A DNA stretch of 64,000 nt from contig CAUYUJ010000048.1 in assembly GCA_963575745.1 (NCBI GenBank), positions 434,001 to 498,000 on the forward strand. Direction: 5' to 3'. How positions within the stretch are numbered: the stretch's first letter is position 1; the number at the start of each line of letters is the position of its first letter. Source of the stretch: Prorocentrum cordatum. Taxonomy: Eukaryota. The notes beneath the pieces were generated by a model that ran no database searches, was not told the origin of the DNA, and was given only the letters and a program-made list of their open reading frames with translations. This document shows positions 1 to 64,000 of the stretch, piece by piece. A program made the position numbers and the translations under genes.

Positions 1-490
1 CAGTCCAGCGTAAAACGGGAGGGAGTCTCGGGCGGGAGCGCTGGTTTGTTTTGTCGGGAAGGCGGTTTTCGGCAGCGAGGAGGAGCACCGCCTTGAGTAA
101 AAAAGGGGGGGAGTCTCGAGCGGGAGCGTTGTTGTTGCTGGGGGCGGCGCCGATGGGAGAAAGAGTGGCACGCCAGTCCAGCGGCGAGCAGGAGCACCGG
201 CCCTGAGAAAAAAAGGAGGAAGTCTCGAGCTTGAGCTTTGTTGTTGTTTGGGTGCCGGTTTTGGCGCCCCCCCCAAACCACTCAAGCGTGAGCCCCACCA
301 ACTTTCAATGAAAATGTCGCCGGCGCCGTGGCGAGAGCGCCAGGGCACCTGGGGGGGGTCCAACAATGGCAACTGTTGAGTAGTTATCATTCAACAACAA
401 CAGCGCAACAAGCAAAATCCTGACCACGTGTCCCCACTAGAGCCACGCACCCAGGGACAATGAATGACCGTTCGGCCCCTTCACTCTGAC

Positions 491-527
<37 letters not shown>

Positions 528-2820
528 CAGAGGAGAGAGAAAACAAATACATCAAGAGGGCGAGAGAGAGAGGGAGGGAGAGAGTGCGATAGGGAACGAG
601 GCAGGACAGATACTCATGGGCGCACGGGTGATACAGTCGCACAGGTATCGATGGTCATAGACGCTAACAGATCGCGAAAGGGCGATGCACAGAGAGCCAG
701 CCAAGTATCGATGGAAACAGGGTTCAGCAGACACGTGTGTCGGGGGCGCTGGAAGTGCTTCTGAGCACGGCTCGGGCTCGTGCCTCACGGCAACGTGTGC
801 ACGTCTGCCTACGATGGAGAGTTCAGGAAGAAGCATGCCCACGCGGATGCGAGTGCGTATACATCCCGCATTTCTGGGATCAGGGCACGCGCATTTGCGC
901 AAGGAGGAGGAGGAGGAGGAGGAGAGGAGGAGGAGGAGGAGGAGGAGGAGGAGAGGAGGAGGAGGGGGAGGAGGAGGGGAGGAGGAAGAGGAGAAGGAGG
1001 AGGAGGGGGGAGGAGAGGCGGAGGAGGAGGAGGGGAGGAGGAGGAGGTGCCGTCTGCCGCGCCAGGGGCAGCCTCGGAACGCGCAGCGACCGCGAGGCGG
1101 CCTCTCTCTTGTGTCTGCCCTCTGTGCAGCGTCTGCCCCACCCGTGGTCCTCCTCCTCCTCCTCCTCCTCCTCCTCCTCCTCCTCCTCCTCCTCCTCCTC
1201 CTCCTCCTCCTCCCCGTCCTCCCCCTCCTCCCCCTCCTCCTCCTCGTCCCCCCCCCTCCTCCTCCTCGTCCTCCTCCTCCGCTTGCTCCTCCTCTTCCTC
1301 CTCCTCCCCGAGTGCATAAGCAAACTGCGCTTGGATCGGACGTGCCTTGGCGGTGCCTGAGCGGTCGATCACTGGCTCGGGCAGCCAGTCTGCATGGAGG
1401 GAGGGGGCCTCCGATGGTTCAGGAAGAACCAGTCTCTCGTCGGTGTGGAAGCTCTCCCGAAGCATGCGTTGGGCGGGCATCGTGTTCTTGGCCCCCCGGA
1501 CCTTTCGACCCCCTCCTCAGGGCAATGTTTTGTCATCCCAGCTTGCCTCTGACGGTCTTCAGGGCCCTCAGCGGATTGCCAGAGTAGGAAATCGAGGAAC
1601 AATTTGTGAGCGGTTCGCAGGCGCTCGATTTTCGGCGGGCCGTGCCAGAGTTTAGCAGAGACCATCTCGTCATCGTAGGTGTTCTCGGCGCCGTCGCCGC
1701 TGGCGCCGCAGTCGACATGGTCGTCGTCCTCGTCGCCGCCGCAGTCGTCCTCAGTCGTCGTCCTCAGTCGTCGTCCTCCGTCGTCGTCCCCCGTCGTCGT
1801 CGTCGTCGCCGTGGTCGTTGTCGTGGTCGTGCTCGTCGCCGCCCTCGTCGTCGCCCTCGTCGCCCCCCGACGGGCCGCGCAGGGTTCCCGGCGCCACGGC
1901 GGCGACGGTGGCGCCCGCGACAGGCCCATCCGCTGCCCCGCTCCGCTCGGGCCGGACGAAAGGGCGGGGGGATTGGGAAAGGGGGGGGTTCGAAATCTGC
2001 TGCATGCAGCTGGTTTCGGCCCCGCCGCCGGGCCCACTCCTCGATACATGGGCGCCTCCCGGCGCCGGGAGGCGCCAGGAAAATCAGCTATACGTGGGCT
2101 GATTCTCAAACCCCCCTGCTACATCCCTCCCTTTCGCCCGGCCCGCTCCGCCGCCCCGCTGCGCCTCCTCGGGCGGCGTTTTCTCGGCCGTCGGCGTCGC
2201 CACCGTCCGCTGCCGGCGGCGTCTCGCGTCGTCGTCGGCGCAGGGCGGTGGCGATGGCCGTCGGCCGCCGGCGGGCCCCTGCTGGCCTGAAGCCGGGCCT
2301 GTCTTTCCAGGAGGGAATAAAAAACATACAGACACAATTAATCGTTGATTCCCCAGGAAATATGCGAAAATGTGGGAAGTGGGGGGGAAGACAGAAGCCC
2401 AGAAAGTATGGGAAAATATGGGGAATCTTTTTATTTGTGTGTATTTATTTGTGTGTCCTGGGGCCCCTTTACTTTTTACAAGAGGAATATCCATTTAGAC
2501 ACCTGGAATGGGTACGTGAAGAATGGGCACAATGCCCAACAGCAAATGTCGTCCCAAACCAACAGCGGCCGCTGTTGGGCAGGCGGCCTTCTGTCTCGAA
2601 TGGGCACAGGCCGCGGCGGCGCGGACAGCGAGTCCTGTTCAGAATGAACAGGAACTGCTGTTGGGCATTGTACCCATTCTTCCCGTACCCATTTCGGGCG
2701 TCCAGAATCCATGAATATTTCAAAAGTAATCAGGGGACGATTTTCTTGCATTTTTGCGATCATTGTTGCGTAGGTTTCGAGTATTTTCCCACTCAGTGCC
2801 TGCAATGAAGGGGTCTCGTC

Positions 2821-3189
2821 TTAAGTCGGGCCTGTCCCTCTACAGGAGGGTAAAGCCAGGACCCCAGGTAAGGGGACCCGGTCAGTGGTAGGGCCCCGGG
2901 GCCCTTAACTTGGCCAGAATCACTCAACCAGGTCTGCCGTAGTTGGTGTTTTTTTGTGTGACGGCAGTTCCGGTCAGTGGAACGGGGCGGTGGGGCGTCC
3001 CCCAGTACACATCACTAAACCAGGTCCCACTAAACCCAGTTCTGCCAACGCCCGAGAGGAATGTTCAAAAATAGTTCAAAAATAGTCAGGGGACGATGTT
3101 TCTAGTATTTGTCGGTCATCTGTGTGTATGTGTTGAACATTTGTATTCTTCGTCCGAAATCCGCCTGCAGGGGGACATGCCCGACCTAA
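2821..3189. mobile_element. MITE family A, copy 1, interrupted by a ~200-bp repeat
   Basis: Left end TTAAGTCGGGCCTGTCCCTCTACAGG and right end CCTGCAGGGGGACATGCCCGACCTAA are inverted repeats. The interior 2856-3056 matches 18901-19100. Confidence 0.8.
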
Positions 3190-3688
3190 TGCTGGCCCCA
3201 GTCTTCTCCCACCGTCTTCGTCACGGAAGGTGCTCCCTGAGGTACTCGCGACTGCAGTTTTCCGAGCCGGGCGTCTTCGCTCCGTTGCGGGCCCCGGGGC
3301 CCTCACAGATCGAGCGGGCTCAAACAGCGACGCAGAAAGAGGGTGTCCGTGGGTCTGGTCGTGTTTTTTGTTTTTTTGCGATGTTGCCTTTTTTTGGCAA
3401 CGTCGGATCTAGGGGATGTGATCCCCGTCCCTTTTCCTACGCCAGGGCGGTGCATTGGCGGGCTCTTGTTCCCTCCTGCTTTGCACCCCCCTCCAGTCCC
3501 CATACCCCTGCTCCTCGTGTTCCCTCATCCTGTTACTCCTCACACGGCCTCCCAGTTACAACACACTTCCTTTCTTTACCCACGTTCCCCGCTCCGCATC
3601 CCCTCACCCTGCACATCCGTACTTCCTATGATGTCGGTTCGCCACCATGACCCCCTTCACGACCCACCGAGCAGACGAGACCGAAGAG

Positions 3689-3710
3689 CCCGTGGCCATT
3701 TTGGCTCGAG
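3689..3710 (+). other. Relic dinoflagellate spliced leader (DinoSL)
   Basis: CCCGTGGCCATTTTGGCTCGAG versus DinoSL DCCGTAGCCATTTTGGCTCAAG: 19/21 identical after the first base, about 100 nt upstream of the transaldolase ATG. Confidence 0.85.
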
Positions 3711-3808
3711 TGCCACGCTGGGTCGAGACCAGGGGCGCGGCCCCTGCGAGGCGCACCAGGCTCGGCCACGCATCGCGCGGGCAGGCTCGCCCGCCGCCCT
3801 CGGGGGCG

Positions 3809-6295
3809 ATGCCGGCGCGGGGCCGCGAGCGCTGCAGGGCCAGCGGCGCCGGCCGCGGCGCGTGCGCTGCCCTGCTGGCCGCCGCGGCGCTGGCCGCGCG
3901 AGGCCCGCTGTTCGCGGGGCTGGCCGCCCAGGGCGCCGCGGGGCCCTGCACAGGCGCCCGCGCGGCGGAACCGCTGTCCGGGCTGCGAACCGCGCTGCGG
4001 GCCGCCGCCGCGGACAGCCGCCTGGCCCAGCTGGCTGGCATGACCGTGTTGTCCATCGACACGGGCGACCTGGGCGTCATCCGGGAGTTCGCGGACACAG
4101 GCCTGATCTCGGATGCCACGACGAACCCATTGTTCGTCAGTCAAGCGGGGCTCAGCGGGGACGCCACGTACGTAGCCTTCGTGGACGACGCCGTGGCCTA
4201 CGCCAGGCAAAACGCGCAGGGGGACGCGGAGGTCGTGGGCCTGGCAATCGACAAGCTGGCTGTGAACTTGGGTGTGGAGATCTCCAAGTTGGTGCCTGGC
4301 TACGTATCCACGGAGGTCGACCCACGGCTCAGCTTCGACAAGGAGGAGACCCTCCGGCGCGCTCGCCGGATCATCGCGCTGTACGAGGAAGCCGGCGTGC
4401 CCCGCAGCCGTGTCCTCATCAAGTTGGCCGCGACTTGGGAGGGCATCCAGGCTATGGCGGAGTTGGAGAAGGAGGGCATCACCTGCAACATAACGCTCAT
4501 CTTTGGTTTCGTGCAGGCCGTTGCCTCCGCTCAGTACGGCGCCCGTCTCATCTCGCCATTCCCTGGCCGGATCCTCGATTTCAGCAAGGGCGAGGAGGGC
4601 AAGGACACCTGGGAGCCGCTGGAGGACCCAGGGGTCGTGGCGGTGCGACGCATGTACGAGTATTGCTAAGGCCTTACGGCCAGTGCCGCCGACCCTGGAT
4701 ACCTCGGCCCTCGAGGGTGACGGGATGCGTGATAAGGTGTCGGAGGTAAATGAAGACGTGGCGGAGGAGGAGGTGGAGGAGGAGCAGGAGGAGGAGGAGG
4801 AGGCAGGGGAGGAGGAGGAGGGAGGAGGAGGAGGAGGAGGAGGAGGAGGAGGAGGAGGAGAAGGAGGAGGAGGAGGAGGAGAAGAGGAGAGGAGGAGAAA
4901 GAGGAGGAGGGGGAGGAGGAGGAGGAGAAGGAGGAGGAGGAGGAGGAGGAGGAGGAGAGGAGGAGGGAGGAGGGGGAGGGGAGGGGAGGGGGAGGAGGAG
5001 GAGGAGGAGGAGGAGGAGGAGGAGGAGGAGGAGGAGGGGAGGAGGAGGAGCAGGAGGAGCAGGAGGAGGAAGAGGAGGAGGAGGAGGAGGAGCAGGAGGA
5101 GAAGGAGGAGGAAGAGGAGGAGGAAGAAGAAGAATAATAAGAAGACGAGGAGGAGGAGGAGGCGGAGAGGAGGAGGAGGCGGAGGAGGAGGGGGAGGGGG
5201 AGGAGGAGGGGAGAGGAGGAGGAGGAGGGAGAGGAGGAGGAGGAGGAGGAGGAGGGGAGGAGGAGGAGGAGGAGGCGGAGGAGGAGGAGAGGAGAGGAGG
5301 AGGAGAGGAGGAGGAGGAGAGGAGAGAGGAGGAGGAGGAGGAGGAGGAGGAGGAGGAGGAGAGGAGGAGGAGGAGGAGGAGGAGGAGGAGGAGGAGGAGG
5401 AGGAGGAGGAGGAGGAGGAGGAGGAGGAGGAGGAGGAGAGAGGAGGAGGAGGAGGAGGAGGAGGAGGAGGAGGAGGAGGAGGAGGAGAGGAGGAGGAGAG
5501 AGGAGGAGGAGGAGGAGGAGGAGGAGGAGAGGAGGAGGAGGAGGGAGGAGGAGGAGAGAGGAGGAGGAGGAGGGGGAGGGGGAGGAGGAGGAGGGGAGAG
5601 GAGGAGGGGAGGAGGAGGAGGAGGAGGAGGAGGAGGACGAGGACGAGACGAGGAGGAGGAGGAGAAGGAGGAGGAGGAGGAGGAGAGGAGGAGGAGGGGG
5701 AGGGGGAGGGGGAGAGGGAGGGAGAGGGTCGCCCGGGGGTTGCGTATCTGCCCCCCCCGCCGGTGGGGAGGGCAGGGAAGGGCTTCGCCACGACTACGAT
5801 TTCCTCCTGTTTCGTGTTTGATTTCCTTTTATTTCGGGCGACGACGTTGACGACGACGACGACGATGGTGACCCACCCAAGACGACGACACTGGGATGCG
5901 TCTTCCACACGCCGATAGGGTCGGTGGATTTTAAAAAGCACGGCCACGACACCATTTGCATGCCTGCCAGCTGGCGGCCTTCGCGGGGCGCGGGGTACGA
6001 TACGGACGAGATCGAGGCCCTGGCAGGGGTGGACAGGATGACGATCCCACCCGCACTGCTGCAGAAGCTGGCGGAGGGCTCGGGCGAGCTGCCGCGGCGG
6101 CTGGAGACGGCGGCGGCGGCCGCCGCGTGCGCTGACGGGGAGCTGTGCGGCGGCAGGATGTCGGAATCACAGTTCCGCCTGCTGCTGAACGAGGACGCTT
6201 GCGCCACCGCGAAGACTGCCGAGGGCTTGCGCGCATTTATCAAGGACACCGACAAGCTCGAGGCTGCTATCCGCGAGAAGTTGGGCCTGCATTGA
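3809..6295 (+). CDS. TAL: Transaldolase, probably plastid-targeted. Two exons, about 3809-4664 and about 5930-6295 (exact junction uncertain).
   Basis: Translation shows transaldolase motifs IDTGD, DATTNP, VSTEVDPRLSFD, LIKLAATWEG (catalytic Lys), CNITLIF and ISPFPGRI in exon 1. Exon 2 continues FKKHGHDTICMPASWR...LAGVDRMTIPPALL...EDACATAKTAEGLRAF. An N-terminal hydrophobic stretch (ACAALLAAAALAA) is followed by LFAG and an Ala/Arg-rich segment. ATG 3809 is the first in-frame ATG after the SL relic. Confidence 0.93.
4765..5725. repeat. (GGA)n microsatellite inside the transaldolase intron
   Basis: About 960 bp of near-pure GGA/GAG repeats. Similar tracts lie at about 900-1310, 7880-8160, 27270-27900, 58860-59085, 60215-60355 and 61720-61930. 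Confidence 0.97.
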
Positions 6296-8414
6296 GCGCG
6301 GGAGGGAACGACTCGAACATGTGTCGTTTGACCGCCTGCGGTGCCGCCGGCCTTTTTGGAGTCGTGGGGTTTGGGGGGACGGCAGCTCGTGAAAGCAAAA
6401 AGTAGACGAGATCGAAGAGAATCATTGTAGCGAAGATACAATGCCTTCGCGGCAGTCGTCTTCAGCCTCTTCACCCGTCTCAACCTCCCCACTGACCGTT
6501 TTTTTTGTTATCGGGTTGCCTAACATTTGTTGGTGTATGCGTCTCATCCGGAGCCGTATTTGACCAGAACTGGGTATAGCGACACGCTTACCGAATGCTA
6601 CTCCTCCCCCCCAGACGCAGAGTTGGCACGCGCGGAGGAGACTGTGGTCGAAGTGCAACTCATCAGACCCACCGCCAACTCTGAACATTGGGAGGAGGGG
6701 GAGGCGTTGACAGATGAATGTGGCATGAATGATCGCTAGTTGTTCGAGGCCTGTAGGTAGAATGTGTATAATTCAGAACCGTGTCTAAATTTGATCCAAA
6801 CGCCGTGGCCACCACGTTCCAAAAATTCATGTAGCGTCTGGGTCACAATCGTTCCATCGTGTTGTGCCTCAATGAAGACGTTGGCTGTCATACTTTGACG
6901 CGGAAGCGTTACAGGACCTGCCACGTGGGAGTGCCAATTATGTAGAGACATTCTCTTGTCTCTCGAGGCAGGAGGTCCACTTATTGACCCCGTATCGAGG
7001 AGCGGTGACAAGGCACACGTCTTAAAAACTCGAACTAAGGTCGGCGCCGGCGCCGAATGCTCGCGCGTGCTGATGATCATTCAGAGGAAGGATGATGGGA
7101 CTATGGGGTGGATTAATGGGACGGGGAGGAGGGTAGGCAGAACGGGTGGGGAGATGGTGCGGAAGGACTGATGGAAGATCGGGAGAGGGTAAGAAGGGTT
7201 GAGGGTTGATTGTGATGATGATGCGGCAGATGGGAAGGAGGAGGGGGAGGAGGAGGAGGAGGAGGCGGAGGAGTGGAACGAGGAGTGGTGGGCCAGGAAG
7301 AACAGGGAGGAGGAGGGGGAAGAGGAGGGGGCAGATGCGATGGGAGAGGAGACGGGACACGGAAGAGCGAGGAGCAGTAGGGAGGACAGGGGCGCGGAGG
7401 AGAGCGAGGGTGGAGGGGGGAGCAGGGGGATGAGGCGAAGGAGGGGGATAATCAGCGAGAGGGATGTGGAAGAGGAGGAGGAGGAGGAGGAGGAGGAGGA
7501 GGAGGAGGGCGAGGAAGGAGGGCGAGGAATGAGGAGGAGGAGGCGGAGGAGGATAGCTTCACTTGCACGAGGGCGTTGGGCAGTCATGCCCCTCGGCTGC
7601 TCTGGCTCTCATGGGCTGCGGCATCGCATACTCCGGTTCTTTGCGGGCCCCGCCTGCGTATCCGACGAGATCCGGGGCCAGGTGGAGGCTGCTTCGCTGT
7701 CCTTCGTGGGGCTCTCGGCCCTGCTGGTGTGGCTCCCCGCGGCCTTCGTGCTGGTCATTCTCGCCAGGGTCGCTCTCGATGTCTGCTGCCTCAGGTGACG
7801 CACCATCTCTTGCCTGGCGGCCGCATGCGGCCGCCACTGACGTCGCAGGCGGTGCGCCCCCACGGCGCGGCTGAGAGAGAGGAGGAGGAGGAGGAGGAGG
7901 AGGAGGAGGAGGAGGAGGGAGGAGGAGGAGGAGGAGGAGGAGGAGGAGGAGGAGGAGGAGGAGGAGGAGGAGGAGGAGGAGGAGGAGGAGGAGGGAGGAG
8001 GAGGAGGAGGGAGGAGGAGGATCGAGGAGCGGGAGGGAGGGGGATAAGAAGAGGAGGAGGAGGAGGAGGAAGCAGGAGGAGGAGGAGGAGGAGGATCGAG
8101 GAGCGGGATAGGAGGGAGGGGGATAAGAAGAGGAGGAGGAGGAGGAGGAGGAGGAGGAGGAGATGCGAGGGGGATGGGAGATGGATGGGAAGAGGGCGCT
8201 GCAGACCTCCAGCGCCAGGAGGAAGACTCGGCGCGCGTCGGTGCGGCCCGCCTCTGGCCGGAGGCTGGCCTCGTGCTGTTGGGCCCACGCAGGCCGAGCC
8301 GATCAGTGCGCAGTGTGCGGCGGGTGCGTGCCGCCTCGTCGCTGCGGCGGCGCGCGGGCGGGCGCTCAGGGTCGATGCCGGCCGAAGTCCTTCGAGTTCG
8401 AGGGAACATATCCA

Positions 8415-8418
8415 CACA

Positions 8419-8515
<97 letters not shown>
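8415..8515. repeat. (CA)n microsatellite
   Basis: Direct reading. Confidence 0.97.
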
Positions 8516-8517
<2 letters not shown>

Positions 8518-9429
8518 TAGTAGTGAACGAGCGCGTGCTGTGGTCCCTTGCGTGGGTCGTTAGGGGGGGTCAGGGGGCCCCCCTTTTCAACCACCCCACT
8601 CGGAGTGGAGGGGAGGTGGGGGTGCGAGCTCCCGACCGTATCCCCTCATACACATGTCCGCCACTGCGCTGTCCATCTAACAGGCAGGGGTGACCGATGC
8701 TAAGCATCACCGTTCTTCCCCTCGCCCCCCTCCATCCAAAATGACCCGCCCGGCTTTATTCTCCCTGTTGTGTCTACTGCTCACCTGAGAATCATGATGT
8801 GTTGGCGATGGTACAAGTGTCAGAGCTCGGCGGTACAACGATCGGACCTTCAGGGATGGCGCCAGCCTGGGATCCCTCTCTATCCCATCCTTAGGGCTCC
8901 ATCCCTCAAGACCCCCTCTTCGAACCGCCGCAGGGCGCGGGGGTGGGACCAGACAGGCAGTGACGCTGCGTTTGGAACACTCCACTTCCGCATCTCGCCT
9001 TTCCGCGCGGAGCCAGGTCCCAACGGCGACGGCCCGCGTCTTCTGCTGCCGCGCCCGGCGACGTCAAGGCCCCTTTTGCCTGTGGTGGGGTAAGCGCACG
9101 CTGCTGGATGTGGTCGGTGACAACTTGCTGGGTCTTACTTGCCCTGGTACGCCCGTGTTGAAGCGCAGCACGTGCCGTGTTTGAGACGTCCGGGTTGAAC
9201 ACGCTGCGTGCTGGCTCGGCCCGTACGGGCCCACGCTTTGGCAGACATATGGCGCCACACTTGTCGTCATTGCAATATGCGTAATAGAAGCCCGCAGTCG
9301 CGGATAAGAGTGAGGGTGGCGGCGGGACCGCCTGCAATCTGCGAGACTCTGAAGAAGCCCGCCGCAGGCGCTTGATGTTTACAAATCATACAACGAGCCC
9401 GCCGCAGGCGCCGATTTTCGTTCAAGCAA

Positions 9430-9690
9430 TGTGGGTGGGTCGCAGGGTGGGTCGCGGCTGGGTCGCGGGCGGGTCGCAGGGTGGGTCGCGGGTAGGTCGC
9501 GGGCCGAGTCGCGGGTGTATCGCGGGTGAGTCGCGGGTGGGTCGCGGGCGGGTCGCGGGCGGGTCGTGAGGTGGGTCGCGGGGTGGGTTGCGGGTGGGTC
9601 GCGGGTGGGTCGCGGGTGGGTCGCGGGTGGGTCGCGGGGTGGGTCGCGGGGTGGATCGCGGGTGGGTAGCGGGCTAGGTCGCGGTGGGGA
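9430..9690. repeat. Minisatellite, ~11-bp unit GGGTCGCGGGT, followed by (CAA/CAG)n
   Basis: Direct reading. Confidence 0.9.
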
Positions 9691-11226
9691 CGACGCCAAA
9701 CAACAAACAGCAAATCAACAACAACAACGACAACAGCAACAGCAACAGCAACAGCAGCAGCAGCAGCAACAGCAACAGCAGCAACAACAACAACAACAAC
9801 ATTAATAACAACACTGCGCATCGCGGAATCCCACTTCAGCCTCGCACCCAGGGGCAGTGAATCACCGTTCGGCCCCCCTCACTCTGATACGGGTTGAGCT
9901 CTATGTCGACGCGCTACGGGTTGCGTGTTGTGTATCGGGGTAGGTAAGCAGGTAAGGTTTGGATGCGTTTGGGGGGATCGATGTTCGCATACAGTTCGAG
10001 ACTTTCTAGGTGCTTCCCGTCCTCTGCCAAACGTTTTCGCATATTCTCAGTCGATCCGTGCTTTTTCATCCCTGGACAGCGCATCTCTACATCTAGCAGC
10101 GAGACAACAGGGAAACGCACAGATGTACACAGAGAGAGAGAGAGAGATACAGCGAGCGCGAGGGAGGAATAGAGAGAGAGAGAGAGAGGCACCGAGAGAG
10201 GGGGAAAAAAGAGAGCGAGAGAGAACGATCTATTTCGAGAGAGAGAGGGGGGAGAGAGGGAACAATCAAATGCTCGAGCAGCGCTCGAACCAAAAATCTG
10301 ACCTGCTCGACCGCGCGGGCACCTCGCGCGGGCGCTGCCCGTGTAAGAAGGCCGAGCCCGCGCACGCGCTCTTCGTGCTCGGGCCCTCCGCCCTGGAAGA
10401 CTCCGGGCTACGGCCAGGGGACCCCAGGGAAGGGGAGCCGGTCAGCGATGGGGCCCCGAAGCCCAACATACGGGCTGGAATCGCTAAACTAGGATACAGT
10501 CGAGGCGCTGAAGAAGGAACCCTTTTCGTTGGGGAGGGGCTCGGTGTTCCTTAATTGTTTCGCAGCTTGCCTCAGATTTTCCTCAGGTTTTCGATACGAA
10601 ATCGAAGTTCAACTTATGGAAAATAGGGGCCTCGTTCCTTATTTAGGGTTCCTTGGGTCAATGCCCCGACTGTACAGCCAGGACCCCAGTGAAGGGGAGC
10701 CGGTCAGTGATTGGGCCCCGAAGTCCAACATATGGGCTGGAATCGCTAAACTAGGATAGTTTCTGTTGCATCTTCGGGGGGCCTCGCCTGTCCCAAAAAT
10801 GGGTGTCTTTTTGGGGGCCCGACGCGTGCTCGATGCGGACTCGACGCGGATTTGGCGGGGATTCGACGCGGATTCGACTCGGATTCGACACGGATCCGAC
10901 GCGTCCGACATGGATTCGACACGGATTCGACGCGGACAGGACCGCGACGGGACAGACAAGGTCCCCCGAGGATGCAACGTAAGATAGTGATTGGTTAGTG
11001 ATTGGGCCCAAAAGATGGTTAGTGATTGGTTGGTGATGGGGCCCCGAAGGCCAACAACATGTGGGCTGGAAGCGCTGAACTATAGGTCTGCCGTAGCGGG
11101 GCTTTTTCTGGGTGCTGGCGGTTCCGGTTATGAGTGGGACAGGGCGGGGGTGCGCCCCCCCGGTGCACAGCACGGAGCCAGGTCCCGCCAGGCCCAGTCC
11201 TGCCAGCCTCGAACTTATCCCTATCC

Positions 11227-11417
11227 TTAAGTCGGGCGTGTCCCCCTACAGGGGGGCTTTCGACGAAAAATTGAAAATAACCCAGCAATTCCTCCAAAAA
11301 GGTCAGACATACCCAAAAAATAGTCCCTAGACTATTTTTGGATTGTTTTTTGATTAATGTGTGGCTATTTTTGATTTTTCGTCAAAAATCCCCCTGTAGG
11401 GGGACAGGCCAGACTTA
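11227..11417. mobile_element. MITE family A, copy 2
   Basis: TTAAGTCGGGCGTGTCCCCCTACAGG ... CCTGTAGGGGGACAGGCCAGACTTA, with an AT-rich interior. Confidence 0.8.
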
Positions 11418-12193
11418 CCCCTATGCCTAAGACTGGCACGCCAAAGAGCGATGATAATCTCAGGGATGCGCCCTCAAAAAAAGAAGGGAACCCCTAAGAC
11501 TGGCACCATGACGAGGAGATGCCCACGGCATAGGGACAAGGATCTGTTCCAGGCTGGTACGAGTCCTGCCCACGCCCGAGCACTGTTCGACCGCGCGGGC
11601 ATCTCGCGCGGGCGCTTCCCGTGTTGTAAGGTCGAGCCCGCGCGCCCTTCGTGCTCGGGCCCTCCGCCCTGGAAGACTCCGGGCTACGGCCAGTGGACCC
11701 CAGGGAAGGAGAGCCGGTCAGCGATGGGGCCCCGAATTCCAAAATATGGACTGGAATCGCTAAACTAAGATAGTGACTGGTTACTCCAGATTTCGTAAGA
11801 AAGGGAGGGGGGTCTCATTTCGGGGGGGGGTCTCTTCCAGGCTATCTTGGAGGGCCTGGGGGGTCTGGGGACGATGTTTTGGAGGGTTCTCCCACAGGGG
11901 AGGCCTGAAATGGCTTGTCTTGGAGGGTCCAGACCCCCTCCCTTTTATTACGAAATCTGGAGTAGTGATTGGGCCCAAAAGATGGTTAGTGATTGGTTGG
12001 TGATGGGGCCCCGAAGGCCAACAACATGTGGGCTGGAAGCGCTGAACTATAGGTCTGCCGTAGCGGGGCTTTTTCTGGGTGCCGGTGGTTCCGGTTATGA
12101 GTGGGACGGGACGGGGGTGCGCCCCCCCGGTGCACAGCACGGAGCCAGGTCCCGCCAGGCCCAGTCCTGCCAGCCTCAAACTTATCCCTATCC

Positions 12194-12386
12194 TGAAGTC
12201 GGGCGTGTCCCCCTACAGGGGGGCTTTCGACGAAAAATTGAAAATACCCCAGCAATTCCCCCAAAAAGGTCAGACATACCCAAAAAATAGTCCCCAGACT
12301 ATTTTTGTATTATTTTTTGATTTTTCTTTGGGGGAATTTATAATTTTTCGTCAAAAATCCCCCTGTAGGGGGACAGGCCAGACTTA
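12194..12386. mobile_element. MITE family A, copy 3 (within a local duplication)
   Basis: Nearly identical to 11227-11417. Confidence 0.8.
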
Positions 12387-15184
12387 CCCCTATGCCTAAG
12401 ACTGGCACGCCAAAGAGCGATGACATTCTCAGGGATGCGCCCTCAAAAAAAGAAGGGAATCCCTAAGACTGGCACCGTGATGAGGAGATGCCCAGCATAA
12501 TGGAGGATGACGATTAATAAATGACCGGGGGTCGTGTTCACGCGGCGGCGCCCGGGATGACGACTAGAAAAAACCGGCCGCGGGCTGGAGAACGATTTTT
12601 TGAATCGTTCTCCTCTAGTCAGAAACTTATGCAGAAATATCAGAACACTTTTTTTTAATCGTTCTCTACCATTTTTTTAATGAATCGTCATCCCGCATTC
12701 GGGATAGGGATCTGTTCCAGGCTGGTAACCGTCCTGCCAGCGCCCGAGCACCGTTCGATCGGGACACCTCCACGGGGCCCGGGGCCCTCGACGGGGGCGC
12801 GCCCGTCCCCGACCCGCGCTCTCGAGGCCAGGTGGGCTTGTCACGTCGCCCCTGGGGTGCCCGTGCGTGCTTCGCGTGTGGGTCTTCGGCCGCGGAGTGT
12901 GTCTCGTCCGTCGGAGGAGGAGGAGGGTATCCATACCATACCTCTACCCTTTGCCCGTTTCCCCCTCTACGGGCCTCCTTGGAGGCCCTCGTCGCCACCG
13001 CCGGATTCGCCGCGATTTCCCGGTTAGGAAGCACCCCGGGAGAGGTCCTGGGAGTAGCGGTATCCGTACCTTTTGAGTTCCTCGGTTCGGGGTGTCCCCA
13101 TGGGGCTTTGGGCCCTTGGCGAAGGGGCACCTATTCCCAGCCCGCGTGTTTGTGGCCAGCTTCGGCTTTGACGGGTCCCACCGTGTCCTCGCGCGTAAGG
13201 CCTCGTGCTATTCGTCGCTCAGCCATTCTAGGGCCAGCTTCTGAGACGGGTTTTGGATCGTGCGCAACTAACATGTCTTGGAGACCGTCGGGAGCGGGGA
13301 TGCGGGCAACACGACGCGAGTCGGAGGCGCCGTTGAAAACTACAGGTGCTCTTGAGCACCACTTGGCACCAGAAGTTTCATACACCACTCCACTACGTGC
13401 CGAAAGGCACTGTGGCGCATCACATGAACACTCCATATTCTTGCAGTCAGAAGCAGGAGCTAGCAGATGGCACGGTCAGCTCTGCTTAGTTGTGGAAACT
13501 TGCGAGCCATGGTGAACGACGTCCTCGGACAACTAAAGCGCATCAGGAGGTCTACGGAACTCCGATAGTAGCGCGCAGGTTCTTCGAGAGAGTTGTTCAT
13601 CGTCATAATATTTGAAGTTGTTCGCGAGTTTGCGCCATGTAGTTGGGAGACAATCCTGGCCTCCTGTGTCACTCTTGCTTATCATCAGCCTGGAGCCCTT
13701 TGAGCCTTTGAGCTGCCCCTGGATACGAAATCGGCACCTTGATGCAGCTTGGCACAGCTCGTTGCATCTTAGAACACTTAGGCTAGTATATTCGGTTGGA
13801 CCTCATGGTTTAATCCGGCGTGGAGACCCAAGACGGTCGGTCTTGAATGGTTGCATTCGGCCCCCAGGAGGATGGGGGAGATATCGGGGGAAGTGGGAGA
13901 GGAGCAGGAGTGGGAGGAGCTAGGGGGAATGCATTTTTGCCTGCCGCGAGGCCCCCGTTAAGCCGCCGGACCCAAATCCGGACGGCGCATGCTGCGCTTC
14001 TCCGCGATGTTTGCCGCCACTATGCCGCTATTGTTGTTTTCATCCCTGCAGCGAGGAGAATGATTTGCAGAATGAGGAGGTGGAGCGTGAGGAGAAGTTG
14101 AGAGAGAATGACCTTGAAGGAGGAGGTCGAAGAAGCGACATGATGGTGGAGAGATGGGCTGGACGAAGGAGAAGATGAGGACGAGGACGAGGACGAGGAC
14201 AACAAGGATGGAGAAGTGGATGAGGAGGATGTTGTCGGAAGGAGAAGGAGGTGGAGGAGGAGCACAAGGGGATGATGAGGACAAGGAGAGGTGGAAGCGT
14301 GGAGGAAGAGGAGGAGTACAACGCCGAGGCAGGAGGAGGGACGAGGACGAGGACGGGGAGACAGAGAACAGCGTGGAGGGGGGAGACGGACAAGCGAGCA
14401 GCGAGGAGAGGCAGGAGGTCGCCGAGGAGGAGGAGGAGGAGGAGGAGGAGGAGGAGGAGGCGGGAGGAGGAGGAGGAGGAGGAGGAGGAGGAGGAGGAGT
14501 CGTGACGAGATAAAGGTGGAGGCGGGGGGGGAGGGAGTCGGAGGAGGGGGGGGGGCGGAGGCCGACCTCGTCCCCCCCTCCACACTGAGCCTCCACCTCT
14601 GCGAGGGGAGCGCGTCCGCCGCCCAGAGCTTCGGGAGGGGGCTCCCCTGCGGAGGGGTGCCGGGGGGGCGCACGGCCGAGCTGCCGCGGTCGAGCGACGC
14701 CTCCCCGCACGCACCGATGCCCTCCTCCTCCTCCTCCTCCTCCTCTCCTCCTCCTCCTCCTCCCCCTCCTCCTCCTCCTCCTCCAAAGTCCGCGAGAGCG
14801 GCAAGGCAGAGGGCAGGCGTGCGGCATCGAGAGCGTGGCTCGCCTGCCTGGGGGGGGCACTTGCAGAGGAGGAGCTAGCCCCTCCTCCTCCTCCTCCTCC
14901 TCCTCCTCCTCCTCCTGCTCCTCCTCCTCCTCCTACCCTTGCCTCGCTTTGCCCCTTTGGGGGGGCCTCATGTGAGGGCTCCGTCGCCACCGCGGGATTC
15001 GCCTCGAAATTCTGGTCGGAACGCACCCCAGGAGAGGGGGCCCAATCGGTACGTGTTGGTTTCCCGAGCTTGATCGCCGTGTGTGACGCCTAGCGTATGG
15101 AGCATTCCACGTTTGCTTTGGCTCACGATTGATTGCCTGCGTTTGCGCTAGTGTGAGTATGATTGCAATCGTGGACCCAGAAAC

Positions 15185-15505
15185 AATGACTGGTTGTAAT
15201 CTAGGCGGTGCAATCTAGGTGGTGCAATCAATGCGTTGCAATCTGGGCCGTGCAAAGAAATGCAAAGCAGGGCAACGCAATGCAGAGTATGTCAAAGTAA
15301 TGCAAAACAGTGCACAGCAATGCGAAACAACGCACTGTAATATAACGCAACGCGAGTGCAATGCAAAGCAAGGCAACTCAACGCAGCGCAGTGCAAAGCA
15401 GTGCAACGAAATTCAAACACATGCAATGCAGTTCAAAGCAATGCACAGCAATGCAAAACAGAGTTGTGCGATGTAAATCAATGCAGAGCAATGCGATTGC
15501 AGTGT
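15185..15505. repeat. Degenerate (TGCAA)n-like pentamer repeat
   Basis: Recurring GCAAT/TGCAA units. Confidence 0.75.
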
Positions 15506-16764
15506 AAATCAATCCTGCGGCGATGGGCGGCGACGACCTGGCTGGAACGCCTCTGAGGCTCAGTTGATTACCAGCGGCGACGGCGTTTGCGAAGGGCGGC
15601 GACGGGCGGCGACGAGTTTGCTGGACCACCACTGGAGCTCAATCACCTTAGAACAGAAGTTGCAAGCACTGTTTGGGGAAAAAGTGCTGGCTGACATGTA
15701 CATCCCTGATGCCTCGTTGTCGTCGTCTGTGTGGGGATTGACGGACAGCAAGGCCGAGCGTTTCGCTTAGAGAGCGAGCGAGTGATAGCCTCGTCGATCG
15801 GGCGAACAGTTGACTGACTAGATGGCTCGACACGCGAGCGGTCGGCGAGCCGGCAGAGGAACTAATTGATAACGGCTTTGGATGATTAAGTTCAACTGGT
15901 GAAGCGGTCAAAGTGGCAGAGGTGATCACCCATGACCCTTGGCCGAGGGTTCAAGGGCCCCCCCCCCACACCCCAGATGGGATGGTTCCCAGCGTCTTCC
16001 TGCCCATCCCACCCCCCATCCACCCCAGATGGGATGGGGGGGCGACGACGACGACGTCGAATACGATGACGAAGACGAGAAATGCGACGGCGACGACTGC
16101 GCCGCAGACGACCACGGCGACGGCGACGAGGACGCCGACGATCCGTGGACCTGTCCCGGAGGCCGACTCCCCTGTGCGCTGGAAGGTTGCAGCCCTTCCG
16201 CTTCCTGCCGCGCCACGGCACCTCGCCACACCACGCAGGGGTTGGCGGAGGGAGGCACCGCTCAGCACCACACCAGGACACACAGCACCACACCAGGCGA
16301 CGGGCATGGGGCGGCGATCTGGCGGTGAGGTGATCCCGTTGGCATTCAGTTCCGATTTCTTCATTCTTGTTGAGTGCACATGGGCGGGTATTGACGCTGG
16401 GCATGAGTTTGCCGGTGGCCATCACAGAAGGTTGCTGAGCGTGACGGAGAGGGAACTTGTTGCCGAGTGTGACGGCGTGTTGGGTTGCCATCTCCGTCGA
16501 GGGTGTCGCCAAGTTGAATCTGGAAATGTCTTTGGTTGGCGTTGCCCCTTCGGAGTATGTGTGGTTCGGGTGGCCGTGATTGTGTCTTGTCGCTCGACGG
16601 CGCTGGATTGATTGCATATTCAAATTTCAGCTGCTTGCGGCAAGTCTGGCCACCTTGCTAGCCTAGTTTTCTGGGTTTCGACTGTTCGAGGGGGCACGGG
16701 AAGCCCTCACGGGTGACACCTCGTGTCTCCAGGCTTGGGTGAGCCGTGAAAAGGATGCTCAGGA

Positions 16765-16978
16765 TTATGAGGATGATTGATGGTGGTGGTGGTGGTGGTG
16801 ATAATAATAATACTGCTGAGGATAATGATGACGATGTCGACAACGACGACGGCGATGATATGATGCTGATGACAGGGTGATGGCGATTCTGATGATGAAG
16901 GTGGCGAGTCTGATTCTGATGATGATGTTGCTGCTGCTGATGATGCTTATGATGATGACGGTGGTGATGAGGATGATG

Positions 16979-17025
<47 letters not shown>

Positions 17026-17400
17026 AATGGTCATGGTCATGGTCATGGTCATTGAGATGGTGATGTGATGGTGATGGTTATGGGGTTGATGACGATTACC
17101 CTGATGCTGGTGATGATGATAATGGTAGTGGTGGTGGCTGATGATGATGATGATGATGATGGTGGCAAACATTGTTATCCTATGGTGTTGGTGGCAATAG
17201 TGATGATTACCATCATGATGCTGATGACGATTATGCTGATGATAGTGATGATGTCGATGATGCTGATGTGATGCTGATGCTGATGCTGATGATGCTGGTG
17301 ATGATGATGGTGATGCTGATGCTGCTGATGATGATGTTGATGATGCTGACGATGACGATGCTTCTGCTGTTGATGATGATGATGATGATGATGATGATGC

Positions 17401-17436
<36 letters not shown>

Positions 17437-17437
17437 C
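16765..17437. repeat. Degenerate (GAT)n microsatellite
   Basis: Direct reading. The poly-Met/Ile ORFs here are artefacts. Confidence 0.95.
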
Positions 17438-18455
17438 GAAATTCGTTTCAACTTCCTTAGGGCGGCCCTGGCCTCTCGTGAGGCAGTCTAGGGGGTCCCT
17501 TGGGTCCCTCTTGGGCCGTCTTGCCGCCCTCTTACCACGCTTGGGGCTCCCTTGGGCCGTCTGGGGGTCATCTTGTCCGTAGGGTGGGTGCCTGGTGGGC
17601 GCTGGCGGGCCGGCTTGGGCTGTCGACGGGAGTTCTAAGGCCGTCGTGGGTCCCCCGGGGTGCCTCTTTAGGCTGCCTCTGGGTTGTTCCGGATGCTTCT
17701 CGGACCATCGCGTACTTCCCTTTTCTGGGCCACCGCCTTGGATGCTTCTTGGGCCATCTGGATGCTTCTTGCTTCTTTGGCCACCGCCCTGAGCTGAGAA
17801 CAGCTCGAAAAGGGGAGAATGCTAAAACTGGTCTAGCCACACACGGGAAATCAATGATGTTGGCTTCTCCTGACCCTGTTGGAGGTCCTCTTGTAGCCAT
17901 TGTGGGACCTGTTGCAGGCATATGGGGCAGTCTTTCGTCGATATTCGGTGGCCTTTGGGTCAGAGTAAGGTCGTCGTCGAGGCATCTTGGGCCATCTTGG
18001 CGTCCTTGGCTGCCTGCACGGGCCGCCTTGTAAGCTCGGGGCGCATACCCGCCGTTTTAAGGGAGGATCGCTGCTTTGGAGGCCCTGGAGCCCTTGGGAG
18101 CAGCGCCTGGGAATGAGGGGTCTAGGAGTTCGCATCCATGCAGGAAGTGCACAATCCTCGAGAGGGTTCAGGCATTAGCTGCCATGTGGCAAGAGCACCA
18201 TCCTCGAGCGGGCGCCCGTGGAAGGGGCAGTTCAGGCATTAGCTGCCATGCGGGGAGCGCACCGTCCTTGAGCGGGCATGTGCATCATCCTCGAGCGGGC
18301 ACGAGGGAAATGGCCTGGGAAAGAGGGGTCGATGCACGCAAGCGTTTGCTGGTAGAGGGAGGGGCGGCCCCGCATTAGAATTCAAGAAACCCTACGGGGC
18401 AGACCTTTGCATTCTTCCGCGCCTCAACGTGCCAGGGGGCACGGCGGCGGATCAT

Positions 18456-18522
<67 letters not shown>

Positions 18523-18900
18523 TATTGCAGTGGCGCTTCGGGCCATGCACCTTGGTCCTTAGAGTTTGGCATGCAGGCGGAATAGCAGGAAGATCATAAC
18601 TCCTTGTTGCCTTTTCTGGCATCGCCGCCATAATAATCTGATTCGCTGTCCTTCCTCAATGCTTCTTTTTCTTTATTTTCGCCATACCCTGCGCATTCTC
18701 CCCATCCTCCTCAGCTCTTTTTTGCGGAGGCTCCTCCTTGGAGGGCCCCTGAGGGCCTCACAAAAGTTGTTTCAGGCTTTCTTAAGGCCTTCTGGAGGCC
18801 TTCTGGGCGTATTTTTGGGGCCTCTGGGGGCTTCCTCGGGCCACCCTGCCTCCAACCGCGGTCTCCCTGAACGACCGGGTCACGATTTGGTCGGGTATGG

Positions 18901-19100
18901 CCAGGACCCCAGGTAAGGGGACCCAGTTAGTGGTAGGGCCCCGGAGCCTTTGAATTAGCCAGAATCACTAAACCAGGTTTGCCATAGCTGGTGTTTTTTC
19001 GGGTGACGGCAGTTCCGGTTAGTGGAAATGGGACGGGGGGGCGCCCCCTGTACAGATCACTAAACCAGGTTCCACTAAACCCAGTTCTGCCAACGCCCGA
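18901..19100. repeat. Dispersed ~200-bp repeat (second copy at 2856-3056)
   Basis: Shared CCAGGACCCCAGGTAAGGGGACCC ... CCACTAAACCCAGTTCTGCCAACGCCCGA. More diverged relatives at about 11030-11210 and 12000-12180. Confidence 0.8.
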
Positions 19101-19644
19101 CTTGGAATGCTTCGGAGGGTGTCTTGGGGCCATCTTGGGCCGCCATGGGGCTCTCTGAGGGCCATCTTGGACCCGTGTTGTGCCGTTTTGGGGCTCTCTT
19201 GGACTGCCTGGAAGCCCTTGCGGATGGTTGTGGGGCGATTTGGGAGCCTCCCAGGCGGCTTCGGACACCCAGAAGATCACCGTCTTGGAGCGTCGGGAAG
19301 CCGAAAAGAGGAGAACCCCCAAATTAACCAAAAACCAACAGAAAATCAATGATGTTTGCCTCTTGGGGCCTTCTTGGGAGTGCTCTTGGAGGCCACCTTG
19401 GGGCTGTTCTGGAGGCATCTTGGGCCATCTTGAGGTCACGTCGGTCACTCTTGGGGCGCTCTTGTGCTGTCCTGGGGGTCTCTGGGACGTCTCCGATGAC
19501 CCCCCTGATCGCCCTAGGTGTGCTGGGAAGGCTTGGCAAAACCCCCTGCGAGGCCCGGCGGGCCGCTGCGAGGCCCGTCTGGAGGGTCCCAAAGCACCTT
19601 CCCCCCCGCCCGGGCTTATAAAAATATAGGAAAAGGAATGAATG

Positions 19645-19690
<46 letters not shown>

Positions 19691-22600
19691 AAGAAAGGGA
19701 AAGAGAGAGAGAGAGAGAGAAACAGAGACAGAGGCAGATACAGAGAACGAGAGACAGAAGAGAAAGATGGGGAGAGAGACGCACAGGCAGAGGCTTTCCG
19801 ACAGGGAGAGAGAGAGAGTGAGAGGCGCATTTACGCCGCAAAGTATTATTGCGAGTTATGCGTCTGCATTTGCGCCCAGGACGCGTTCTTGCGGCAGCTT
19901 GGTGTGCGCAATGGCTGGGCGGAGGCGAGGACGTGTCTTGCCTATGTGCATTTGCTTTGATGTTTCTCTCTACGGCCTGCGTCGCTTTCAGGATAGCCTG
20001 CAACGCGATCGCACCGACTCCCCCGCCTCCCAGAGCATGGAACATAGTTAGAGTAGGGCCCGGGCCCACGAAGTTGCACAGCTGCGACGGATACGACCCG
20101 CAGGCAGACACAATAATGTGTATGACTAGCGCGTGGTCGTCAGCCTGTCGATTCCGTCGTGCACTACCCTTTGTCGTCTCATCGTCGTGCCTCTTGCTCC
20201 GCTATAGGGAAGCAAAGTGGGGAGTACGGTGGTGCCGTGGGGGCGCGCTGATTCGGAGGGCTCTGCTTGGCGACCGTGATGCTAGCTAGCTTCACTGGAG
20301 AAGTGCGGGCGCGGTGCCTCGGAGAGCGAATCGTGATGTTCGGATGCAGCTCCTGGGAGGTCCAATCCTGACTTCGCCCTGGTCCGAAGTCTCACTTAAT
20401 ATGGCTCAATTCCGCTTAGCCCGGCTTGGTCCAGCTTAGTCCGGCTCAGTCCCGCTTGCCGAATCCCGCTTACCAGCCCCCCGATGAGGCTTACTCCTCT
20501 TTAACATCTTTTGGACGAAGACCTCCCAGTAGTTGCCTCCTAAGTGAAGCGGTCGAATTGTCAGATGGGGGAGGGGACTTGGACATCGGAGCAGCCACGG
20601 CAAGGCTAGCGACCCTGGCAAGGGCCCGGCGTGCAACTCGACGCGGGTATAGGTTAGGTGGCCAAGTAAGGGAGCTTCTGTTCGACCCAAGGAGTTTTTC
20701 CAATTATTGCTTAATGAGATTTAGTGGGCGCTCCCGTGGGCACATTTTGGGTTTCAGTGGGATTTAGTGGGGTCGCAGGTGGGATTCAGTGGGATCTGGT
20801 GGGTTTGGTGGGGGCCACTAATCGCAATGACTAGACGCTCGTGCGACTACCTGAGGCTCAAATGCACTGCCACCTAACATAATCAATCATGGGGCGCGAA
20901 GATGCCCGTCGGAAGCAGGGTTCACAACTCGTGTGGTTCGGTATGCACCGCGCGGTCCTATCCAGGCGCATATCGGGCCCAAGATCCGTGGACGTACCTT
21001 CCTGGCCAGGCCAGGAAGCCGCTCTCACCCATCCAGGGGCCACGGGGAGCCCTTGGATCGTCCTGGCGCGCACTTGGCGTATGCCCCCTGGTGTGGGCCA
21101 GACGGATTCAGCCGATCGGAGGCGGCACCGTGTTGCCGTGCAGACGCGCTGCGGCACACTGCCGGGGAAGCATGCCCGCGGTGCCCGCGGCGCAGGGGGA
21201 CGGCGGGCTCCTTGCACGCGGCAAGGCCAGTGCCCGAGGCGGTGTGTGTGTGTGTGTGTGTGTGTGTTCGTGCAGCTGCTTCGAGAGAGACGTCTGGAGA
21301 GCGGCCAGCGTTTTTTTGTGGGTTCATTTACAGGGCTGGGTGGGGCTCCAGGAGGCGGCTGAGGCACCCCAGATGCTCAGGGACAGGTCGTGGCGTCCTC
21401 GTGCTTCTCCGCGATCATCCGCTCCCCCCCAACTTCTCATCTTCGTATTCGTGCTTCCTTGTTCCGCCCATTCCCCTCCCCTTCTTTACCCTCCTATGTC
21501 TTTGAGCTTCCCGTTCCGCACTCGCAATCTCCCATGATCTCACCCACGCCTAAAGAGCCCAGCGCACACCCCCGCCAGTTTGTCAACGAGAAGACCGGAG
21601 AGAAGGTGTTCAAGAACGTACTGACTGGCGAGAAAACCAACAGGACGTGTGGTCTTGCTGAGCGACTCCCCTCTTTTGCGCCGTGGATGTGCCCCTTGCC
21701 TTGGGGGCTGTGAGGGCTGGGGAGGTGAATGGATTTGGCGGCCGCGAGCAGCTAAGTGTGGCCCGAGTCGAGGGGGGGGGGGAGTCGAAGGGGGGGGGCC
21801 CGCTAAGAGGGCAGTCGGCTCCTCGGAAGCCCTCCCGCCTTCTGAGAGGCCTTCGTACAGGGGAGGCCCGTGCGAAGAGACACCCTTCTTGCCTCCTGGG
21901 TGCCTTGGGTCTCTTGGGTCTCGATGGCTTTGCGATGAACGGCGTGACGCCCCACGCAAGAGGACGATGGACGCCCTGGGGTCTTAGGGTTGGGTTTCTT
22001 GTGGAAGGTCTCTCGTGGTCGGGCCCCTGCCGTAGAAGCCCCCTCGGGCCCCTCCAGTCGTGCCCCCGCATTCGCAGAACGCCGCCCCGCCTCGCCGCGT
22101 CCCCTCAGTGGCGCGCCGCCACCGAGGTCGGGGACGTGACAACCGTGGTGAGATCTCGGCCACGCGCAGGAGGGGGGAGGAGGAGGAGGAGGAGGAGGAG
22201 GAAGAGGAGAAAGAGGAGGAGGATGAAGAGGAAGAAGAAGAAGCATAATAACAATAATAAGAAAACGAATTATTCACTGCGTGGAGCTCCCCATATGTGC
22301 ATCTACTCGCATGGACCTGTCCGCCGTGAATGTCTAGGCGCAAGAGCTTTCGAATATTAACGGGCTTCAGTTGTGACGGTCTGGACATCAATCTAACTGT
22401 GAATGAATTGGAGTGTGAATGAGCCTCAGTAGTACGAGCGCGTCTCTGTGCATGAGCCTGGGGCCTCCTGGGGCCTCCTGAAACCTACTGGGGCTTCCTG
22501 GGGTCTCCAGGAGCCTCTTGGGACCTCCTGGGACCTCCTAGGAAGGTTTCGTGCCCCAGGGGAGGCGCAATCTATAGCAACAGACGTACATAAAACATTG

Positions 22601-23169
22601 CGGATTAGAGCCACAGGAGAAGGGCAATATATAGGAACACGCGTAAAACACCAAGGACTCGTGCCCCAGGAGAGGCCCAATACATAGGAACATGAGTAAA
22701 ACATTTAGGATTGTGTACACAGGAGAAGGACCATCTATAGAAACATACGTAGAACATCAAAGAATCGTGCTCCAGGTGAGGCCCAATCGATAGGAGCATA
22801 CGTAAAACACATGGGATTGGAGCCACTCCTGTTGCCTTCTGAGGCCTCCTGCTCCTGGGGCCTCTCGGGGCCTCCTGTTGCCTTCCGAGGCCTCCTGGCG
22901 CTTCCTGTTGCCTCCTGGGGCCTCCTGTGGTTTCCTGAAGCCTTCTGGAGCTTCCTGGGGCCTCCTGGAGCCTCTTGGGACATCCTGTGGCCTCTTGAGT
23001 CTTTCTGTGGCCTCCTGATGCCTCCTGGGACCTCATGTGGTCTCCTGGAGCCTCCTGGAGCCTGTTGGAGCCTCCTGTGGCATCCTGAGAAGAATCTGCG
23101 CCCACGAGCCTGGCCACCAAAACTAGCAAACCGATCGAGACATCCTCAAAATCTGGCCCACCTGGGGGG

Positions 23170-23930
23170 TGAAAATGAGCGCCCGCTCGAGACATCCTCC
23201 AAATCTGCTCCGAAAGCGAAGGATGTTGGGCCCAGAAACAGGCAAACCGCCTGAGACATCCCCACAAAATGGCCGCGAACGAGCCCGTGCAACCACCCCT
23301 GGCGGCTCCCCTTAGGGGTGCTGAAATGAGCGCCTCGCTCGAGACATCCTCCAAATCTGCTCCGAAAGCGAAGGATGTTGGGCACAGAAACAGGCAAACC
23401 GCCTGAGACATCCCCACACAATGGCCGCGAACGAGCCCGTGCAACCACCCCTGGCGGCTCCCCTTAGGGGTGCTGAAATGAGCGCCTCGCTCGAGACATC
23501 CTCCAAATCTGCTCCGAAAGCGAAGGATGTTGGGCACAGAAACAGGCAAACCGCCTGAGACATCCCCACAAAATGGCCGCGAACGAGCCCGTGCAACCAC
23601 CCCTGGCGGCTCCCCTTAGGGGTGCTGAAATGAGCGCCTCGCTCGAGACATCCTCCAAATCTGCTCCGAAAGCGAAGGATGTTGGGCACAGAAACAGGCA
23701 AACCGCCTGAGACATCCCCACAAAATGGCCGCGAACGAGCCCGTGCAACCACCCCTGGCGGCTCCCCTTAGGGGTGCTGAAATGAGCGCCTCGCTCGAGA
23801 CATCCTCCAAATCTGCTCCGAAAGCGAAGGATGTTGGGCACAGAAACAGGCAAACCGCCTGAGACATCCCCACAAAATGGCCGCGAACGAGCCCGTGCAA
23901 CCACCCCTGGCGGCTCCCCTTAGGGGTGCT
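23170..23930. repeat. 152-bp tandem satellite, 5 copies
   Basis: GAAATGAGCGCCTCGCTCGAGACATCCTCC recurs at 23323, 23475, 23627 and 23779, with a variant near 23172. Confidence 0.97.
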
Positions 23931-24130
23931 GAGTATGAGTAAGTCTGTGTATGAGTAAGTCTGTGTATGTGTACGTCTGGGTATGACTAATACTGTGTAT
24001 GAGTAAGTCTGTGTATGAGTAAGTCTGTATATGAGTATGTCTGAGTGTGAGTAAGTCTGAGTATGAGTAGGTCTGAGTATGAGTAAGTCTGAGTATGAGT
24101 AAGTCTGTGTATGAGCAAGTCTGAGTATGT
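23930..24130. repeat. 16-bp minisatellite GTATGAGTAAGTCTGW
   Basis: About 12 tandem units directly after the 152-bp array. Confidence 0.92.
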
Positions 24131-25249
24131 CCGACAGGAGGGGAGGAGAAAAGAGGAGGAGGAAGGAGGAGGAGTAGGAGGCGTCCAAGTAATAACAAGA
24201 ACCCCATCTTAGGATATGGGGAATAAGAAGAAGAGGAGGGGGAGGAGAAGGAAGGGGAGGGGAGGGGGAGGGGGAGGGGAGGGGGGGAGGGGGAGGAGGA
24301 TGAGGAGGAGGAGAAGGAGGAGGAGGAGGGAGAGGGGGGAAGGCTTCTTAGAACACCCTGCGTCTTAGAAGGCGCGGGCCTTCTCTGTAAGTGTGAGGCC
24401 CGCGCCTTCTAAGAAGCAGCCTCCTTCTCAGAAGCCTTCCCCCTCTCCCCCTAATCGCCTTCTGCGCGCCGCCAAAGATAGGCGTTTGCCGTTTACCCGT
24501 GGATGTGCGAGCAGGGTCAGCATTGCGGGATCGTGCGGAGGTTACGAGGATAAGATTGGGGTCGAGAGAGCCATGAGCAAACCACGAGTGCGGAAGGGCT
24601 TGGAGCGAGCGTACTCCGTCAAGGTCGTCGCATGGAGGTCCCGACGACGTCTGGTCGTGTATTGCGGCCGCCTGAGGCATTCCGACGTGCCACGCGATCT
24701 CAGCGTAGTGCTCCCCTTGGGGACAGCTGGAGTAGACCCGAAGGTATGCTCACCATCATGGTGAGGGCCATCCTTGAAGGGGGGTCTCGGCGCGAGACGG
24801 AATGCGCAGGTGTTCTCGGTTTTTGGCGGTGCACGCATCGAGAAAAGTGCCATCGATGAGCGAGTTTGAGTGCGAGGGCCTGCTCGCTTATGCTCGCCCA
24901 GCACGCGGCCGGCCTGCTCAATGCTGCCGCGGCCTGCCAGGATGCCCACGGATTACCACACCTCGATCTCCAACGTGGCCTCCTCAGCGGCAGAGAAGCG
25001 TCTTTTTTCACCATCCGGCTCTCCGACTGCATCCTCGTTCATCACCCCTCCTCCTTCTCCTCCTCGTCCTCCCTCTCCTGCACTCCTCTCCCCGGAACGT
25101 CGGCACGTCTCCGCGGGAGTTCTCCTGGCTCTCCCGCGATGCCCTTCCTCGTGGCAGGGGGCGTCGCGGCTCCCGCTGCGGGAGAAGGGGGAAGGGAAGC
25201 GCGACGAGGGCAGAGGGACGTCGCTCTGCCTGGGAGATGTCCGTCTGAG

Positions 25250-25462
25250 GGATCGGGGGCGGCGAAGAGGGGGGTGATGACTATAAGGGGGGTGGATATC
25301 ATGGCGGGGGCCATGATATTTTCCCAGATTTCACGGCGCCTCGTCTTATTTCATTACGTCCCTGGCCCCCCCGTTGGGACGCGCACATGCCGCCGGTCAT
25401 GATTTGCCCCCCCCCCCCCCCCCCCCTTCCCTCTTGGACGCCCCCCTCTTGGCCGACCCCGA
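25250..25462. mobile_element. MITE family B (~200 bp), copy 1
   Basis: TCGGGGGCGGCGAAGAGGGGGG ... CCCCCCTCTTGGCCGACCCCGA inverted ends. Near-identical copies at 57851-58048 and 61357-61550. Confidence 0.8.
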
Positions 25463-25714
25463 GAGGGAGGAGAGGCGGCACTGGCACCAGTCCCGTGAGG
25501 CGGGTCCTCAGGGAAACGGGGCGCCGAGGCGTCTCGCGCGCCGCTCCGGCTTCCACGGGGCCCTCGGCGGGCCCCTGGCGGATGGCATGAGAACGGCTGG
25601 AGGCCGAGAAGCTGGCCATGGGGAAGGGCCCCGGGGTCCAGGTCCCATTCCCTTCAGGGCCCTTTCGGAGGGGTTCTCCGAAGGGCTCGGGCGACCTCGC
25701 ATCCGCCGCCTCCT

Positions 25715-25748
<34 letters not shown>

Positions 25749-26094
25749 CTCCTCCTCCTCCTCCTCCTCCTCCTCCTCGGGTCGCCTACGGCCCCGGGGG
25801 AAGCCGTGCAGGCCCGTTGGCCTCGCGCCAGACCAGCGGGTGCCGCGGGTCCGCCGTGGCTCCCGGAGCGGCCGGCCGGAGATGTCTCCAGCGGGGCGCC
25901 GAGAGGCAGCGGCACCGCGCCGCCGCGGGGGCAGTCTGCGGCTCCCAGGAAGTGACTGTGCTGGCGTCGGGCTGCAAGCTCAGCATCGTCTCACCGATCC
26001 CCATCCCGGCCCATCCCCACAAGGACATGTCTCAGCCCCACCAGCCCAGCCGCCCAGGTGGGCATATGACGCTCAGGCGTGTCACCGCCCGGGG

Positions 26095-26210
26095 TTAAGT
26101 CGGGCATGTCCCGCTGCAGGAGGAATATTCAAACATAGTGAAACATGTTCTAGAGACAATTTGAACAATAACTGGGATATGTTTTAACTTTCTTCCGAAA
26201 TCTGCCTGTA
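26095..26210. mobile_element. MITE family A, copy 4 (target of the large transposon; its last bases resume at 44098-44117)
   Basis: Starts TTAAGTCGGGCATGTCCCGCTGCAGG and breaks at AAATCTGCCTG-TA. The missing GGGGGACATTCCCGACCTA follows 44097. Confidence 0.88.
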
Positions 26211-26234
26211 CTTGGATGGCCGCGGCGGCTGCTA

Positions 26235-26585
26235 GGTGGTTAGCGCGGATACTAAGGGGTTAGAGGATTTAGTATGTACGTACAAGTGAGTTGTAAGTAG
26301 GTTATAAGTGTTGTAAGTCGGATGTAAGTTGTATAACCAGCTACAACTGGTTAGTAGGAGATACTAACCACTTATAGCTGGAGGCTAACCTTGCTAAGTC
26401 TCTAGTAGAGGTTAGCTCGCTAAGTCCCCACTCTAGCTACCACTTACTAACCACTTAGTAACCACTTAGCTGCCACTTAGTAACCACCCAGTAACCACTT
26501 ACTAACCACTTAGTAACCACATAGTAAGTCCGCTAGCTAGCTTACTTACTAAGTGGTTAGCGGACTTACTAAGTGGTTAGCGGAC
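26235..26585. repeat. Left subterminal repeats (TAACCACTTAG / CTAAGTGGTTA)
   Basis: AT-rich block with many ACTTAG/CTAAGT motifs in both orientations, next to the TIR. Confidence 0.85.
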
Positions 26586-28187
26586 TCTGAGAAGGAGAAG
26601 GAGGAGGAGGAAGAGGAGGAGGAGGAGGAGGAGGAGGAGGAAGAGGAGGGGGAGAGAGGAGGAGGAGGAGAAGGAGGAGGAGGAGGAGGAGAAGGAGGAG
26701 GAGATGTCGAGGAGGAGGAGGAGTAGGAGGAGGACGGGGAGGAGGATGAGGAGGAGGAGGAAAGGGGGAGGCGGCGGCGGAGGCGGCGACGGGCGCGCCT
26801 CAGCCCAAGACGGCCGCTCGACGCGGCGGCCCTGCAGGGCCGCCGCGTCGAGCGGCAGCCTGGCGCGGCTGAGCGCGGCGCAGGCGAAGTTCGCCTGCGC
26901 CGCGCTCTGCGCCGCCATCTCCAGCGGCATTGCCGCTGGCGCGGGCGGCGGGGGGGGCCCCGCGCGCCGCTCGGCAGCCAGAGCGGCCCACCGCACGTAG
27001 CCGTCGTCCACAACCCAGAGGGTTGGGAGACGACGACGTGCGACGGGCCGATGGCTGCCGAGCCCGTCCCACCCCTCGGGGATGTCGAGGAGGATCCCCG
27101 ACATCCCCGAGGGGTCCTCCGAGAGGAGACTGCCCCATGGCTCGGGGTCGCCATCGAAAAACATGTCTTGATATGTTTTTCGATGGCGATCCCGAGCCGC
27201 GAAGCAAAGGGAAAAGGGAGGGCGCGCCCCCGCGCGGCCTGTAAGCCGCACGCGCGCGGGCGGCGTCTCCTCCTCCCCCTCCTTCTATCCTCCTCCTCCT
27301 CCTCCTCCTCCCTCTCCTCCTCCTCCTCCTCCTCCTCCTCCTCCTCCTCCTCCTCCTCCTCCTCCTCCTCCTCCTCTCCGCCTCCTCCTCTCGCCCTCCT
27401 CCTCTCGTCATCATCATATACTCCTCCCTCGTCCTCCTCCTCCTCATCCTCCTCCTCGTCCTCCTAACCCTCCGCTCCTCCCTCGTCCTCCTCCCCTCAT
27501 CCCCTCCTCTCCTCCTCCTCCCTCCCCTCCTCCTCCTCCTCCTCCTCCTAGCTCCTCTCTCTCCTCCTCCTCCTCCTCTCCTCCTCCTCCTCCTCCTCCT
27601 CCTCGTCCCTCCTCCTCCTCCTCTCCTCCTCCTCCTCCTCCCCCCCCCCCTCCTCCTCCCCATCCTCCTCTCGCTCTGAGCTATCTCGTCTTTTTCCTCC
27701 TCCTCATGCTCCTCCTCCTCCTCCTCCTCCTCCTCCTCCTCCTCCTCCGCCTCCTCCTCCTCATCCCCCTCCCCCTCCTCCACCCTCCCCCCCTCGTCAG
27801 AGGAGGAGGGGGGGAGGAGAAGGGGGAGGGGGGGCAAGATGAGGAGGAGAAGCAGCAGTAGGAGCAGGAGGAGGAGGGGGAGAAGGGGGAGGATGAGGGG
27901 ACGGAGGAGTTTGAACGACCGCACCACTGATCAACGACATTAGCGCTGCAGCGCAAGAGGAGGAGGAGGAACGAGGCGGAGAAGAGGAATCGGCGACCAT
28001 GCACTGTTCAGGTGCTGCAGCACCGAAGTGTCAATGAAAAAGGTACGCTACAGCGCAATGCAGAAGGAATCCACGTTTTCAAGGCGGAGAAAAGGAGTCG
28101 TCGACCATGCAACGTTCAGGTGCTGCAGCACCGAAGCATTTAGCAATGTAAAAAAGTGCGCTGCAGCGCCAGTAAGGAAACCACGTT

Positions 28188-30067
28188 TTAGGCTAAAGCG
28201 CACCACCGCGGCTGCGACCATATCGGGCGCGCCACTCGGATGCCGCCGCCCTCGCGCGGCGCCCACGCGAGCGAGCACACGATGCTCGCCGTGTGCGCCC
28301 AAAAGGCGTCGGCATCGCCGCCAAGCACGTGCGCGGAGGCGCGCGGGTGCAGCTTCTCCTTGAAGAAGTAGGGCAGGACCAAGCTCAAGCCATAGTAGTG
28401 GCCGTTCTTGGCGAAGGAGAGGTGTTCCAACACCTCGGCCGCAATGTGCTCCCCTCCTCCGTCCTCCAACAGCACGACGTCGCCGTATTTGACGTCGTGG
28501 TAGCGGCACCGCGCTGCAGCGGACGTAACAAAGTCCGCAGGCCCGAACTGCTGCAGCAGTTCGCGCGAGATGGCCTTGGACGGCCTGGTGGCGTTAACCA
28601 GGCAGTTAACCTTAAAGGTGTCGCCATCCATGAGCTGCCACAGGTGCCGCTCGGTGACGCTCTTCAGGACATTGGCGTCCCAGCCGCTGGAGGCTGCAGC
28701 CCCCGCCTGAAGAGCGTTCGCAAAGCGCTTGCTGGTCTTGTGCTTGCGCTCCAAAACCCAGCACGACGGCAGCGCCACATGGCCCCAACGCCTCACGTAG
28801 TTGGCGAAGTGGTGCAGGTAATGGAACTTCTGCGCCATCGTTTCCTTGCCAAAGACGTTGCTGTATGACAGCAAAAACCTGTTAACCGCAGCCTGCAGCT
28901 TATCCGCGTCTGCCTGACGCCTGGATACTCGTAGGATTTCTTCCACAACGATCGTGTGCGCCTCGAACACTGCGCAAGCCGATCGGACTGCAGGCGCTGC
29001 AGCGTCGCTAGCCACCTCCCTGAAGAAACACGTCAATCCGCCCGCGCGAACGCATGTCCGAACAAGAGGGGTGCAGTACATATCCTACAGAAATTCACGT
29101 GCGCTGCAGCGCATGTATTATTGGTCTGGCGGGGGCGCGAAGCATGCAATGATACTTGCATGGTTGTGAGCCCCTCGCTGGCGGTACACTTGAAATGCTT
29201 GCTGTCAACGTGGGACCTCACGCGCTTCTCGCCGAAGATCGCGCACGTGTCGGGGGAGATGGAGTGGCACCCTGGAAACGACCAGTCCTGGAAATATGCG
29301 TCTGCGCGCGCCCAGTAACCCTTCAACCTTCGAAACATTTGGAACACCCGAATGTTATATGTACCGTTGGCGAAAATACACTGCATCCAATCAACCATGA
29401 CTGCCTCGAGCGGCTTGAGTTTCCGAACCCGCTCAGGCAAATGGGGGTCCCAGTTCCAGCCAAGTCGGCGCTCCAACTCCTGGAACTCGCCCTTGTTCAT
29501 GACGTTGACCCCTTCGATCAATCTGCTGCAGATGGCATCGAGCAACGGCGCCGTCATCGGCTGCAGCCGCGACGCATCTGGTTCCGAGTGGTGAACAGCG
29601 ACACCCGTCGCATCAGAAGCAACTATATCCCGAACTTCGCCCTTCAAGAACACGTTGCGGCACATAAATGGTTTGATTCCTGACGAACCTTTCATTCCGA
29701 TCAAGCGGTGCATTGCATCCTCGTCCGCGATCCGACAGAGCCGCTGCAGCGACGCAAGAAGGCGTAATGGATATATACATGCGCACATGTATGCTAACTA
29801 ATATTGGGTGCTATGCGGCGACCGCTGCAGCGGCTGCATGTAAATGCCGAGGTCCATCTGGATGAGCTCCGTCGCGCCGTCGGGGCGCAGCCGCAAGCTG
29901 ATGCCAGCGCTGAAGTTGTGCCCCTGATCAGGCCAGAACTGCGCGAGGATTGCGTCCAGTAGCATCGTCAGTCCGCGCGGCTGGATGTCGTTCGCGGTCT
30001 TGGCCCGCATCGTCGCGAGCTGGAACCACGCATCCTGCGAACAAATCGCAGCACAACTGGCGCTGCA

Positions 30068-30112
<45 letters not shown>

Positions 30113-30623
30113 CCCTCTCCCCCCCCCCGCATATATCGTTGCTGCAGCAACGCTATCGCGAAAGTCCTCCGACGAAAGCGCCTGCGGGCCGAATTCCGCG
30201 ATCGCCCAGTAGATGCCCCAGGGACTTGCGGTTCTGCGCGTGCGCCAGCGCGTTGCCAGCGCCTATTTCATCGCCGTAAATGATGATGTGCCACGGGCGT
30301 GGCAGCTCCAGCGCCCGCTGCCACAGAGGCTGCATCGCGGGGAGGGCGCTGCAATACCACAGCATTGCTGCTGGACTGCAGATCTCCACCGTGTGCTGCC
30401 CGACTATCATGTTCTGGTGGAGCTTGCCGTACGGCGTGTTCTCACCGACCATGAGCTCCCGAGCGTCTCTGATATCCTGGCGTCGGGATCCCAATTCGGG
30501 GATTCCGTCTCGCTTAACGGACGCCAGGAATTGCGCCATCGCATTACAATGCATGAATGGCAGTTCCGCGCGAAGGCGGGACAGCCGCCGCAGCTTCGCT
30601 GGGCGGTCGTCCTCTGCCGCCAT
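28188..30623 (-). CDS. DDE transposase, CACTA/EnSpm-Plavaka-like. About 4 exons, with at least one 1-bp frameshift near 30221.
   Basis: Ordered motifs IIIYGDEIGAGNAL..RKS(W)GIYWAIAEFG, IADEDA..MKGSSGIKPF-CRN, MVDWMQCIFANG and KFHYLHHFANYVRRWG..SCWVLERKHK. These correspond to the D, D, DxMH-like and KxHxxxH...ER motifs recalled for CMC transposases. Intron 30035-30166 has a GAG|GA donor and TTCGCAG|G acceptor. Confidence 0.82.
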
Positions 30624-31310
30624 CGCGCGCGTTCCCGAGGCAAGCTTGCCTCCGTCGCTGCGCGCGCGCGGAGGGGCCCCTCCGCTAGGGGCCACGGCGA
30701 CTACGGATGGAAATGAGGCTGCACCGCGTGGAGAGCAACCAAATGCGCGCTGCAGCTCTAACTGCCAAGCAACAGTCTGGGGGCACATGGCGCTACAGCG
30801 CCGCTAACGTTCAATGGTGACAATCTGACGCGCTGCAGCGCGAACGTCCTCCTCCTCCTCCATCCTGCTCGCCATCCCCCTCGTCCTCCTCCTCTTCCTC
30901 CCCCTCCTATGCCTCCTCCTCCTCCTCCTCCCCCTCCTCCTCCTCCTCCTCTTCCTCCTCCTCATGCGCCCCCTCATCCTCCCCATCCTCCTCCTCAACC
31001 TACCCATCCTCCTCATCATCCGTCTCCCGTCCCTTCATCCTCCCCGTCACCATCACCTTCATCGTCAACAGCATCAATATCACTCGCCCTCATCATCCGC
31101 CACATCACCATCCAACGAGAAACTGCAAGCGAAACTGCGCTGCAGCGCAACACATTAACACATCATGATCCGCGCGCAAACTTTCAACCGTGGTCCACGG
31201 AGAAGCGCTGCAGCGCAACTCAAACAACACGCTCAACCACGTTCCCTCCAGCCATTACCAATCAATCGAACCAGCATGCTTCAGCAGGCGGTCGCCGAGG
31301 CCGACCTCGC

Positions 31311-31740
31311 TCAGGTCACCTTCATCTTTTGGCGTTCCGCAGCGAGGTCAACGCCTCGTTGAGTTTCTGGTTGGCCACGTCCGAAGCGGCGATGTCCATC
31401 TGACCCCGACCCTGCTACTCATACTCCTCATCCTCCCACATCATCGCCTTCCACCTCCTCCTGATCATCCCCCCTGTCGTCCTTCTCCCCCGCTGCAGCG
31501 GGGGAGTAGCCTGCCGCACTCATGAACCCCACCGTCCTCCTTCTCATCCGCCTCCTCATCCACCTGCAGCTCCGCGGTGCGGATCTGCACCTGCTTCTCC
31601 GCTTTCCTGGCGTTCTTCCGCGCCTCCTTCACCTCTGCTGTAGCAGTCGCCGTCGCTCTCGCGCGGGCCTCGCGCAACTCGTCGCGACGGTCGGCGCGCG
31701 CTTGCGCTTCGAACGGCTTGTCGCAGCGGCGCGCCGCCAT
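31311..31740 (-). CDS. Small charged, coiled-coil-like protein, probably 2 exons
   Basis: MAARRCDKPFEAQARADRRDELREAR...KAEKQVQIRTAELQ, then a CAG acceptor at about 31400 and MDIAASDVANQKLNEALTSLRNAKKMKVT-stop. Confidence 0.45.
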
Positions 31741-32486
31741 TGCGAGCCCAGTGAGGAGGCGGAGGAGGTCCGTTGCCAGCGCCCGCTGCAGCGAACGATG
31801 GCGGCTGCGACGCGCGAGCCAAGTGAGGAGGAGGAGGAGGGGGAGGAGGGGGAGGAGGGCATGCCATCGGCAACGCGCAACATGAGCGAATCGCAGCGCT
31901 GCAGCGCGTGACTTGGCAACAACCATGCGGGAGACAACGCTCGACATCACGAATGATGGCGCTGCAGCGCGCATCGACGAGGAACGACCGGCACTCAAGA
32001 CGAGCACGCCACGCAATACATGGACACCGCGGCTGCAACTGCACACTCACAAACGCGCCAACGCTACAACGGCACCACAAGTCTGACAGGCGCTGCAGCG
32101 CTGCATCGGAACTCAACAGCACGCAATATCTACGCCACCATCCAGGAAAGCGAGCGCTGCAGCGCTGCATCGTGATCATGATGGCGATGCAAACGTTGAA
32201 CACAAAGGCGCCAGCGCTGCAGCGCCCGCATCCAAGAGAACCCGTCAACATATTTGACTTTCATCCTCCTCGTCGCCCGTGCGAGCCGCGCGACCGCCAG
32301 GCAAGACCATCGCCACTACCGTTCATATCATCGGCCAGCGTTCCATCCAACCTCGCACTAATCCTCACCATCCTCCTCATTCCTTCTCCTCCACATGCTC
32401 ATCCTCCTCATCATCCTACCCATCCTCCTCCTCGCCCTCATAATCCTCATCCTCACCTCCATATGCCGACAGTGCCCGTTGCGCGC

Positions 32487-34348
32487 TCACGGCTTGCCGC
32501 GACGGCCAGTGAAGTTCGGGTCGCGGCACGTGCCGCAGCCATTCGGCAGGTAGCGGCATTTGCTGCACCCGGGTGCCATTTGGCCCCGTTTGGCTGCCGC
32601 CTTGCCCTTGGGCTTGGCCTTGGCCTTGGCTTTGGCCTTCCCTTTGCCCTTGGCCTTCGGTTTGGCCGTGCCCTTGGCCGCCGTCTTGCCCTTGCCAGCG
32701 CCTGTCTTGCTCTTGCCCTTGATCGCGCTCTTGCCCTTGCCCTTCTTGCCCTTGCCCTTGCCCTTGCCCTTGCGAGGCAGCTCGCCTTTCGCGCTGCCCG
32801 CAGCCAAGGTCTCGATCGCCTGCAGCACAGCATCCTCGTCTCCGTCTGCTGCTGCAGCAGCATCTTCGTTTGGCGGCGTTGGCGCTGCTGCAGCAGCATC
32901 TGGCGCCGCCGCTGGCAATGCTGGCCCAGCTGGCGAATCGCCAATCGCGGGGGGACTCGCGGGGGGGCTCGCCGTGGGCGCCGCAGGGCGGCGCGGGAAG
33001 AGCTGCAGCTGCAGCTCGTTGGGCGGCGATGGCGGTGGCGCAAACGCTGCCAGCATTTGCTGCATCACGGCCATCGCGTCCATGGGTTGCATTGGCGCTG
33101 CAGGCGGCACGGAGGGTGACCCCGATGGTGTCCATGGCACAATGGCAGTGCTCGGCTGATGCGGCGGGGCGGCAGCCCGCAAGCCCTTGTTGGTCAGCCT
33201 GAGAGGCGCGCGAGCCTTGATGGCGTTGAGACCCGCAGGCCGCTTCAGCGGCGCACGCGTAGCATGAAACCTATCATGCTCTATGCGAGGTGGACCTAAA
33301 GGACCGAGCTCACCGAAGCACCCAAGACATCCAGAACAATCAGCGCTGCAGCGCATGACGGGGTGGCAGCAGCCTCGTAGATGCGATGCCACGTTGGCGA
33401 GGTCGCGCGTCACATCGATCGGCGGGTCCGCATCGGTGTACGCCGCGTCGAAGATGTGCTGAGGGAGCTGCCGAGGATCTGCTGGGAAATTCCAAGTCAC
33501 TGTCGCCGCTTGCCCCGTCGCGCCCCTGCGGCTCGCCAAGAACTGACCCTGTAAAGGGCGACTCGTCGGGAAACCCTAACGCTGACGCGCCGCATCGCAT
33601 TGGCTGCAGTCAGTGCGATGCGATGCGTCTGCGTTAGGCGTTCCCGCCGAATCCCAAACCTTCATCTCCGTCACGATCCCGTAGAGCTGCCCAGGGTTTG
33701 CGTCTGGAAGATGGGTGCATGCCATCAACGCCGCCAACTCTTTCAGCGCGTTCTCGCTCGGAACCGTCAAGCCGATGACACCGCGACGTTTGATCAACGC
33801 GCGCACCTTCGCGACGATGCTCTGGTTGGGGTCGCGAAATAAACCCCAGTCCTGCATGGTAAAGTCCACCAGCCTACGAATCGACGCAGGCATGCTGCAG
33901 CATGATAACATACGTACATTTGAAACATGAACATGGTAACATACATAAAGTACAGAACAAACAATGAAACCATACATGTGAATAACACTTCGGCGGTCCG
34001 ATGTGCAAAGCACGATGGATAGCACCGCCCTGACGCGAGCGTCTGCACGCGCATCTGGAGCGCGGGCGTCGCCGTGCCCACGCGCGCGGCCAGCGCGGCG
34101 CTGAGGCGCGCCTTGTGGCTGTCCGCGAAGCCCGACGCGGTGATTCGATTCTGCAGGGTAGCTGCTTGGGCAGCCCCGATCGTCCCCAAGTTGTGAAGCT
34201 GCAGCTGCACGCTCATGGACAAGGCGGACTGGCTCTGCGCCATCGCGTCGGCGGCGATGACGCCGATCTGCGATGCGAAGAAGGCGTCGCAGCTGTCCAG
34301 GTTATCCAGGATGTGGTTGATGGGTGTGGCCGCAGCCGCGGCAGACAT
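32487..34348 (-). CDS. Multi-exon unknown protein with a Pro/Ala linker, Lys/Gly/Ala-rich tail and C-terminal CxxC-x6-CxxC
   Basis: Coding-like segments MSAAAAATPINHILDNLDSCDAFF..., DFTMQDWGLFRDPNQS...PSENALKELAAL..., FPADPRQLPQHIFDAAY... and KGKGKAKAKAKAKPK...PGCSKCRYLPNGCGTCRDPNFTGRRGKP. Confidence 0.65.
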
Positions 34349-35171
34349 GATGCCCTCCGCGAGGGCGAGGGGGCGCGCGGACGCTCCGAGGGGAAGCGCG
34401 AGGGAGGGCCTCCCACACTGCGAGAGCTGAAGCACTCGGCTGCTGAGGTGGAAGAGAGGCCACAACAGTGCAGATGCGCTGCAGCGCAACGATCGCATGC
34501 AATTAAGGAACACACGTGAGCGCTGCAGCGCTCAGCAGAAATCATCGTCACAAAGTAACATGAAGCGCTGCAGCGCTATGCATGCGCACCATGATGGAAC
34601 GCATGGTAGTGGGCAATAGGGAGAGAGATATAGAGTGATGGAAAGGAGAGGAGGGAGATAATGAGGGACACGGGGGGGAGGGGGGGGGCGGGGGGAGATG
34701 CGAGGAGACACGGGAGGGAAGGACACGAGCGCGGGCGGGCGGGCGGGCAGGACACGGGGGGAGATGCATGATCATTTGAGGAACACGGAAGGGACGGTGC
34801 GAAAGACACGGAGGGGTGGGAGGGACATGGGAGAAACACGGGGGGGGGGGGCACGGAAGAGACACGGGAGGGACACGGGAGTTCGGGGGCGAGCGGGCGG
34901 ACGGACGCGGGAGCGGTGCGGAGGGACACGGGCGGGAGCGCACGGAAGGCAGGTGGAGACACGGAAGGGGCACGGGAGAGACGCGGGAGAGACACGGGAG
35001 ACGGATAGGTATACACGGGAGCTCGGGAGCGGGCGGGCGGGCAGACACAGGAGGGACACGGAAGGTGTCCGAGGAGGGCGCGGGACGGATTCAGGAGATG
35101 CGCGAAGTTTGATCAGGAGCAAATACCGAAGCGATCTGGGAGCCTCGAAGGCAGCTGGGACATCGACAGAG

Positions 35172-35323
35172 GCGTGTCTGTTCAATAGAGGGGGCTATTG
35201 AACAGACACGGGCGTGGCTGTTCAATAGAGGGGGCTATTGAACATGGCATGTTCAATAGAGGGGGCTATTGAACAGACACGGGCGTGGCTGTTCAATAGA
35301 AGGGGGCTATTGAACAGACACGC
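35172..35323. repeat. Four tandem hairpin units TGTTCAATAG-aggg(g)g-CTATTGAACA
   Basis: Units start near 35179, 35219, 35250 and 35290. Confidence 0.9.
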
Positions 35324-36367
35324 CGCTGTCAGACAGCATCACCCCTGCAGAGGGGCACCGACGCTCTCAGATCGCTTCACCCGAAGCTCCCGTTCGACCT
35401 CAGATCAGCCGTCCTGATGCCAACATCCAGCACTCCAGCCCACCCCAACGGCCACCCACGCAGTCCCAGAACACTGTCCACACTGCTGATTTCGAGGTGG
35501 GAGTGAAACTAAGAGAGGCGCGAAGTACATCACGCGGCGCTGCTGCAGCAGCGTCGCGACGAGGTTGACGATGCCGAAACCGCTGTCAACTGCAAAGATT
35601 TACGCTCACGGCTCTGCTGCAGCAGCGTCGCGATGGCTCGAGACTGCTGAGGACAAGGCTGATGGGAGCTGGTGGGGCTGCCAGGAGGCCATGGGGGGAG
35701 CTACTCGGCGGCGCAACGAACTGTGCTGAAGGGGAGCAGGGAGAGTGGCGAAGGGCGATGCGATGCGAGACGGCTTGCCATCTGAAGTGCCCCAGGACCC
35801 CCCCAAGTGCCCCCAAACTTTCCTGGCCAATCCAAGGCCGACCCCTGGCACATCAGCCCATGCGAAAAAAAGTCAGCGGATCAGGATGTGAACGTCGACG
35901 ATGGCAGATAGATGTGATGAGGATATCGGAGCGCCTTTCTGGGCGACAGCGCGGGCGCACCACGCGATCTGGCGCACGAAATATAACCTGGCCTAAACAC
36001 ATGCATGCGTCGGCGTCAGCTATGCTCGCGAACTGATCCAATCCACCCCCCCATTGCTCCCATTGATCTTACATGTTGGGTTGCTACAGCATGTATCCTA
36101 TCACTATGCGTTCGTTGTCCCCCTCGCTCACGGGAGAGTGGATACCCGCTGCAGCGGGCATCCTGTCTACCGTCTCTCTCCAATGTGTCTTCACTCCACC
36201 CCCACGCTGCGTCTCCATCGTCCCCCTCGCATTCCCTATGTATATCACGTCTCCCCCCTGTCTACCTCTACTATAGTCCCCCCTCTCCCCCTGTCTACCT
36301 CTACTGAGTTACCGTCCCATTCCGTCGCCCACCAGTAGTGGAATGCTCCGCGGCCGCGCCGCAGCTC

Positions 36368-37126
36368 TCATGTGGCGCCCGCAGGCGCTGCAGCGCCAGG
36401 GGCCGCTCGGCGGCCGCCTCCGCCCTCGGCGCTCGGCGGCGCGCCCTCGGCGCTCGGCGGCCGCCTCCGCCCTCGGCGCTCGGCGCGGCCGCCTCCGCCC
36501 TCGGCGCTCGGCGCGCCCTCGGCGCTCGGCGGCCGCCTCCGCCTCCGCCTCCGCGGCCTCATCCGCGGCCTCCTCCGCGTGAGGCGCCCCTCGGCGGCCT
36601 CCTCCGCGGGCGCCTGCGCCTCCTCGGCGGCCTCCTCGGCGCCAGCGCCGACCCAGACCTGTGCTGGGCCAGCGTAGTACTCCTCCGCGAGGGCGGCCGC
36701 GTCGGCGCACTCGCCCGCCAGCAGCAGCTCGCAGAGCTGCTGCGCCCTATTGAACCAGCCGCCACGCCGCTGCTGCTGGTCCCCGTCGCGGACAAGCTTG
36801 CCCTTGCCGCCCTTGCTCTTGTCCTTGCCCTTGCCCTTGCAAGGTGGGCCGCCGCCGTCCTTGTCCTTGTCCTTGCCCTTGCCCATGCCGCAAGGTGGGC
36901 CGCCGACGTTGTCCTCGTCCTTGCCCTTGCCCTTGCCCTTGCAAGGTGGGCCGTCGCTGCCGCCCTTGCCGTGCGGGGCGGCGCGCGACGTCGGCCGCGC
37001 CTTGGCGGCAGCGAGCTCGGCCGCGGGGTCCCGCGGCTCGAACCCTGGCGGCGGCGCCGCAGGCGGCGTCGGCCGCAGGACGGCGAACTCCTCGGCGTCC
37101 TCGTCGTAGTCGAGCTGCGACGCCAT
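36368..37126 (-). CDS. KG-rich unknown protein
   Basis: MASQLDYDEDAEEFAVL..., three GPPC(K/G)..KGKG repeats, then RRGGWFNRAQQLCELLLAGE. The 3' part is minisatellite-like. Confidence 0.5.
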   Translation of the reverse strand: MASQLDYDEDAEEFAVLRPTPPAAPPPGFEPRDPAAELAAAKARPTSRAAPHGKGGSDGPPCKGKGKGKDEDNVGGPPCGMGKGKDKDKDGGGPPCKGKGKDKSKGGKGKLVRDGDQQQRRGGWFNRAQQLCELLLAGECADAAALAEEYYAGPAQVWVGAGAEEAAEEAQAPAEEAAEGRLTRRRPRMRPRRRRRRRPPSAEGAPSAEGGGGRAERRGRRRPPSAEGAPPSAEGGGGRRAAPGAAAPAGAT

Positions 37127-37171
37127 CGCTGCGCGATGCAGCGAGCGAAGCTGCAGCTCGCCAAGCTGCAT

Positions 37172-37291
37172 GATGGGCTTGGTTTCCACCACCAGTACCA
37201 TAAGTTGGAGGGAGAGGTCCTCCTCCTCCTCTTCTTTCTCCTCCTCCTCCTTCTCCAACATATGGTAGTGGTGGTGGAAACCAGTCCCATC
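37172..37291. mobile_element. Fold-back MITE family C
   Basis: GGTTTCCACCACCAGTACCATAAGTTGGAG ... CTCCAACATATGGTAGTGGTGGTGGAAACC. Related copy at 58835-59127. Confidence 0.7.
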
Positions 37292-38206
37292 ACTGCAGCT
37301 GAAGCTGCACTCGGGCGCGCGGGCGCGCGACGCTGCAGCGCGCGAAGCTGCAGCTGCAGCTGCGCGGAACAAAAAACAGCGGCGGTGCCAACGACGAATA
37401 CGATGGCGACGACGCTGACGACGATGGACCCCTGCTAACCAGTCGACTGACCCCCCAAAGTAACATCACCCCGCAAAGTAACATCACCCCCAACTGAACC
37501 TCCGAAGGCCAACGACTGGATTGACCTCCCCAAGGCTGCCCCCCTCAGGATAGGAGGAGGAGGAGGGGGATGAGGGGGGGAGGGAGGATTGGAGGGAGAG
37601 GAGGAGGGGGGGGAGGAGGGGGGGCAGGAGAAGGAGGAGGAGGAGGAGGACACGGATGAGGAGGAGAAGAAGGAGAGGGAGGAGGAGGAGAAGGAGGAGG
37701 AGAAGGAGGAGTAGGAGAATGAGAGGGAGGATGAGGAGGAGGAGGAGGAGGAGGAGGAGGAGGAGGAGGAGAGGGAGTATGCGGAGGCAGGAATAGGCAG
37801 AAGGAGCGGGGGGGCGGGGCATGGGTGCCAACTGGTTGTCTTCCTCCTCCTCCTCCTCGTCATACTCCTCGTCCTCGGCCTCCTTCTCCTCCTCCTCCTC
37901 CTCATCATCATCATCATCATCATCCTGCCCCCCTTCCCCTGCTCCGAGGTGCTGGCAGCGAGCGGTGGGAACCGGTGAAAATGAGGGCGTTCCAGAACGT
38001 CGTCCTCAATGTCGTCGTCCTCCTGATCACCCTCCTCCTCCTCAGCATCATCCTCCCTCCACCTTCTTCTCCTGCATGCACTGCTCTGAATTACGTCGTC
38101 TTTAACGCCGTCGTCGTTGTCTCTGTCGCCGTCGCCGCCGTCGCGATGCTGTCTCCGACTGAAACAGTGGTGCTGCAGCACTGACCGCGCGCGCGCCGCG
38201 CGCCCG

Positions 38207-38560
38207 TCACTTCCGCGGCTTCTTCGCGATGTGGCATTGGACTGTCAGCGCAACCGCTGCCTCGCGGTCCCCGCGCTGAAGCGCTTCCCGAATCATGTCG
38301 CACACAAGCTTCCACATGCCAACCTTGGTTTCAGCATCGCGCTTGCGCGCGGCTGCAGCCGCGCGCGGGGCTGGCGCATCACTGGCGGCTGCAGCCGCGG
38401 TCCTCGTCGACGTCGGAGGCGGTGGTGGCGGCGGCGGCGGCGGAGGAGGGGGAGTAGCCGCATATGTCGCATCCGATGCAGCGGACTTCGCATTCGGCGG
38501 CGGCACTGGCTCCGAGGGAAGCCGCCATGGCGGCGTCGCTGCACTCATGTTGGCAGCCAT
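38207..38560 (-). CDS. Small unknown protein
   Basis: MAANMSAATPPWR...RKRDAETKVGMWKLVCDMIREALQRGDREAAVAL. The helical motif loosely parallels GGWFNRAQQLCELLLAGECADAAAL in the neighbouring gene. Confidence 0.4.
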   Translation of the reverse strand: MAANMSAATPPWRLPSEPVPPPNAKSAASDATYAATPPPPPPPPPPPPPTSTRTAAAAASDAPAPRAAAAARKRDAETKVGMWKLVCDMIREALQRGDREAAVALTVQCHIAKKPRK

Positions 38561-39075
38561 TGATGTTCTGATCACAGGTGGCTGCGAACCACATGCAATA
38601 ACATAAAGCGAACATGCGGGCTGCAAGCGCGATCGAAGCGCTACATCAACACGCCAGACACGCAAAATGTAAGTCAGCGCTGCAGCGCGACGCAAAAATC
38701 TGATATCGGCACGCCAGACACCCGAACGTAAATCAGCGCTGCAGCACGATGGGCTCCAAGCACACGAAACGTAAGTCAGCGCTGCAGCGCCGTGAGGTCA
38801 CACATCGACGGCGGCAACGCGCGAGAGGCACACTTGATCGGATCGTAGTGTCGTCGCGCGGCAGCACGCTTGATCATACCAACGATTCGCAATGACGCCA
38901 ACAGTAGCGAACATTGGGGGGATCCACCAACAATCCGCAATTATTATCCCAATCCTCCTCCTCGTTCTCCTCCTCGCCCTCGTCCTCGTGCTCGCCCTCC
39001 TCGCTGCCATTCTCAATCGCACTGCCGGCCGTGATCGCACGCCCCAGCGATGCGGTCGACCGAGCGCGCCGCAGC

Positions 39076-39839
39076 TCAGTCCGAGTCGGCCTCCTCCTCC
39101 TCCGCATCGCCCTCCGCCTCCGCTTCCATCTCCTGGAGCTCATCCGCTTCGCAATCCTTGAGTTCGGCGGTGCACCACTTCGCCGCGGCCGCTTCAGCGT
39201 CATCCTTGCTGCAGCCGCGGTTTGTGCGGAACAAGGCCGTCCTGCTGCAACCGCAGTCTATGCGGACGGCCCGCCAAGCTTGGAGCCGCTGCACCCAATA
39301 GATGCGGGCGCCGCAAGGAACGTCGGTCTCGTGGCGCCGCGGGCGCTTCAGCACCGTGCTCGCCTCTGCCGCCTCCGCCGCCTCCTGAAGCAATTTGGCC
39401 TTGATGTACTCTACGCCCTTCTCGTGCAGCGCCACCTGCAGCTTGTCCCCCCCCCCCCCTATGAGGCGGGGGAATGACAATCTGCAGCTCTGTTGCCTCC
39501 GTATCGCCAAACGGCGGCAGCTGCGCTGTCTTGAAGCACTTGTCCACTGGAACCTGGCCAGTCGCGGCCGGACCGCGTGGTCGGGCGGCGGCCTGGCTCC
39601 GCTGCAGCGAAGAGCGTCGTCGGCGCCGTTGGCCCCGACGACGCGGTGCGCTGATTTTTCAGCCACGTTAGGAACATCGTGCCTCGCAAGCCCTGAGCCT
39701 TGCCGCACACCCACTTGCTCCAACCTGCGGTGGTCACGGTGATGCACTCGCGGTCTCCGATGACCTCGACGGCCGTGACCAGCTCGCGCCCCGTACGGTT
39801 GTCGTGCAACACGACGCAGTCGCGCTTGATCGTCGCCAT
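39076..39839 (-). CDS. Protein with a C-terminal AP2-like domain and acidic tail (frameshifted)
   Basis: Three overlapping frames join into MATIKRDCVVLHD..., LPPFGDTEATELQIV..., KLQVALHEKGVEYIK...KRPRR...RIYWVQRLQAWRAVRIDCGCSRTALFRTNRGCSKDDAEAAAAKW. Shifts near 39610 and at the poly-C at about 39450. Confidence 0.55.
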
Positions 39840-40333
39840 CGCGCGCGCGGCGCGCCGAGGCTGCAGCCCGAGCGCGGTCGCACTTCAGCGCCAAAATTGC
39901 TGCGATGGAGTGATGAGGCAACATGTGCGCGGACGAGGTGCTCATGATGAGGTGCGCTGCAGCGCATGTGAAAGATGAAGCGAAGAGCAACGATCACATC
40001 GAGCACAACAGTGATGACGAAGCCGCTGCAGCGGCATGTCTGTGGGAAAGGCTGATGTCAGCACCAATATTGTACAGTCGCTGCAGCGACGATGCTGGCG
40101 CAACGAATCGTTCCGCGCGCTGCAGCGCCGCGGCAAGTATCGCACTTCGCACCAACCCGCGCACTGTTTACACCAATCGGAGGGCCACGCTCGGTGCCGT
40201 CATGTGCGCTCGCCGCTCCTTAAGCCCCCTCATCCTCCTCCCTATGCCAAACCTTACCCTGCCTCCTCCTCCTCCTCCGCATCACCCCTCCCTCCTGCCT
40301 CATCCTCCCGCGTGGTCCCTCTATATCGCCAGC

Positions 40334-43190
40334 TCAGGCCGTCCTGAGCTTCTTGGCTGGCCGCGGCTGCAGCCGCGGCCACGGCTTCACCGCCAGGAAG
40401 TCGCCCGCGGACAGGGCGCAAGTGTTATGCATCTGGGGCACCCCCACCTGCACCTTGTTGACGCCTGTCCCGAACGTCACGGTCTCCTTTCGGAGCTCCA
40501 TGTTGGGCTCTGAGTCGGACTTTGCCACCACCCAGAAGGGGCTGACAAAGGCGTCGGGGCCCCGCGACCCCTCAGCGGGGGGCCCTGCGAACTGCGGGCC
40601 CACGAAGAACTCGTAGAGGCCAACCTTCCCCAACGAGATGCTCTCCGCAACGCAGCCCGTGCTGACCCGCGTGGACGAGGCTGAAATGCGACCACTCCCA
40701 CCGCGTGGAGCTACATGGCGCGCAGTCGGTAACATCACTGACCTCGTCGCTACGGCCTGACGTGCCCCGAAATCCTCGCTACCTCGTGCTCAGCGCAGCG
40801 CTGCAGCGCGGCGTCGTCGGAGGGGGGCGCGGACGATTGCGGAAGCACAAGTCTGACGAGCTCACCCACTTTGAACGCTCGCTTGCAGCGCGCGGCAGGT
40901 GGGTCCTGCAGGATCTCCAAGTGCAAAATGTTCGCCTGGTACTTCAGCGCTTGGAGCCGCAGCGCCATGTTGCATGCCCCCTTGAACGCGTCCATCGCCC
41001 AACCCTCGTGGGCTGGCGGCAAGTGCTCCTTCGTGAACGGCAACTGCTCCTGCACCCTGGACGTCAACTTGTAATTCTCGAGCAATATGTTTACTTCAAT
41101 CCGCCCGCTCGGCTAACTGCTCCGTGCGCTGCAGCGCATCGACCAACCCATTGCAACTTAAGTACAGGAAATACAATATCGCAGTTACTACCTCCTCCTC
41201 CCCCCTCCCTGCTCCCCACGGGCGGCGGGGTGGCTGCAGCCACGCAATGGAGATCTCTTCGCCCACCAGGTCGCCGTGCAACTTCTTCTGAGCGGTGATC
41301 CCATTCTCCGAGATGGAGAGCACCTCGAAGACGTCATCCACCTCCTTCTTCTGGACGATGTGCTTCCCCACGTCGAACCCTGCACGCCGCATGCGGAAGA
41401 CGTTGCTCTTCAACTCAGCGGCCGACGACGCTGCCGCGCGCGGCGCGTCTGCATCGGCGCTCGCTGGGAACTCGGGTGCGCCATCGCCTTGCTTGTCGGT
41501 CTGCACCGCCTTGCCGAACTCGATCCCCAAGCTCTTCATCTGCAGCTGGGCTGGCTCCCCGAGCTCATGGAGGAAGACCTCTCTGGAGGGTCGCTGCAGC
41601 GACATTGAATGGCGAAAAGCAGGGAGGGAGGGAAACAAGGAGCACACGAAAGGTGGCGTGAGAAGATACCTGTGCTATATCTGCTACGCATCCGAAAGCG
41701 CGGTCTCCTGGCGCTCGCTTCTTCACCAGGTACATGGCACAGCGGACATCCAACTTTGTGATGTGCAAGAAGCCCTGCTCCGCTCCGATATCCAACCTCT
41801 TCACGAGCGACCTTGCGTCGGCCATGAGGTTGTCGGCCGCAGCCACGTCCGCCTTGCGGGACGCGACGTGGACGATCTCGTTTGCCTTGATCCGCCCATC
41901 GCTTCAGCGATTGCGTTTGGGAATAAAGCAATGTAACGGTGCGTGTGTGTGTGTGGGGAGGGGGGAGGGGTGGGTACGCAGTTCTAACAATGCAGCGCAA
42001 TGCATAGATGCGCTGCAGCGCATGTCACTACAAGGGGGCGCCGACAAGCTTATGGATGGTCCTGCACATGCTATCCACCACGTGCTCGCCTGAATAGTTG
42101 GCCTTCACGAGCGCCGCTACGACATACGGGTACGACTCCTGGTGCTTCCCCCATTTAATCGAATTCAACTTGCGCCAGAATTCAGAGCCGCACATCAAAG
42201 TTTGCCCCGAGACGTCCACATTCGTGAAGGTCTTGAGGGCTTCATCTATTTCACGGAGAAGTTCTCCGTTTTGTGGCCCGAGCTCAACAAACTTGCACAA
42301 GTCAGCGATCCACGCCTTGCAAGGTGGGTTCGCGTGGCCCGCTTGCTCGGCGATGTCGCGCCAATCGGGCTTGCTGGAACCCTCAGCGAGGCTGTGTGCC
42401 AAGAGCATCCGCCCACCTGCCTGCAGCAAGCGCCGAGCCGATCAAGTGCTGCAGCACGGTAAGATATAATGCTCCTGCTCCTCGTTCTCACCTCCTCCCC
42501 AACGCGCTCCCACTCATCACCCTCCTCGTGCATCATCCTGGTCCTTACTACATACCGCTATATACTATAGTGGGGATAGGCTGCAGCCTGACCGAATGAT
42601 CTCGGTCTCGTGAACCGCCTCCCTGACGTCGGCGTTCAAAGCCCTCTGCACGAAGTTCTTGAGGCCCTTCACTTTGGCCACCGCGTGCTTGATGATCAAC
42701 CACGTCAGGCCCTTTTTGACTGCCGTCGCAAGTTGCGGATGCAACGCGCGCAGCTTTTTCCGGAGTCGATGTTGTCCCGAGAGTCTGCCAGCGCCTTCAC
42801 TGTGGTCGGCGCCTTGGCCAGCACGCAGCGGAGGAAGACGTTCGCGTGGGAGCCGCCCACTGACGTATACCGCAATGAGTCCAGCGGGGGGCACCGACCC
42901 CCGCTGAGCCGCGAAAGGCGGTCGTTCGCCATCGCGGTCTCTTCCAACTGCGCCCCCTGGGCGCAAATCTTCGCGCCTAAATTGTGAGCCCGCGCAGGGT
43001 TCACTAACGAACCGCTGCGGTTCCGAATGTCGATGCCCATCTGGTTCGGTGGGACCTGCTGGTAATACGCTAGCCCCTCCGCCAGCAGGAACTCCTTCAG
43101 TTGATCCCACCCCGATGCCAACCTCCCCGAGGAATTGCTTTCCTCGATGTACTGCAAGATCTGCTCCTCCTGGCGCGCCTGCAGCGCCAT
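40334..43190 (-). CDS. Large ~6-exon protein with an N-terminal ParB/Srx-like region and a C-terminal degenerate SET-like region
   Basis: Coding blocks at about 43190-42594, 42420-42040, 41900-41668, 41580-41245, 41090-40850 and 40700-40334. N-terminal VPPNQMGIDIRNR..AHNLGAKICAQG..SVGGSH. C-terminal ARCKRAFKVGELV..SPFWVVAKSDSEPNM..NTCALSAGDFL. Frameshift near 42760. The gene is well supported, but the domain names come from motif resemblance only. Confidence 0.65.
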
Positions 43191-43849
43191 GCCAGCGCTA
43201 TATATAGCGCCGAATGCAACGTGCGAGCCCGCGGGCGCGACGGCGGATGCGGCGCGCGGCCGCAGCTTGAGACAAGCTGTCGCGCGGCGTGCGCGTGAAC
43301 ATCGACTTGCATGGACATGCAACTTGCGAGCCAAAATGTTGATCTGGGCTGCAGCCCGAGGCCCATGAAGCACGAGCGCGCACGCGCTGCAGCGCGATGC
43401 GACATCACGACGACAACCATTTTTTTGCGCTGCAGCGCAAAGTAACATACGTGCTATCAAATCTGGAGCGCTGCAGCGCTCAATGCGACCATTGAAAAAA
43501 ACAACGAATACAACAAAACATAATTGACATGTGCATTCAAATTCCTTGCAAACGGAGCTGGGCGAAAATGAAGATCCGAACAACGCGCAATTAGAAAACA
43601 TGCATTTAACTCAACATTCAGCGCTGCAGCGCTTCATATTCAGCGCACGCAGCGCTTCATGTTCATATAAATCCGAAGGCAGCGCTGCAGCGCTTCTCAT
43701 ATTTAAAGCAAAAATCCAGGACACCGACTCCAAATCAAAATGCAAAATTTGTAGCGCTGCAGCGCTCAACGAACAAACTCAGCTCTTTCAAGACGTGGAT
43801 TTACCTTTTTTTCCCTGTGCATGGCCCTTGGATAACAAGTGCAATGTAA

Positions 43850-44071
43850 CCGCTAAGTCACTTATAACCTACTTAGCAAACTAGCTATAAGCGGTTATAA
43901 GTGGTTAGCTAAGTGCGCTAAGCACTTAGCTAACTGGTTATAAGTGGATAGCTAAGTACTTACTAAGTCATTACTAAGTGGGCCACTTAGTAATGACTGA
44001 GTAAGTACTTAGCTAAGTCCGCTAACTACTTACTAAGTATTTAACTTAGCGTAGTAAGTATGTTAAGTACT
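43850..44071. repeat. Right subterminal repeats
   Basis: Same CTAAGT/ACTTAG/TAAGTGGTTAG motifs as at the left end. Confidence 0.85.
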
Positions 44072-44156
44072 TAGCAACCGCCGCGGCCATCCAAGTAGGG
44101 GGACATTCCCGACCTAGTCCAGGGGTCGGTCCCCCACCGATGACCGTGGTCCATAG

Positions 44157-44812
44157 GGCCCACCGCACCCATTTTGGCACACCCCTCACACGCTTTGTGG
44201 CCCCATAGAGAGCTCCACCACAGGCCCAGATGCCAGCGCTTGCATGCGCCCACCGTGCCCATTTTGGCACACCCATCACACGCTTTGTGGCCCCATAGGG
44301 AGCTCCACCTAAGGTCCGCATTGCAGCGCTCGCATACGCCCACCGTTCCAATTTTGCGACACCTCTTGATCGTTTCTAGGCTCCGTAGGGAGCCCCGTCG
44401 AAGGCCCAGATGCCCGCGCTCGCATGCGCCCACCGCACCCATTTTGGCACACCCCTCACGCGTTTTGTGGCCCAAACGGGAGCTCCACCACGGGCCCAGA
44501 TGCCAGCGCTCGCATGCGCCCACCGCACCCATTTTTTGCACACCTCTCACACGTTTGGTGGCCCCATAGGGGCATCCGCCGAAAGCACACAAGGCAGCGC
44601 TCGTATGCGCCCACCGCACCCATTTTGCCACACCTCTCACATGCTTCGTCGCCCCATAGGGAACTCCATCGAAGGCCCAGATGCCCGCGCTCGCATGCGC
44701 CCACTGCACCCATTCTGGCACACCCTTCACGCACTTCGTGGCCCCAACGGGAGCTCCACCGAATGCGGCGCATACAGCGGCAGTGCCCACAACTGCATAT
44801 GGTTGGGTCTTT
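44157..44812. repeat. ~90-bp tandem repeat, about 7 copies
   Basis: GCCCACCGCACCCATTTTGGCACACC...GTGGCCCCATAGGGAGCTCCACC recurs every 90-91 bp. Confidence 0.93.
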
Positions 44813-47490
44813 TGCCAGGCTAATTTTCACGGCGCAAGGGCTCGTGGGGGTTTGGGACTTTCGATGGGTTGCTTCCCTCATCAGATCAGGCCCGAGGTAA
44901 TGAGCCAGTCATGCCGTGCGAAGGCCATTCTGATGCTCGTTTGGGGACCTTCCTCGGCCCCACCTGACGGATCTGTTCGACTCTAGATCGACCCCAGTTC
45001 GACTCAAGTGGGACTCCAAGTTCGATTCAACTTCGACTCAGATTCGACACAGGATCGACTCAGGGTCGACTCAAATCGACGGACAGTCGACACAGCTTCG
45101 ACGCACGAGTGGAGCGAGTGTCTCCGGGAAGGTTCCCAGAATGAGCATCCAAGACCCTCCATGCCTCGGGAAGGCGTGCGTGCGTGTGATTACGCCAGGA
45201 TGGCGGCCCCTGCTGGGCATGGTGGTGGTGGGGCGTAGGTGCCTTTGCGCATCCCTCGCGCCCGAGGTGATGAACCAGCGGCGCCTGAATTGGCTCGCGG
45301 GGCAGCGGGGCGGCGCGAACCTGTACGGCGCCCAGGCCAGCGGCGTGCGGCCGCCAGGCATGTGAGGAGCCCCGACTGGCGGCATCTTCTGGCTTCGCTT
45401 CAGAGCGGCCCGTCGCCGGAGTGACGCTCGGTGCGGGCACACCCGACGTCTTCGTTGGTGTTTTAGAGGTCTTTTGTGCTGTCTGGCAGCTGCGCCTCGT
45501 CGAGAGCGTTCGCGGCTCCGCGAGGGTTCGAAGCGTCCCGGACGGCCGCCGGGCGCCCCAGCTATGACCCGGAAGCCACCAGGGTTTGGGTGACCCGGAC
45601 CCCGTGGGTGCAGGCCCCCAGGGACACCCCATCACTCCAAGCCTCCTAGATGGGGTTGGAGGATTGCGCCGCATGCGCGAGCCCGATTTTCACCACGCCG
45701 ACGGCGCCAATGCATCGCCGACATCGCCGGTGCATCGCCAATGCATCGCCGATGCATCGGCGATGCGGCGCGGTCCTCCGACCCCATCTCCTCCGACCCC
45801 ATCTGGGAGGCCTCTAATCACTGGCTTGCGCGCCTGGACTTGTTGGTCCCCCGCGCCCCCCCGGAGGCCGCCCACCACCAGAGGTCATGCCAGTCCAGGG
45901 CCACAAACTCTGGCGCGCAGCCGAGAAGTGTGGGAGGAGGGCCCAGAGGTCCAGTGCTTGCGCTGGTTTCGCACCGAGAGGTTCCGCCAGGTTCGCGGTC
46001 CCCGGGCCCCTGTCGTGTCGGTGGCAATCGGGGGGAGCTGCACAGAAGTGGCGTCGAGGGCGTCGACCATGCCTCTTCACGCTGCTTCAGCTGATTCGCG
46101 TCGCCAGAATTCAGAGGAGGAGGTCAATCGCCATCTGCTCGCACCTTCTCGTCGGCAGAGGCCATGCAGCTGCCTGAGATGAGCTGGAAAGAAAGGGGCG
46201 AGGAGGCAGGAATCCAAGACCGTAAACCGTTGCGTAAAATCATGATGCTTATTCGTAACTCGGCCTCCAGGCACAATCTTCGGGTCCCTGAGACAAGCAG
46301 AAAAAACTGCCCGCGACGAGAATTCGGCCCCAGGCATGGGGTCGAGAGGTCCGGGTCCACGCTGCTACGATAGCACGGCTTCGAAAGTCTGGAGAGGGGG
46401 AGGGGGAGGCGCTGCGTTTTCGATTCCCCGGTTCGATGCAGGGTTGATTTGCGAGGTTTTTAGAGCAGCCGAAACTATTTTCACCCAGTAAACTACGAGA
46501 AGCTTCATCTGCAAGTTTCCTGACATTGCAAACGAACGAAAGAAGGAGGAGGAGGAGGAGGAGGAGGAGGAGAAGGGCTCTGGAGGGCCTCTTGGGGCCA
46601 GGACCGTGAGATCTCCTCGATGTCCTGGCCCTCCTGATCTTCTTCGTCTTCTTCTTCTTCTTCCTCTTCCTCTTGAGAAGGAATGGAGGAGGCGGAGGAG
46701 GAAGAAGAGGAGGAGGAGGAGGAGTAGGAGGAGGAGGAGGAATGGAGGAGGATGAGGAGCTGGAGGAGGATGAGGAGGAGGAGGAGGAGCTGGAGGAGGA
46801 GGCCCCCCTCTCTCTGGCCCACCCGCTCGGGCGGACGCGCCCCGCTGCAGCGGCCGCGCTCCCCGCGGTGCCCCCCGCGTGCGAGGAGGGTGCTGCCGCA
46901 GGCGCGCGGGCCTGAGGCCCGCGCGCGCGCGGGGCGCGGGGCCATCGCCGGCCTCCTGGAGAGGCGGGCCGCCCCGGGCGTCGAGCACGGGGGGGTGCGA
47001 TGGGTGTAGGCGGCGAGCGAGGGGGGGAAATCCAGGAGCGGAGGAAGGACGTACAAGTGTACGTGAATCCGCGCTGGTTTCGAGAGTTTTCGAAGCGCGA
47101 AGGCTCGTATCGCGCGGCTGGTCTCGCGGATCGAAGGGCCGTGTTCATGTACATGGTTGGGCGCGTACGTCCGTTGTGGGTTTACCCAGAAATGAGAAGG
47201 GGCGGGCCATCTCTCAGAAGGCTCGGAAGTCTCCCGGCCTTCCGAGAAGTGTTCCAGGCCTGCCCCGAAGAGGCAGGGAATTTGTCAGAGGGCGCGAGGG
47301 CTTCTGAGGAGTCCCACCGCCTTCCGAGAAGGCCTTCTCCTTCTCACCTCCCTCCCTCGCTCGCCGCCTCAAGTTGGGCGGCGCGGGGAAGACAGGGGCA
47401 CCTCTTCAGGAGGGGGCCCTAAATGGGGCCCAACAGGGGCCCGACAGGGGCACGAGAGGTGTAATTTTTGTTCTCGCCCCCCCCCCATTC

Positions 47491-48984
47491 TTGAGTCGGG
47501 CATGTCCCTCTACAGGCGGAACATCCAAAATTATCCTGGCAAAGCAAACTAACAGCGATGTGTAGGAGCATATCTGGAAGCAGTTGTAGAATTCTGCTGT
47601 TCTCGCGGTCGTAGTCGCATTCGCGATGACAGTCGCAGTGGCAACGGCAGTCGCAGTCACAGCCTCAGCCTCAGCCTGCCTCAGCCTCAGCCTCAGCCTG
47701 CCTCAGCCTCAGCCTGCCTCAGCCTCAGCCTCAGCCTGCTTCAGCCTCAGCCTCAGTCTGCCTTCAGCCTCGGCCTCAGCCTCAGCCTGCCTCAGCCTCA
47801 GCCTGCATCAGCCTCAGCCTCAGCCTCAGCCTGCCTCAGCATCAGCCTGCCTCAGCCTCAGCCTCAGCCTGCCTCAGCCTCAGCCTCAGCCTGCTTCAGC
47901 CTCAGTCTGCCTTCAGCCTCGGCCTCAGCCTCAGCCTGCCTCAGCCTCAGCCTGCTCAGCCTCAGCCTCAGCCTCAGCCTCAGCCTCAGCCTGCCTCAGC
48001 ATCAGCCTGCCTCAGCCTCAGCCTCAGCCTCAGCCTCAGCCTCAGCCTGCTTCAGCCTCAGCCTCAGTCTGCCTTCAGCCTCGGCCTCAGCCTCAGCCTG
48101 CCTCAGCCTCAGCCTGCATCAGCCTCAGCCTCAGCCTCAGCCTGCCTCAGCATCAGCCCTCAGCCTCAGCCTCAGCCTCAGCCTGCCTCAGCCTCAGCCT
48201 CAGCCTGCTTCAGCCTCAGCCTCAGTCTGCCTCCAGCCTCGGCCTCAGCCTCAGCCTGCCTCAGCCTCAGCCTGCCTCAGCCTCAGCCTCAGCCTCAGCC
48301 TGCCTCCTCAGCCTCAGCCTCAGCCTCGGCCTCAGCCTCAGCCGGCCTCAGCCTCAGCCCTCAGCCTCAGCCTCAGCCTTCAGCCTCAGCCTCAGCCTCA
48401 GCCTGCCTCAGCCTCAGCATCAGCCTGCCTCAGCCTCAGCCTCAGCCTCAGCCTCAGCCTGCTTCAGCCTCAGCCTCAAGCCTCAGCCTCAGCCTCAGCC
48501 AGCCTCAGCCTCAGCCTCAGCCTCTCCTGCCTCAGCCTCAGCTCAGCCTGCTGCTCAGCCTAGCAGCTCATGCCTCAGCCTCAGTCTGCCAGCCTCGGCC
48601 TCAGCCTCATCAGCCTCCTGCCTCAGCATTCAAAATGTGGCCCGGGAATGGAGTTCTGGGAACTCGAAGACCACGAAGTGGCCTACAGTTGGCTCCGGGC
48701 ATTCAAAATCATGCCCAGGAATGGAGTTCTGGGAATTCGAAGACCACGAAGTGTGTAACTGTTTGCTTAAAAGGACTTCCGCGGCGTCTCCCCGGCACCC
48801 GCCCAGACCCCCCTGGGGAGTCAAGATGCTCTCTTTTGACACTTCAGTCTTCGCTGTTAGGTAAATAGTTAAAAATAGTCTGGGGACGATTTCTCTGTGA
48901 TTTTTTGTACTATTTGGGGTTATTGTTTGACTATTGTTTGGTTTTCCGTTCGAATCCGCCTGCAGGAGGACACGCCCGACCTAA
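47491..48984. mobile_element. MITE family A, copy 5, expanded by an insertion
   Basis: TTGAGTCGGGCATGTCCCTCTACAGG at 47491 and CCGCCTGCAGGAGGACACGCCCGACCTAA ending at 48984. Confidence 0.65.
47660..48630. repeat. (CAGCCT)n hexamer satellite
   Basis: About 970 bp of CAGCCT with CTGCCT variants. Confidence 0.97.
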
Positions 48985-49603
48985 CCCCATTCCCAGAGCC
49001 CCGACGTCATGATTTTTCACACGACGGCGACCCCCAGAGGTCTCGACCCCTTCCTCGCGTGACCAGCCCCGCGGGGCCCGGCAGGGGCCAAACAGTGAAC
49101 AACCTCCCGTCGTGATTGCATCATGCCTCCAGGGGGTCTGGGCCCTGGAAACGACAGGGCAGTTTTTTTACCGGTTCCGTTTTGCTGTTTTTTTGCCAGT
49201 TCCAACGCCGTTTTTTACCGGTTCCGTCGCCGTTTTTTGACCGGTTCCGGCTCCGGTTCCAATCCTGGAGCCGTTCTTTTGCCGTTTCTGGTCGCCGTTT
49301 TTTTGCCGTTTTTATGTTTAAGGGACACTTTTTCGGAAACGGTGCAAAAACGGCCCTGCCGTTTCCGGGACCCACTAAGGTCTGGGTTGATCGCCCCCCA
49401 GGCTTCAACGCCCGAGGCCTGGCGCGCGCGCGCGCTGGGCGCGTGGGGCCCGCGCCGGCCTCCCGAGGGGGGGGCCGCCCGAGACCGGCGCCGGGCGGCG
49501 CGATCGGCGCGCGGGTGGCCGCTGGCGGCGCCGGCGGCGCGGAAAAACGGAAGCATTCGATGCTCGTTTTGGGGGCCTTCCTCGGGGCCACCTGAGGGAT
49601 CTG

Positions 49604-49775
49604 TTCGACTCCGGTTCGACTCCGGTTCGACTCAGGTTCGACTCAGGTTCGACTCAGATTCGACTCAGGTTCGACTCAGGTTCGACTCAGATTCGACTCA
49701 GGTTCGACTCCGGTTCGACTCAGGTTCGACTCAGACTCGACTCATGTTCGACTCAGGTTCGACGCAGCTTCGACG
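49604..49775. repeat. 11-bp minisatellite TTCGACTCAGG
   Basis: About 14 units. A related degenerate array with the same flanks lies at about 44975-45110. Confidence 0.9.
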
Positions 49776-50054
49776 CAGCTCCGACGCTCGAGTGGAGCGA
49801 GTGGCTCCAGGAAGGTCCCGAGAATGATCAGCTAAGAAGCAGAGGCTCGTCGCGGGGTCGTTTCGTCGTTCACCGTTTTGCCGATCGGCGCGGGTCCACC
49901 AGACCCTCCTCGCGCCCTGAAAAAAAAAGTCCCGGCGGGAGGTTTTCCTCGCCATCTCCAGCCTGTGGGGGCCCCTACCGGGCTTCGGGACCGCCAGTAG
50001 GGGAACAAGAAGTGGCACAAACATAAAAACTCAGAGGTCCGCGTCGAAGCCCCC

Positions 50055-50868
50055 AGGGGGACCGCCAACATGCGTCCCCCACATGCAATTTTGCATTTTC
50101 GCCCACCCAGTGCAGCGCTTCGTGGCCCCATAGGGAGCTCCACCGAAGCCCCCAGTGGGACCGCCCGCATGCGTCCCCCACGCCCAGGTTGGCATTTTCG
50201 CCCACCCAGTACAGCGCTTCGTGGCCCCATAAGGAGCTCCACCGAAGCCCCCAGTGGGACCGCCCGCATGCGCCCCCCACACCCAGGTTGGCATTGTCAC
50301 CCACCCAGTGCAGCGCTTCGTGGCCCCATAAGGAGCTCCACCGAAGCCCCCAGTGAGACCGCCCGCATGCGTCCCCCACGTCCAATTTGGCATTTCCATC
50401 CACCCAGTACAGCGCTTCGTGACCCCATAGGGAGCTCCACCGAAGCCTCCAGTGGGACCGCCCGCATGCCCAATTTGGCATTTTCACCGACCCAGTACAG
50501 CGCTTCGTGGCGCCATAGGGAGCTCCACCGAAGCCCCCAGTGGGGCCGCCCGCATGCGTCCCCCACATCCAATTTGGCATTTTCACCCACCCTTTGGACC
50601 CTTTACAACGCTTCGCGGCCCTATGGGGGGCTCCACCGAAGCCCCCAATGGGACCGCCCGCGTGCGTCCCACACGCCTAAGTTGGTATTTTCACCCACGC
50701 AGTGCAGCGTTTCGTGGCCTCATAGGGAGCTTCACCGACGGCCCCATTGCTACCGCCCGCATGCGTTCCCCCCCGCCCAGCGAAGCGCTTCGTGGCCCCA
50801 TAGGGAGCTTCATCGAAGAAGATATTCACAATTGCGGTACCCACAACTTCATATGGTTGGGTCCTTCG
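50055..50868. repeat. ~100-bp tandem repeat, about 8 copies, related to the 44157-44812 array
   Basis: CGCTTCGTGGCCCCATAGGGAGCTCCACCGAAGCCCCCAGTGGGACCGCCCGCATGCG units. Confidence 0.9.
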
Positions 50869-52899
50869 GCAGGATAATTGTTTGTCGCCCCGGGATGCTT
50901 GCCAGCAGCTGCGCCTCGCCGAGGGCGTTCCCGGGGTGCCCGAGTCGTTCCGAACAGCCGCCAGACACCTCCCCTCGTCGAGGAAAAACAACATCGCGGA
51001 GGGTCGTTGCCAGCTTTCGGCCGCTGGGGGCGCTTGCCTGGCCCCGGGGCCAGTTGAAACGACCCAGGCTGAAGAGCCCGCCCTGGGGAAGGGGTTCACA
51101 CCTCCTGTGGTCCACGCCGTAGAACAAACCATGCCGGGGATCTTGGAGAGAGGGTGCGGCAGGGAGGGGGGAAGGCAGAAGGAGCTTCAGAAGGGGTAGA
51201 CAGGAGGCTTCAAGACGCCTGCGGTCTCTTCTGGGAAGCACTATACCGTCTGGGACGGCAGCAAGGGCCCAAGTCCCTTGCCCCCTCTCAGCGGCGTCTT
51301 CCACCCAGACCTCCGACGGATTCTTCTTTCGTTCCAGTCCGCGGGCCTCCGAGGTCTCGACGCCTGTATCCATAGGGCCAGCTTCTTCAGATTCATGCTC
51401 GATTGTCCTCCAGGGCCCAGAAGCGGCCCCAGGGTTTCGTTTGGGGGAATCGTGAACGAGTCGCCCGGATTCAAGAACGACAGTCTGCCCGCAGTCTGGG
51501 TACAAGCGGCACGTTGGCAAGAACAACCGTAGGTTTGCTTTATGGGGGGGCACCCTTATTTCTTCGTGTTCTTGGGTTTCCCAGGTCGGGAAACGTCGTT
51601 CAAGAGGCTTTCGCCATGTCGGCAACCCCCATAGAGTAAATTCGTCGGGAGTCGTGCCACAGTACCTGGCCTGTGGGTCGAAAGCCTCGCGGATGCATAT
51701 GAGAGCCTCCTGGAATTCTTCTCAGGGGCCTATTGGAGGGCTCTTGGGGGCATCTGGTTTGTTTTTTGGGGCTCTCGGGGGCCTCTTGGGAAGTCTCTTG
51801 GGGCCTCCTTTGGGGCGCCCCAGGAGTCACTGGTGGGTTCTTGGGGCCATCAGGGCGGGAAATATTCGAGATGTCAGTTCGTATTGTCCCTTCTGGGCCT
51901 CTCTTGGGGCCCTGCTGGGCCGTCTTAGGAGCCCCTGGGGCCGTCTTGAGGCCCCCTTGAGACCCCTTGGGGCTCAATTGGGCCGTCTTGGGGCCATCTT
52001 CGGGGCCTCATGAGCCGTCTTGGGACGATTTTGAGGGGCCATTGGGCCGTAGTGGACGCCGTCAAGACTAGAAAAACGCGTATGTCGAAAGTGCACGTTT
52101 CCTTCAGGGGAATGGGACGATGTTTGCGTCTTGTGTCCCTCTCGGCGGCCCTCTGGGAGCACTCTTGAGCCGCCTTAGGGGCCTCGTAGGCCGTGTTGAA
52201 GCAATGCCGTCGCAGCTGTGCCGTCTTGGCGCTCTCTTGAACTGTCTCGGCGTTCATTGGGCAGTCTGAGGTTTCTTTGGAAGCTCGGGAGAACCCCCGG
52301 GGTGCGTTGGCGAGCTCGTGCACCCCAAGATGTTCAGGACGGCGTCCGGAGGGACGAGACGCACGCTCCTCTGCCGCCTTGCGCAAGCTGTGCACACCCG
52401 ATCCGTCGACGCCAAGATTCAGGCATCCGATTCGAGAGGAGAAGGATCCCCACCATGATCTTCACCCAACACTGCACGTTCATCTTATACACGTCAGTAT
52501 ACGGCAGCAGTGTGCCATGTGACGTTACCGCGTTGCTTTCGATTTGGTAGCGGAGCTGGCCAAACTCTCGTGCTGTTGTCTCCCATGCTCAGGGCCACTG
52601 TGTTACTCTCTGGTACTATCCACGTGGCCGTTGTCACGTCTTGCTACGAGCCCACACTCTATCCGCGACTCCGTGGATCGAATCTCGAGATGTGTTTGGA
52701 AACGCACACACACAAAAGATTTACCATAGCCAACGCGTGAGGTTTAATTTTTTCCTCAATGGTGAAATAGTTTAAACCTATCAGGTCTGTATCTCCTGCG
52801 AAAGAAGACTTGGACAACGTTCCGAGCCTGGAAACATCGAGCACGGAAGCGTGCTAAACCTCCAATCGCGACGCCTAACCGCACCCACAAAGACCGAAA

Positions 52900-53300
52900 C
52901 CGCGCGCGGAAGTGCGCCTGAGCCAAACAACTCACGACAGAGGATTGTGAAGTTGATTGCGAGTGTGACCACGTGGCTATGCATTGGATCTGTCATCGGA
53001 CACATGCACCGTATTGAAGTATCGACAGCAGCATTCCCAAGTACTGGGACGCAGCCGGGAACGTACCGTTGCAATAAGCTCGTCTATGACATCAGCGTTT
53101 GGATCGTTCTCGCAGGTGCCCGCACGACCCCGCTGCAGCAAGCTGCAGCCCTCCAGCGAGGGCTCCGACGCCTTGTTAGCAAGATCGCTAGGCGTACCCC
53201 TCCAGACTGCAGAAATGCACGGCGCGATCGTCAGAGGCACTCCAACCTACCCTGTCACCCACATCGTGCTCACCACGAGCGAGAAGCTCGGGCACCCCGA
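52900..53300 (+). pseudogene. Possible degraded non-LTR retrotransposon fragment (region downstream of the RT core)
   Basis: WLCIGSVI ... NKLVYDISVW ... LRRLVSKI loosely resembles the YLGS.I / LLYG.E.W / LRRI pattern of RTE-like LINEs. No RT core motif was seen. Confidence 0.25.
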
Positions 53301-56300
53301 GGATGAGCACCAGCTCGCCTCGGGCACTCAACCGATCGCCTTCCACGCTTCCACGAACGGCCGCACCGACGAGACCCTCGCCGGGTTCGGGAGGGCGCGC
53401 CTCGAGGCGCAACCGGCTAGAGCCGACATACAGTGGGAGGCCCATGCCAAGAGACATCCTGCTTGCCTCCAGGGTGCCCTGTTTTTTTTTTGGTTTCCAT
53501 AGTTTTGCAGTGGGAGGCGTGACGTTCCCACGCCAAAACACGATGGACGCCCCGGTTCTCAGGGTTGGGTCTCGTGTGGAAGGTGTCTTGTGGTCGGGCC
53601 CCTGCTGTATTACAACCACCGAACCGCCCCAGGCCACGCACACAGGTGGAGCGCGAAGACCCGATCGGCCGCATGCGTCCCGCAGGACGTCGCGGAGCGC
53701 TCGCCGGGGAATGCCGGATCACTGTTCGGTCGGGGTCGCGGTGGCAGCAGCCGCGCTCACAACGCAGACGCCACCGACGCCCCGGCGCACGGGGACAGGC
53801 CCAGCGTATGGACAGGCGGTCCCTGCGAAAGCACTGCTCTGCGTGCCCCCCCCCCCCCCAGGCCTCCAACAACACCAGCGACCCGTCGACCTGGCGTGCT
53901 GGTCGCACCATGTCAGCACCCCCGTGCACCTCCACCCCGCGCGGGGCGAGGCGCATTTTTTGGTGTCGGCTTTTGCCGCCAGCGACGACGACGACTCTGG
54001 CGCTTTCTCCGGCTTTGCTTCCTCCAGTGGTGCCGGACATTGGGATCGGACAGGCGCTCGGAACATGGATGCCGACGGCAAAAGGCTGAACATTGATTGT
54101 GGTTGCTACAAGAAGCAAGAACGGAGGTGGAGGAAGCTCACTTGCAAGGCAGTGCGACGTGCAAGACGGGCGATTCGGAGAATAATAGGATGAAGCGGTA
54201 AACGGCGCAGGAGGGTGGAGACGCCTGCGCGGACGGGGCATCGCCGCATGTATCGTCGTTATGCTTGCAGACGAGCAGAACGACGAGATATTGATTCGAA
54301 AAGGCAGGGGCAGAGACGGCAACCCCCAGTGCAGTGGCGGTGAGGCCCTCAAGTGCAATGGAGGTCGTGGTGAGACACAGTTGATCAGGTATTGGCGGTC
54401 AAAAGGGGAATGGGCGGGGCTTCGCTACCGAAGCTGATGTGGGCTCGAATATATGGGGACCGTGCTGGACACTTCTCATCCGAGGACTGCGAATGGCAGC
54501 CCTATGTTTCACCTCCCACAGCCTCACGGATGGCCTCGGTGAGCTGCAGGCGTGCTCCCGCGGAGCCTTGGCGGAGCTCTTGCGCCAGCGAGAAGTTCGC
54601 GGCTGCGGAGTCACGTTCGGGGGCCGCCTCTCCGGAAGCGAGGAGAGCACCACGGTGGAAGAGGGGCCCTCCGACGGCGCCCCCAGCGACGTCGACGTCG
54701 ACGCTGCGGGCGCTAAGCTGAGCGCCCAGGTCGACGTCCGGCACGGAGGCGCACCGCACATTACCACAGCCGGTCTGCCAGCGGGGCGCACTGCAGCGGT
54801 GGGTCGTGATGTGTCCCCTGCAGGCGGTGACCCCGGCGGTGCTTGCCAGGATTTTGGGGAAGAGTATCCGCAGAGGCTGTGGCCACGCGCCCGCTCAAAA
54901 AATCGCGGCGCACGCGATGGTGACGTACGTCATGGCACTGAGCCATGGAGAACATCGACCAGGCTGTCTGCGAGGAGAACCTCCTCCCCCCTCCTCCTCC
55001 CCCCTCCTCCTCCAGCTCCTCCAGCTCCTCCTTCCCCCTCCTCCTCCCATTCCTCCTCCCCCTCCTCCCCCTCCTCCCCCTCCTCCGCCTCCTCCTCCTC
55101 CTCCTCCTCCTCCTCCTCCATCCCCTCCTCTTCCTCATCCTCCTTCATCTCCTCCTCTGCCTCATCCTCCTCCTCCTCTTCCTCCTCCTTCTCCTCCCCC
55201 TCCTCCGAGAAGGCTTTCCGCTGTTGGCGCCCGGCTCGTGGGCGGTGGCAACGGTGGCAACCAGCTCGCGGCGCCGCCGTTGATGTGCGTCGGAACGCAG
55301 CGGGCGCGCGTCCCAGATCCCCGCTCGGAAACGGACCTGCTCCCACAGTGCATGATACTCCTATCCCGCCTGCGCCCCCCGCAGCTGACGCTGACATGGA
55401 CCCTGGCGGATTCGATGCCCACATGTGCGCCACCAAAGATTCGGGCGTTCGCGTCGATCACGCACTGACGGGCGGCGCTGAGGCGAGGTTGCGTGATTGC
55501 GAACCCGAGGGACAGGCCGCGTTCTGGTACCACGGGGCCACCGGACGCTGGTGACACGCCCTCGGCATCGCCACCGAGATGCGTCGCAGGGCCAGGGCTG
55601 GCATGCCTGGCCAGCAGTTCGGACACGAGCCTGAGCCCACGCGGGGTGCCACGTCTTCTCCTGATGACCGCGGAGGCCTCACGACTGTGGCACGTGGCCA
55701 ACCGACGTCGCCCCGGGAGGCCCCCAAGAGAGGCCCCCTCTGGAGGCTCTTGGGAGGCCCTCAGGGGGCCCCAAGAGGGCCCCAGGAAGCTTTTTCATTA
55801 TCGTCCTCATTTCCTGCCTCCCCTCCTCCTCCTTCTCCTCCTCCTCCTCCTCCTCCTCCTCCTCCTTCTCTTCTTGGCCTGGCACCTGTTCTCATGGTGT
55901 CAGCGCCACACACTTCCTCCGGGCACACTGTCAGTGTCAATTGCATGCGGCGGCTGGGGGGCAGATAAACCGGCTTTCGTCGTTCTTGTACCAGCCATGT
56001 GGCACTTTGCCCGTGGCAGCGGCGCGTTAGTTTCGCCCGTGACCTGGAGATGGGTACCAGGCACGGGGAGTTTGCATTTGGTTGAGAGGCGGGGCCATGT
56101 GGTCCGTAAGTCCCTTGGGACCTTGTGTCCGCTCACCCTGGGGTACAAACCCAGTTGCACATGCCATCCGATTCGGCAGGGGCGACGGTCGGGAAGTACT
56201 GCGCGGTGGCGCGGTGAACCGGCTGTCCCCCTACGCACCACGCCGTCTCGGTTGGGCAACGAGTTGCTGAGCGACGAGGCGTCTGTCTTTCCCCTGACCG

Positions 56301-57098
56301 TCGGTGCTGGCGCCTGCGGGCCCCTTTCTCCTGTCTGGGAGGCCGAGGGTGACGGTTGAGCCTCGCTCGCCGCTTATTTCTTGGATCTATGACACTCATG
56401 ACACTATTTTTTCTCCTCTTCCTTCCCGCGAGGACGACGACGATGATGCTGGGGCCGCACAAATCCCCAGCTCAGACCACTCGCTGAATTGCCGCGGGGT
56501 GTGACTTCAGCCTTTTTTCCCACCACGCGGACGAAGACGACGTCGAGTTCTCTGCCCGTCCTTTCCTGATCACTCGTCTGAAGTTTGCATTTTTGTTCGC
56601 TCAGACTAATTACTTCCAGCTGCGTTGTTGCAAAGGCACAGTGGCGGGGCTTCCCGGAGGCATCTAGATAGAACAACAACATATTCATGGTGCTCTGTCA
56701 AAAGCCGACGTAAGAGTGGCTACAGTATAAAAAAACAGGCGCGACAACGACCAATCATACGTAATATCAATGCTGACAGGCGTCACGGCGTCACACCGCC
56801 CCGCCGAGAGCAGAACGTAACAAACCATTTGTGCGGATAGCCGAACATCGCCGAGCACAGCGTCGCAGAATTCAAAACTTCAGAGACCGCCTCATGCCGT
56901 CCTATCAAACACCACATGCACGCCAAACCCACGCTGGCCACAGGAACGAACAGTAGCGGCAAGGACCGGTTAGACGACATGTCGGACGTGACGGACGTCT
57001 CGACGCCACGCCGGCCCGTGCAGAGTAGAACATAAGAGAACCTTTGGCGATTTTTATAGCGAGCGCACTCCAAGCTAACATGATACAGCATAGCCTTC

Positions 57099-57246
57099 GA
57101 TCGGGCACGTCCCTCTACAGGAGGAATATTTTTAAACACTTCAGACATAGTGTGGGGAATCATTTTTGTTAAGTATCTTCGGGCACTTCTGACCACGTGT
57201 TATTTTCGCCCAAAATCCGCCTGTTAGGGGGGCGCGCCCGATCTAA
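57099..57246. mobile_element. MITE family A, copy 6
   Basis: GATCGGGCACGTCCCTCTACAGG ... CCGCCTGTTAGGGGGGCGCGCCCGATC. Confidence 0.78.
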
Positions 57247-57850
57247 GCATCGTCCTATGCAGCAGCCACCTATCCACATCCTATCATCAACCGAGCATCA
57301 CATCATCGACCGCATGGTAATATCATCAAGCGCGACGTGCGCGACGCTGTGAAGCTGGCGTCACGACTCTGCGCTAGCCCGTCCAGAACGCAACAACAAC
57401 AACACATAATGTCAAGTGTTACGCTGAGGCAGTATCCAGGCGAACGGGATACAGCCTCCTCTGACTCTCTTTTCCAGCAGGTTGCCGATTCTTTCCGACC
57501 GAGCTGTGTGGTCCTCGCTCAGACCACGCGTTTAGGGGCTTGGGTTCTCTCCAAGGTGTGTGTGTGTGTTTGTGTGTGTGTGTCGGTTTCTTTCGTCAGG
57601 GGATCTCCTGCTGCGCCGACGTGGGGCCGCCAGCTTCCAGGACAACCGGCAGCTGGCCGCCCGGCTGCCGCGCCGGCCGAGGCCCTGCGCGCACCGCTGC
57701 GGCAGGCGCGCGCACCCTCGGGAACGAGCGCCGACGGGTTCCGGTGGGCATCGCTCGAAACCAAGATATTGTGCAGTCCCGAAGCAGCGGTTGCTTGCCA
57801 GGGGGGCCCACTTCCGGGTCAAAAACCATTTGTTCGTTTGCCAGGGCGTT

Positions 57851-58048
57851 GGGTCGGGGGCGGAAAAGAGGGGGGTGATGACTAGGTGGGGGTGGATATC
57901 ATGGCGTGGGCCATGATATTTCCCCAGATTTCGTGGCGCCCCTTCTTATTTCATTACGTTCCCGGCCCCCCCGCTGGGCCGCGCACATGCCGCCGGTCAT
58001 GATTTGCACCCCCCCTCTCTTGGACACCCACCTCTTGGCCGCTCCCGA
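57851..58048. mobile_element. MITE family B, copy 2
   Basis: Matches 25250-25462. Confidence 0.8.
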
Positions 58049-59019
58049 GAGGGTTTCGGTGGGGATCGCTCGAAGCCAGATAATTGCGCAGTCCCGAAGC
58101 AGCGGTTGCTTGCCAGGGGGGCCCACTTCCGGGTCAAACCATAACCAGTTGTTCGTTTGCTGCAGGGCGTTGGATGCTTGGGGGCTTGTGCATGCCAAGG
58201 CCGTCTCCGGACCGCCCCCCCTTGCATGGCCGCTTCCGCGCTCTGCCAGTGCGCGAGGGTGGCGTTCCGCGGGGCCCTTGGCTTGCGAACAGCATCGTGC
58301 AGGCAGCAGGGAAGCGTCGTGCGGCCGCAGCCCTTTACCGACCAGGTTGCTGAGGAGCGGCCCGGCGCCGCGAAGGTCTGAGCAGCGGCAGGGACATCTG
58401 GTCGTCGCAGCTCTCGGTCTGACTCGGCCCACCACCGATCAGCGGCTGCGGGAGCGACGGGCAGTGGGCAGCGCTGCAATGGCGGCGTGGGCCGTGGCCT
58501 GAAGCCTCTAGGGCTCGTGCGCCGCTGGCATCCTGGTGCCGCGTGCGCGCGTGGGTGTGCGCGGGGGCGTGCCCCCCTGAAGACGCACACGGGACGAGAC
58601 GAAACGGGGCAGCGGTCGCCGCGCCGGGCCCCCCATCCCGGCTCGAGGGCAGTGACCCCGGGGCGCGCCCGCGCCGTTGTCCCCCCCAGCCGCCGCCCGG
58701 TTTTCGGGCGCCGGCGGAGGCGGCAGATCCCTCTGGCAGAGCTAGCGTGGGCTCCCCTCCTCACGGCATCCATCGTGCCAGTCGTCTTGATCTGCTCGGG
58801 CGCCCCTGAACGGCGGGTGTAAACAAGATGGACCTGTTTCCACCACCACCACCATAAGTTGGAGGGGGAGGAGGAGGTGGAGGATGAGGAGGAAAAAGAG
58901 GAGGAGGAGGAGGAGGAGGAGGAGGAAGAGGATCAGCAGGAGGAGCAGGAGGAGGAGCAGGAGGAGGAGGAGGAGGAGGAGGAGGAGGAGGAGGAGGAGG
59001 TGGAGGAGGAGGAGGAGGA

Positions 59020-60300
59020 GGAGGAGGAGGGAGGAGGAGGAGGAGGAGGAGGAGGAGGAGGAGGAGGAGGGGGGGGAGGAGGAGGACCCCCTCCCCCTCC
59101 AACTTCTGGTGGTGGCGGTGGACAACACGCCCACCACAAGCAGACACGCCCCCTGCCGTGCTCTGGCCTTTTCTCCGCCCTCCTCTCGGGGGTTGGGGCC
59201 CGCGTCGGCGGCTCGGGCTCGACGAGAGGCTCCGAAGCTGCGGTACTCACGCCCCGATGGGCAGCGCGTGGGTCGCGCGCGGGCTCGGCAACCGATTCGC
59301 CGATTTGGTAAATCCACGGGCGAAGAGCAGAGGCCGAGGAGGAGGAGGAGGAGGAGCAGGAGGAGGAGCAGCAGGAGGAGGAGGAGGAGCAGGAGGAGGA
59401 GGGGCGAATTCGCCAATTTCGCCGATCAACTCTTTTTTGCCGTCGGGGGCGCCGGTCCCAGGGCGGCTGGAAAGTTAATACCCTGACGGTGGCACGTCAA
59501 GGTACAAAATTTTCCAGCCGCCTTGGGACAGGCGCCCCCGGTGACGGAAAAGTTGATTGTGAAGGCCTGACGGCCGGTGCCGCTGACCCTGAAAGACATC
59601 GACGACGACCAAAGGAGGAGGAGGAGGAGGAGGAGGAGGAGGAGGAGGAGGAGGGGGAGGAGGAGGAGGAGGGGGGGGAGGAGGAGGACCCCCTCCCCCT
59701 CCAACTTCTGGTGGTGGCGGTGGACAACACGCCCACCACAAGCAGACACGCCCCCTGCCGTGCTCTGGCCTTTTCTCCGCCCTCCTCTCGGGGGTTGGGG
59801 CCCGCGTCGGCGGCTCGGGCTCGACGAGAGGCTCCGAAGCTGCGGTGCTCACGCCCCGATGGGCAGCGCGTGGGTCGCGCGCGGGCTCGGCAACCGATTC
59901 GCCGATTTGGTAAATCCACGGGCGAAGAGCAGAGGCCGAGGAGGAGGAGGAGGAGGAGCAGGAGGAGGAGCAGCAGGAGGAGGAGGAGGAGCAGGAGGAG
60001 GAGGGGCGAATTCGCCAATTTCGCCGATCAACTCTTTTTTGCCGTCGGGGGCGCCGGTCCCAGGGCGGCTGGAAAGTTAATACCCTGACGGTGGCACGTC
60101 AAGGTACAAAATTTTCCAGCCGCCTTGGGACAGGCGCCCCCGGTGACGGAAAAGTTGATTGTGAAGGCCTGACGGCCGGTGCCGCTGACCCTGAAAGACA
60201 TCGACGACGACCAAAGGAGGAGGAGGAGGAGGAGGAGGAGGAGGAGGAGGAGGAGGAGGAGGGGGGGGAGGAGGAGGAGGGGGAGGAGGAGGAGGAGGAG
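59020..60300. repeat. 602-bp tandem duplication bounded by (GGA)n tracts
   Basis: About 59085-59613 is nearly identical to about 59687-60215. Confidence 0.93.
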
Positions 60301-61356
60301 GAGGAGGAGGAGGAGGAGGAGGAGGAGGAGGAGGAGGAGGAGGAGGAGGAGGAAAACATGAAGAGGAGAATGAGGAGGGGGAAAGGACCCCCCTGGGACC
60401 CCCCCCCCCCCCCTGGGGAGGAGGGGCCGGAGGAGGACCGGCGTGGGAGCGGGGAGAGGAGGGGGAGGAGGAGAGGAGGACCCCCCGGGACGGATGCCCA
60501 AACTTTCCAGCCGCCCCGGGACGGGTGCCCCCCGGGTGACGGAGAAGTCTGTGCTGTGCGGTTCTCCGCCCGCTATATGAGTAGGAGCCTGCGTGCTCTC
60601 GCGGGAGCAGGCCGTGGGCGGCCGCGAGGGGGTCGCCGGTTGGCGGGGTGGGTGGTGTACAGTGGAGCCCCATGCAGGGTAGGTTGGGGGCGGCTACGAG
60701 GGGGTCCATGATTGGCGCGGTGGGTGGTATGCAGTGGAGACCCAAGCCAAGAAACACCCTGCCTGCCTGCATCGAAGAAAAACAAACTGCATTAACATAA
60801 ACTTTTGACGCTCCGCGCGGATTTCTCGGACCCGCGCCTGGGCCCCGACGGCGGCGCTTCCGGCGCCGCCCCTGGCGCGCTCCGCGCGCCTGGGAGGGGT
60901 GTCCAGCGCGAATCCAAGAAATCCGCGCGGAGCGCCCAAAGTTTATATCTATGTAGTGTTTTCTTCTTCTACTCCAGGGTGCCCTCGGTTTTTAGGGGCT
61001 GCGATGGTTCTGCGACGAAGAGCGTGACGTTCCCGCACCGAAGGTCGACAGACCTCCTGGGGTCTCAGGGTTGGGTCTCGTTGGGGAAGGCTTCACAGGG
61101 ACTGGCCTCCACGGCATCTCCCCGGATGTCATGGCCCACTCCACTGCTTTCGTCGATACGTCCCTTGGTTGGCCCTCCCCGGGACCGCGCGCGCGCCTCG
61201 GGCCGGGATCTGCAGAAGCCTGCTCCCTGGGACGCCCCCCCGTGTGCGGCCGCCCGCAGGGAGAGGGTGGCTTCCGGCTGGGTCGGGAGGGAGAGAACAC
61301 ACACGGGCACAAGCAGTCGTCGATTCCCTTGAAAATATGGGAAGTGGGGTGCAGAC

Positions 61357-61550
61357 GATCGGGGGCGGCAAAGAGGGGGGTGATGACTAGGGGGGGGGAT
61401 ATCATGGCGGGGGCCATGATATTTTCCCAGATTTCATGGCGCCTCTTCTTATTTCATTACGTCCCTGGCCCCCCCGCTGGGCCGCGCACATGCCGCCGGT
61501 CATGATTTGCACCCCCTCCTCTTGGACGGCCCCCTCTTGGCCGACCCCGA
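61357..61550. mobile_element. MITE family B, copy 3
   Basis: Matches 25250-25462. Confidence 0.8.
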
Positions 61551-63079
61551 GACGAGAGTCCAGAATAAATGAGGACTGGTGGGGAGTCCTGGGGACTGGT
61601 GCGCATTCGTTATTCGTGTGTGGTTCTCCCCCGTGGCGGGGTGCCCACGAGTCTCGGCCCCTGGGGCCCCCAGCTTGCCCGCGTGCTCGCAGGGACTTTC
61701 TCGCGACGCCGGAAGAGGACCCTCCTCCTCCTCCTCCTCCTCCTCCTCCTCTCCTCCTCCCCTCCTCCTCCCATCCTCCTCCATCCTCCTCCTCCTCCTC
61801 CTCCCTCCTCCTCCTCCTCCTCCCCCTCCTCCTCCTCCTCCTCCTCCTCCTCCTCCCCCTCCTTCTCCCTCCTCCTCCTCCTCCTCCTCCTCCTTTTCCT
61901 CCTCCTCCTCCTCCTCCTCCTCCTCCTCCTGCGTGGGTGGCAAAGCAGTTGCCTCGAGCACCTGCCCGAACCCTCGACATCGGTGACTGTTTCACAGCGT
62001 GGCCCCCCCGGAAGACTCGGGCCCTTCCCTTGTTGGGCGTTGCGTCATCCGAGGCCTCCTAGCTGGGGTCCGAGCAGATGGGGTCAGAGGATCGCGCCGC
62101 ATCGGCGATGCATCAACGATGCGGCTCGATGTGGAGCCCGTGTTTCCCCACGCCGGCGTCGCCGATGCATCGCCGATGCATCGCCGATACGTCGGAGATG
62201 CATTGGCGATGCGGCGCGATCCTTCGACCCATTTACCATGAGGCGTCTAGTATTGGGGGAGGCGATAAAAAGAGGGGGGGAGAAGAATGATGCGCCTAAT
62301 TATCGTGCACCTCAGGGACCCTACAGGGGCCCAAAAGGGGCGCGAAAGGCGTACGCTTCTTCGCCCAGCCGTGGACTGGCTTTTCTTCCTGTTGCGGGTC
62401 TGGGGCCCAAGAGTCGATTACATGTAAGAGTGGCCCTTCGCCGCAGTGGCCTCTTGGTGCGGGCCCACCGGGGTCCCACGTTCGGTGGACGCGATGCGAG
62501 GGCAGCGGCTTGCTTGCGCTTGGGTTCCCCTCCCCCCCTCGCGCTGCCCCTCGGGCCCCGCACCAGAGGTCACCCTTGCCTGGGAGACCACTCCTTGCGT
62601 GCAGCCGAGAGCAGAGCAGCGCCCCCCGTGTAGGCCCTTCCGCTAGCGCAGACTGCCCCTGCCTCGCCGCCGACGCGAAAAGTGTATAGCCGAGAGCAGG
62701 CCCCCTCTGGAGGCCGCAAGCTGTCGAACAGGTTCCGCGCGAGCTGTACGCGACGCGAGGGGTTCGGGGCATAGCTGACTGGCACAAGGCGATCGTTTTT
62801 GTTGTTCATTGCTTTGCCGATCGGCGCGGGCCCTCGCACCTCCCCCCCCCTGGAGTAGATCTTGGCTGTTTTTTTGGGGCGCCTGTTTCGAGCAGGCGGA
62901 GCCCCTCCCCCACAGGACGCAGTGTCGCAAACAGTCGCACTAAGCAGAGGTCCGGAGCCAGACCCCCCCCCGTCCCCCCCTCTTTAAAGGGGCCCACAAA
63001 CACACAAATAATTACTCCGACGGTAGGACCCCGCATGAGAATCTGTTTAGCTTACCCTTTGCCCTTTCCTCGCCCTCCT

Positions 63080-64000
63080 GGGGCTCCCGCCTGAGACTTC
63101 CTCGCAATTCACTCACAGACGAGGCTCCCGCTCGAGATTTCCTCCATACTCAAGTCTCAAGAGCCCAAAAGTGACGACAGTTACACGTTGCGGATGACCC
63201 GCTCGGATTCAAACATGAAGTGCGGGCCCCATAGGGAGGGGGCTCCCGCCTGAGACTTCCTCACAATTCACTCATCGACGAGGCTCCCGCTCGAGACTTC
63301 CTCCATATTCAAGTCTCAAGAGCTCAAAAGTGACGACAGTTGCTCGTTGCGGATGACCCGCTCGGATTCAAACATGAAGTGCGGGCCCCATAGGCAGGGG
63401 GCTCCCGCCTGAGACTTCCTTACAATTTACTCACAGACGAGGCTCCCGCCTGATACTTCCTCCATATTCAGGCCTCAAGAGCCCAAAAGTGACGACAGTT
63501 ACACGTTGCGGATGACCCGCTCGGATTCAAACATGAAGTGCGGGCCCCATAGGGAGGGGGCTCCCGCCTGAGACTTCTTCGCAATTCACTCACAGACGAG
63601 GCTCCCGGTCGAGACTTCCTTCACATTCAAGTTTCAAGAGCCCAAAAGTGACGACAGTTGCACGTTGCGGATGACCCGCTCGGATTCAAACATCAAGTGC
63701 GGGCCCCATAGGGAGGGGGCTCCCGCCTGAGACTTCCTCGCAATTCACTCACAGACGAGGCTCCCGCTCGAGACTTCCTCCATATTCAAGTCTCAAGAGC
63801 TCAAAAGTGACGACAGTTGCACGTTGCGGATGACCCGCTCGGATTCAAACATGAAGCGCGGGCCCCATAGGGAGGGGGCTCCCGCCTGAGACTTCCTCGC
63901 AATTCACTCACAGACGAGGCTCCCGCTCGAGACTTCCTCCATATTCATATCTCAATAGCCCAAAAGTGACGACAGTTGCACGTTGCGGATGACCCGCTCG
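63080..64000. repeat. 159-bp tandem satellite, at least 5.8 copies, running off the window
   Basis: GACCCGCTCG recurs at 63196, 63355, 63514 and onward to 63991. Confidence 0.97.

Follow-up and report, generated by a model that had tools for sequence, protein, structure and literature searches.

A 17.9-kb TA-flanked element with a transposase of predicted RAG1-like fold in the dinoflagellate Prorocentrum cordatum

Boundaries and insertion site of the element

Positions 26211-44095 of the window, the 64-kb stretch of DNA that was analysed from the genome of the dinoflagellate Prorocentrum cordatum, hold a 17.9-kb element bounded by 24-bp inverted repeats (Table 1). Comparison of 26211-26234 with the reverse complement of 44072-44095 gave 23 identical positions, the single mismatch being C/T at position 19, and the terminal 12-mer occurs at two sites in the window, both of them element ends. 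The ends read CTTGG...CCAAG (CT...AG), and each is flanked by TA. A prior sequence-only reading of this locus had proposed the terminal repeats, the TA flanks, termini unlike those of CACTA elements and an empty site that could be reconstructed in a MITE; all of these were borne out.

The interrupted MITE retains a left terminal repeat in which 24 of 28 positions agree with the repeat of the intact copy at 11228. A single TA stands in the sequence CCCCCTG-TA-GGGGGAC of its other copies, located at 11228-11417 and about 12195-12395. When the right repeat of the interrupted MITE was rebuilt with one TA, 22-23 of 28 positions matched the MITE terminal repeats; keeping both TAs lowered the match to 19-21, and removing both lowered it to 16-18. 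The MITE end is therefore best rebuilt by excising the element together with one TA, indicating that the whole 17.9 kb arrived as a unit. In the one insertion examined, this unit entered a TA within the MITE terminal repeat and duplicated it, with the proviso that, TA being palindromic, a single copy cannot strictly separate a 2-bp duplication from a terminal repeat one base longer without duplication. A 2167-nt contig from sequencing run X1, which covers gene A and joins it to the right element end, stops at 44096 rather than 44097.

Matching subterminal repeats, likewise anticipated from the sequence, are present at both ends, where an 11-bp motif extends over some hundreds of bases inside the terminal repeats: of the window's 25 ACTTAG/CTAAGT hexamers, 21 fall in the scanned zones 26211-26610 and 43796-44095, and Tandem Repeats Finder counted the 11-mer ACCACTTAGTA 8.1 times at 26439-26527. 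The foldback, located close to the element's midpoint, may represent a nested insertion.

Table 1. Features of the element and its flanks, in window coordinates
Feature	Position	Strand	Evidence or remark
Interrupted target MITE ('MITE-A'-like), left part; left TIR from 26096 = TAAGTCGGGCATGTCCCGCTGCAGG	26096-26210		
TA target-site duplication, left copy	26209-26210		
Left TIR, 24 bp, CTTGGATGGCCGCGGCGGCTGCTA	26211-26234	+	23/24 versus right end
Left subterminal zone, dense in ACCACTTAGTA / TTACTAAGTGG, both orientations	26235-26588		
Low-complexity (GAG)n/(CTC)n block	26589-27900		
Transposase gene, 4 exons	28188-30623	-	predicted RAG1-like DDE core and C-terminal BAH-like domain; decayed copy
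H to Q in invariant DWMH motif, window copy	29381	-	H in all four runs
3-nt deletion, first Cys of CxxC gone in window copy	29666-29668	-	run comparison and codon arithmetic on ORF 29036-29797
Frameshift: extra C in CCC run, between ...NRKS and WGIYW...	30218-30223	-	
Further GCGCTGCAGCGC clusters (copies)	30830-31216 (3), 31896-32225 (5), 34476-34576 (3)		
Candidate gene F	31534-31791	-	codon bias only, 23.7
Candidate gene E: 33914-34384, 33645-33872, 32511-33083	32511-34384	-	codon bias 33.8, 19.6, 40.0
Foldback, about 250 bp, possibly nested, four hairpin units with 16-bp stems, TGTTCAATAG-AGGGGG-CTATTGAACA	35128-35378		
Candidate gene D	36590-37279	-	codon bias only, 65.7, partly due to low-complexity Lys/Gly and acidic runs
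Candidate gene C, weak	38210-38797	-	codon bias 16.1
Candidate gene B	39079-39881	-	codon bias 38.2, 15.4
Four candidate coding segments: 41718-41891, 41234-41581, 40783-41091, 40346-40657	40346-41891	-	codon bias 23.6, 41.1, 29.9, 19.1
Cargo gene A, first gene from right end; exon matches 43190-42747, 42759-42586, 42429-42076	42076-43190	-	homologues
Cluster of 6 exact GCGCTGCAGCGC, upstream of gene A	43384-43765		
Right subterminal zone, same ACTTAG/CTAAGT-type motifs	43838-44071		
Right TIR, 24 bp	44072-44095	-	23/24 versus left end
TA target-site duplication, right copy	44096-44097		
Interrupted MITE, rest of right TIR = GGGGGACATTCCCGACCTA	44098-44116		

The transposase and its family

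The transposase gene is situated about 2 kb inward of the element's left end, near which the sequence-only reading had placed it. Its four minus-strand exons (30623-30167, 30034-29855, 29743-29156 and 29015-28191, followed by a stop codon at 28190-28188) are separated by introns with the borders GA-AG, GA-AG and GT-AG, in that order, and together provide 683 codons that are stop-free after skipping one extra base. The window copy is decayed, carrying a frameshift, a lost cysteine and an H to Q replacement. Contigs from four public runs span the interior with about 99% identity, and their differences from the window are common to all: AAC is inserted at 29666-29668 to give KPCFMC, restoring the first Cys of CxxC, and the H of DWMH, the F preceding it and the V of FVNG are restored as well. 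The conserved motifs are thus kept in the contigs of the four runs.

A sequence search returned 14 relatives at E <= 1e-3 among 2089 candidates, four of which carry the name P. cordatum (62-92% identity). The wider family comprises 672 representatives at E <= 1e-3, 141 of them at E <= 1e-10; it is unnamed, and its named members are P. cordatum proteins, which agrees with the proposal of a large gene-carrying TIR transposon in a dinoflagellate. A public source wrongly labels at least one family member 'RNA-directed RNA polymerase'. The family pattern is D, D-x18-CxxC, HxxxH-x17-E. In an alignment of 27 sequences D124, D342, H345, K493, H495, H499, E517, R518 and H520 are invariant and conservation is 90% or higher at D225, C244 and C247, so that a CMCT-type arrangement (D225, C244-x2-C247, H495-x3-H499, E517) runs across the 27 relatives. 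HMMER found no transposase Pfam family in the 140 ORFs (E <= 0.01), the 14 relatives or the 27 relatives; Transposase_21 (tnp2) and DUF4218, which the sequence-only reading had named for comparison, yielded no match in the 140 ORFs (E <= 0.01), in 13 ORFs at E <= 10 or in either set of relatives. A search of PDB sequences gave nothing meaningful, its two rows (E about 0.1) being an unrelated YcjX stress protein.

The AF2 model of the transposase (pLDDT 89.5, pTM 0.88) retrieved RAG1 or amphioxus RAG1-like proteins in all Foldseek rows listed to rank 44, with a best E of 4.3e-9; HzTransib (1.8e-3) and the P element (1.6e-2) were among the lower matches. VIA-align likewise placed the RAG1 core best (Z 14.6, 442 residues aligned over model residues 38-559), followed by BbRAGL at Z 13.3, with the P element at 9.0, HzTransib at 8.9 and Hermes at 7.7, and aligned BAH domains to residues 562-690 of the model (Z 11.4-9.5). 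In the predicted model D124 sits on a strand, D225 after a strand and E517 on a helix, the placement expected for an RNase-H-like core. The catalytic residues of RAG1 are D600, D708 and E962. The model and the conserved residues identify the transposase as a DDE enzyme of predicted RAG1-like fold, with CxxC...HxxxH arranged as in RAG1, Transib and CMC transposases and a predicted BAH-like barrel at its C-terminus.

Cargo genes and the element-wide palindrome

Codon-bias segments scoring at least 25, under a model trained on 863 codons from the same element, all lie on the minus strand, giving a uniform gene direction from gene A at the right end to the transposase at the left. The sequence-only reading had counted about seven genes on this strand; as a count of coding clusters this is fair, but homologues were found for two candidates only, the transposase and gene A. 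Gene A belongs to a conserved family of unassigned function and is the sole cargo gene with homologues, the others being candidates by codon bias only; the segments at 40346-41891 either extend gene A as additional exons or constitute a gene of their own. The cargo ORFs, genes D, E and F included, have no Pfam match and the cargo has no PDB match, and the one cargo protein for which a structure was predicted folded poorly. The proposal that the element carries DNA- or chromatin-binding accessory genes of its own thus found no backing; the only module resembling a chromatin reader, the predicted BAH-like domain, is part of the transposase. The tail of gene E is rich in Lys and Gly and ends GCSKCR..GCGTCR. 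An AP2-like stretch suspected by eye in gene B corresponded to no family at E up to 10 and was not supported by any tool.

The 12-bp palindrome GCGCTGCAGCGC marks the whole interior. All 30 exact copies in the window, and 37 of the 38 sites with up to one mismatch, are internal to the element, where shuffled sequence predicts 0.45; no exact copy occurs in the 46 kb outside. The sites are mostly upstream of genes or intronic, including the transposase introns and the cargo upstream regions, and lone copies lie in or beside introns. Only one of the 30 falls in the 17 coding-like segments, which make up 38.7% of the element (binomial 8e-6). Relatives of gene A (47-70% identity) have read-through ORFs that show ALQR/RCSA ahead of the gene, these being translations of GCGCTGCAGCGC. 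The palindrome is a candidate cis-element.

Placement among known transposons and a possible mechanism

We consider it probable that the 17.9-kb unit is one copy of a cut-and-paste transposon most suitably assigned to the CMCT clade as a new dinoflagellate lineage; the TA rule, gene order and cargo membership are drawn from one insertion and short contigs. The clade groups EnSpm, Mirage, Chapaev, Transib, ESTA and RAG1, with target-site duplications of 2 to 5 bp and 5'-CA...TG-3' termini in most lineages (PMC12730594). The 2-bp TA of the one insertion examined lies in this range, and CTTGG...CCAAG departs from the terminal consensus, which the source itself gives for 'most cases'. Similarity to RAG1 is present at the level of predicted fold (Z 14.6, E 4.3e-9), and the C/H motif is found in the 27 relatives and, apart from the first Cys that the four runs restore, in the window copy. 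The placement builds on motif pattern and predicted fold. The earlier label 'CMC-like' applies solely in the broad sense of CMCT and not in the canonical CACTA/EnSpm sense, for which HMMER gave no Transposase_21/DUF4218 hit and the ends and duplication differ.

The nearest described analogue, compared by description only, is ESTA, a TA-duplicating, RAG1-like lineage from rust fungi presented in 2025 (PMC12730594). Both ESTA and the element duplicate TA, have a transposase recognisably similar only to RAG1 (by HHpred for ESTA, by predicted fold here) and can carry extra genes. They differ in host, fungus versus dinoflagellate, and in cargo, no TET/JBP dioxygenase being detected among the genes of the element, which has in addition a predicted BAH-like C-terminal domain and the element-wide palindrome. 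The sequence-only reading had suggested an undescribed family; our literature search found no such elements reported in dinoflagellates, but ESTA shows that TA duplication combined with a RAG1-like transposase had been described.

With CACTA/EnSpm, Mirage and Chapaev (CMC) the element shares direct and inverted subterminal repeats, large multi-gene size and the C(2)C/H(3-4)H DDE pattern, and Mirage, too, makes 2-bp duplications. A diverged but ordinary plant-type CACTA/EnSpm member, with its C(2)C/H(3)H pattern, would account for these features and also for the best match to RAG1, which is equally expected of a CMC enzyme since, to our knowledge, no CMC structure has been solved. We nevertheless regard this origin as unlikely: the ends are CTTGG rather than CACTA/CACTG or CAC, the duplication is a 2-bp TA rather than 3 bp, and neither Transposase_21, DUF4218 nor any other transposase model was detected in the 140 ORFs or the 14 and 27 relatives. 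A true Transib/RAG-like transposon, closest kin of RAG1, is decidedly unlikely. The RAG1 core and amphioxus RAG1-like protein are its top structural matches, and its catalytic and zinc-binding residues (D, D, CxxC, HxxxH, E) come in the RAG1 order and at similar spacing; yet Transib elements have 5-bp duplications and CACAATG-like ends, neither of which is seen here, the ends are not heptamer-like, the HzTransib match is far weaker than that to RAG1, and no RAG2-like partner gene was detected among Pfam families at or above the cut-off in the 140 ORFs. A further difference is that the predicted BAH-like module is fused to the transposase, whereas the chromatin reader of RAG, the PHD finger of RAG2, resides on the partner protein.

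It is also improbable that the 17.9 kb is host DNA or a mosaic mobilised once between the ends of a smaller transposon, with cargo captured by chance, even though a single insertion was inspected, no homologue supports five of the seven candidate genes, and the long simple repeats and the foldback could be later insertions. The palindrome is found in the transposase introns as well as ahead of cargo genes but nowhere in the 46 kb outside the element, its translations recur in the read-through ORFs of gene A relatives, gene A and the right end share one contig and, as a weaker point, word depth is even over transposase and cargo pieces in each run. A private motif upstream of each gene, one-way genes and TIRs would befit a virus-like element, either polinton-like or a fragment of a giant virus, that integrated together with a promoter motif of its own; this is very unlikely, given that no capsid, polymerase, packaging ATPase or integrase family occurs in the 140 ORFs, no relative was found among 2.9 million viral contigs, and a DDE transposase and TA duplication are present. 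Least credible is a Tc1/mariner/pogo-type element. The TA duplication classic for that group is the one feature in common; instead of a DD34E/D transposase with a paired-like HTH, the element has RAG1-like motifs and predicted fold, with a large insertion domain bearing CxxC/HxxxH, the 140 ORFs and 27 relatives matched no Pfam family of the Tc1/mariner, pogo or HTH type, and size and subterminal repeats are atypical. The Foldseek and VIA-align fold matches effectively refute this identity.

For the preferred CMCT lineage, we propose a model whereby transposase supplied by intact genomic copies would bind the ends and subterminal motifs and pair them, cleave through the known hairpin pathway of RAG1/Transib-type enzymes and reinsert the element at TA, with cuts staggered by 2 bp. 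Through a chromatin or protein contact, the BAH-like domain might steer or regulate the transposase. The cargo genes and GCGCTGCAGCGC could form the element's own expression or regulation module, in which a dimeric DNA-binding protein would recognise the palindromes upstream of each gene. A bolder reading, which we hold only tentatively and consider rather doubtful, is that the element is the first to have its anatomy defined in a large RAG1-like lineage that spans the dinoflagellates and escapes Pfam. The recombinase of this lineage would bear its own BAH-like reader, and the element would possess a private regulatory system of conserved ORFans and a 12-bp palindrome, present ahead of every gene and within introns, that a dimeric DNA-binding protein encoded by the element would read. 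On that reading the BAH-like reader would be a functional parallel to the pairing of RAG1 with the RAG2 PHD finger. Promoter and regulatory signals of dinoflagellates are largely unknown, and the palindrome would then offer a rare testable handle on them.

Dinoflagellate genomes are huge and repeat-rich, and their DNA transposons are almost uncharacterised. The element is a new lineage of a known transposon group in a little-studied host, and supplies the anatomy of its family: ends, TA target, subterminal motif and gene order. With it the RAG1-related CMCT clade would reach alveolates, and the predicted fusion of a RAG1-like core to a BAH-like module may bear on how recombinases are coupled to chromatin. 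The 672 representative clusters, unseen by any Pfam model, constitute a real annotation gap. P. cordatum gene prediction used transcript-based models that were screened for transposable elements, with matches removed (PMC10666404). One gene model, P0004, belongs to another P. cordatum copy and takes in a stretch corresponding to 26838-26924 of the (GAG)n/(CTC)n block, which matches its residues 485-513 at 96.6% identity.

Ends and insertion site of the element

The element at 26211-44095 is a genuine, large DNA transposon with well-defined ends. The right terminal inverted repeat (TIR; 44072-44095), compared as its reverse complement with the left TIR, is the same at 23/24 positions, with a sole C/T mismatch at position 19, and the terminal 12-mer is found at only two sites in the 64-kb window, the two element ends. 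The element flanks are two parts of one small MITE, of which intact copies exist at 11228-11417 and about 12195-12395; these have one TA in their terminal CCCCCTG-TA-GGGGGAC. The interrupted MITE end was rebuilt computationally with one, both or no TA and scored against the MITE TIRs over 28 positions; 22-23/28, 19-21/28 and 16-18/28 positions matched, respectively. Since the one-TA rebuild fits best, the 17.9 kb came in as a single unit at a TA that is now duplicated, which bears out the sequence-only reading of near-identical TIRs, TA on both sides and a reconstructable empty site in the MITE. From this one copy, the ends may alternatively be read as TIRs longer by one base, with no target duplication: TA is palindromic, the case concerns a single insertion, and a 2167-nt contig from the public sequencing run X1, which joins cargo gene A to the right end, terminates at 44096, one base less than a universal TA would predict. 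The stop at 44096 also agrees with a repeat that has different flanks in each copy.

The AT-rich subterminal repeats previously noted at both ends were recovered, as 21 of the window's 25 ACTTAG/CTAAGT hexamers fall within the end zones scanned (26211-26610 and 43796-44095) and the 11-bp motif ACCACTTAGTA forms a tandem of 8.1 copies at 26439-26527 (Tandem Repeats Finder). The right subterminal zone is bordered on its inner side by a partial internal copy of the terminal motif at 43827-43840 (CCCTTGGATAAC; the terminal form is CTTGGATGGCC). Sharing between the element interior and the rest of the window is limited to six short matches of 45-89 bp. The 18-nt terminus common to both ends was scanned against metagenomes, and at least 119 loci were found; among those listed, none matches past 18 bases and the best is alike at 35/60 positions. 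These matches, in GC-rich, apparently prokaryotic contigs, were rejected as chance hits to too short a pattern. The window also gave no matches to Rfam and none in a tRNA scan.

Coordinates of the element's end, transposase exons and palindrome clusters in the window
Feature	Position	Detail
Left TIR	26211-26234	CTTGGATGGCCGCGGCGGCTGCTA
Flanking TA	26209-26210 and 44096-44097	directly outside both ends
Transposase exon 1	30623-30167	
Transposase exon 2	30034-29855	
Transposase exon 3	29743-29156	
Transposase exon 4	29015-28191	
GCGCTGCAGCGC cluster	43384-43765	6 copies
GCGCTGCAGCGC cluster	34476-34576	3 copies
GCGCTGCAGCGC cluster	31896-32225	5 copies
GCGCTGCAGCGC cluster	30830-31216	3 copies

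Transposase family, predicted fold and classification

Three introns (132 nt, GA-AG; 111 nt, GA-AG; 140 nt, GT-AG) separate the four transposase exons, which join into 683 codons that are stop-free after skipping one base: a CCC run near 30221 contains one C too many, and the reading frame breaks between NRKS and WGIYW. The window transposase also carries KPFMC in place of the family CxxC and DWMQ in place of the invariant family DWMH. In four public runs, contigs about 99% identical to the window span the interior and depart from the window sequence in the same way in all four; on translation, their differences include Q to H (29381), V to F (29395) and A to V (29370), and also a 3-nt insertion behind 29667 that brings back the first Cys (KPCFMC). 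As the motifs are intact in the run contigs and lost in the window, the window copy is a decayed member, and the runs' assemblies keep a version whose motifs are intact. Comparison of window positions 25500-45000 with the contigs of runs X1, X2, X3 and X7 also revealed a skew among the changes; of 143 listed for X1, 76 replace a window C/G with T/A in the run and 24 are the reverse. This skew could reflect deamination in one copy lineage or biased repair.

Pfam cut-offs were not reached by any of the 140 stop-to-stop ORFs of at least 80 aa in the window (five gave matches below threshold, to acidic or low-complexity families), and a Pfam search with 13 chosen ORFs to E <= 10 returned no transposase family. 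A homology search with the transposase identified 14 proteins at E <= 1e-3 among 2089 candidates, and a 50%-clustered library yielded 672 representatives at E <= 1e-3, 141 at <= 1e-10 and 8 at <= 1e-30; full-length members span ~650-757 aa. Across 27 aligned members there is no variation at D124, D342, H345, K493, H495, H499, E517, R518 and H520, and conservation is 90% or more at D225, C244 and C247; the family pattern reads D ... D-x18-CxxC ... HxxxH-x17-E. No transposase Pfam family was found in any of the 27 members; the 15 families listed, at E 0.059-1.3, involve one or two members each. The profile returned only two rows against PDB sequences (E about 0.1, the unrelated YcjX stress protein), and none of its 91 pattern matches in viral contigs was confirmed.

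An AF2 model of a transposase relative, P0010 (pLDDT 89.5, pTM 0.88), was compared with the PDB using Foldseek: the ranks down to 44 are all RAG1 or amphioxus RAG1-like chains (best E 4.3e-9), followed by HzTransib (E 1.8e-3) and the P element (1.6e-2). An independent VIA-align run matched the model to the RAG1 core (Z 14.6, 442 residues, model 38-559) and BbRAGL (Z 13.3), with the P element (9.0), HzTransib (8.9) and Hermes (7.7) lower, and its residues 562-690 to a series of BAH domains (TNRC18 Z 11.4, ORC1 10.0, DNMT1 BAH1 9.8). In the model, D124 is part of a strand, D225 comes just past one and E517 is in a helix, as in RNase-H-like transposases. D124/D225/E517 and the CxxC/HxxxH residues are the putative counterparts of RAG1 D600/D708/E962 and C727/C730/H937/H942. 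No CMC (CACTA/Mirage/Chapaev) enzyme is known to have a solved structure; therefore, the best match to RAG1 alone cannot split "Transib-like" from "CMC-like". The UniRef name of the P. cordatum relative P0001, "RNA-directed RNA polymerase", was rejected, as it has no Pfam hits and the family model, built on P0010, folds like RAG1. Another P. cordatum gene model, P0004, fuses the transposase, a short stretch of the left arm (26838-26924) and a host HHL1-like protein, and is probably a prediction running out of another element copy into a neighbouring gene.

The element shares with the CMCT clade (EnSpm/Mirage/Chapaev/Transib/ESTA/RAG1) its motif pattern, a duplication within 2-5 bp and similarity to RAG1, but lacks the usual CA...TG ends. 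It differs from canonical CACTA elements in all three features tested (Pfam families, termini and 3-bp duplication) and from Transib in duplication length and termini, while TA alone is held in common with Tc1/mariner. The nearest described analogue is ESTA, a lineage of TA-duplicating RAG1-like transposons of rust fungi, likened to the element by its described features (PMC12730594). The literature searched, passages of PMC12130899 and PMC9860276 included, gave no report of an autonomous RAG1-like or CMC-type element from a dinoflagellate. The element is best classed as a new dinoflagellate lineage inside a known clade. Of the proposal of a possibly undescribed dinoflagellate family, the lineage stands as new while the kind of element is a known one; the label CMC-like with non-CACTA ends is apt for the CMCT features and for the ends, but not as assignment to canonical CACTA. 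Worth following up are the predicted fusion of a RAG1-like core to a BAH-like domain, the ORFan gene A and the element-wide palindrome GCGCTGCAGCGC.

Cargo genes and the palindrome

A codon log-odds model trained on 863 codons from the two homology-supported genes placed all segments scoring at least 25 on the minus strand. The segments form about seven clusters, each a candidate gene, with gene A outermost on the right and the transposase on the left, in agreement, at the level of candidates, with the gene count, the strand and the left-end transposase first read from the sequence. Gene A (43190-42076) is 95-96% identical to the P. cordatum proteins P0161, representative of a 22-sequence cluster, and P0162, and has seven more unnamed protein matches at 47-99% identity, with no Pfam and no PDB sequence matches; its AF2 model (pLDDT 45.5) was unusable and was left out of the fold search. 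Gene A is a conserved ORFan adjoining the right end. The candidates besides gene A and the transposase, identified by codon bias alone, have no Pfam hits, and the claim that the element carries its own DNA/chromatin-binding accessory genes is therefore unsupported. Reading the sequence by eye had suggested a ParB/sulfiredoxin-like motif for gene A and, in gene B, an AP2-like stretch; neither gained support, and both were dropped.

The 12-bp palindrome occurs in 30 exact copies in the window, all within the element; at up to one mismatch, 37 of 38 matches are within it (shuffles expect 0.45), as are 71 of the 74 window occurrences of GCTGCAGC. Clusters of copies lie ahead of gene starts, and CTGCAG cores are present in all three transposase introns, one or two per intron. 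Coding-like segments (17 hand-picked minus-strand segments of the codon model, acidic low-complexity ones left out) make up 38.7% of the element but hold only 1/30 copies (binomial 8e-6). In gene A relatives, read-through ORFs start with ALQR or RCSA, the palindrome translated, which hints at its conservation in related elements. Because the palindrome is present throughout the transposase gene and cargo and absent from the 46 kb of flanks, its distribution argues for an interior that co-evolved as a single unit and against recently captured host DNA. We favour the palindrome as a putative binding site of a dimeric element-encoded protein.

Host match and neighbouring repeats

The closest proteins to two element genes are unnamed P. 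cordatum products (62-96% identity), and the G+C of the window, about 0.51-0.71 per kb, is in keeping with the 59.7% of P. cordatum given in PMC10666404; the dinoflagellate origin proposed from the sequence alone was right. Near the element midpoint (35128-35378) is a nested foldback of roughly 250 bp with four hairpin units, TGTTCAATAG-AGGGGG-CTATTGAACA, whose outer 20-nt arms are 90% and inner 24-nt arms 96% complementary, with no obvious flanking duplication. The MITE family has 28-bp TIRs, TAAGTCGGGCGTGTCCCCCTACAGGGGG; its two intact copies are near-identical and 1 kb apart, the target of the element is a shorter diverged copy (26096-26210 plus 44098-44116), and weaker TIR-like matches are present at about 2821, 3160, 47491 and 57101. 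Immediately to the right of the element, a 90-bp unit is tandemly repeated (44158-44763; 6.7 copies, 77% matches), and a related array follows 6 kb beyond, at about 50094-50820. In the runs, word depth over 43728-44378 exceeds that of the element by a factor of hundreds, and the 90-bp array is therefore a very abundant satellite-like repeat.

Follow-up and report, generated by a model that had tools for sequence, protein, structure and literature searches.

Dinoflagellate nuclei have no nucleosomal chromatin and few known sequence-specific regulators, and a broader question is how the cell recognises, silences or expresses their huge load of repeats. The locus analysed here, a stretch of 64 kb which we refer to as the window, puts this question in a concrete form: it holds a transposon, from Prorocentrum cordatum or some close relative, in which short palindromes, all built around the same centre, GCTGCAGC, occur at about one site per 220 bp, and what has to be explained is how they came to be there and what keeps them.

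The 8-mer GCTGCAGC is found 74 times as an exact match in the window; 71 of these copies lie within 27945-43763, and the other three (46844, 53132 and 53142) correspond to chance level in 48 kb of flanks, dispersal outside the element being assessed within the window. One hundred dinucleotide shuffles of the window gave a mean of 2.75 copies and a maximum of 9. The original prediction had reported more than 40 cores in the element and a few in the flanks; the flanks are indeed poor in them, and the count for the element was too low. The comparison of inside and outside against a Markov background that it proposed, run on the window with flank-trained models of order 1 to 5, gives 0.28-0.69 expected copies for the 15.8-kb domain against the 71 seen, and the flanks, with nearly the same GC content (0.610, versus 0.622 in the domain), show no similar density. 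The ten palindromes which it listed were all found in their places, that at 40359 being in fact 24 bp long; the observation is real and stronger than first stated. The palindromic features are the following.

27945..43763, no strand: domain of GCTGCAGC-centred palindromes, 71 palindromes of 12-14 bp
26813..26856, no strand: 44-bp perfect palindrome centred on CCCTGCAGGG, arm 22, the longest perfect palindrome of the window

The domain also contains 27 one-mismatch cores with at least two of three arm pairs complementary. Similar 25-nt flanks are shared by only four pairs of sites, so nearly all sites lie in unique sequence, and an assembly artefact is ruled out by four public runs, whose contigs match 27.5-44.1 kb at ~99% identity. 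Palindromes with other centres and arms of at least 6 number 12 in the element (0.76/kb, versus 1.60/kb in the flanks); since other palindromes stay at background rate while the core has 71 sites, an agent specific for the core is needed. The CCCTGCAGGG-centred palindrome lies within the element and outside the GCTGCAGC domain, and an enrichment of CGCATGCG and GGAGCTCC at 44-51 kb proved to be a satellite of 90-99 bp.

The host element is a multi-copy terminal-inverted-repeat (TIR) DNA transposon of 17.9 kb, at 26209-44097. Confinement of the sites to the transposon holds, although the transposon is larger than first assumed: the limits originally given to it (27940..43770) are those of the palindrome domain, and no site lies in the outermost 1.7 kb of its left end or 0.33 kb of its right end.

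26209..26237, plus strand: left TIR (TACTTGGATGGCCGCGGCGG...), aligned with the reverse complement of 44069-44097
44069..44097, minus strand: right TIR, from the TIR alignment; the alignment of the multi-copy contig from run X1 ends at 44096
26290..26580, no strand: left subterminal array of ACTTAG/CTAAGT type; 26440-26569 aligns locally with the reverse complement of 43846-43981
43846..44069, no strand: right subterminal ACTTAG/CTAAGT array, from hexamer count and local alignment

The TIR alignment contains an identical run of 20 nt and matches at 27 of 29 positions overall, and the two subterminal regions hold 21 of the 25 ACTTAG/CTAAGT hexamers of the window. ACTTAG|CTAAGT palindromes were also seen in the related loci L016, L019 and L025. 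The flanks read ...gcctg / TIR...TIR / ggggg..., with no clear direct repeat that could be a target-site duplication. Assignment to the CACTA/CMC superfamily was rejected: the TIR starts with TACTTGG, not with CACTA or CACTG, and no Pfam profile matched. The conserved transposase columns PWxxxxYxDE, DGxAH, CxxC, HDxxH and LERKHK may resemble CMC motifs. Three genes or gene regions lie on the same strand.

28191..30623, minus strand: transposase-like gene of four exons in public models, from tblastn with P0001-P0003
32490..34310 (limits estimated), minus strand: gene A, a conserved accessory gene, from an ORF match in locus L006 and a shared C-terminal motif
39079..43190, minus strand: third gene region; exons 43190-42586 and 42429-42076 match P0007/P0008

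P0001-P0003 are Prorocentrum cordatum proteins, 81-94% identical to the transposase-like gene by tblastn, whose distant full-length relatives are P0005/P0006 and 26 metagenome loci; the paralogues P0001-P0004, P0007 and P0008 come from different contigs. Gene A has a lysine-rich C-terminal region with the cysteine motif GCSKCRY..GC..CR, and the L006 ORF 171-1550 matches window positions 33863-33414 (25% over 150 aa, E 8e-11). In the third region the ORFs 41099-41674, 40753-41112, 40337-40789 and 39079-39993 are coding-like by their GC1/2/3 pattern, and these ORFs, which reach down to 39079, may be parts of one gene. ORF 39079-39540 looks weakly AP2-like, with a beta-hairpin and a helix in a model of low confidence. 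AlphaFold pLDDT values (38.8 for P0007, 47.7 for the AP2-like segment) are too poor for a fold search, Pfam returned no family at E up to 1 for P0001, P0004, P0005 and P0006 and nothing for 20 ORFs, P0007 and five further ORFs, PDB sequence searches with the element proteins gave no match, and an atlas search gave no usable match for P0007. A representative search with the AP2-like ORF gave two matches, one an unnamed 247-aa protein and the other a 2161-aa PASTA-repeat protein, which we regard as spurious. Across Pfam, PDB and AlphaFold no DNA-binding family was detected in the element proteins, and the ParB-like and AP2-like readings of them are impressions.

We then considered the arms. Perfect extension beyond the 8-mer is 0 in 3 of the 71 sites, 1 in 13, 2 in 20, 3 in 24 and 4 in 5; longer extensions of 5, 6, 7 and 8 are found in 2, 1, 2 and 1 sites, respectively. 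The original prediction that arms vary and stay self-complementary was borne out when the right arms were shuffled among the 71 sites as a baseline: at ±1 the two bases pair in 68 sites, where the shuffles average 29.9 (sd 3.2, maximum 42), at ±2 in 57 (29.4) and at ±3 in 41 (19.7). At ±4 the value (20, shuffled 17.7) is that of chance, and the unit is thus a perfect palindrome of 12-14 bp; the comparison of arm extension with chance that had been called for comes out above the shuffles up to ±3. Conditional pairing falls gradually, without a step (0.96, 0.81 and 0.64 at ±1, ±2 and ±3).

All four pair types occur at ±1 (C:G 42, T:A 11, G:C 9, A:T 6), with three non-complementary pairs, and 26 of the 29 departures from C:G involve both sides together, as expected if dyad symmetry itself is selected or generated. 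Single-step forms are nearly missing (T..G 0, C..A 1, versus 11 T:A), so step-wise CpG decay would not give this pattern. Among the 71 sites we found no base preference beyond ±3 and no thermodynamic compensation by longer arms where these are A/T-rich (mean extension 3.08 vs 3.13); the predicted energy of the DNA hairpin is only about -5.7 kcal/mol.

The sites lie in introns, spacers and exons, as had been claimed, at least on the public gene models, which are predictions, and in exons they override codon usage and amino-acid choice. In Leu-Gln sites carrying the 8-mer (RLQP twice, ALQR twice, SLQR, WLQP and LLQQ) the flanking codons are mirrored in all seven. Ala-Ala-Ala sites use GCT-GCA, rare codons in an Ala usage of GCG 86, GCC 40, GCA 24 and GCT 21, and in L006 gene A six of six Ala-Ala-Ala runs, by our own reading, carry the 8-mer. 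As judged from alignments, the sites arise by point substitution rather than by insertion: L006 has AGGCTGCAGCCT at the place of AGGCTTCAGCCT in L004/L005, a single-base difference between site and non-site, so that no inserted block of the kind left by a mobile mini-palindrome was seen in this comparison with a homologue. Three of the four exon-4 sites align gap-free, GAAAS alone lying at an insertion of 3-4 residues.

Regular spacing was rejected, the overall spacing being random-like (CV 0.97); the one thing that stands out is a gap, with no neighbour distance of 16-35 bp and 11 of 36-45 bp between adjacent units whose flanks are unrelated. In the P0002 model of the transposase gene, six sites fall in ~586 bp of introns versus four in ~1.8 kb of exons, and each of the three genes has a cluster of sites upstream (at 34478-34567, 43348-43763 and 30749-31207). 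Each of the four modelled introns has two sites; in intron 42588-42423 they are 0 and 26 nt from the ends, and in the other introns, likewise predicted, 14-107 nt.

A related family of metagenome loci shows the same signal. In the L004 family (seven loci, 23.7 kb), with ~30% transposase identity, GCTGCAGC occurs 33 times, and L006 alone has 9 copies versus 0.28 expected; in a further 19 related loci, 67.5 kb in total, there are 5. Arms of the L004 family are complementary in 31 of the 32 listed occurrences, at ~13 distinct positions, with ±1 pairs mostly G:C instead of C:G. At one transposase position the two lineages share a site within LLQQ, and its arms differ in mirror image: L004 has cct..agg, L008 ctt..aag and the window aact..agtt. 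These are compensatory changes that keep the pairs, as in a structured motif. Relatives have I/L-L-Q there, a protein constraint that partly explains the coincidence. MAAAM, GDAAA and PAAA are invariant among gene-A homologues of 63-71% identity, and the site of L008 forms the tip of a conserved hairpin intron of ~110 nt, in which L004/L021 carry a TTCA variant. Unlike those of the window, the non-coding spacers of the L004 family hold no site. In a quick tree the site-rich lineages are parted by L011/L013 and L018 (0-1 copies), so two changes are needed, either losses or parallel gains. Viral contigs held no transposase relative and no paired 12-mer sites. Among the related loci, L001/L022 have AAGCTT and L012 has AGGCCT as other palindrome centres, in both cases within short tandem repeats. 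After correction for 60 tests, CTGCAG in the L004 family and AAGCTT in L001 (corrected p 0.038) are the only 6-mers to stay significant; ACATGT in L011/L013 does not. We found no description of the GCTGCAGC motif in the literature that we searched.

The reading that we tentatively prefer, with a probability of roughly 0.4, is that these are selected fold-back sites, DNA hairpins or cruciforms whose fixed tip is read by a sequence-specific factor, probably encoded by the element. The sites would be a cis-element particular to this transposon family, with an invariant GCTGCAGC centre and three free but complementary positions per side, maintained by selection on the nucleic acid itself and not on protein; their higher density where coding constraint is absent is in keeping with this. 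A folded site may have a stem of ~5 bp, made of G:C, C:G and the three variable pairs, and a constant tip, the loop TGCA closed by G:C/C:G, presented to a factor that is probably the element's own non-transposase protein, and bound units would need ~36 bp or more of room. The sites would cover the internal, gene-bearing part, the ACTTAG/CTAAGT repeat of the ends presumably serving the transposase. Such a coat may mark the element as self, be it for expression of its own genes, for protection or to keep sister copies from inserting. A palindrome of 14 bp is, however, short for cruciform extrusion, the gradual decay of pairing fits zipper-like copying too, and the extent of the domain, which ends well short of the termini, could equally match that of a transcript, which would favour RNA. 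Of the three causes first proposed, cruciform or hairpin signals fit best, and parS-like or AP2 dimer sites and scars of fold-back repair fare worse.

If the sites act in RNA, stem-loops of the minus-strand transcript would offer a UGCA tip to an RNA-binding factor, or sites would pair with one another and loop out introns, which we consider unlikely. The domain does begin ~570 nt ahead of the first start codon (43190) and end ~250 nt past the last stop (28191), leaving out the outer element, with three genes on one strand and sites throughout exons, introns and spacers; the paired intron sites also recall the inverted repeats of 8-20 nt that PMC10666404 reports as enriched near both ends of P. 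cordatum introns. Yet the tip is self-complementary and the arms are strictly Watson-Crick on both strands, neither of which selection on RNA requires. By our count the non-complementary pairs are G:U on the minus strand in 14 cases versus 7 on the plus strand, an excess that is weak, and in the L004 family, with plus-strand genes, the figures are 1 plus-type versus 2 minus-type. Pairing between sites does not predict palindromy of a single site, and only one of the four modelled introns has complementary segments of 8-20 nt within 30 nt of both ends. Decidedly improbable, in our judgement, is that the arms are functionless by-products of a factor which nicks DNA or stalls replication at GCTGCAGC, with one arm recopied by snap-back or template switch. 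The surplus of paired changes over single-step intermediates, the decay of pairing from the centre, the few sites grown to 18-24 bp, the 44-bp palindrome at 26813 and the site-centred hairpin intron all suit such copying; template switching has been documented both to give rise to hairpins and to perfect them (PMC8794818 and PMC5453318; for transcribed yeast DNA, PMC3820800). Left unexplained are the >100-fold enrichment of the centre, its conservation in coding sequence against codon bias and the 36-bp minimum spacing, and palindromes in general show no enrichment within the element.

Binding as plain duplex by a dimeric transcription factor or a ParB/IE-1-like element protein, in enhancer or promoter clusters without folding, is less probable again. 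It would account for the invariant palindromic 8-bp centre and for the groups of 3-7 sites that precede each gene at ~36-45 bp spacing, and the weakly AP2-like ORF 39079-39540 could be a candidate protein. Independent half-sites, however, predict ~2 T..A at ±1, where 11 are seen, and many mixed pairs, where three are seen; parS-like or AP2 dimer sites do not predict co-varying flanks, the sites are scattered over the entire 15.8 kb, in exons as well as introns, and neither a ParB nor an AP2 domain could be demonstrated. Least credible are scars, in which a break would be hairpin-capped, opened off-centre and rejoined, or a small insert excised with a footprint. An arm length fixed at ~7 nt with arbitrary outer sequence would suit them, but such repair adds bases, whereas exonic sites align in frame and without indels to their relatives, GAAAS alone of the four exon-4 sites coinciding with a small insertion; with site and non-site alleles one substitution apart and positions conserved between diverged elements, scars are already largely refuted.

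Returning to the selected fold-back site, one doubtful extension of it is that this dinoflagellate transposon lineage carries a self code of dozens of mini-cruciforms, all with the same fixed tip, along its whole body, read by a coating element protein in nucleosome-free chromatin. Such a coat could mark the element as self and keep it expressed, protect it against silencing or modification of its bases, or confer immunity against insertion of sister copies, and the code would be strong enough to set codons and amino acids of the element's own genes. Targeting of 5hmU was considered and set aside, as no link to the sites was found: the available part of PMC11071213 gives no sequence motif for 5hmU in Breviolum, and what is available of PMC13229309, on ParB-dependent thymine dioxygenases of phages, offers no link to the motif.

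The pattern points to an undescribed hairpin-type signal. Sites are kept through an 18-kb transposon against codon bias and at a cost in amino-acid choice, and if they do fold, they would be one of the few examples of a eukaryotic nuclear element in which DNA secondary structure acts as a dispersed signal. The pattern offers a testable handle, with an oligonucleotide of defined sequence, three proteins as candidates and a natural substrate in abundance, and it is a practical marker of the family in plankton metagenomes.

Several known systems share part of these features. En/Spm (CACTA) and similar TIR transposons have subterminal repeat motifs to which an accessory protein, for example TNPA, binds. 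Like them, this element repeats a short motif many times in both orientations, encodes a transposase and accessory protein(s), and has subterminal repeats (ACTTAG/CTAAGT); unlike theirs, the GCTGCAGC sites fill a 15.8-kb interior including exons and are perfect palindromes with co-varying flanks. Partition sites of plasmids and phages (parS; in sopC of F, a 16-bp palindrome lies within each of twelve 43-bp repeats) and the baculovirus hr palindromes bound by IE-1 are likewise arrays of short palindromes with fixed centre, with some four helical turns between neighbours (36-45 bp here), whose cognate protein comes from the same element; here that protein is putative, no ParB or IE-1 homologue having been found. 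Those arrays, in contrast, are tandem or clustered, non-coding and of one sequence, and we know of no co-variation of free flanks in them. Bacterial REP/BIME and the mitochondrial GC-rich palindromes ("PstI palindromes" of Neurospora, yeast GC clusters) are dispersed GC-rich hairpin repeats in which the core is conserved and stem changes compensate one another, and in Neurospora the centre is CTGCAG as well; they are genome-wide, mostly extragenic, thought to be mobile and of 18-40 bp or more, whereas here we have one transposon family, in-frame exonic sites and an origin by substitution. DUS/USS, the uptake motifs for the competence machinery of Neisseria and Pasteurellaceae, are similarly dense in coding and non-coding DNA, through selection or drive acting on the DNA, and shape codon and peptide choice, but they are genome-wide, non-palindromic as single units and serve uptake, none of which fits a nuclear transposon.

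Closest in organism group are the dinoflagellate introner elements, for which PMC10666404 (P. cordatum) and PMC7789003 (Amoebophrya) describe complementary segments of 8-20 nt near intron ends. Most of our sites lie away from intron ends, many are exonic or in spacers, and each is palindromic alone, unlike introners as described there; on the other hand, two self-complementary sites in one intron agree with that description in one of the four modelled introns here, and the hairpin intron of the relatives has a site at its tip.

The palindromic octamer GCTGCAGC is the commonest 8-mer of the region, with 74 exact matches in the window, 71 of which lie within 27945-43763, the interior of the 17.9-kb transposon, and 3 elsewhere, confirming the original prediction that the core is confined to the element; the ten palindromes cited there are all present (10/10). 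Dinucleotide shuffles gave a mean of 2.75 copies for the whole window, and flank-trained Markov models (order 1-5) predicted 0.28-0.69 copies in 15.8 kb, so that the proposed excess over a Markov background holds at like GC content (0.622 in the element and 0.610 in the flanks, i.e. equal). No comparable excess was found among the other palindromic 8-mers of the window, nor were palindromes with other centres enriched within the element; local excesses of CGCATGCG and GGAGCTCC at 44-51 kb proved to be copies of 90-99 bp satellites with identical flanks. The specificity of the centre implies that a sequence-specific agent is involved. Similar flanks were seen in only 4 pairs of sites, so that duplication of a block does not account for the array. 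The domain is limited to the interior: no GCTGCAGC lies in the outermost 1.7 kb of the left side or the outermost 0.33 kb of the right side.

The arms were analyzed outward from the 8-mer, using as baseline the right arms shuffled among the 71 sites. Complementarity was observed at +-1 in 68/71 sites (29.9 in the shuffled set), at +-2 in 57/71 (29.4) and at +-3 in 41/71 (19.7), while +-4 was at chance (20/71 against 17.7) and +-6 was an outlier (31 against 17.2); the predicted arms that vary and remain self-complementary were thus recovered. Perfect extension past the 8-mer was 0 in 3 sites, 1 in 13, 2 in 20, 3 in 24, 4 in 5 and 5-8 in 6, and outside +-3 no base preference was found at the GCTGCAGC sites. 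Since pairing reaches +-3 and is at chance at +-4, the unit is a perfect palindrome of 12-14 bp with a fixed centre and flanks that are free but paired. All four Watson-Crick types occur at +-1 (C:G 42, T:A 11, G:C 9, A:T 6), with only 3/71 sites non-complementary, in agreement with the suggestion that dyad symmetry itself is selected or generated. Complementary arms also surround a variant TTCA centre, GCTTCAGC/GCTGAAGC, which differs by one central transversion and occurs 8 times in the window:

31278, 33242, 34426, 37298, 38275, 39191, 39345 and 41901: GCTTCAGC/GCTGAAGC-centred sites with complementary arms

The element carrying these sites displays the following features:

26209-26237 and 44069-44097: terminal inverted repeats, 27/29 match
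26290-26580 and 43846-44069: subterminal ACTTAG/CTAAGT arrays, just inside each end
30623-28191, minus strand: transposase-like gene, from protein matches
about 34310-32490, minus strand: gene A, a conserved accessory gene (lysine-rich tail, GCSKCRY..GC..CR motif)
start 43190, perhaps on to 39079, minus strand: third gene, from protein matches at its start and coding-like ORFs further on

The minus-strand ORFs showed 81-96% identity to Prorocentrum cordatum proteins, which assigns the window to this dinoflagellate or to a near relative, and no Pfam family was found for any of the three genes. The stretch is covered at ~99% identity and high depth by contigs of four public runs, one alignment ending at 44096, so that the 17.9-kb element belongs to a family that is young and multi-copy. 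Compared with these contigs and with P0007/P0008, two proteins matching the third gene, the window copy shows defects of its own: 2 nt are inserted at 42759, shifting the third-gene frame, and ~45 bp are absent near 42957, where other copies encode the Ala-rich FVLAKTAAAAAFEAPQG. A further private defect against the run contigs is a T at 30757; the G that they have there restores an arm pair. The two subterminal arrays hold 21/25 of the window's ACTTAG/CTAAGT hexamers, often arranged as the palindrome ACTTAG|CTAAGT. The motif is also found in distant metagenome loci of the same transposase superfamily (L016:492, L019:335 and 367, L025:6961); judged from sequence, it is likely an end-binding motif common to the superfamily.

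According to the predicted transposase model P0002, 4 sites lie in exons (~1.8 kb), 6 in the three introns (~586 bp) and 4 further sites past the stop codon, and a cluster of 3-7 sites lies upstream of each of the three predicted genes, consistent with the earlier statement that introns, spacers and exons are all occupied. In predicted exons the frame is used in two ways, x-Leu-Gln-x' or Ala-Ala-Ala. Where x-Leu-Gln-x' contains the 8-mer, the codons on either side mirror each other in 7/7 cases (pairs CGG..CCG, TCG..CGA, TGG..CCA, GCG..CGC and CTG..CAG), so that in these predicted frames palindromy fixes the amino acids. The Ala-Ala-Ala sites are spelled GCT-GCA-GC, GCT and GCA being the rarest two Ala codons of the predicted exons. 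Spacing is random-like overall (CV 0.97); nevertheless no neighbour distances fall at 16-35 bp and 11 fall at 36-45 bp, a split with a probability of 6e-6 if distances from 16 to 45 bp were uniform. Because the flanks of adjacent units are unrelated, no tandem repeat is visible behind this pattern, and an exclusion zone of 36 bp points to a bulky ligand on each site.

A transposase profile search yielded 26 metagenome loci with 22-39% identity. Seven of them, the L004 family (mutual identity 85-98%), contain 33 GCTGCAGC in 23.7 kb, L006 alone having 9 against 0.28 expected, whereas the remaining 19 loci have 5 in 67.5 kb. In this family 31/32 of the occurrences listed (about 13 distinct positions) have complementary arms; G:C is the most frequent +-1 pair, where that of the window is C:G, and orthologous positions carry either GCTGCAGC or the TTCA-variant centre. 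In gene A of L006 the 8-mer occupies 6/6 Ala-Ala-Ala runs, and among gene-A homologues (63-71% identity) MAAAM, GDAAA and PAAA are invariant. One gain or loss by a single substitution was seen, L006 having AGGCTGCAGCCT where L004/L005 have AGGCTTCAGCCT; homologues more often have Ala-Ser-Ala at this place. One site is at an equal transposase position in both lineages, on the tetrapeptide LLQQ. The window spells it aactGCTGCAGCagtt, while L004 has cct..agg and L008 ctt..aag; site-less relatives have I/L-L-Q there, so the coincidence is due in part to protein constraint.

A quick maximum-likelihood tree places the window in one clade with L011/L013, L018 and the L004 family (SH-aLRT 99), and all of these share an intron at about position 158 of the transposase profile:

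30046-30185 in the window; L004:3059-3184; L008:1146-1265; L021:438-540; L018:421-558: shared intron

In L018 and the L004 family this intron folds as a hairpin of some 110 nt (DNA or RNA z-scores -2.7 to -4.9), with the tip GGGCTGCAGCCC in L008, GGGCTTCAGCCC in both L004 and L021, and GGGGCTTAAGCCCC in L018; no long hairpin fold was found for it in the window and L011. L011/L013 and L018 hold only 0-1 copies of GCTGCAGC, thus within the clade the trait needs two changes. Other palindrome centres were not significantly enriched in other lineages, save for AAGCTT tandem repeats in L001. Short tandem repeats on a 6-bp palindrome lie upstream of the transposase gene at L001:356-522, L022:220-386 and L012:93-150, built either of 50-bp units with AAGCTT or of (AAGGCCTTCC)n, with no co-varying flanks.

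Co-variation of the flanks means either pairing between the two arms or copying of one arm from its partner. Sites kept against codon bias and at amino-acid cost, and recurring at ~30% transposase identity, make it likely from sequence comparison that the nucleic acid itself is under selection. Our main reading, to which we give a probability of about 0.4, is that the sites would fold back and present a constant tip, which may be read by a factor, probably element-encoded. If a dimeric protein bound two half-sites that vary independently, ~2 T..A and many mixed pairs would be expected at +-1, against the 11 T..A and only 3 non-complementary pairs observed, which makes this reading improbable; step-wise CpG decay predicts more single-step than double forms, against a ratio of 1 to 11. 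The original prediction also proposed scars of cleavage with fold-back repair, which are excluded together with mobile mini-palindromes because the sites are not insertions, L006 differing from the L004/L005 non-site by one substitution.

That the sites act at the RNA level would agree with a domain that coincides with the gene-bearing interior and with two sites in each modelled intron, and we consider it a live rival, less probable than the fold-back reading. Somewhat less probable again is that the palindromic arms are a copying by-product, for which the gradual outward decay of pairing and a few overgrown palindromes speak.

The systems with which the sites were compared are En/Spm, sopC/parS, baculovirus hr, REP, Neurospora PstI palindromes and DUS. 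A full-text literature search found no description of the GCTGCAGC motif or pattern. Published work describes P. cordatum introns in which short inverted repeats abound close to either end (PMC10666404), hairpin introners in Amoebophrya (PMC7789003), and hairpins created and maintained by template switching (PMC8794818, PMC5453318, PMC3820800); for 5hmU in Breviolum a sequence motif is not known (PMC11071213).

The longest palindrome of the window is a perfect one of 44 bp (26813-26856, arms 22, centre CCCTGCAGGG), located towards the left end of the element, beyond the limits of the GCTGCAGC domain and between GGA/CCT low-complexity tracts. Long tracts of this trinucleotide type occur in the element in both orientations (27250-27900, 26580-26800, 30850-31070 and 37530-37830), and the joints and loose ends of the run contigs lie mostly in these tracts. 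Satellites that repeat every 90 or about 99 bp are present at 44100-44800 and 50100-50800, and their depth is very high in all four public runs (bin 43769-44300). Each satellite unit carries one CCATTTTGGC-like stretch, which presumably resembles part of the dinoflagellate spliced leader.

Follow-up and report, generated by a model that had tools for sequence, protein, structure and literature searches.

The 64,000 nucleotides of Prorocentrum cordatum DNA analyzed here (the window) contain a six-exon gene at 40334–43190 on the minus strand, which is probably a passenger gene of a 17.9-kb DNA-transposon-like element and encodes a predicted nuclear protein with a ParB-like and a SET-like part. 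Our results show the two folds in structure models, the conservation of both domains together in the family, the setting within the element and the inactivation of this particular copy. Intact copies would give a predicted nuclear protein of ~740 amino acids in four parts: a ParB/Srx domain with a putative helical DNA-binding module, a conserved helical middle, a SET fold without conserved catalytic-type residues and a basic tail.

Minus-strand translation of 40334–43190 gave a gene running from an ATG at 43190 to a stop codon at 40334–40336, with ~724 codons in the window's damaged copy. Exon 1 (42588–43190) reads ...VPPNQMGIDIRNRSGSLVNPARAHNLGAKICAQG...SVGGSH..., AFKVGELV lies in exon 5 (40856–41112), and PFW, SDSEPNM and NTCALSAGDFL lie in exon 6 (40334–40680), in agreement with a preliminary description of a multi-exon coding sequence with N- and C-terminal residue patterns. 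The join between exons 1 and 2 was seen in an annotated P. cordatum paralog (P0002), where the splice links ...EIIRSG to GRMLL..., and the 3' end of exon 1 directly precedes a GCTGCAGC palindrome, a potential GC donor site. The remaining boundaries are putative: both junctions of exon 2 (42032–42416), a GT donor after 41670 for exon 3 (41670–41901), an acceptor within the palindrome at 41593–41600 and a donor placed to ± ~6 nt for exon 4 (41241–41593), and a donor uncertain by ~10 nt for exon 5. Alignments of full-length homologues bridge the exon 5/6 junction, and their gap falls exactly at the intron position. The gene model was further supported by a metagenome locus, L001 (50–60% identical), in which the six exons are kept in single frames and the intervening DNA is not conserved. 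The protein ends in PAKKLRTA (40337–40360), an AKK-type tail that is conserved (K column at least 90% in alignment A4) and is a predicted nuclear localisation signal.

In a search with an N-domain profile, 1208 representatives of clusters at 50% identity passed E≤1e-3 and 437 passed E≤1e-10; the residue patterns are thus beyond chance. Both domains were present in all 18 of the proteins of at least 650 amino acids among the best 150 family matches, and paralogs of this gene are located on different P. cordatum contigs. Sequence-level searches brought no annotation: Pfam gave nothing real for seven exon pieces of the gene or, at E≤10, for 12 element proteins, and only low-complexity matches under the cut-off for 109 ORFs of 25.5–46 kb; NCBIfam gave no match for 7 proteins; PDB profile searches with alignments A2, A3, A4 and A6 returned 0, 5, 1 and 0 rows, in which no relative of ParB, SET or transposase proteins appeared; and the Protein Atlas had no usable match for exon 1. 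A related-locus search with alignment A2 returned one metagenome locus, L001, and no paper in the library searched linked dinoflagellates to either a ParB-SET protein or accessory genes of the Plavaka type. A family of at least 1208 clusters at 50% identity, carrying no sequence-level annotation in Pfam, NCBIfam or PDB, can now be described as a ParB-like and SET-like fusion, which would aid the annotation of dinoflagellate genomes, rich in 'dark' genes.

The structure of the N-terminal 331 amino acids was predicted with a pLDDT of 92.1 and a pTM of 0.87. Its first domain (42624–43079; P0002 residues ~38–205, of which 80–96 are missing here) was matched by ParB 7bnr (Z 7.9, rmsd 2.8, 96 aligned), PadC 6ryk (Z 7.4–7.5) and sulfiredoxin 6ky4 (Z 5.4, 89 of 89 residues aligned). 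ParB/Srx-superfamily proteins made up ten of the best 14 chains in a fold search independent of Foldseek, with PadC at Z 7.4, KorB at 6.3, pNOB8 ParB-N at 5.9, SerK at 5.4 and sulfiredoxins at 5.4 and 4.5, and with Atu1540, SbnI, BrxU and SspE also among them. In a second fold comparison the best 15 rows were all ParB/Srx (ParB, KorB, Noc, PadC, sulfiredoxin; Z 7.9–4.4) and the next, unrelated, row reached 3.9. All of these N-domain scores are below Z 8, a range where, as the fold tool warns, similarity can reflect a common arrangement, and we assign the domain to ParB/Srx because the match list is consistent and because of the Z gap to the next rows. The helical region that follows (42076–42620; P0002 residues ~207–331; spanning intron 1) superposed on the DNA-binding domain of ParB and KorB. 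ParB 7bm8, which has no C-terminal domain, was aligned over 176 of 180 residues (model 41–330, Z 7.5), and ParB 6sdk and KorB 8qa8 over 163 residues each (Z 7.9 and 6.3). Overall, ParB lacking its C-terminal domain aligned over 172–176 residues, up to model residue 330–331, and the helical part alone matched weakly (Z ~4). The models support a ParB/Srx fold for the N-terminal part and, after it, a ParB-like helical region that is putatively DNA-binding. Homodimer prediction with the same 331 amino acids, run without an alignment and with the fold uncertain, scored 0.00, which speaks neither for nor against a dimer. The ParB models of Pfam gave no family for P0002 at E≤10 and none for 30 relatives at E≤0.01.

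A polar set is conserved in the N-domain, namely N57, R58, N106, H132, T133, N134, R138 and N202. Across 143 sequences R58 is kept in 100%, N57 in 96%, H132 and N202 in 93%, and T133 and R138 in 90%; together these residues look like a preserved ligand pocket. The arginine-rich nucleotide motif of ParB is GERRxRA. The family reads GGSHTNxFLR in what is probably the same place, and because of this replacement CTP binding by the N-domain should not be assumed. We give about an even chance to the N-terminal module acting like a ParB-type protein that binds its own element's DNA, the NR...GGSHTN..R...N pocket probably holding a nucleotide.

The C-terminal domain (40394–40959, spanning intron 5) was modelled from the family member P0009 with a pLDDT of 75.6, low only in an intron-encoded loop. 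SET and PR domains filled the list of matches to this model: LegAS4 at Z 10.4 (rmsd 2.1, 109 aligned), SET8 at Z 10.1, 27 chains at Z≥8, and 54 of the 70 chains with Z≥2 reaching Z≥5. Foldseek gave probabilities of 0.94–0.99, with SETD8 at 0.99. A SET fold is thereby supported at the level of the model. SET enzymes carry a SAM-binding NH...PN motif and a catalytic Tyr. The corresponding stretches, placed by motif order and alignment by eye rather than by superposition, read PFW...(A/P)NM and GD.L here, with no conserved Tyr. In the 18 full-length members the only conserved positions of the domain are P599, L615 and L721, none of them polar, and the Pfam SET model (PF00856) matched neither P0009 at E≤10 nor 30 relatives at E≤0.01. 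The SET-type fold thus seems to have lost its enzyme residues. Both fold guesses of the preliminary description, ParB/Srx for one end and SET for the other, agree with the models (best Z 7.9 and 10.4, respectively). Its further suggestion, that both signatures are diverged and the protein maybe non-enzymatic, fits the C-domain, with no conserved polar residue, and does not fit the N-domain, where the polar set is kept.

These observations also bear on the possibility that the protein is a two-headed enzyme, with an NTP-using ParB/Srx domain that is kinase-like (SerK/SbnI), ATP-dependent (sulfiredoxin) or a ParB-type nuclease, and a divergent but active SET methyltransferase acting on the unusual dinoflagellate chromatin proteins. 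We regard this as unlikely. The highly conserved polar set of the N-domain, the presence of SerK, SbnI, Srx and Atu1540 among the structural matches and the strong SET fold match would all suit an enzyme, and in the red-algal transposons described in a preprint (bioRxiv 10.1101/2025.02.11.637652) the PAG2 and PAG3 genes pair such domains with enzymes. However, an active methyltransferase is hard to reconcile with the PFW...(A/P)NM stretch and the lack of any conserved polar residue or Tyr in the C-domain, and the best and longest N-terminal matches are clamp ParB and KorB proteins including their DNA-binding domain, not single-domain enzymes.

Two lesions, a 51-nt deletion and a frameshift, inactivate the window's copy of the gene. 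The deletion (42955–42959) removes 17 codons from the core of the ParB-like domain, corresponding to P0002 residues 80–96, as compared to the paralogs P0001–P0003; contigs of two of the four sequencing runs (X1 and X3) have ~51 extra bases at ~42957. The frameshift in exon 1 results from a 2-nt insertion (42757–42761, frame −3 to −2), and the 2 extra bases at 42759 are missing from contigs of all four runs. In a run designated X7 only part of the depth is without the insertion, with variant copies within that run.

The gene lies within a block of 17.9 kb (26209–44097) that is bounded by inverted terminal blocks and holds five recognised genes, all on the minus strand. An inverted 29-nt core at 26209–26237 and 44069–44097 is identical in 27 of 29 positions, including the first 20 nt. 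The left terminal block (26209–26590, plus strand), rich in ACTTAGTAA/GCTAAGT-type short repeats, aligns inverted to 43850–44097 with 68–93% identity and E down to 1.9e-7. This right terminal block (minus strand), with a hairpin of 33-nt arms at 43949–44015, is homologous to L001 466–790 (E 4.6e-12). L001, the only other locus where a terminus was seen, has it at ~466–470: the terminal block is common to both loci and the upstream flanking DNA is unrelated. Contigs of four runs tile 27.9–44.1 kb at even depth, and one contig stops at 44096. L001 keeps the terminal block, the gene order, the six-exon gene, the palindrome arrays and genes B and C. Three of the neighbouring genes have no assigned function: gene B (39079–39884), which adjoins the ParB-like/SET-like gene in L001 too (segments of 43% and 36% identity at L001 5036–5620), the KG-rich gene C (36368–38600) with a conserved RRGGWFNR motif, and gene D (32487–34400), also KG-rich, with the Cys motif GCSKCRYLPNGCGTCR.

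The last of the five genes, E (28239–30623), encodes a DDE-like putative transposase, in which D132, E133, D231 and E522-R-K-H are invariant in six sequences. At least four diverged paralogs are found on different P. cordatum contigs, and the window copy is frameshifted here as well, near 30218. No known transposase family was identified through Pfam (six DDE-like proteins), NCBIfam or PDB; the one, weak, lead from the Atlas was a single cluster with DUF4218 in 20% of its members (score 0.93, recognition below the mark). A target-site duplication of 8–11 bp with at most one mismatch was not found within 70 nt of the ends of this one decayed copy. The termini begin with TACTTGG, not CACTA or CACTG, and the only CACTG sites are internal ones at 27925 and 28002. 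When the surroundings of the outermost palindromes were searched for inverted repeats or CACTA-type termini, only the palindromes were returned; the true terminal blocks are located further out. The inverted terminal blocks, the L001 terminus with its unrelated flanks, the DDE-like gene, the diverged copies and the synteny largely support carriage of the gene by a DNA-transposon-like element, as had been proposed from the sequence before.

Could the block instead be immobile, an ordinary one-directional dinoflagellate cluster of multi-copy host genes with unrelated repeats at its ends? One-directional clusters and heavy duplication are common among dinoflagellate genes, with 64.8% of genes reported as dispersed duplicates, and a known transposase family and a target-site duplication are both missing from our results. 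Against this, the two terminal blocks repeat each other in inverted orientation and mark the exact limits of the palindrome-rich block, L001 has the terminus in common but a different flank, and three inactivating lesions here with intact copies elsewhere form a pattern typical of decaying transposon copies, which makes an immobile cluster very unlikely. An endogenous viral or virophage-like element is more improbable still. A block made up of several orphan genes and marked by its own DNA motif might suggest one, but the 109 ORFs held no recognisable family of capsid, polymerase, packaging or integrase proteins, the related-locus search had no viral locus among 45 pattern matches and no relative in 2.9 million viral contigs, and BFVD gave only weak fold matches (E≥0.07), many of them ParB-type phage proteins.

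Palindromes with GCTGCAGC at their core further set the element apart: of 74 such sites in the window, 71 fall inside 27945–43756 and 3 in the 46 kb outside the element. The 12-bp form GCGCTGCAGCGC occurs in 30 copies (0.01 expected), and L001 has 30 palindromic sites (0.65 expected). Seven are arrayed upstream of the gene (43348–43763; six of them GCGCTGCAGCGC; L001 equivalent 1203–1342), five between the gene and the next one downstream (39860–40126; L001 equivalent 4489–5017, with 54–55 nt spacing) and four past the 3' end of the DDE-like gene (27945–28167). Within the ParB-like/SET-like gene, seven of eight palindromes are in its five introns, and several form a putative acceptor (GCTGCAG|C) or donor (|GCTGCAGC) in the window and in L001. 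In the window such an acceptor lies inside the palindrome of intron 3, and L001 shows the same for introns 1, 2 and 3; degenerate palindromes are found at the acceptors of window introns 1 and 2, and the donors of window introns 1 and 4 stand directly before a palindrome. As a result of this intronic placement and the match to putative splice sites, the palindromes may serve in splicing or processing, or be insertions of the introner type, instead of being sites for the protein. The arms co-vary, 56 of the 74 extending by at least 2 bp (~16 expected) with 12 different arm dinucleotides, and this indicates hairpin formation as much as a fixed binding sequence. Traces that the palindrome left in the peptides of 147 representatives were too weak to use (ALQR 8 vs 0.55 expected; other frames near expectation).

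The folds and the transposon context could therefore stand as described while the palindromes act at the RNA level, as cis-splice acceptors and donors and perhaps, in the intergenic arrays, as spliced-leader acceptors, or are remnants of small introner-type insertions, and while the ParB-like module binds elsewhere, for instance at repeats of the ACTTAGTAA/GGTTAGCTAAGTGG type in the terminal blocks. We consider this a substantial possibility, though somewhat short of even. Besides the intronic positions, the coincidence with putative splice sites in both loci and the variable but complementary arms, it is favoured by the terminal blocks having dense short repeats of their own, conserved in L001, and by the P. 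cordatum genome paper, according to which inverted repeats are enriched at both intron ends. On the other hand, no palindrome was present in the intron of the transaldolase gene, the sole host gene recognised in the window, and since the motif is absent there and nearly so outside the element, it is not a general splice signal of the genome. The regular arrays in untranslated DNA beside the gene (40–70 nt spacing), which recur in L001 where the proteins are 50–60% identical, also argue against a role confined to RNA, as does their resemblance to inverted-repeat arrays beside the red-algal Plavaka ParB-like gene.

Returning to the element-borne ParB-like/SET-like protein, DNA binding by the N-terminal module is the first of three inferences that we rank in falling likelihood. 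The second, which we hold tentatively, is that its sites would be the element-specific palindromes of 12–16 bp with the GCGCTGCAGCGC core, arrayed beside the gene and throughout the element. The third and more doubtful one is that the SET-like part would be a non-catalytic docking module through which the protein, once on DNA, is coupled to the transposase or to proteins of chromatin, with silencing protection or end pairing as the outcome. Loading on the palindromes, anti-silencing and end synapsis had been put forward as possibilities in the preliminary description. A fuller scheme, in our opinion improbable, would be a eukaryotic ParB-parS-like system in which a nucleotide-switched clamp loads at GCGCTGCAGCGC and spreads, the dead SET domain recruits or excludes chromatin proteins and the palindromes double as splice signals. 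If true, a transposon would mark and protect itself in a genome where nucleosomes have largely been replaced, and DNA-level and RNA-level functions would be packed in a single 12-bp motif. The candidate ParB-type DNA clamp for a eukaryotic nucleus is testable, and whether the defined 12-bp palindrome serves as a protein site or as a splice/processing signal is open to simple experiments.

Among known systems, the bacterial ParB, Noc, KorB and PadC clamps share the N-terminal fold and, as far as the models show, the following helical region that is putatively DNA-binding. Their cognate sites parS, NBS and OB are short palindromes of a size similar to those of the element, and VirB is a ParB-family anti-silencer. 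In contrast to these clamps, the module here has no sequence-profile match, has GGSHTN..R instead of the arginine-rich motif, is ~110 residues longer and belongs to an intron-bearing gene of a eukaryote with a SET-fold fusion; it is a candidate for clamp formation and nucleotide use. The SET-like part resembles SET8, Set1, NSD2 and PRDM 2, 4, 9 and 11 in fold (Z 8–10.4), and the PRDM family includes inactive PR domains. It differs from the SET/PR proteins in lacking a Pfam SET match, any conserved polar residue and a recognised pre-SET or post-SET. For the accessory proteins TnpA of En/Spm and VANC of VANDAL, binding to repeats of their own element, with countered silencing or paired ends as a result, has been proposed or shown, but their folds are unrelated and the function of the protein here is a proposed one. 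Transposon-borne SET domains have a precedent in accessory genes of HarbingerS and Helitron transposons, as cited in the preprint (bioRxiv 10.1101/2025.02.11.637652).

By description rather than by sequence homology, the closest precedent appears to be the giant Plavaka (EnSpm/CACTA) transposons of red algae, which according to the same source are 17.4–19.1 kb long and carry a DDE gene and several accessory genes (bioRxiv 10.1101/2025.02.11.637652). There, PAG3 has a ParB-like N-terminus with a 2OG oxygenase, PAG2 an N6-adenine methylase with a SET domain, and inverted-repeat arrays adjoin the ParB-like accessory gene. In the element described here the wiring differs, with the ParB-like and SET-like modules in one polypeptide and no obvious enzyme partner such as an oxygenase or a DNA methylase. 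Moreover, the host is a dinoflagellate, the transposase could not be assigned to Plavaka/CACTA, the ends are long terminal blocks with no CACTA start, and the Pfam SET model that detects the SET domain of PAG2 does not detect the SET-like part here. Nevertheless, the size (17.9 kb here), the DDE gene, the accessory genes, the ParB-like and SET modules and the inverted-repeat arrays are common to both descriptions, which extends such modules beside inverted-repeat arrays in giant DNA transposons to a second, unrelated algal lineage. Their occurrence in two algal lineages suggests a recurrent strategy for recognising and managing the transposon's own DNA. The likeness reaches the structural matches, as the best HHpred match reported for PAG3, PDB 7BNR (bioRxiv 10.1101/2025.02.11.637652), ties with 6sdk for the top score of our N-terminal model (Z 7.9).

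The minus strand of 40334-43190 holds gene A, the ParB-SET gene, whose translation runs from an ATG at 43190 to a stop codon at 40334-40336 (G+C ~0.62). From reading frames and splice-like dinucleotides we infer six exons on this strand: exon 1 (43190-42588), exon 2 (42416-42032), exon 3 (41901-41670), exon 4 (41593-~41241), exon 5 (41112-~40856) and exon 6 (40680-40334). This arrangement is based on the splice in P0002, an annotated Prorocentrum cordatum paralog in which exons 1 and 2 are joined, on full-length homologues, whose alignment over the exon 5/6 junction shows a gap that coincides exactly with the intron, and on conservation in L001, a metagenome contig with a relative of the element, where all six exons are kept in single frames at 41-60% amino-acid identity and the intervening DNA is not conserved. 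The residue patterns that a preliminary description had quoted for both ends of the protein were recovered, as ...VPPNQMGIDIRNRSGSLVNPARAHNLGAKICAQG...SVGGSH... in exon 1 and as AFKVGELV, PFW, SDSEPNM and NTCALSAGDFL in exons 5 and 6. The closest named proteins are entries called 'unnamed protein product [Prorocentrum cordatum]', with 82-88% identity.

Neither the exon pieces of gene A nor the paralog nor 30 relatives matched any Pfam family, NCBIfam gave no match, and profile searches against the PDB returned nothing related. An AlphaFold2 model of P0002 (331 aa), made from a 143-sequence alignment, reached a mean pLDDT of 92.1 and a pTM of 0.87. Foldseek against the PDB gave weak E-values only (0.1-2), and the meaningful rows were KorB, ParB, Noc and PadC. 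Every Z in the comparisons of this module stayed below 8, a range in which, the tool warns, a match may reflect a common arrangement. In a Foldseek-independent search of 48,161 chains PadC came first (Z 7.4, rmsd 4.0, 129/132 residues), followed by KorB (Z 6.3, 163 aligned), pNOB8 ParB-N (5.9), the serine kinase SerK (5.4) and Arabidopsis sulfiredoxin (Z 5.4, 89/89 residues), and then by Atu1540, SbnI, human sulfiredoxin, BrxU and SspE, so that ParB/Srx proteins made up 10 of the 14 top rows. A second comparison, with Foldseek's 300 aligned candidates, placed ParB/Srx proteins in all top 15 rows, among them Myxococcus ParB-CTPgammaS (Z 7.9, rmsd 2.8, 96 aligned), Bacillus ParB-CDP (Z 7.9, 163 aligned, model residues 41-331) and Caulobacter ParB (Z 7.5, 176/180 residues), and the next row had Z 3.9. 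Because the list is exclusive in composition, the targets are nearly fully covered and there is a gap to unrelated rows, the model reads clearly as a ParB/Srx fold, in line with the earlier guess of a ParB-like N-terminus, and the same three features support a ParB-like, putatively DNA-binding helical region after this domain.

The best-conserved residues of the N-terminal module in the 143 sequences are polar (P0002 numbering): N57 (96%), R58 (100%), N106 (90%), H132 (93%), T133 (90%), N134 (85%), R138 (90%), N202 (93%) and E211 (86%), a pattern to be expected if a ligand pocket has been preserved. The G-G-S-H-T-N stretch resembles the G-G-C-H-R loop of sulfiredoxin and, judged from the motifs, probably occupies the place of the ParB arginine patch.

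For the C-terminal module the model was built on P0009, a relative's natural read-through protein that retains the intron in frame (63% identity over exon 6), from 22 aligned rows, comprising 18 full-length relatives, P0010, P0011 and two exon pieces from the window. The mean pLDDT was 75.6, and the sole low stretch (68-113) is the intron-encoded loop. Foldseek gave SETD8, MLL1 and MLL5 at E 0.014-0.1 with probability up to 0.99. In the wide structure search only 70 chains reached Z>=2, 54 of them Z>=5 and 27 Z>=8, and SET or PR domains accounted for almost all of the 50 rows listed, headed by LegAS4 (Z 10.4, rmsd 2.1, 109 aligned), SET8 (10.1), Set1 (9.8), NSD2 (9.6) and PRDM11 (9.4); a Toxoplasma conoid protein and BurB were the exceptions by label. 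The predicted fold is thus unambiguously that of a SET domain, as had been guessed for the C-terminus. Among the 18 full-length members, full or nearly full invariance in this domain is limited to one Pro and two Leu, and the stretches PFW...(A/P)NM and GD.L, which by their order we take to match the SAM-binding and catalytic motifs of SET enzymes, lack a conserved Tyr; from this the module is probably not a methyltransferase. The suggestion that both signatures are diverged and the protein perhaps non-enzymatic hence holds for the SET part; for the N-terminal part, where the polar set is 85-100% conserved, calling the signature merely degenerate was too pessimistic.

A profile built from seven close relatives and run against 1.84 billion cluster representatives matched 1208 proteins at E<=1e-3, of which 437 reach E<=1e-10 and 29 reach E<=1e-30; members come from at least P. 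cordatum and marine and other metagenomes. Eighteen of the best 150 matches are at least 650 aa long; every one of these aligns from the N-terminal through the C-terminal domain and carries a basic tail of AKK type at its end. The fusion is therefore no accident of the window locus but the state conserved in a large family.

Gene A lies in a 17.9-kb unit (26209-44097) bounded by inverted terminal blocks. Its 29-nt terminal cores (26209-26237 and 44069-44097) are inverted, 27/29 identical with the first 20 identical, and begin TACTTGGATGG; each core sits in a block of 250-380 nt with many ACTTAGTAA/GCTAAGT-type repeats, and the two blocks are mutually inverted copies that enclose the palindrome-rich region from further out. 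The right block also holds a hairpin with 33-nt arms (43949-44015). Five genes were recognised, all on the minus strand: gene A (43190-40334), gene B (39884-39079), gene C (~38600-36368), gene D (~34400-32487) and the DDE-like gene E (30623-28239). The full-length homologues of gene E are 666-695 aa long, and D132-E133, D231 and E522-R-K-H are invariant in an alignment of six sequences, with Cys/His-rich stretches between them, a layout that by alignment appears to be that of a cut-and-paste transposase. It gave no Pfam, NCBIfam or PDB profile match, and the one weak family lead is an Atlas cluster with DUF4218 in 20% of its members.

In L001 the same terminal block is found at ~466-790 (E 4.6e-12), preceded by unrelated repeats and followed by a palindrome array (1203-1342), the six-exon gene and a regularly spaced palindrome array (4702-4866); homologues of genes B and C are also encoded. 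Several diverged paralogs each of the ParB-SET gene and the DDE-like gene lie on different P. cordatum contigs, and together with the L001 comparison they support mobility of the element. Contig coverage from four public sequencing runs (X1, X3, X7 and X8) is even in depth over 27.9-44.1 kb, with one contig ending at 44096. A search for an 8-11 bp target-site duplication at the element ends gave none, and the termini have no CACTA start. The proposed carriage by a transposon is thus largely borne out by the inverted terminal blocks, the L001 terminus with its unrelated flank and the DDE-like gene; the missing 8-11 bp duplication and the non-CACTA termini count against full membership, and no transposase family was matched.

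The window copy is damaged. As compared with the paralogs P0001-P0003, gene A lacks 17 residues (P0002 residues 80-96), which in the AlphaFold2 model takes out one helix and one strand of the ParB-like core, and its frame shifts near 42759. When the region was compared with contigs of the four runs, the 2 extra bases at 42759 were absent in 4/4; in X7 only 31.6 of 98.3 depth is without them, so both variants exist in that run. About 51 extra bases at ~42957 are present in the X1 and X3 contigs, and the listed X7 and X8 pieces do not reach there. Compared with P0159, a close paralog, and equally with P0163, a distant homologue, gene E changes frame from -3 to -1 near 30218, where there is no intron. 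The deletion and the frame changes show that this copy is decaying; intact copies exist elsewhere. Base differences between window 27900-44100 and the run contigs are strongly asymmetric: against X1, C or G in the window is T or A at 63 of 111 places and the opposite direction occurs at 17, with the other three runs similar. Deamination in one of the lineages could account for this, as could a GC-biased change in the other.

The motif GCTGCAGC occurs 74 times in the window, 71 of them between 27945 and 43756, and the 12-mer GCGCTGCAGCGC 30 times (0.01 expected). These palindromes can be read as candidate protein sites: the motif is element-specific, it is arrayed in untranslated stretches that flank the ParB-like gene on either side and in others near the opposite end of the element, and it persists in L001 (30 sites, 0.65 expected), whose proteins are only 50-60% identical. 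Sites of bacterial ParB-family proteins are similar in size. They can also be read as RNA signals or introner-type sequences, since seven of the eight palindromes within gene A fall in its five introns, which make up ~24% of the span. In the inferred junction model, window intron 3 and L001 introns 1-3 have their acceptor inside the palindrome (GCTGCAG|C), the acceptors of window introns 1 and 2 carry degenerate copies, and in window introns 1 and 4 a palindrome follows directly on the donor. Outside the 8-bp core the arms vary yet stay complementary, with 12 different arm dinucleotides and 56 of 74 sites extending by at least 2 bp (~16 expected from shuffled pairing), which suggests hairpins. 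The P. cordatum genome paper, which reports introns enriched in 'introner elements' with inverted repeats at both intron ends, supports the RNA reading as well. The protein-site and RNA readings are not mutually exclusive.

The compensatory arms of the GCTGCAGC sites (27945-43756; all 74) yield perfect palindromes of up to 24 bp, a pattern that suggests selection for hairpin or cruciform formation. One palindrome (40366-40373, exon 6) is coding and encodes a conserved PRLQP right before the basic tail, a stretch also present in P0009-P0011. A host-type transaldolase gene on the plus strand (3632-4666 and 5822-6292; Pfam TAL_FSA, E 6e-54 and 1.5e-12) is interrupted by a ~1.15-kb intron, and no GCTGCAGC is found in that intron.

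The nearest precedent found, described in a 2025 preprint, is the giant Plavaka (EnSpm/CACTA) transposons of the red alga Bostrychia, 17.4-19.1 kb long with three accessory genes (bioRxiv 10.1101/2025.02.11.637652). PAG2 combines an N6-adenine methylase domain with a Pfam-detectable SET domain, and PAG3 joins a putative 2OG oxygenase to an N-terminus that resembles ParB (7BNR as the best HHpred hit, E 0.29); PAG3 is adjoined by tandem inverted-repeat arrays, and the authors propose that it binds and modifies its own element. The dinoflagellate element is of the same size class, has the same pairing of ParB-like and SET modules, and likewise has arrays of inverted repeats next to its ParB-like gene. 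Unlike in the red alga, however, a single protein contains both modules, an enzyme partner domain is not visible, and the SET part, in contrast to that of PAG2, is beyond sequence detection. The literature searched yielded no paper on a ParB-SET protein or on such elements in dinoflagellates.

Taken together, gene A as first observed is confirmed, both structural guesses are supported and the transposon context largely so; the function proposed for the protein is putative. The models are the first structural account of this very large family, which has no annotation, and the ParB-SET protein points to a possible eukaryotic ParB-type DNA clamp.

Other features of the element were also observed. 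Gene D ends (32487-33575, minus strand) with a long Lys/Gly-rich tract and then a Cys motif, GCSKCRYLPNGCGTCR, without a Pfam match; this part may be a zinc-binding DNA or chromatin module. Gene C (36368-37465, minus strand) and its L001 counterpart (7220-8140, plus strand) both have a KG/KD-rich tract followed by the conserved motif RRGGWFNR.Q.LCE. A simple repeat of (GGA)n/(CCT)n type takes up ~1.3 kb (26590-27900) after the left terminal block and before the first palindrome; its coverage by the run contigs is poor. Directly outside the right end is a tandem satellite (44158-44763) with a 90-nt period, 6.7 copies and a 271-nt higher-order period, which the four runs cover hundreds of times as deeply as the element. 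Outside the L001 terminus (1-465) there is a different tandem repeat of ~60-nt units, followed by CCAGCCCCAGCC-type repeats, and both observed copies therefore adjoin satellite DNA.
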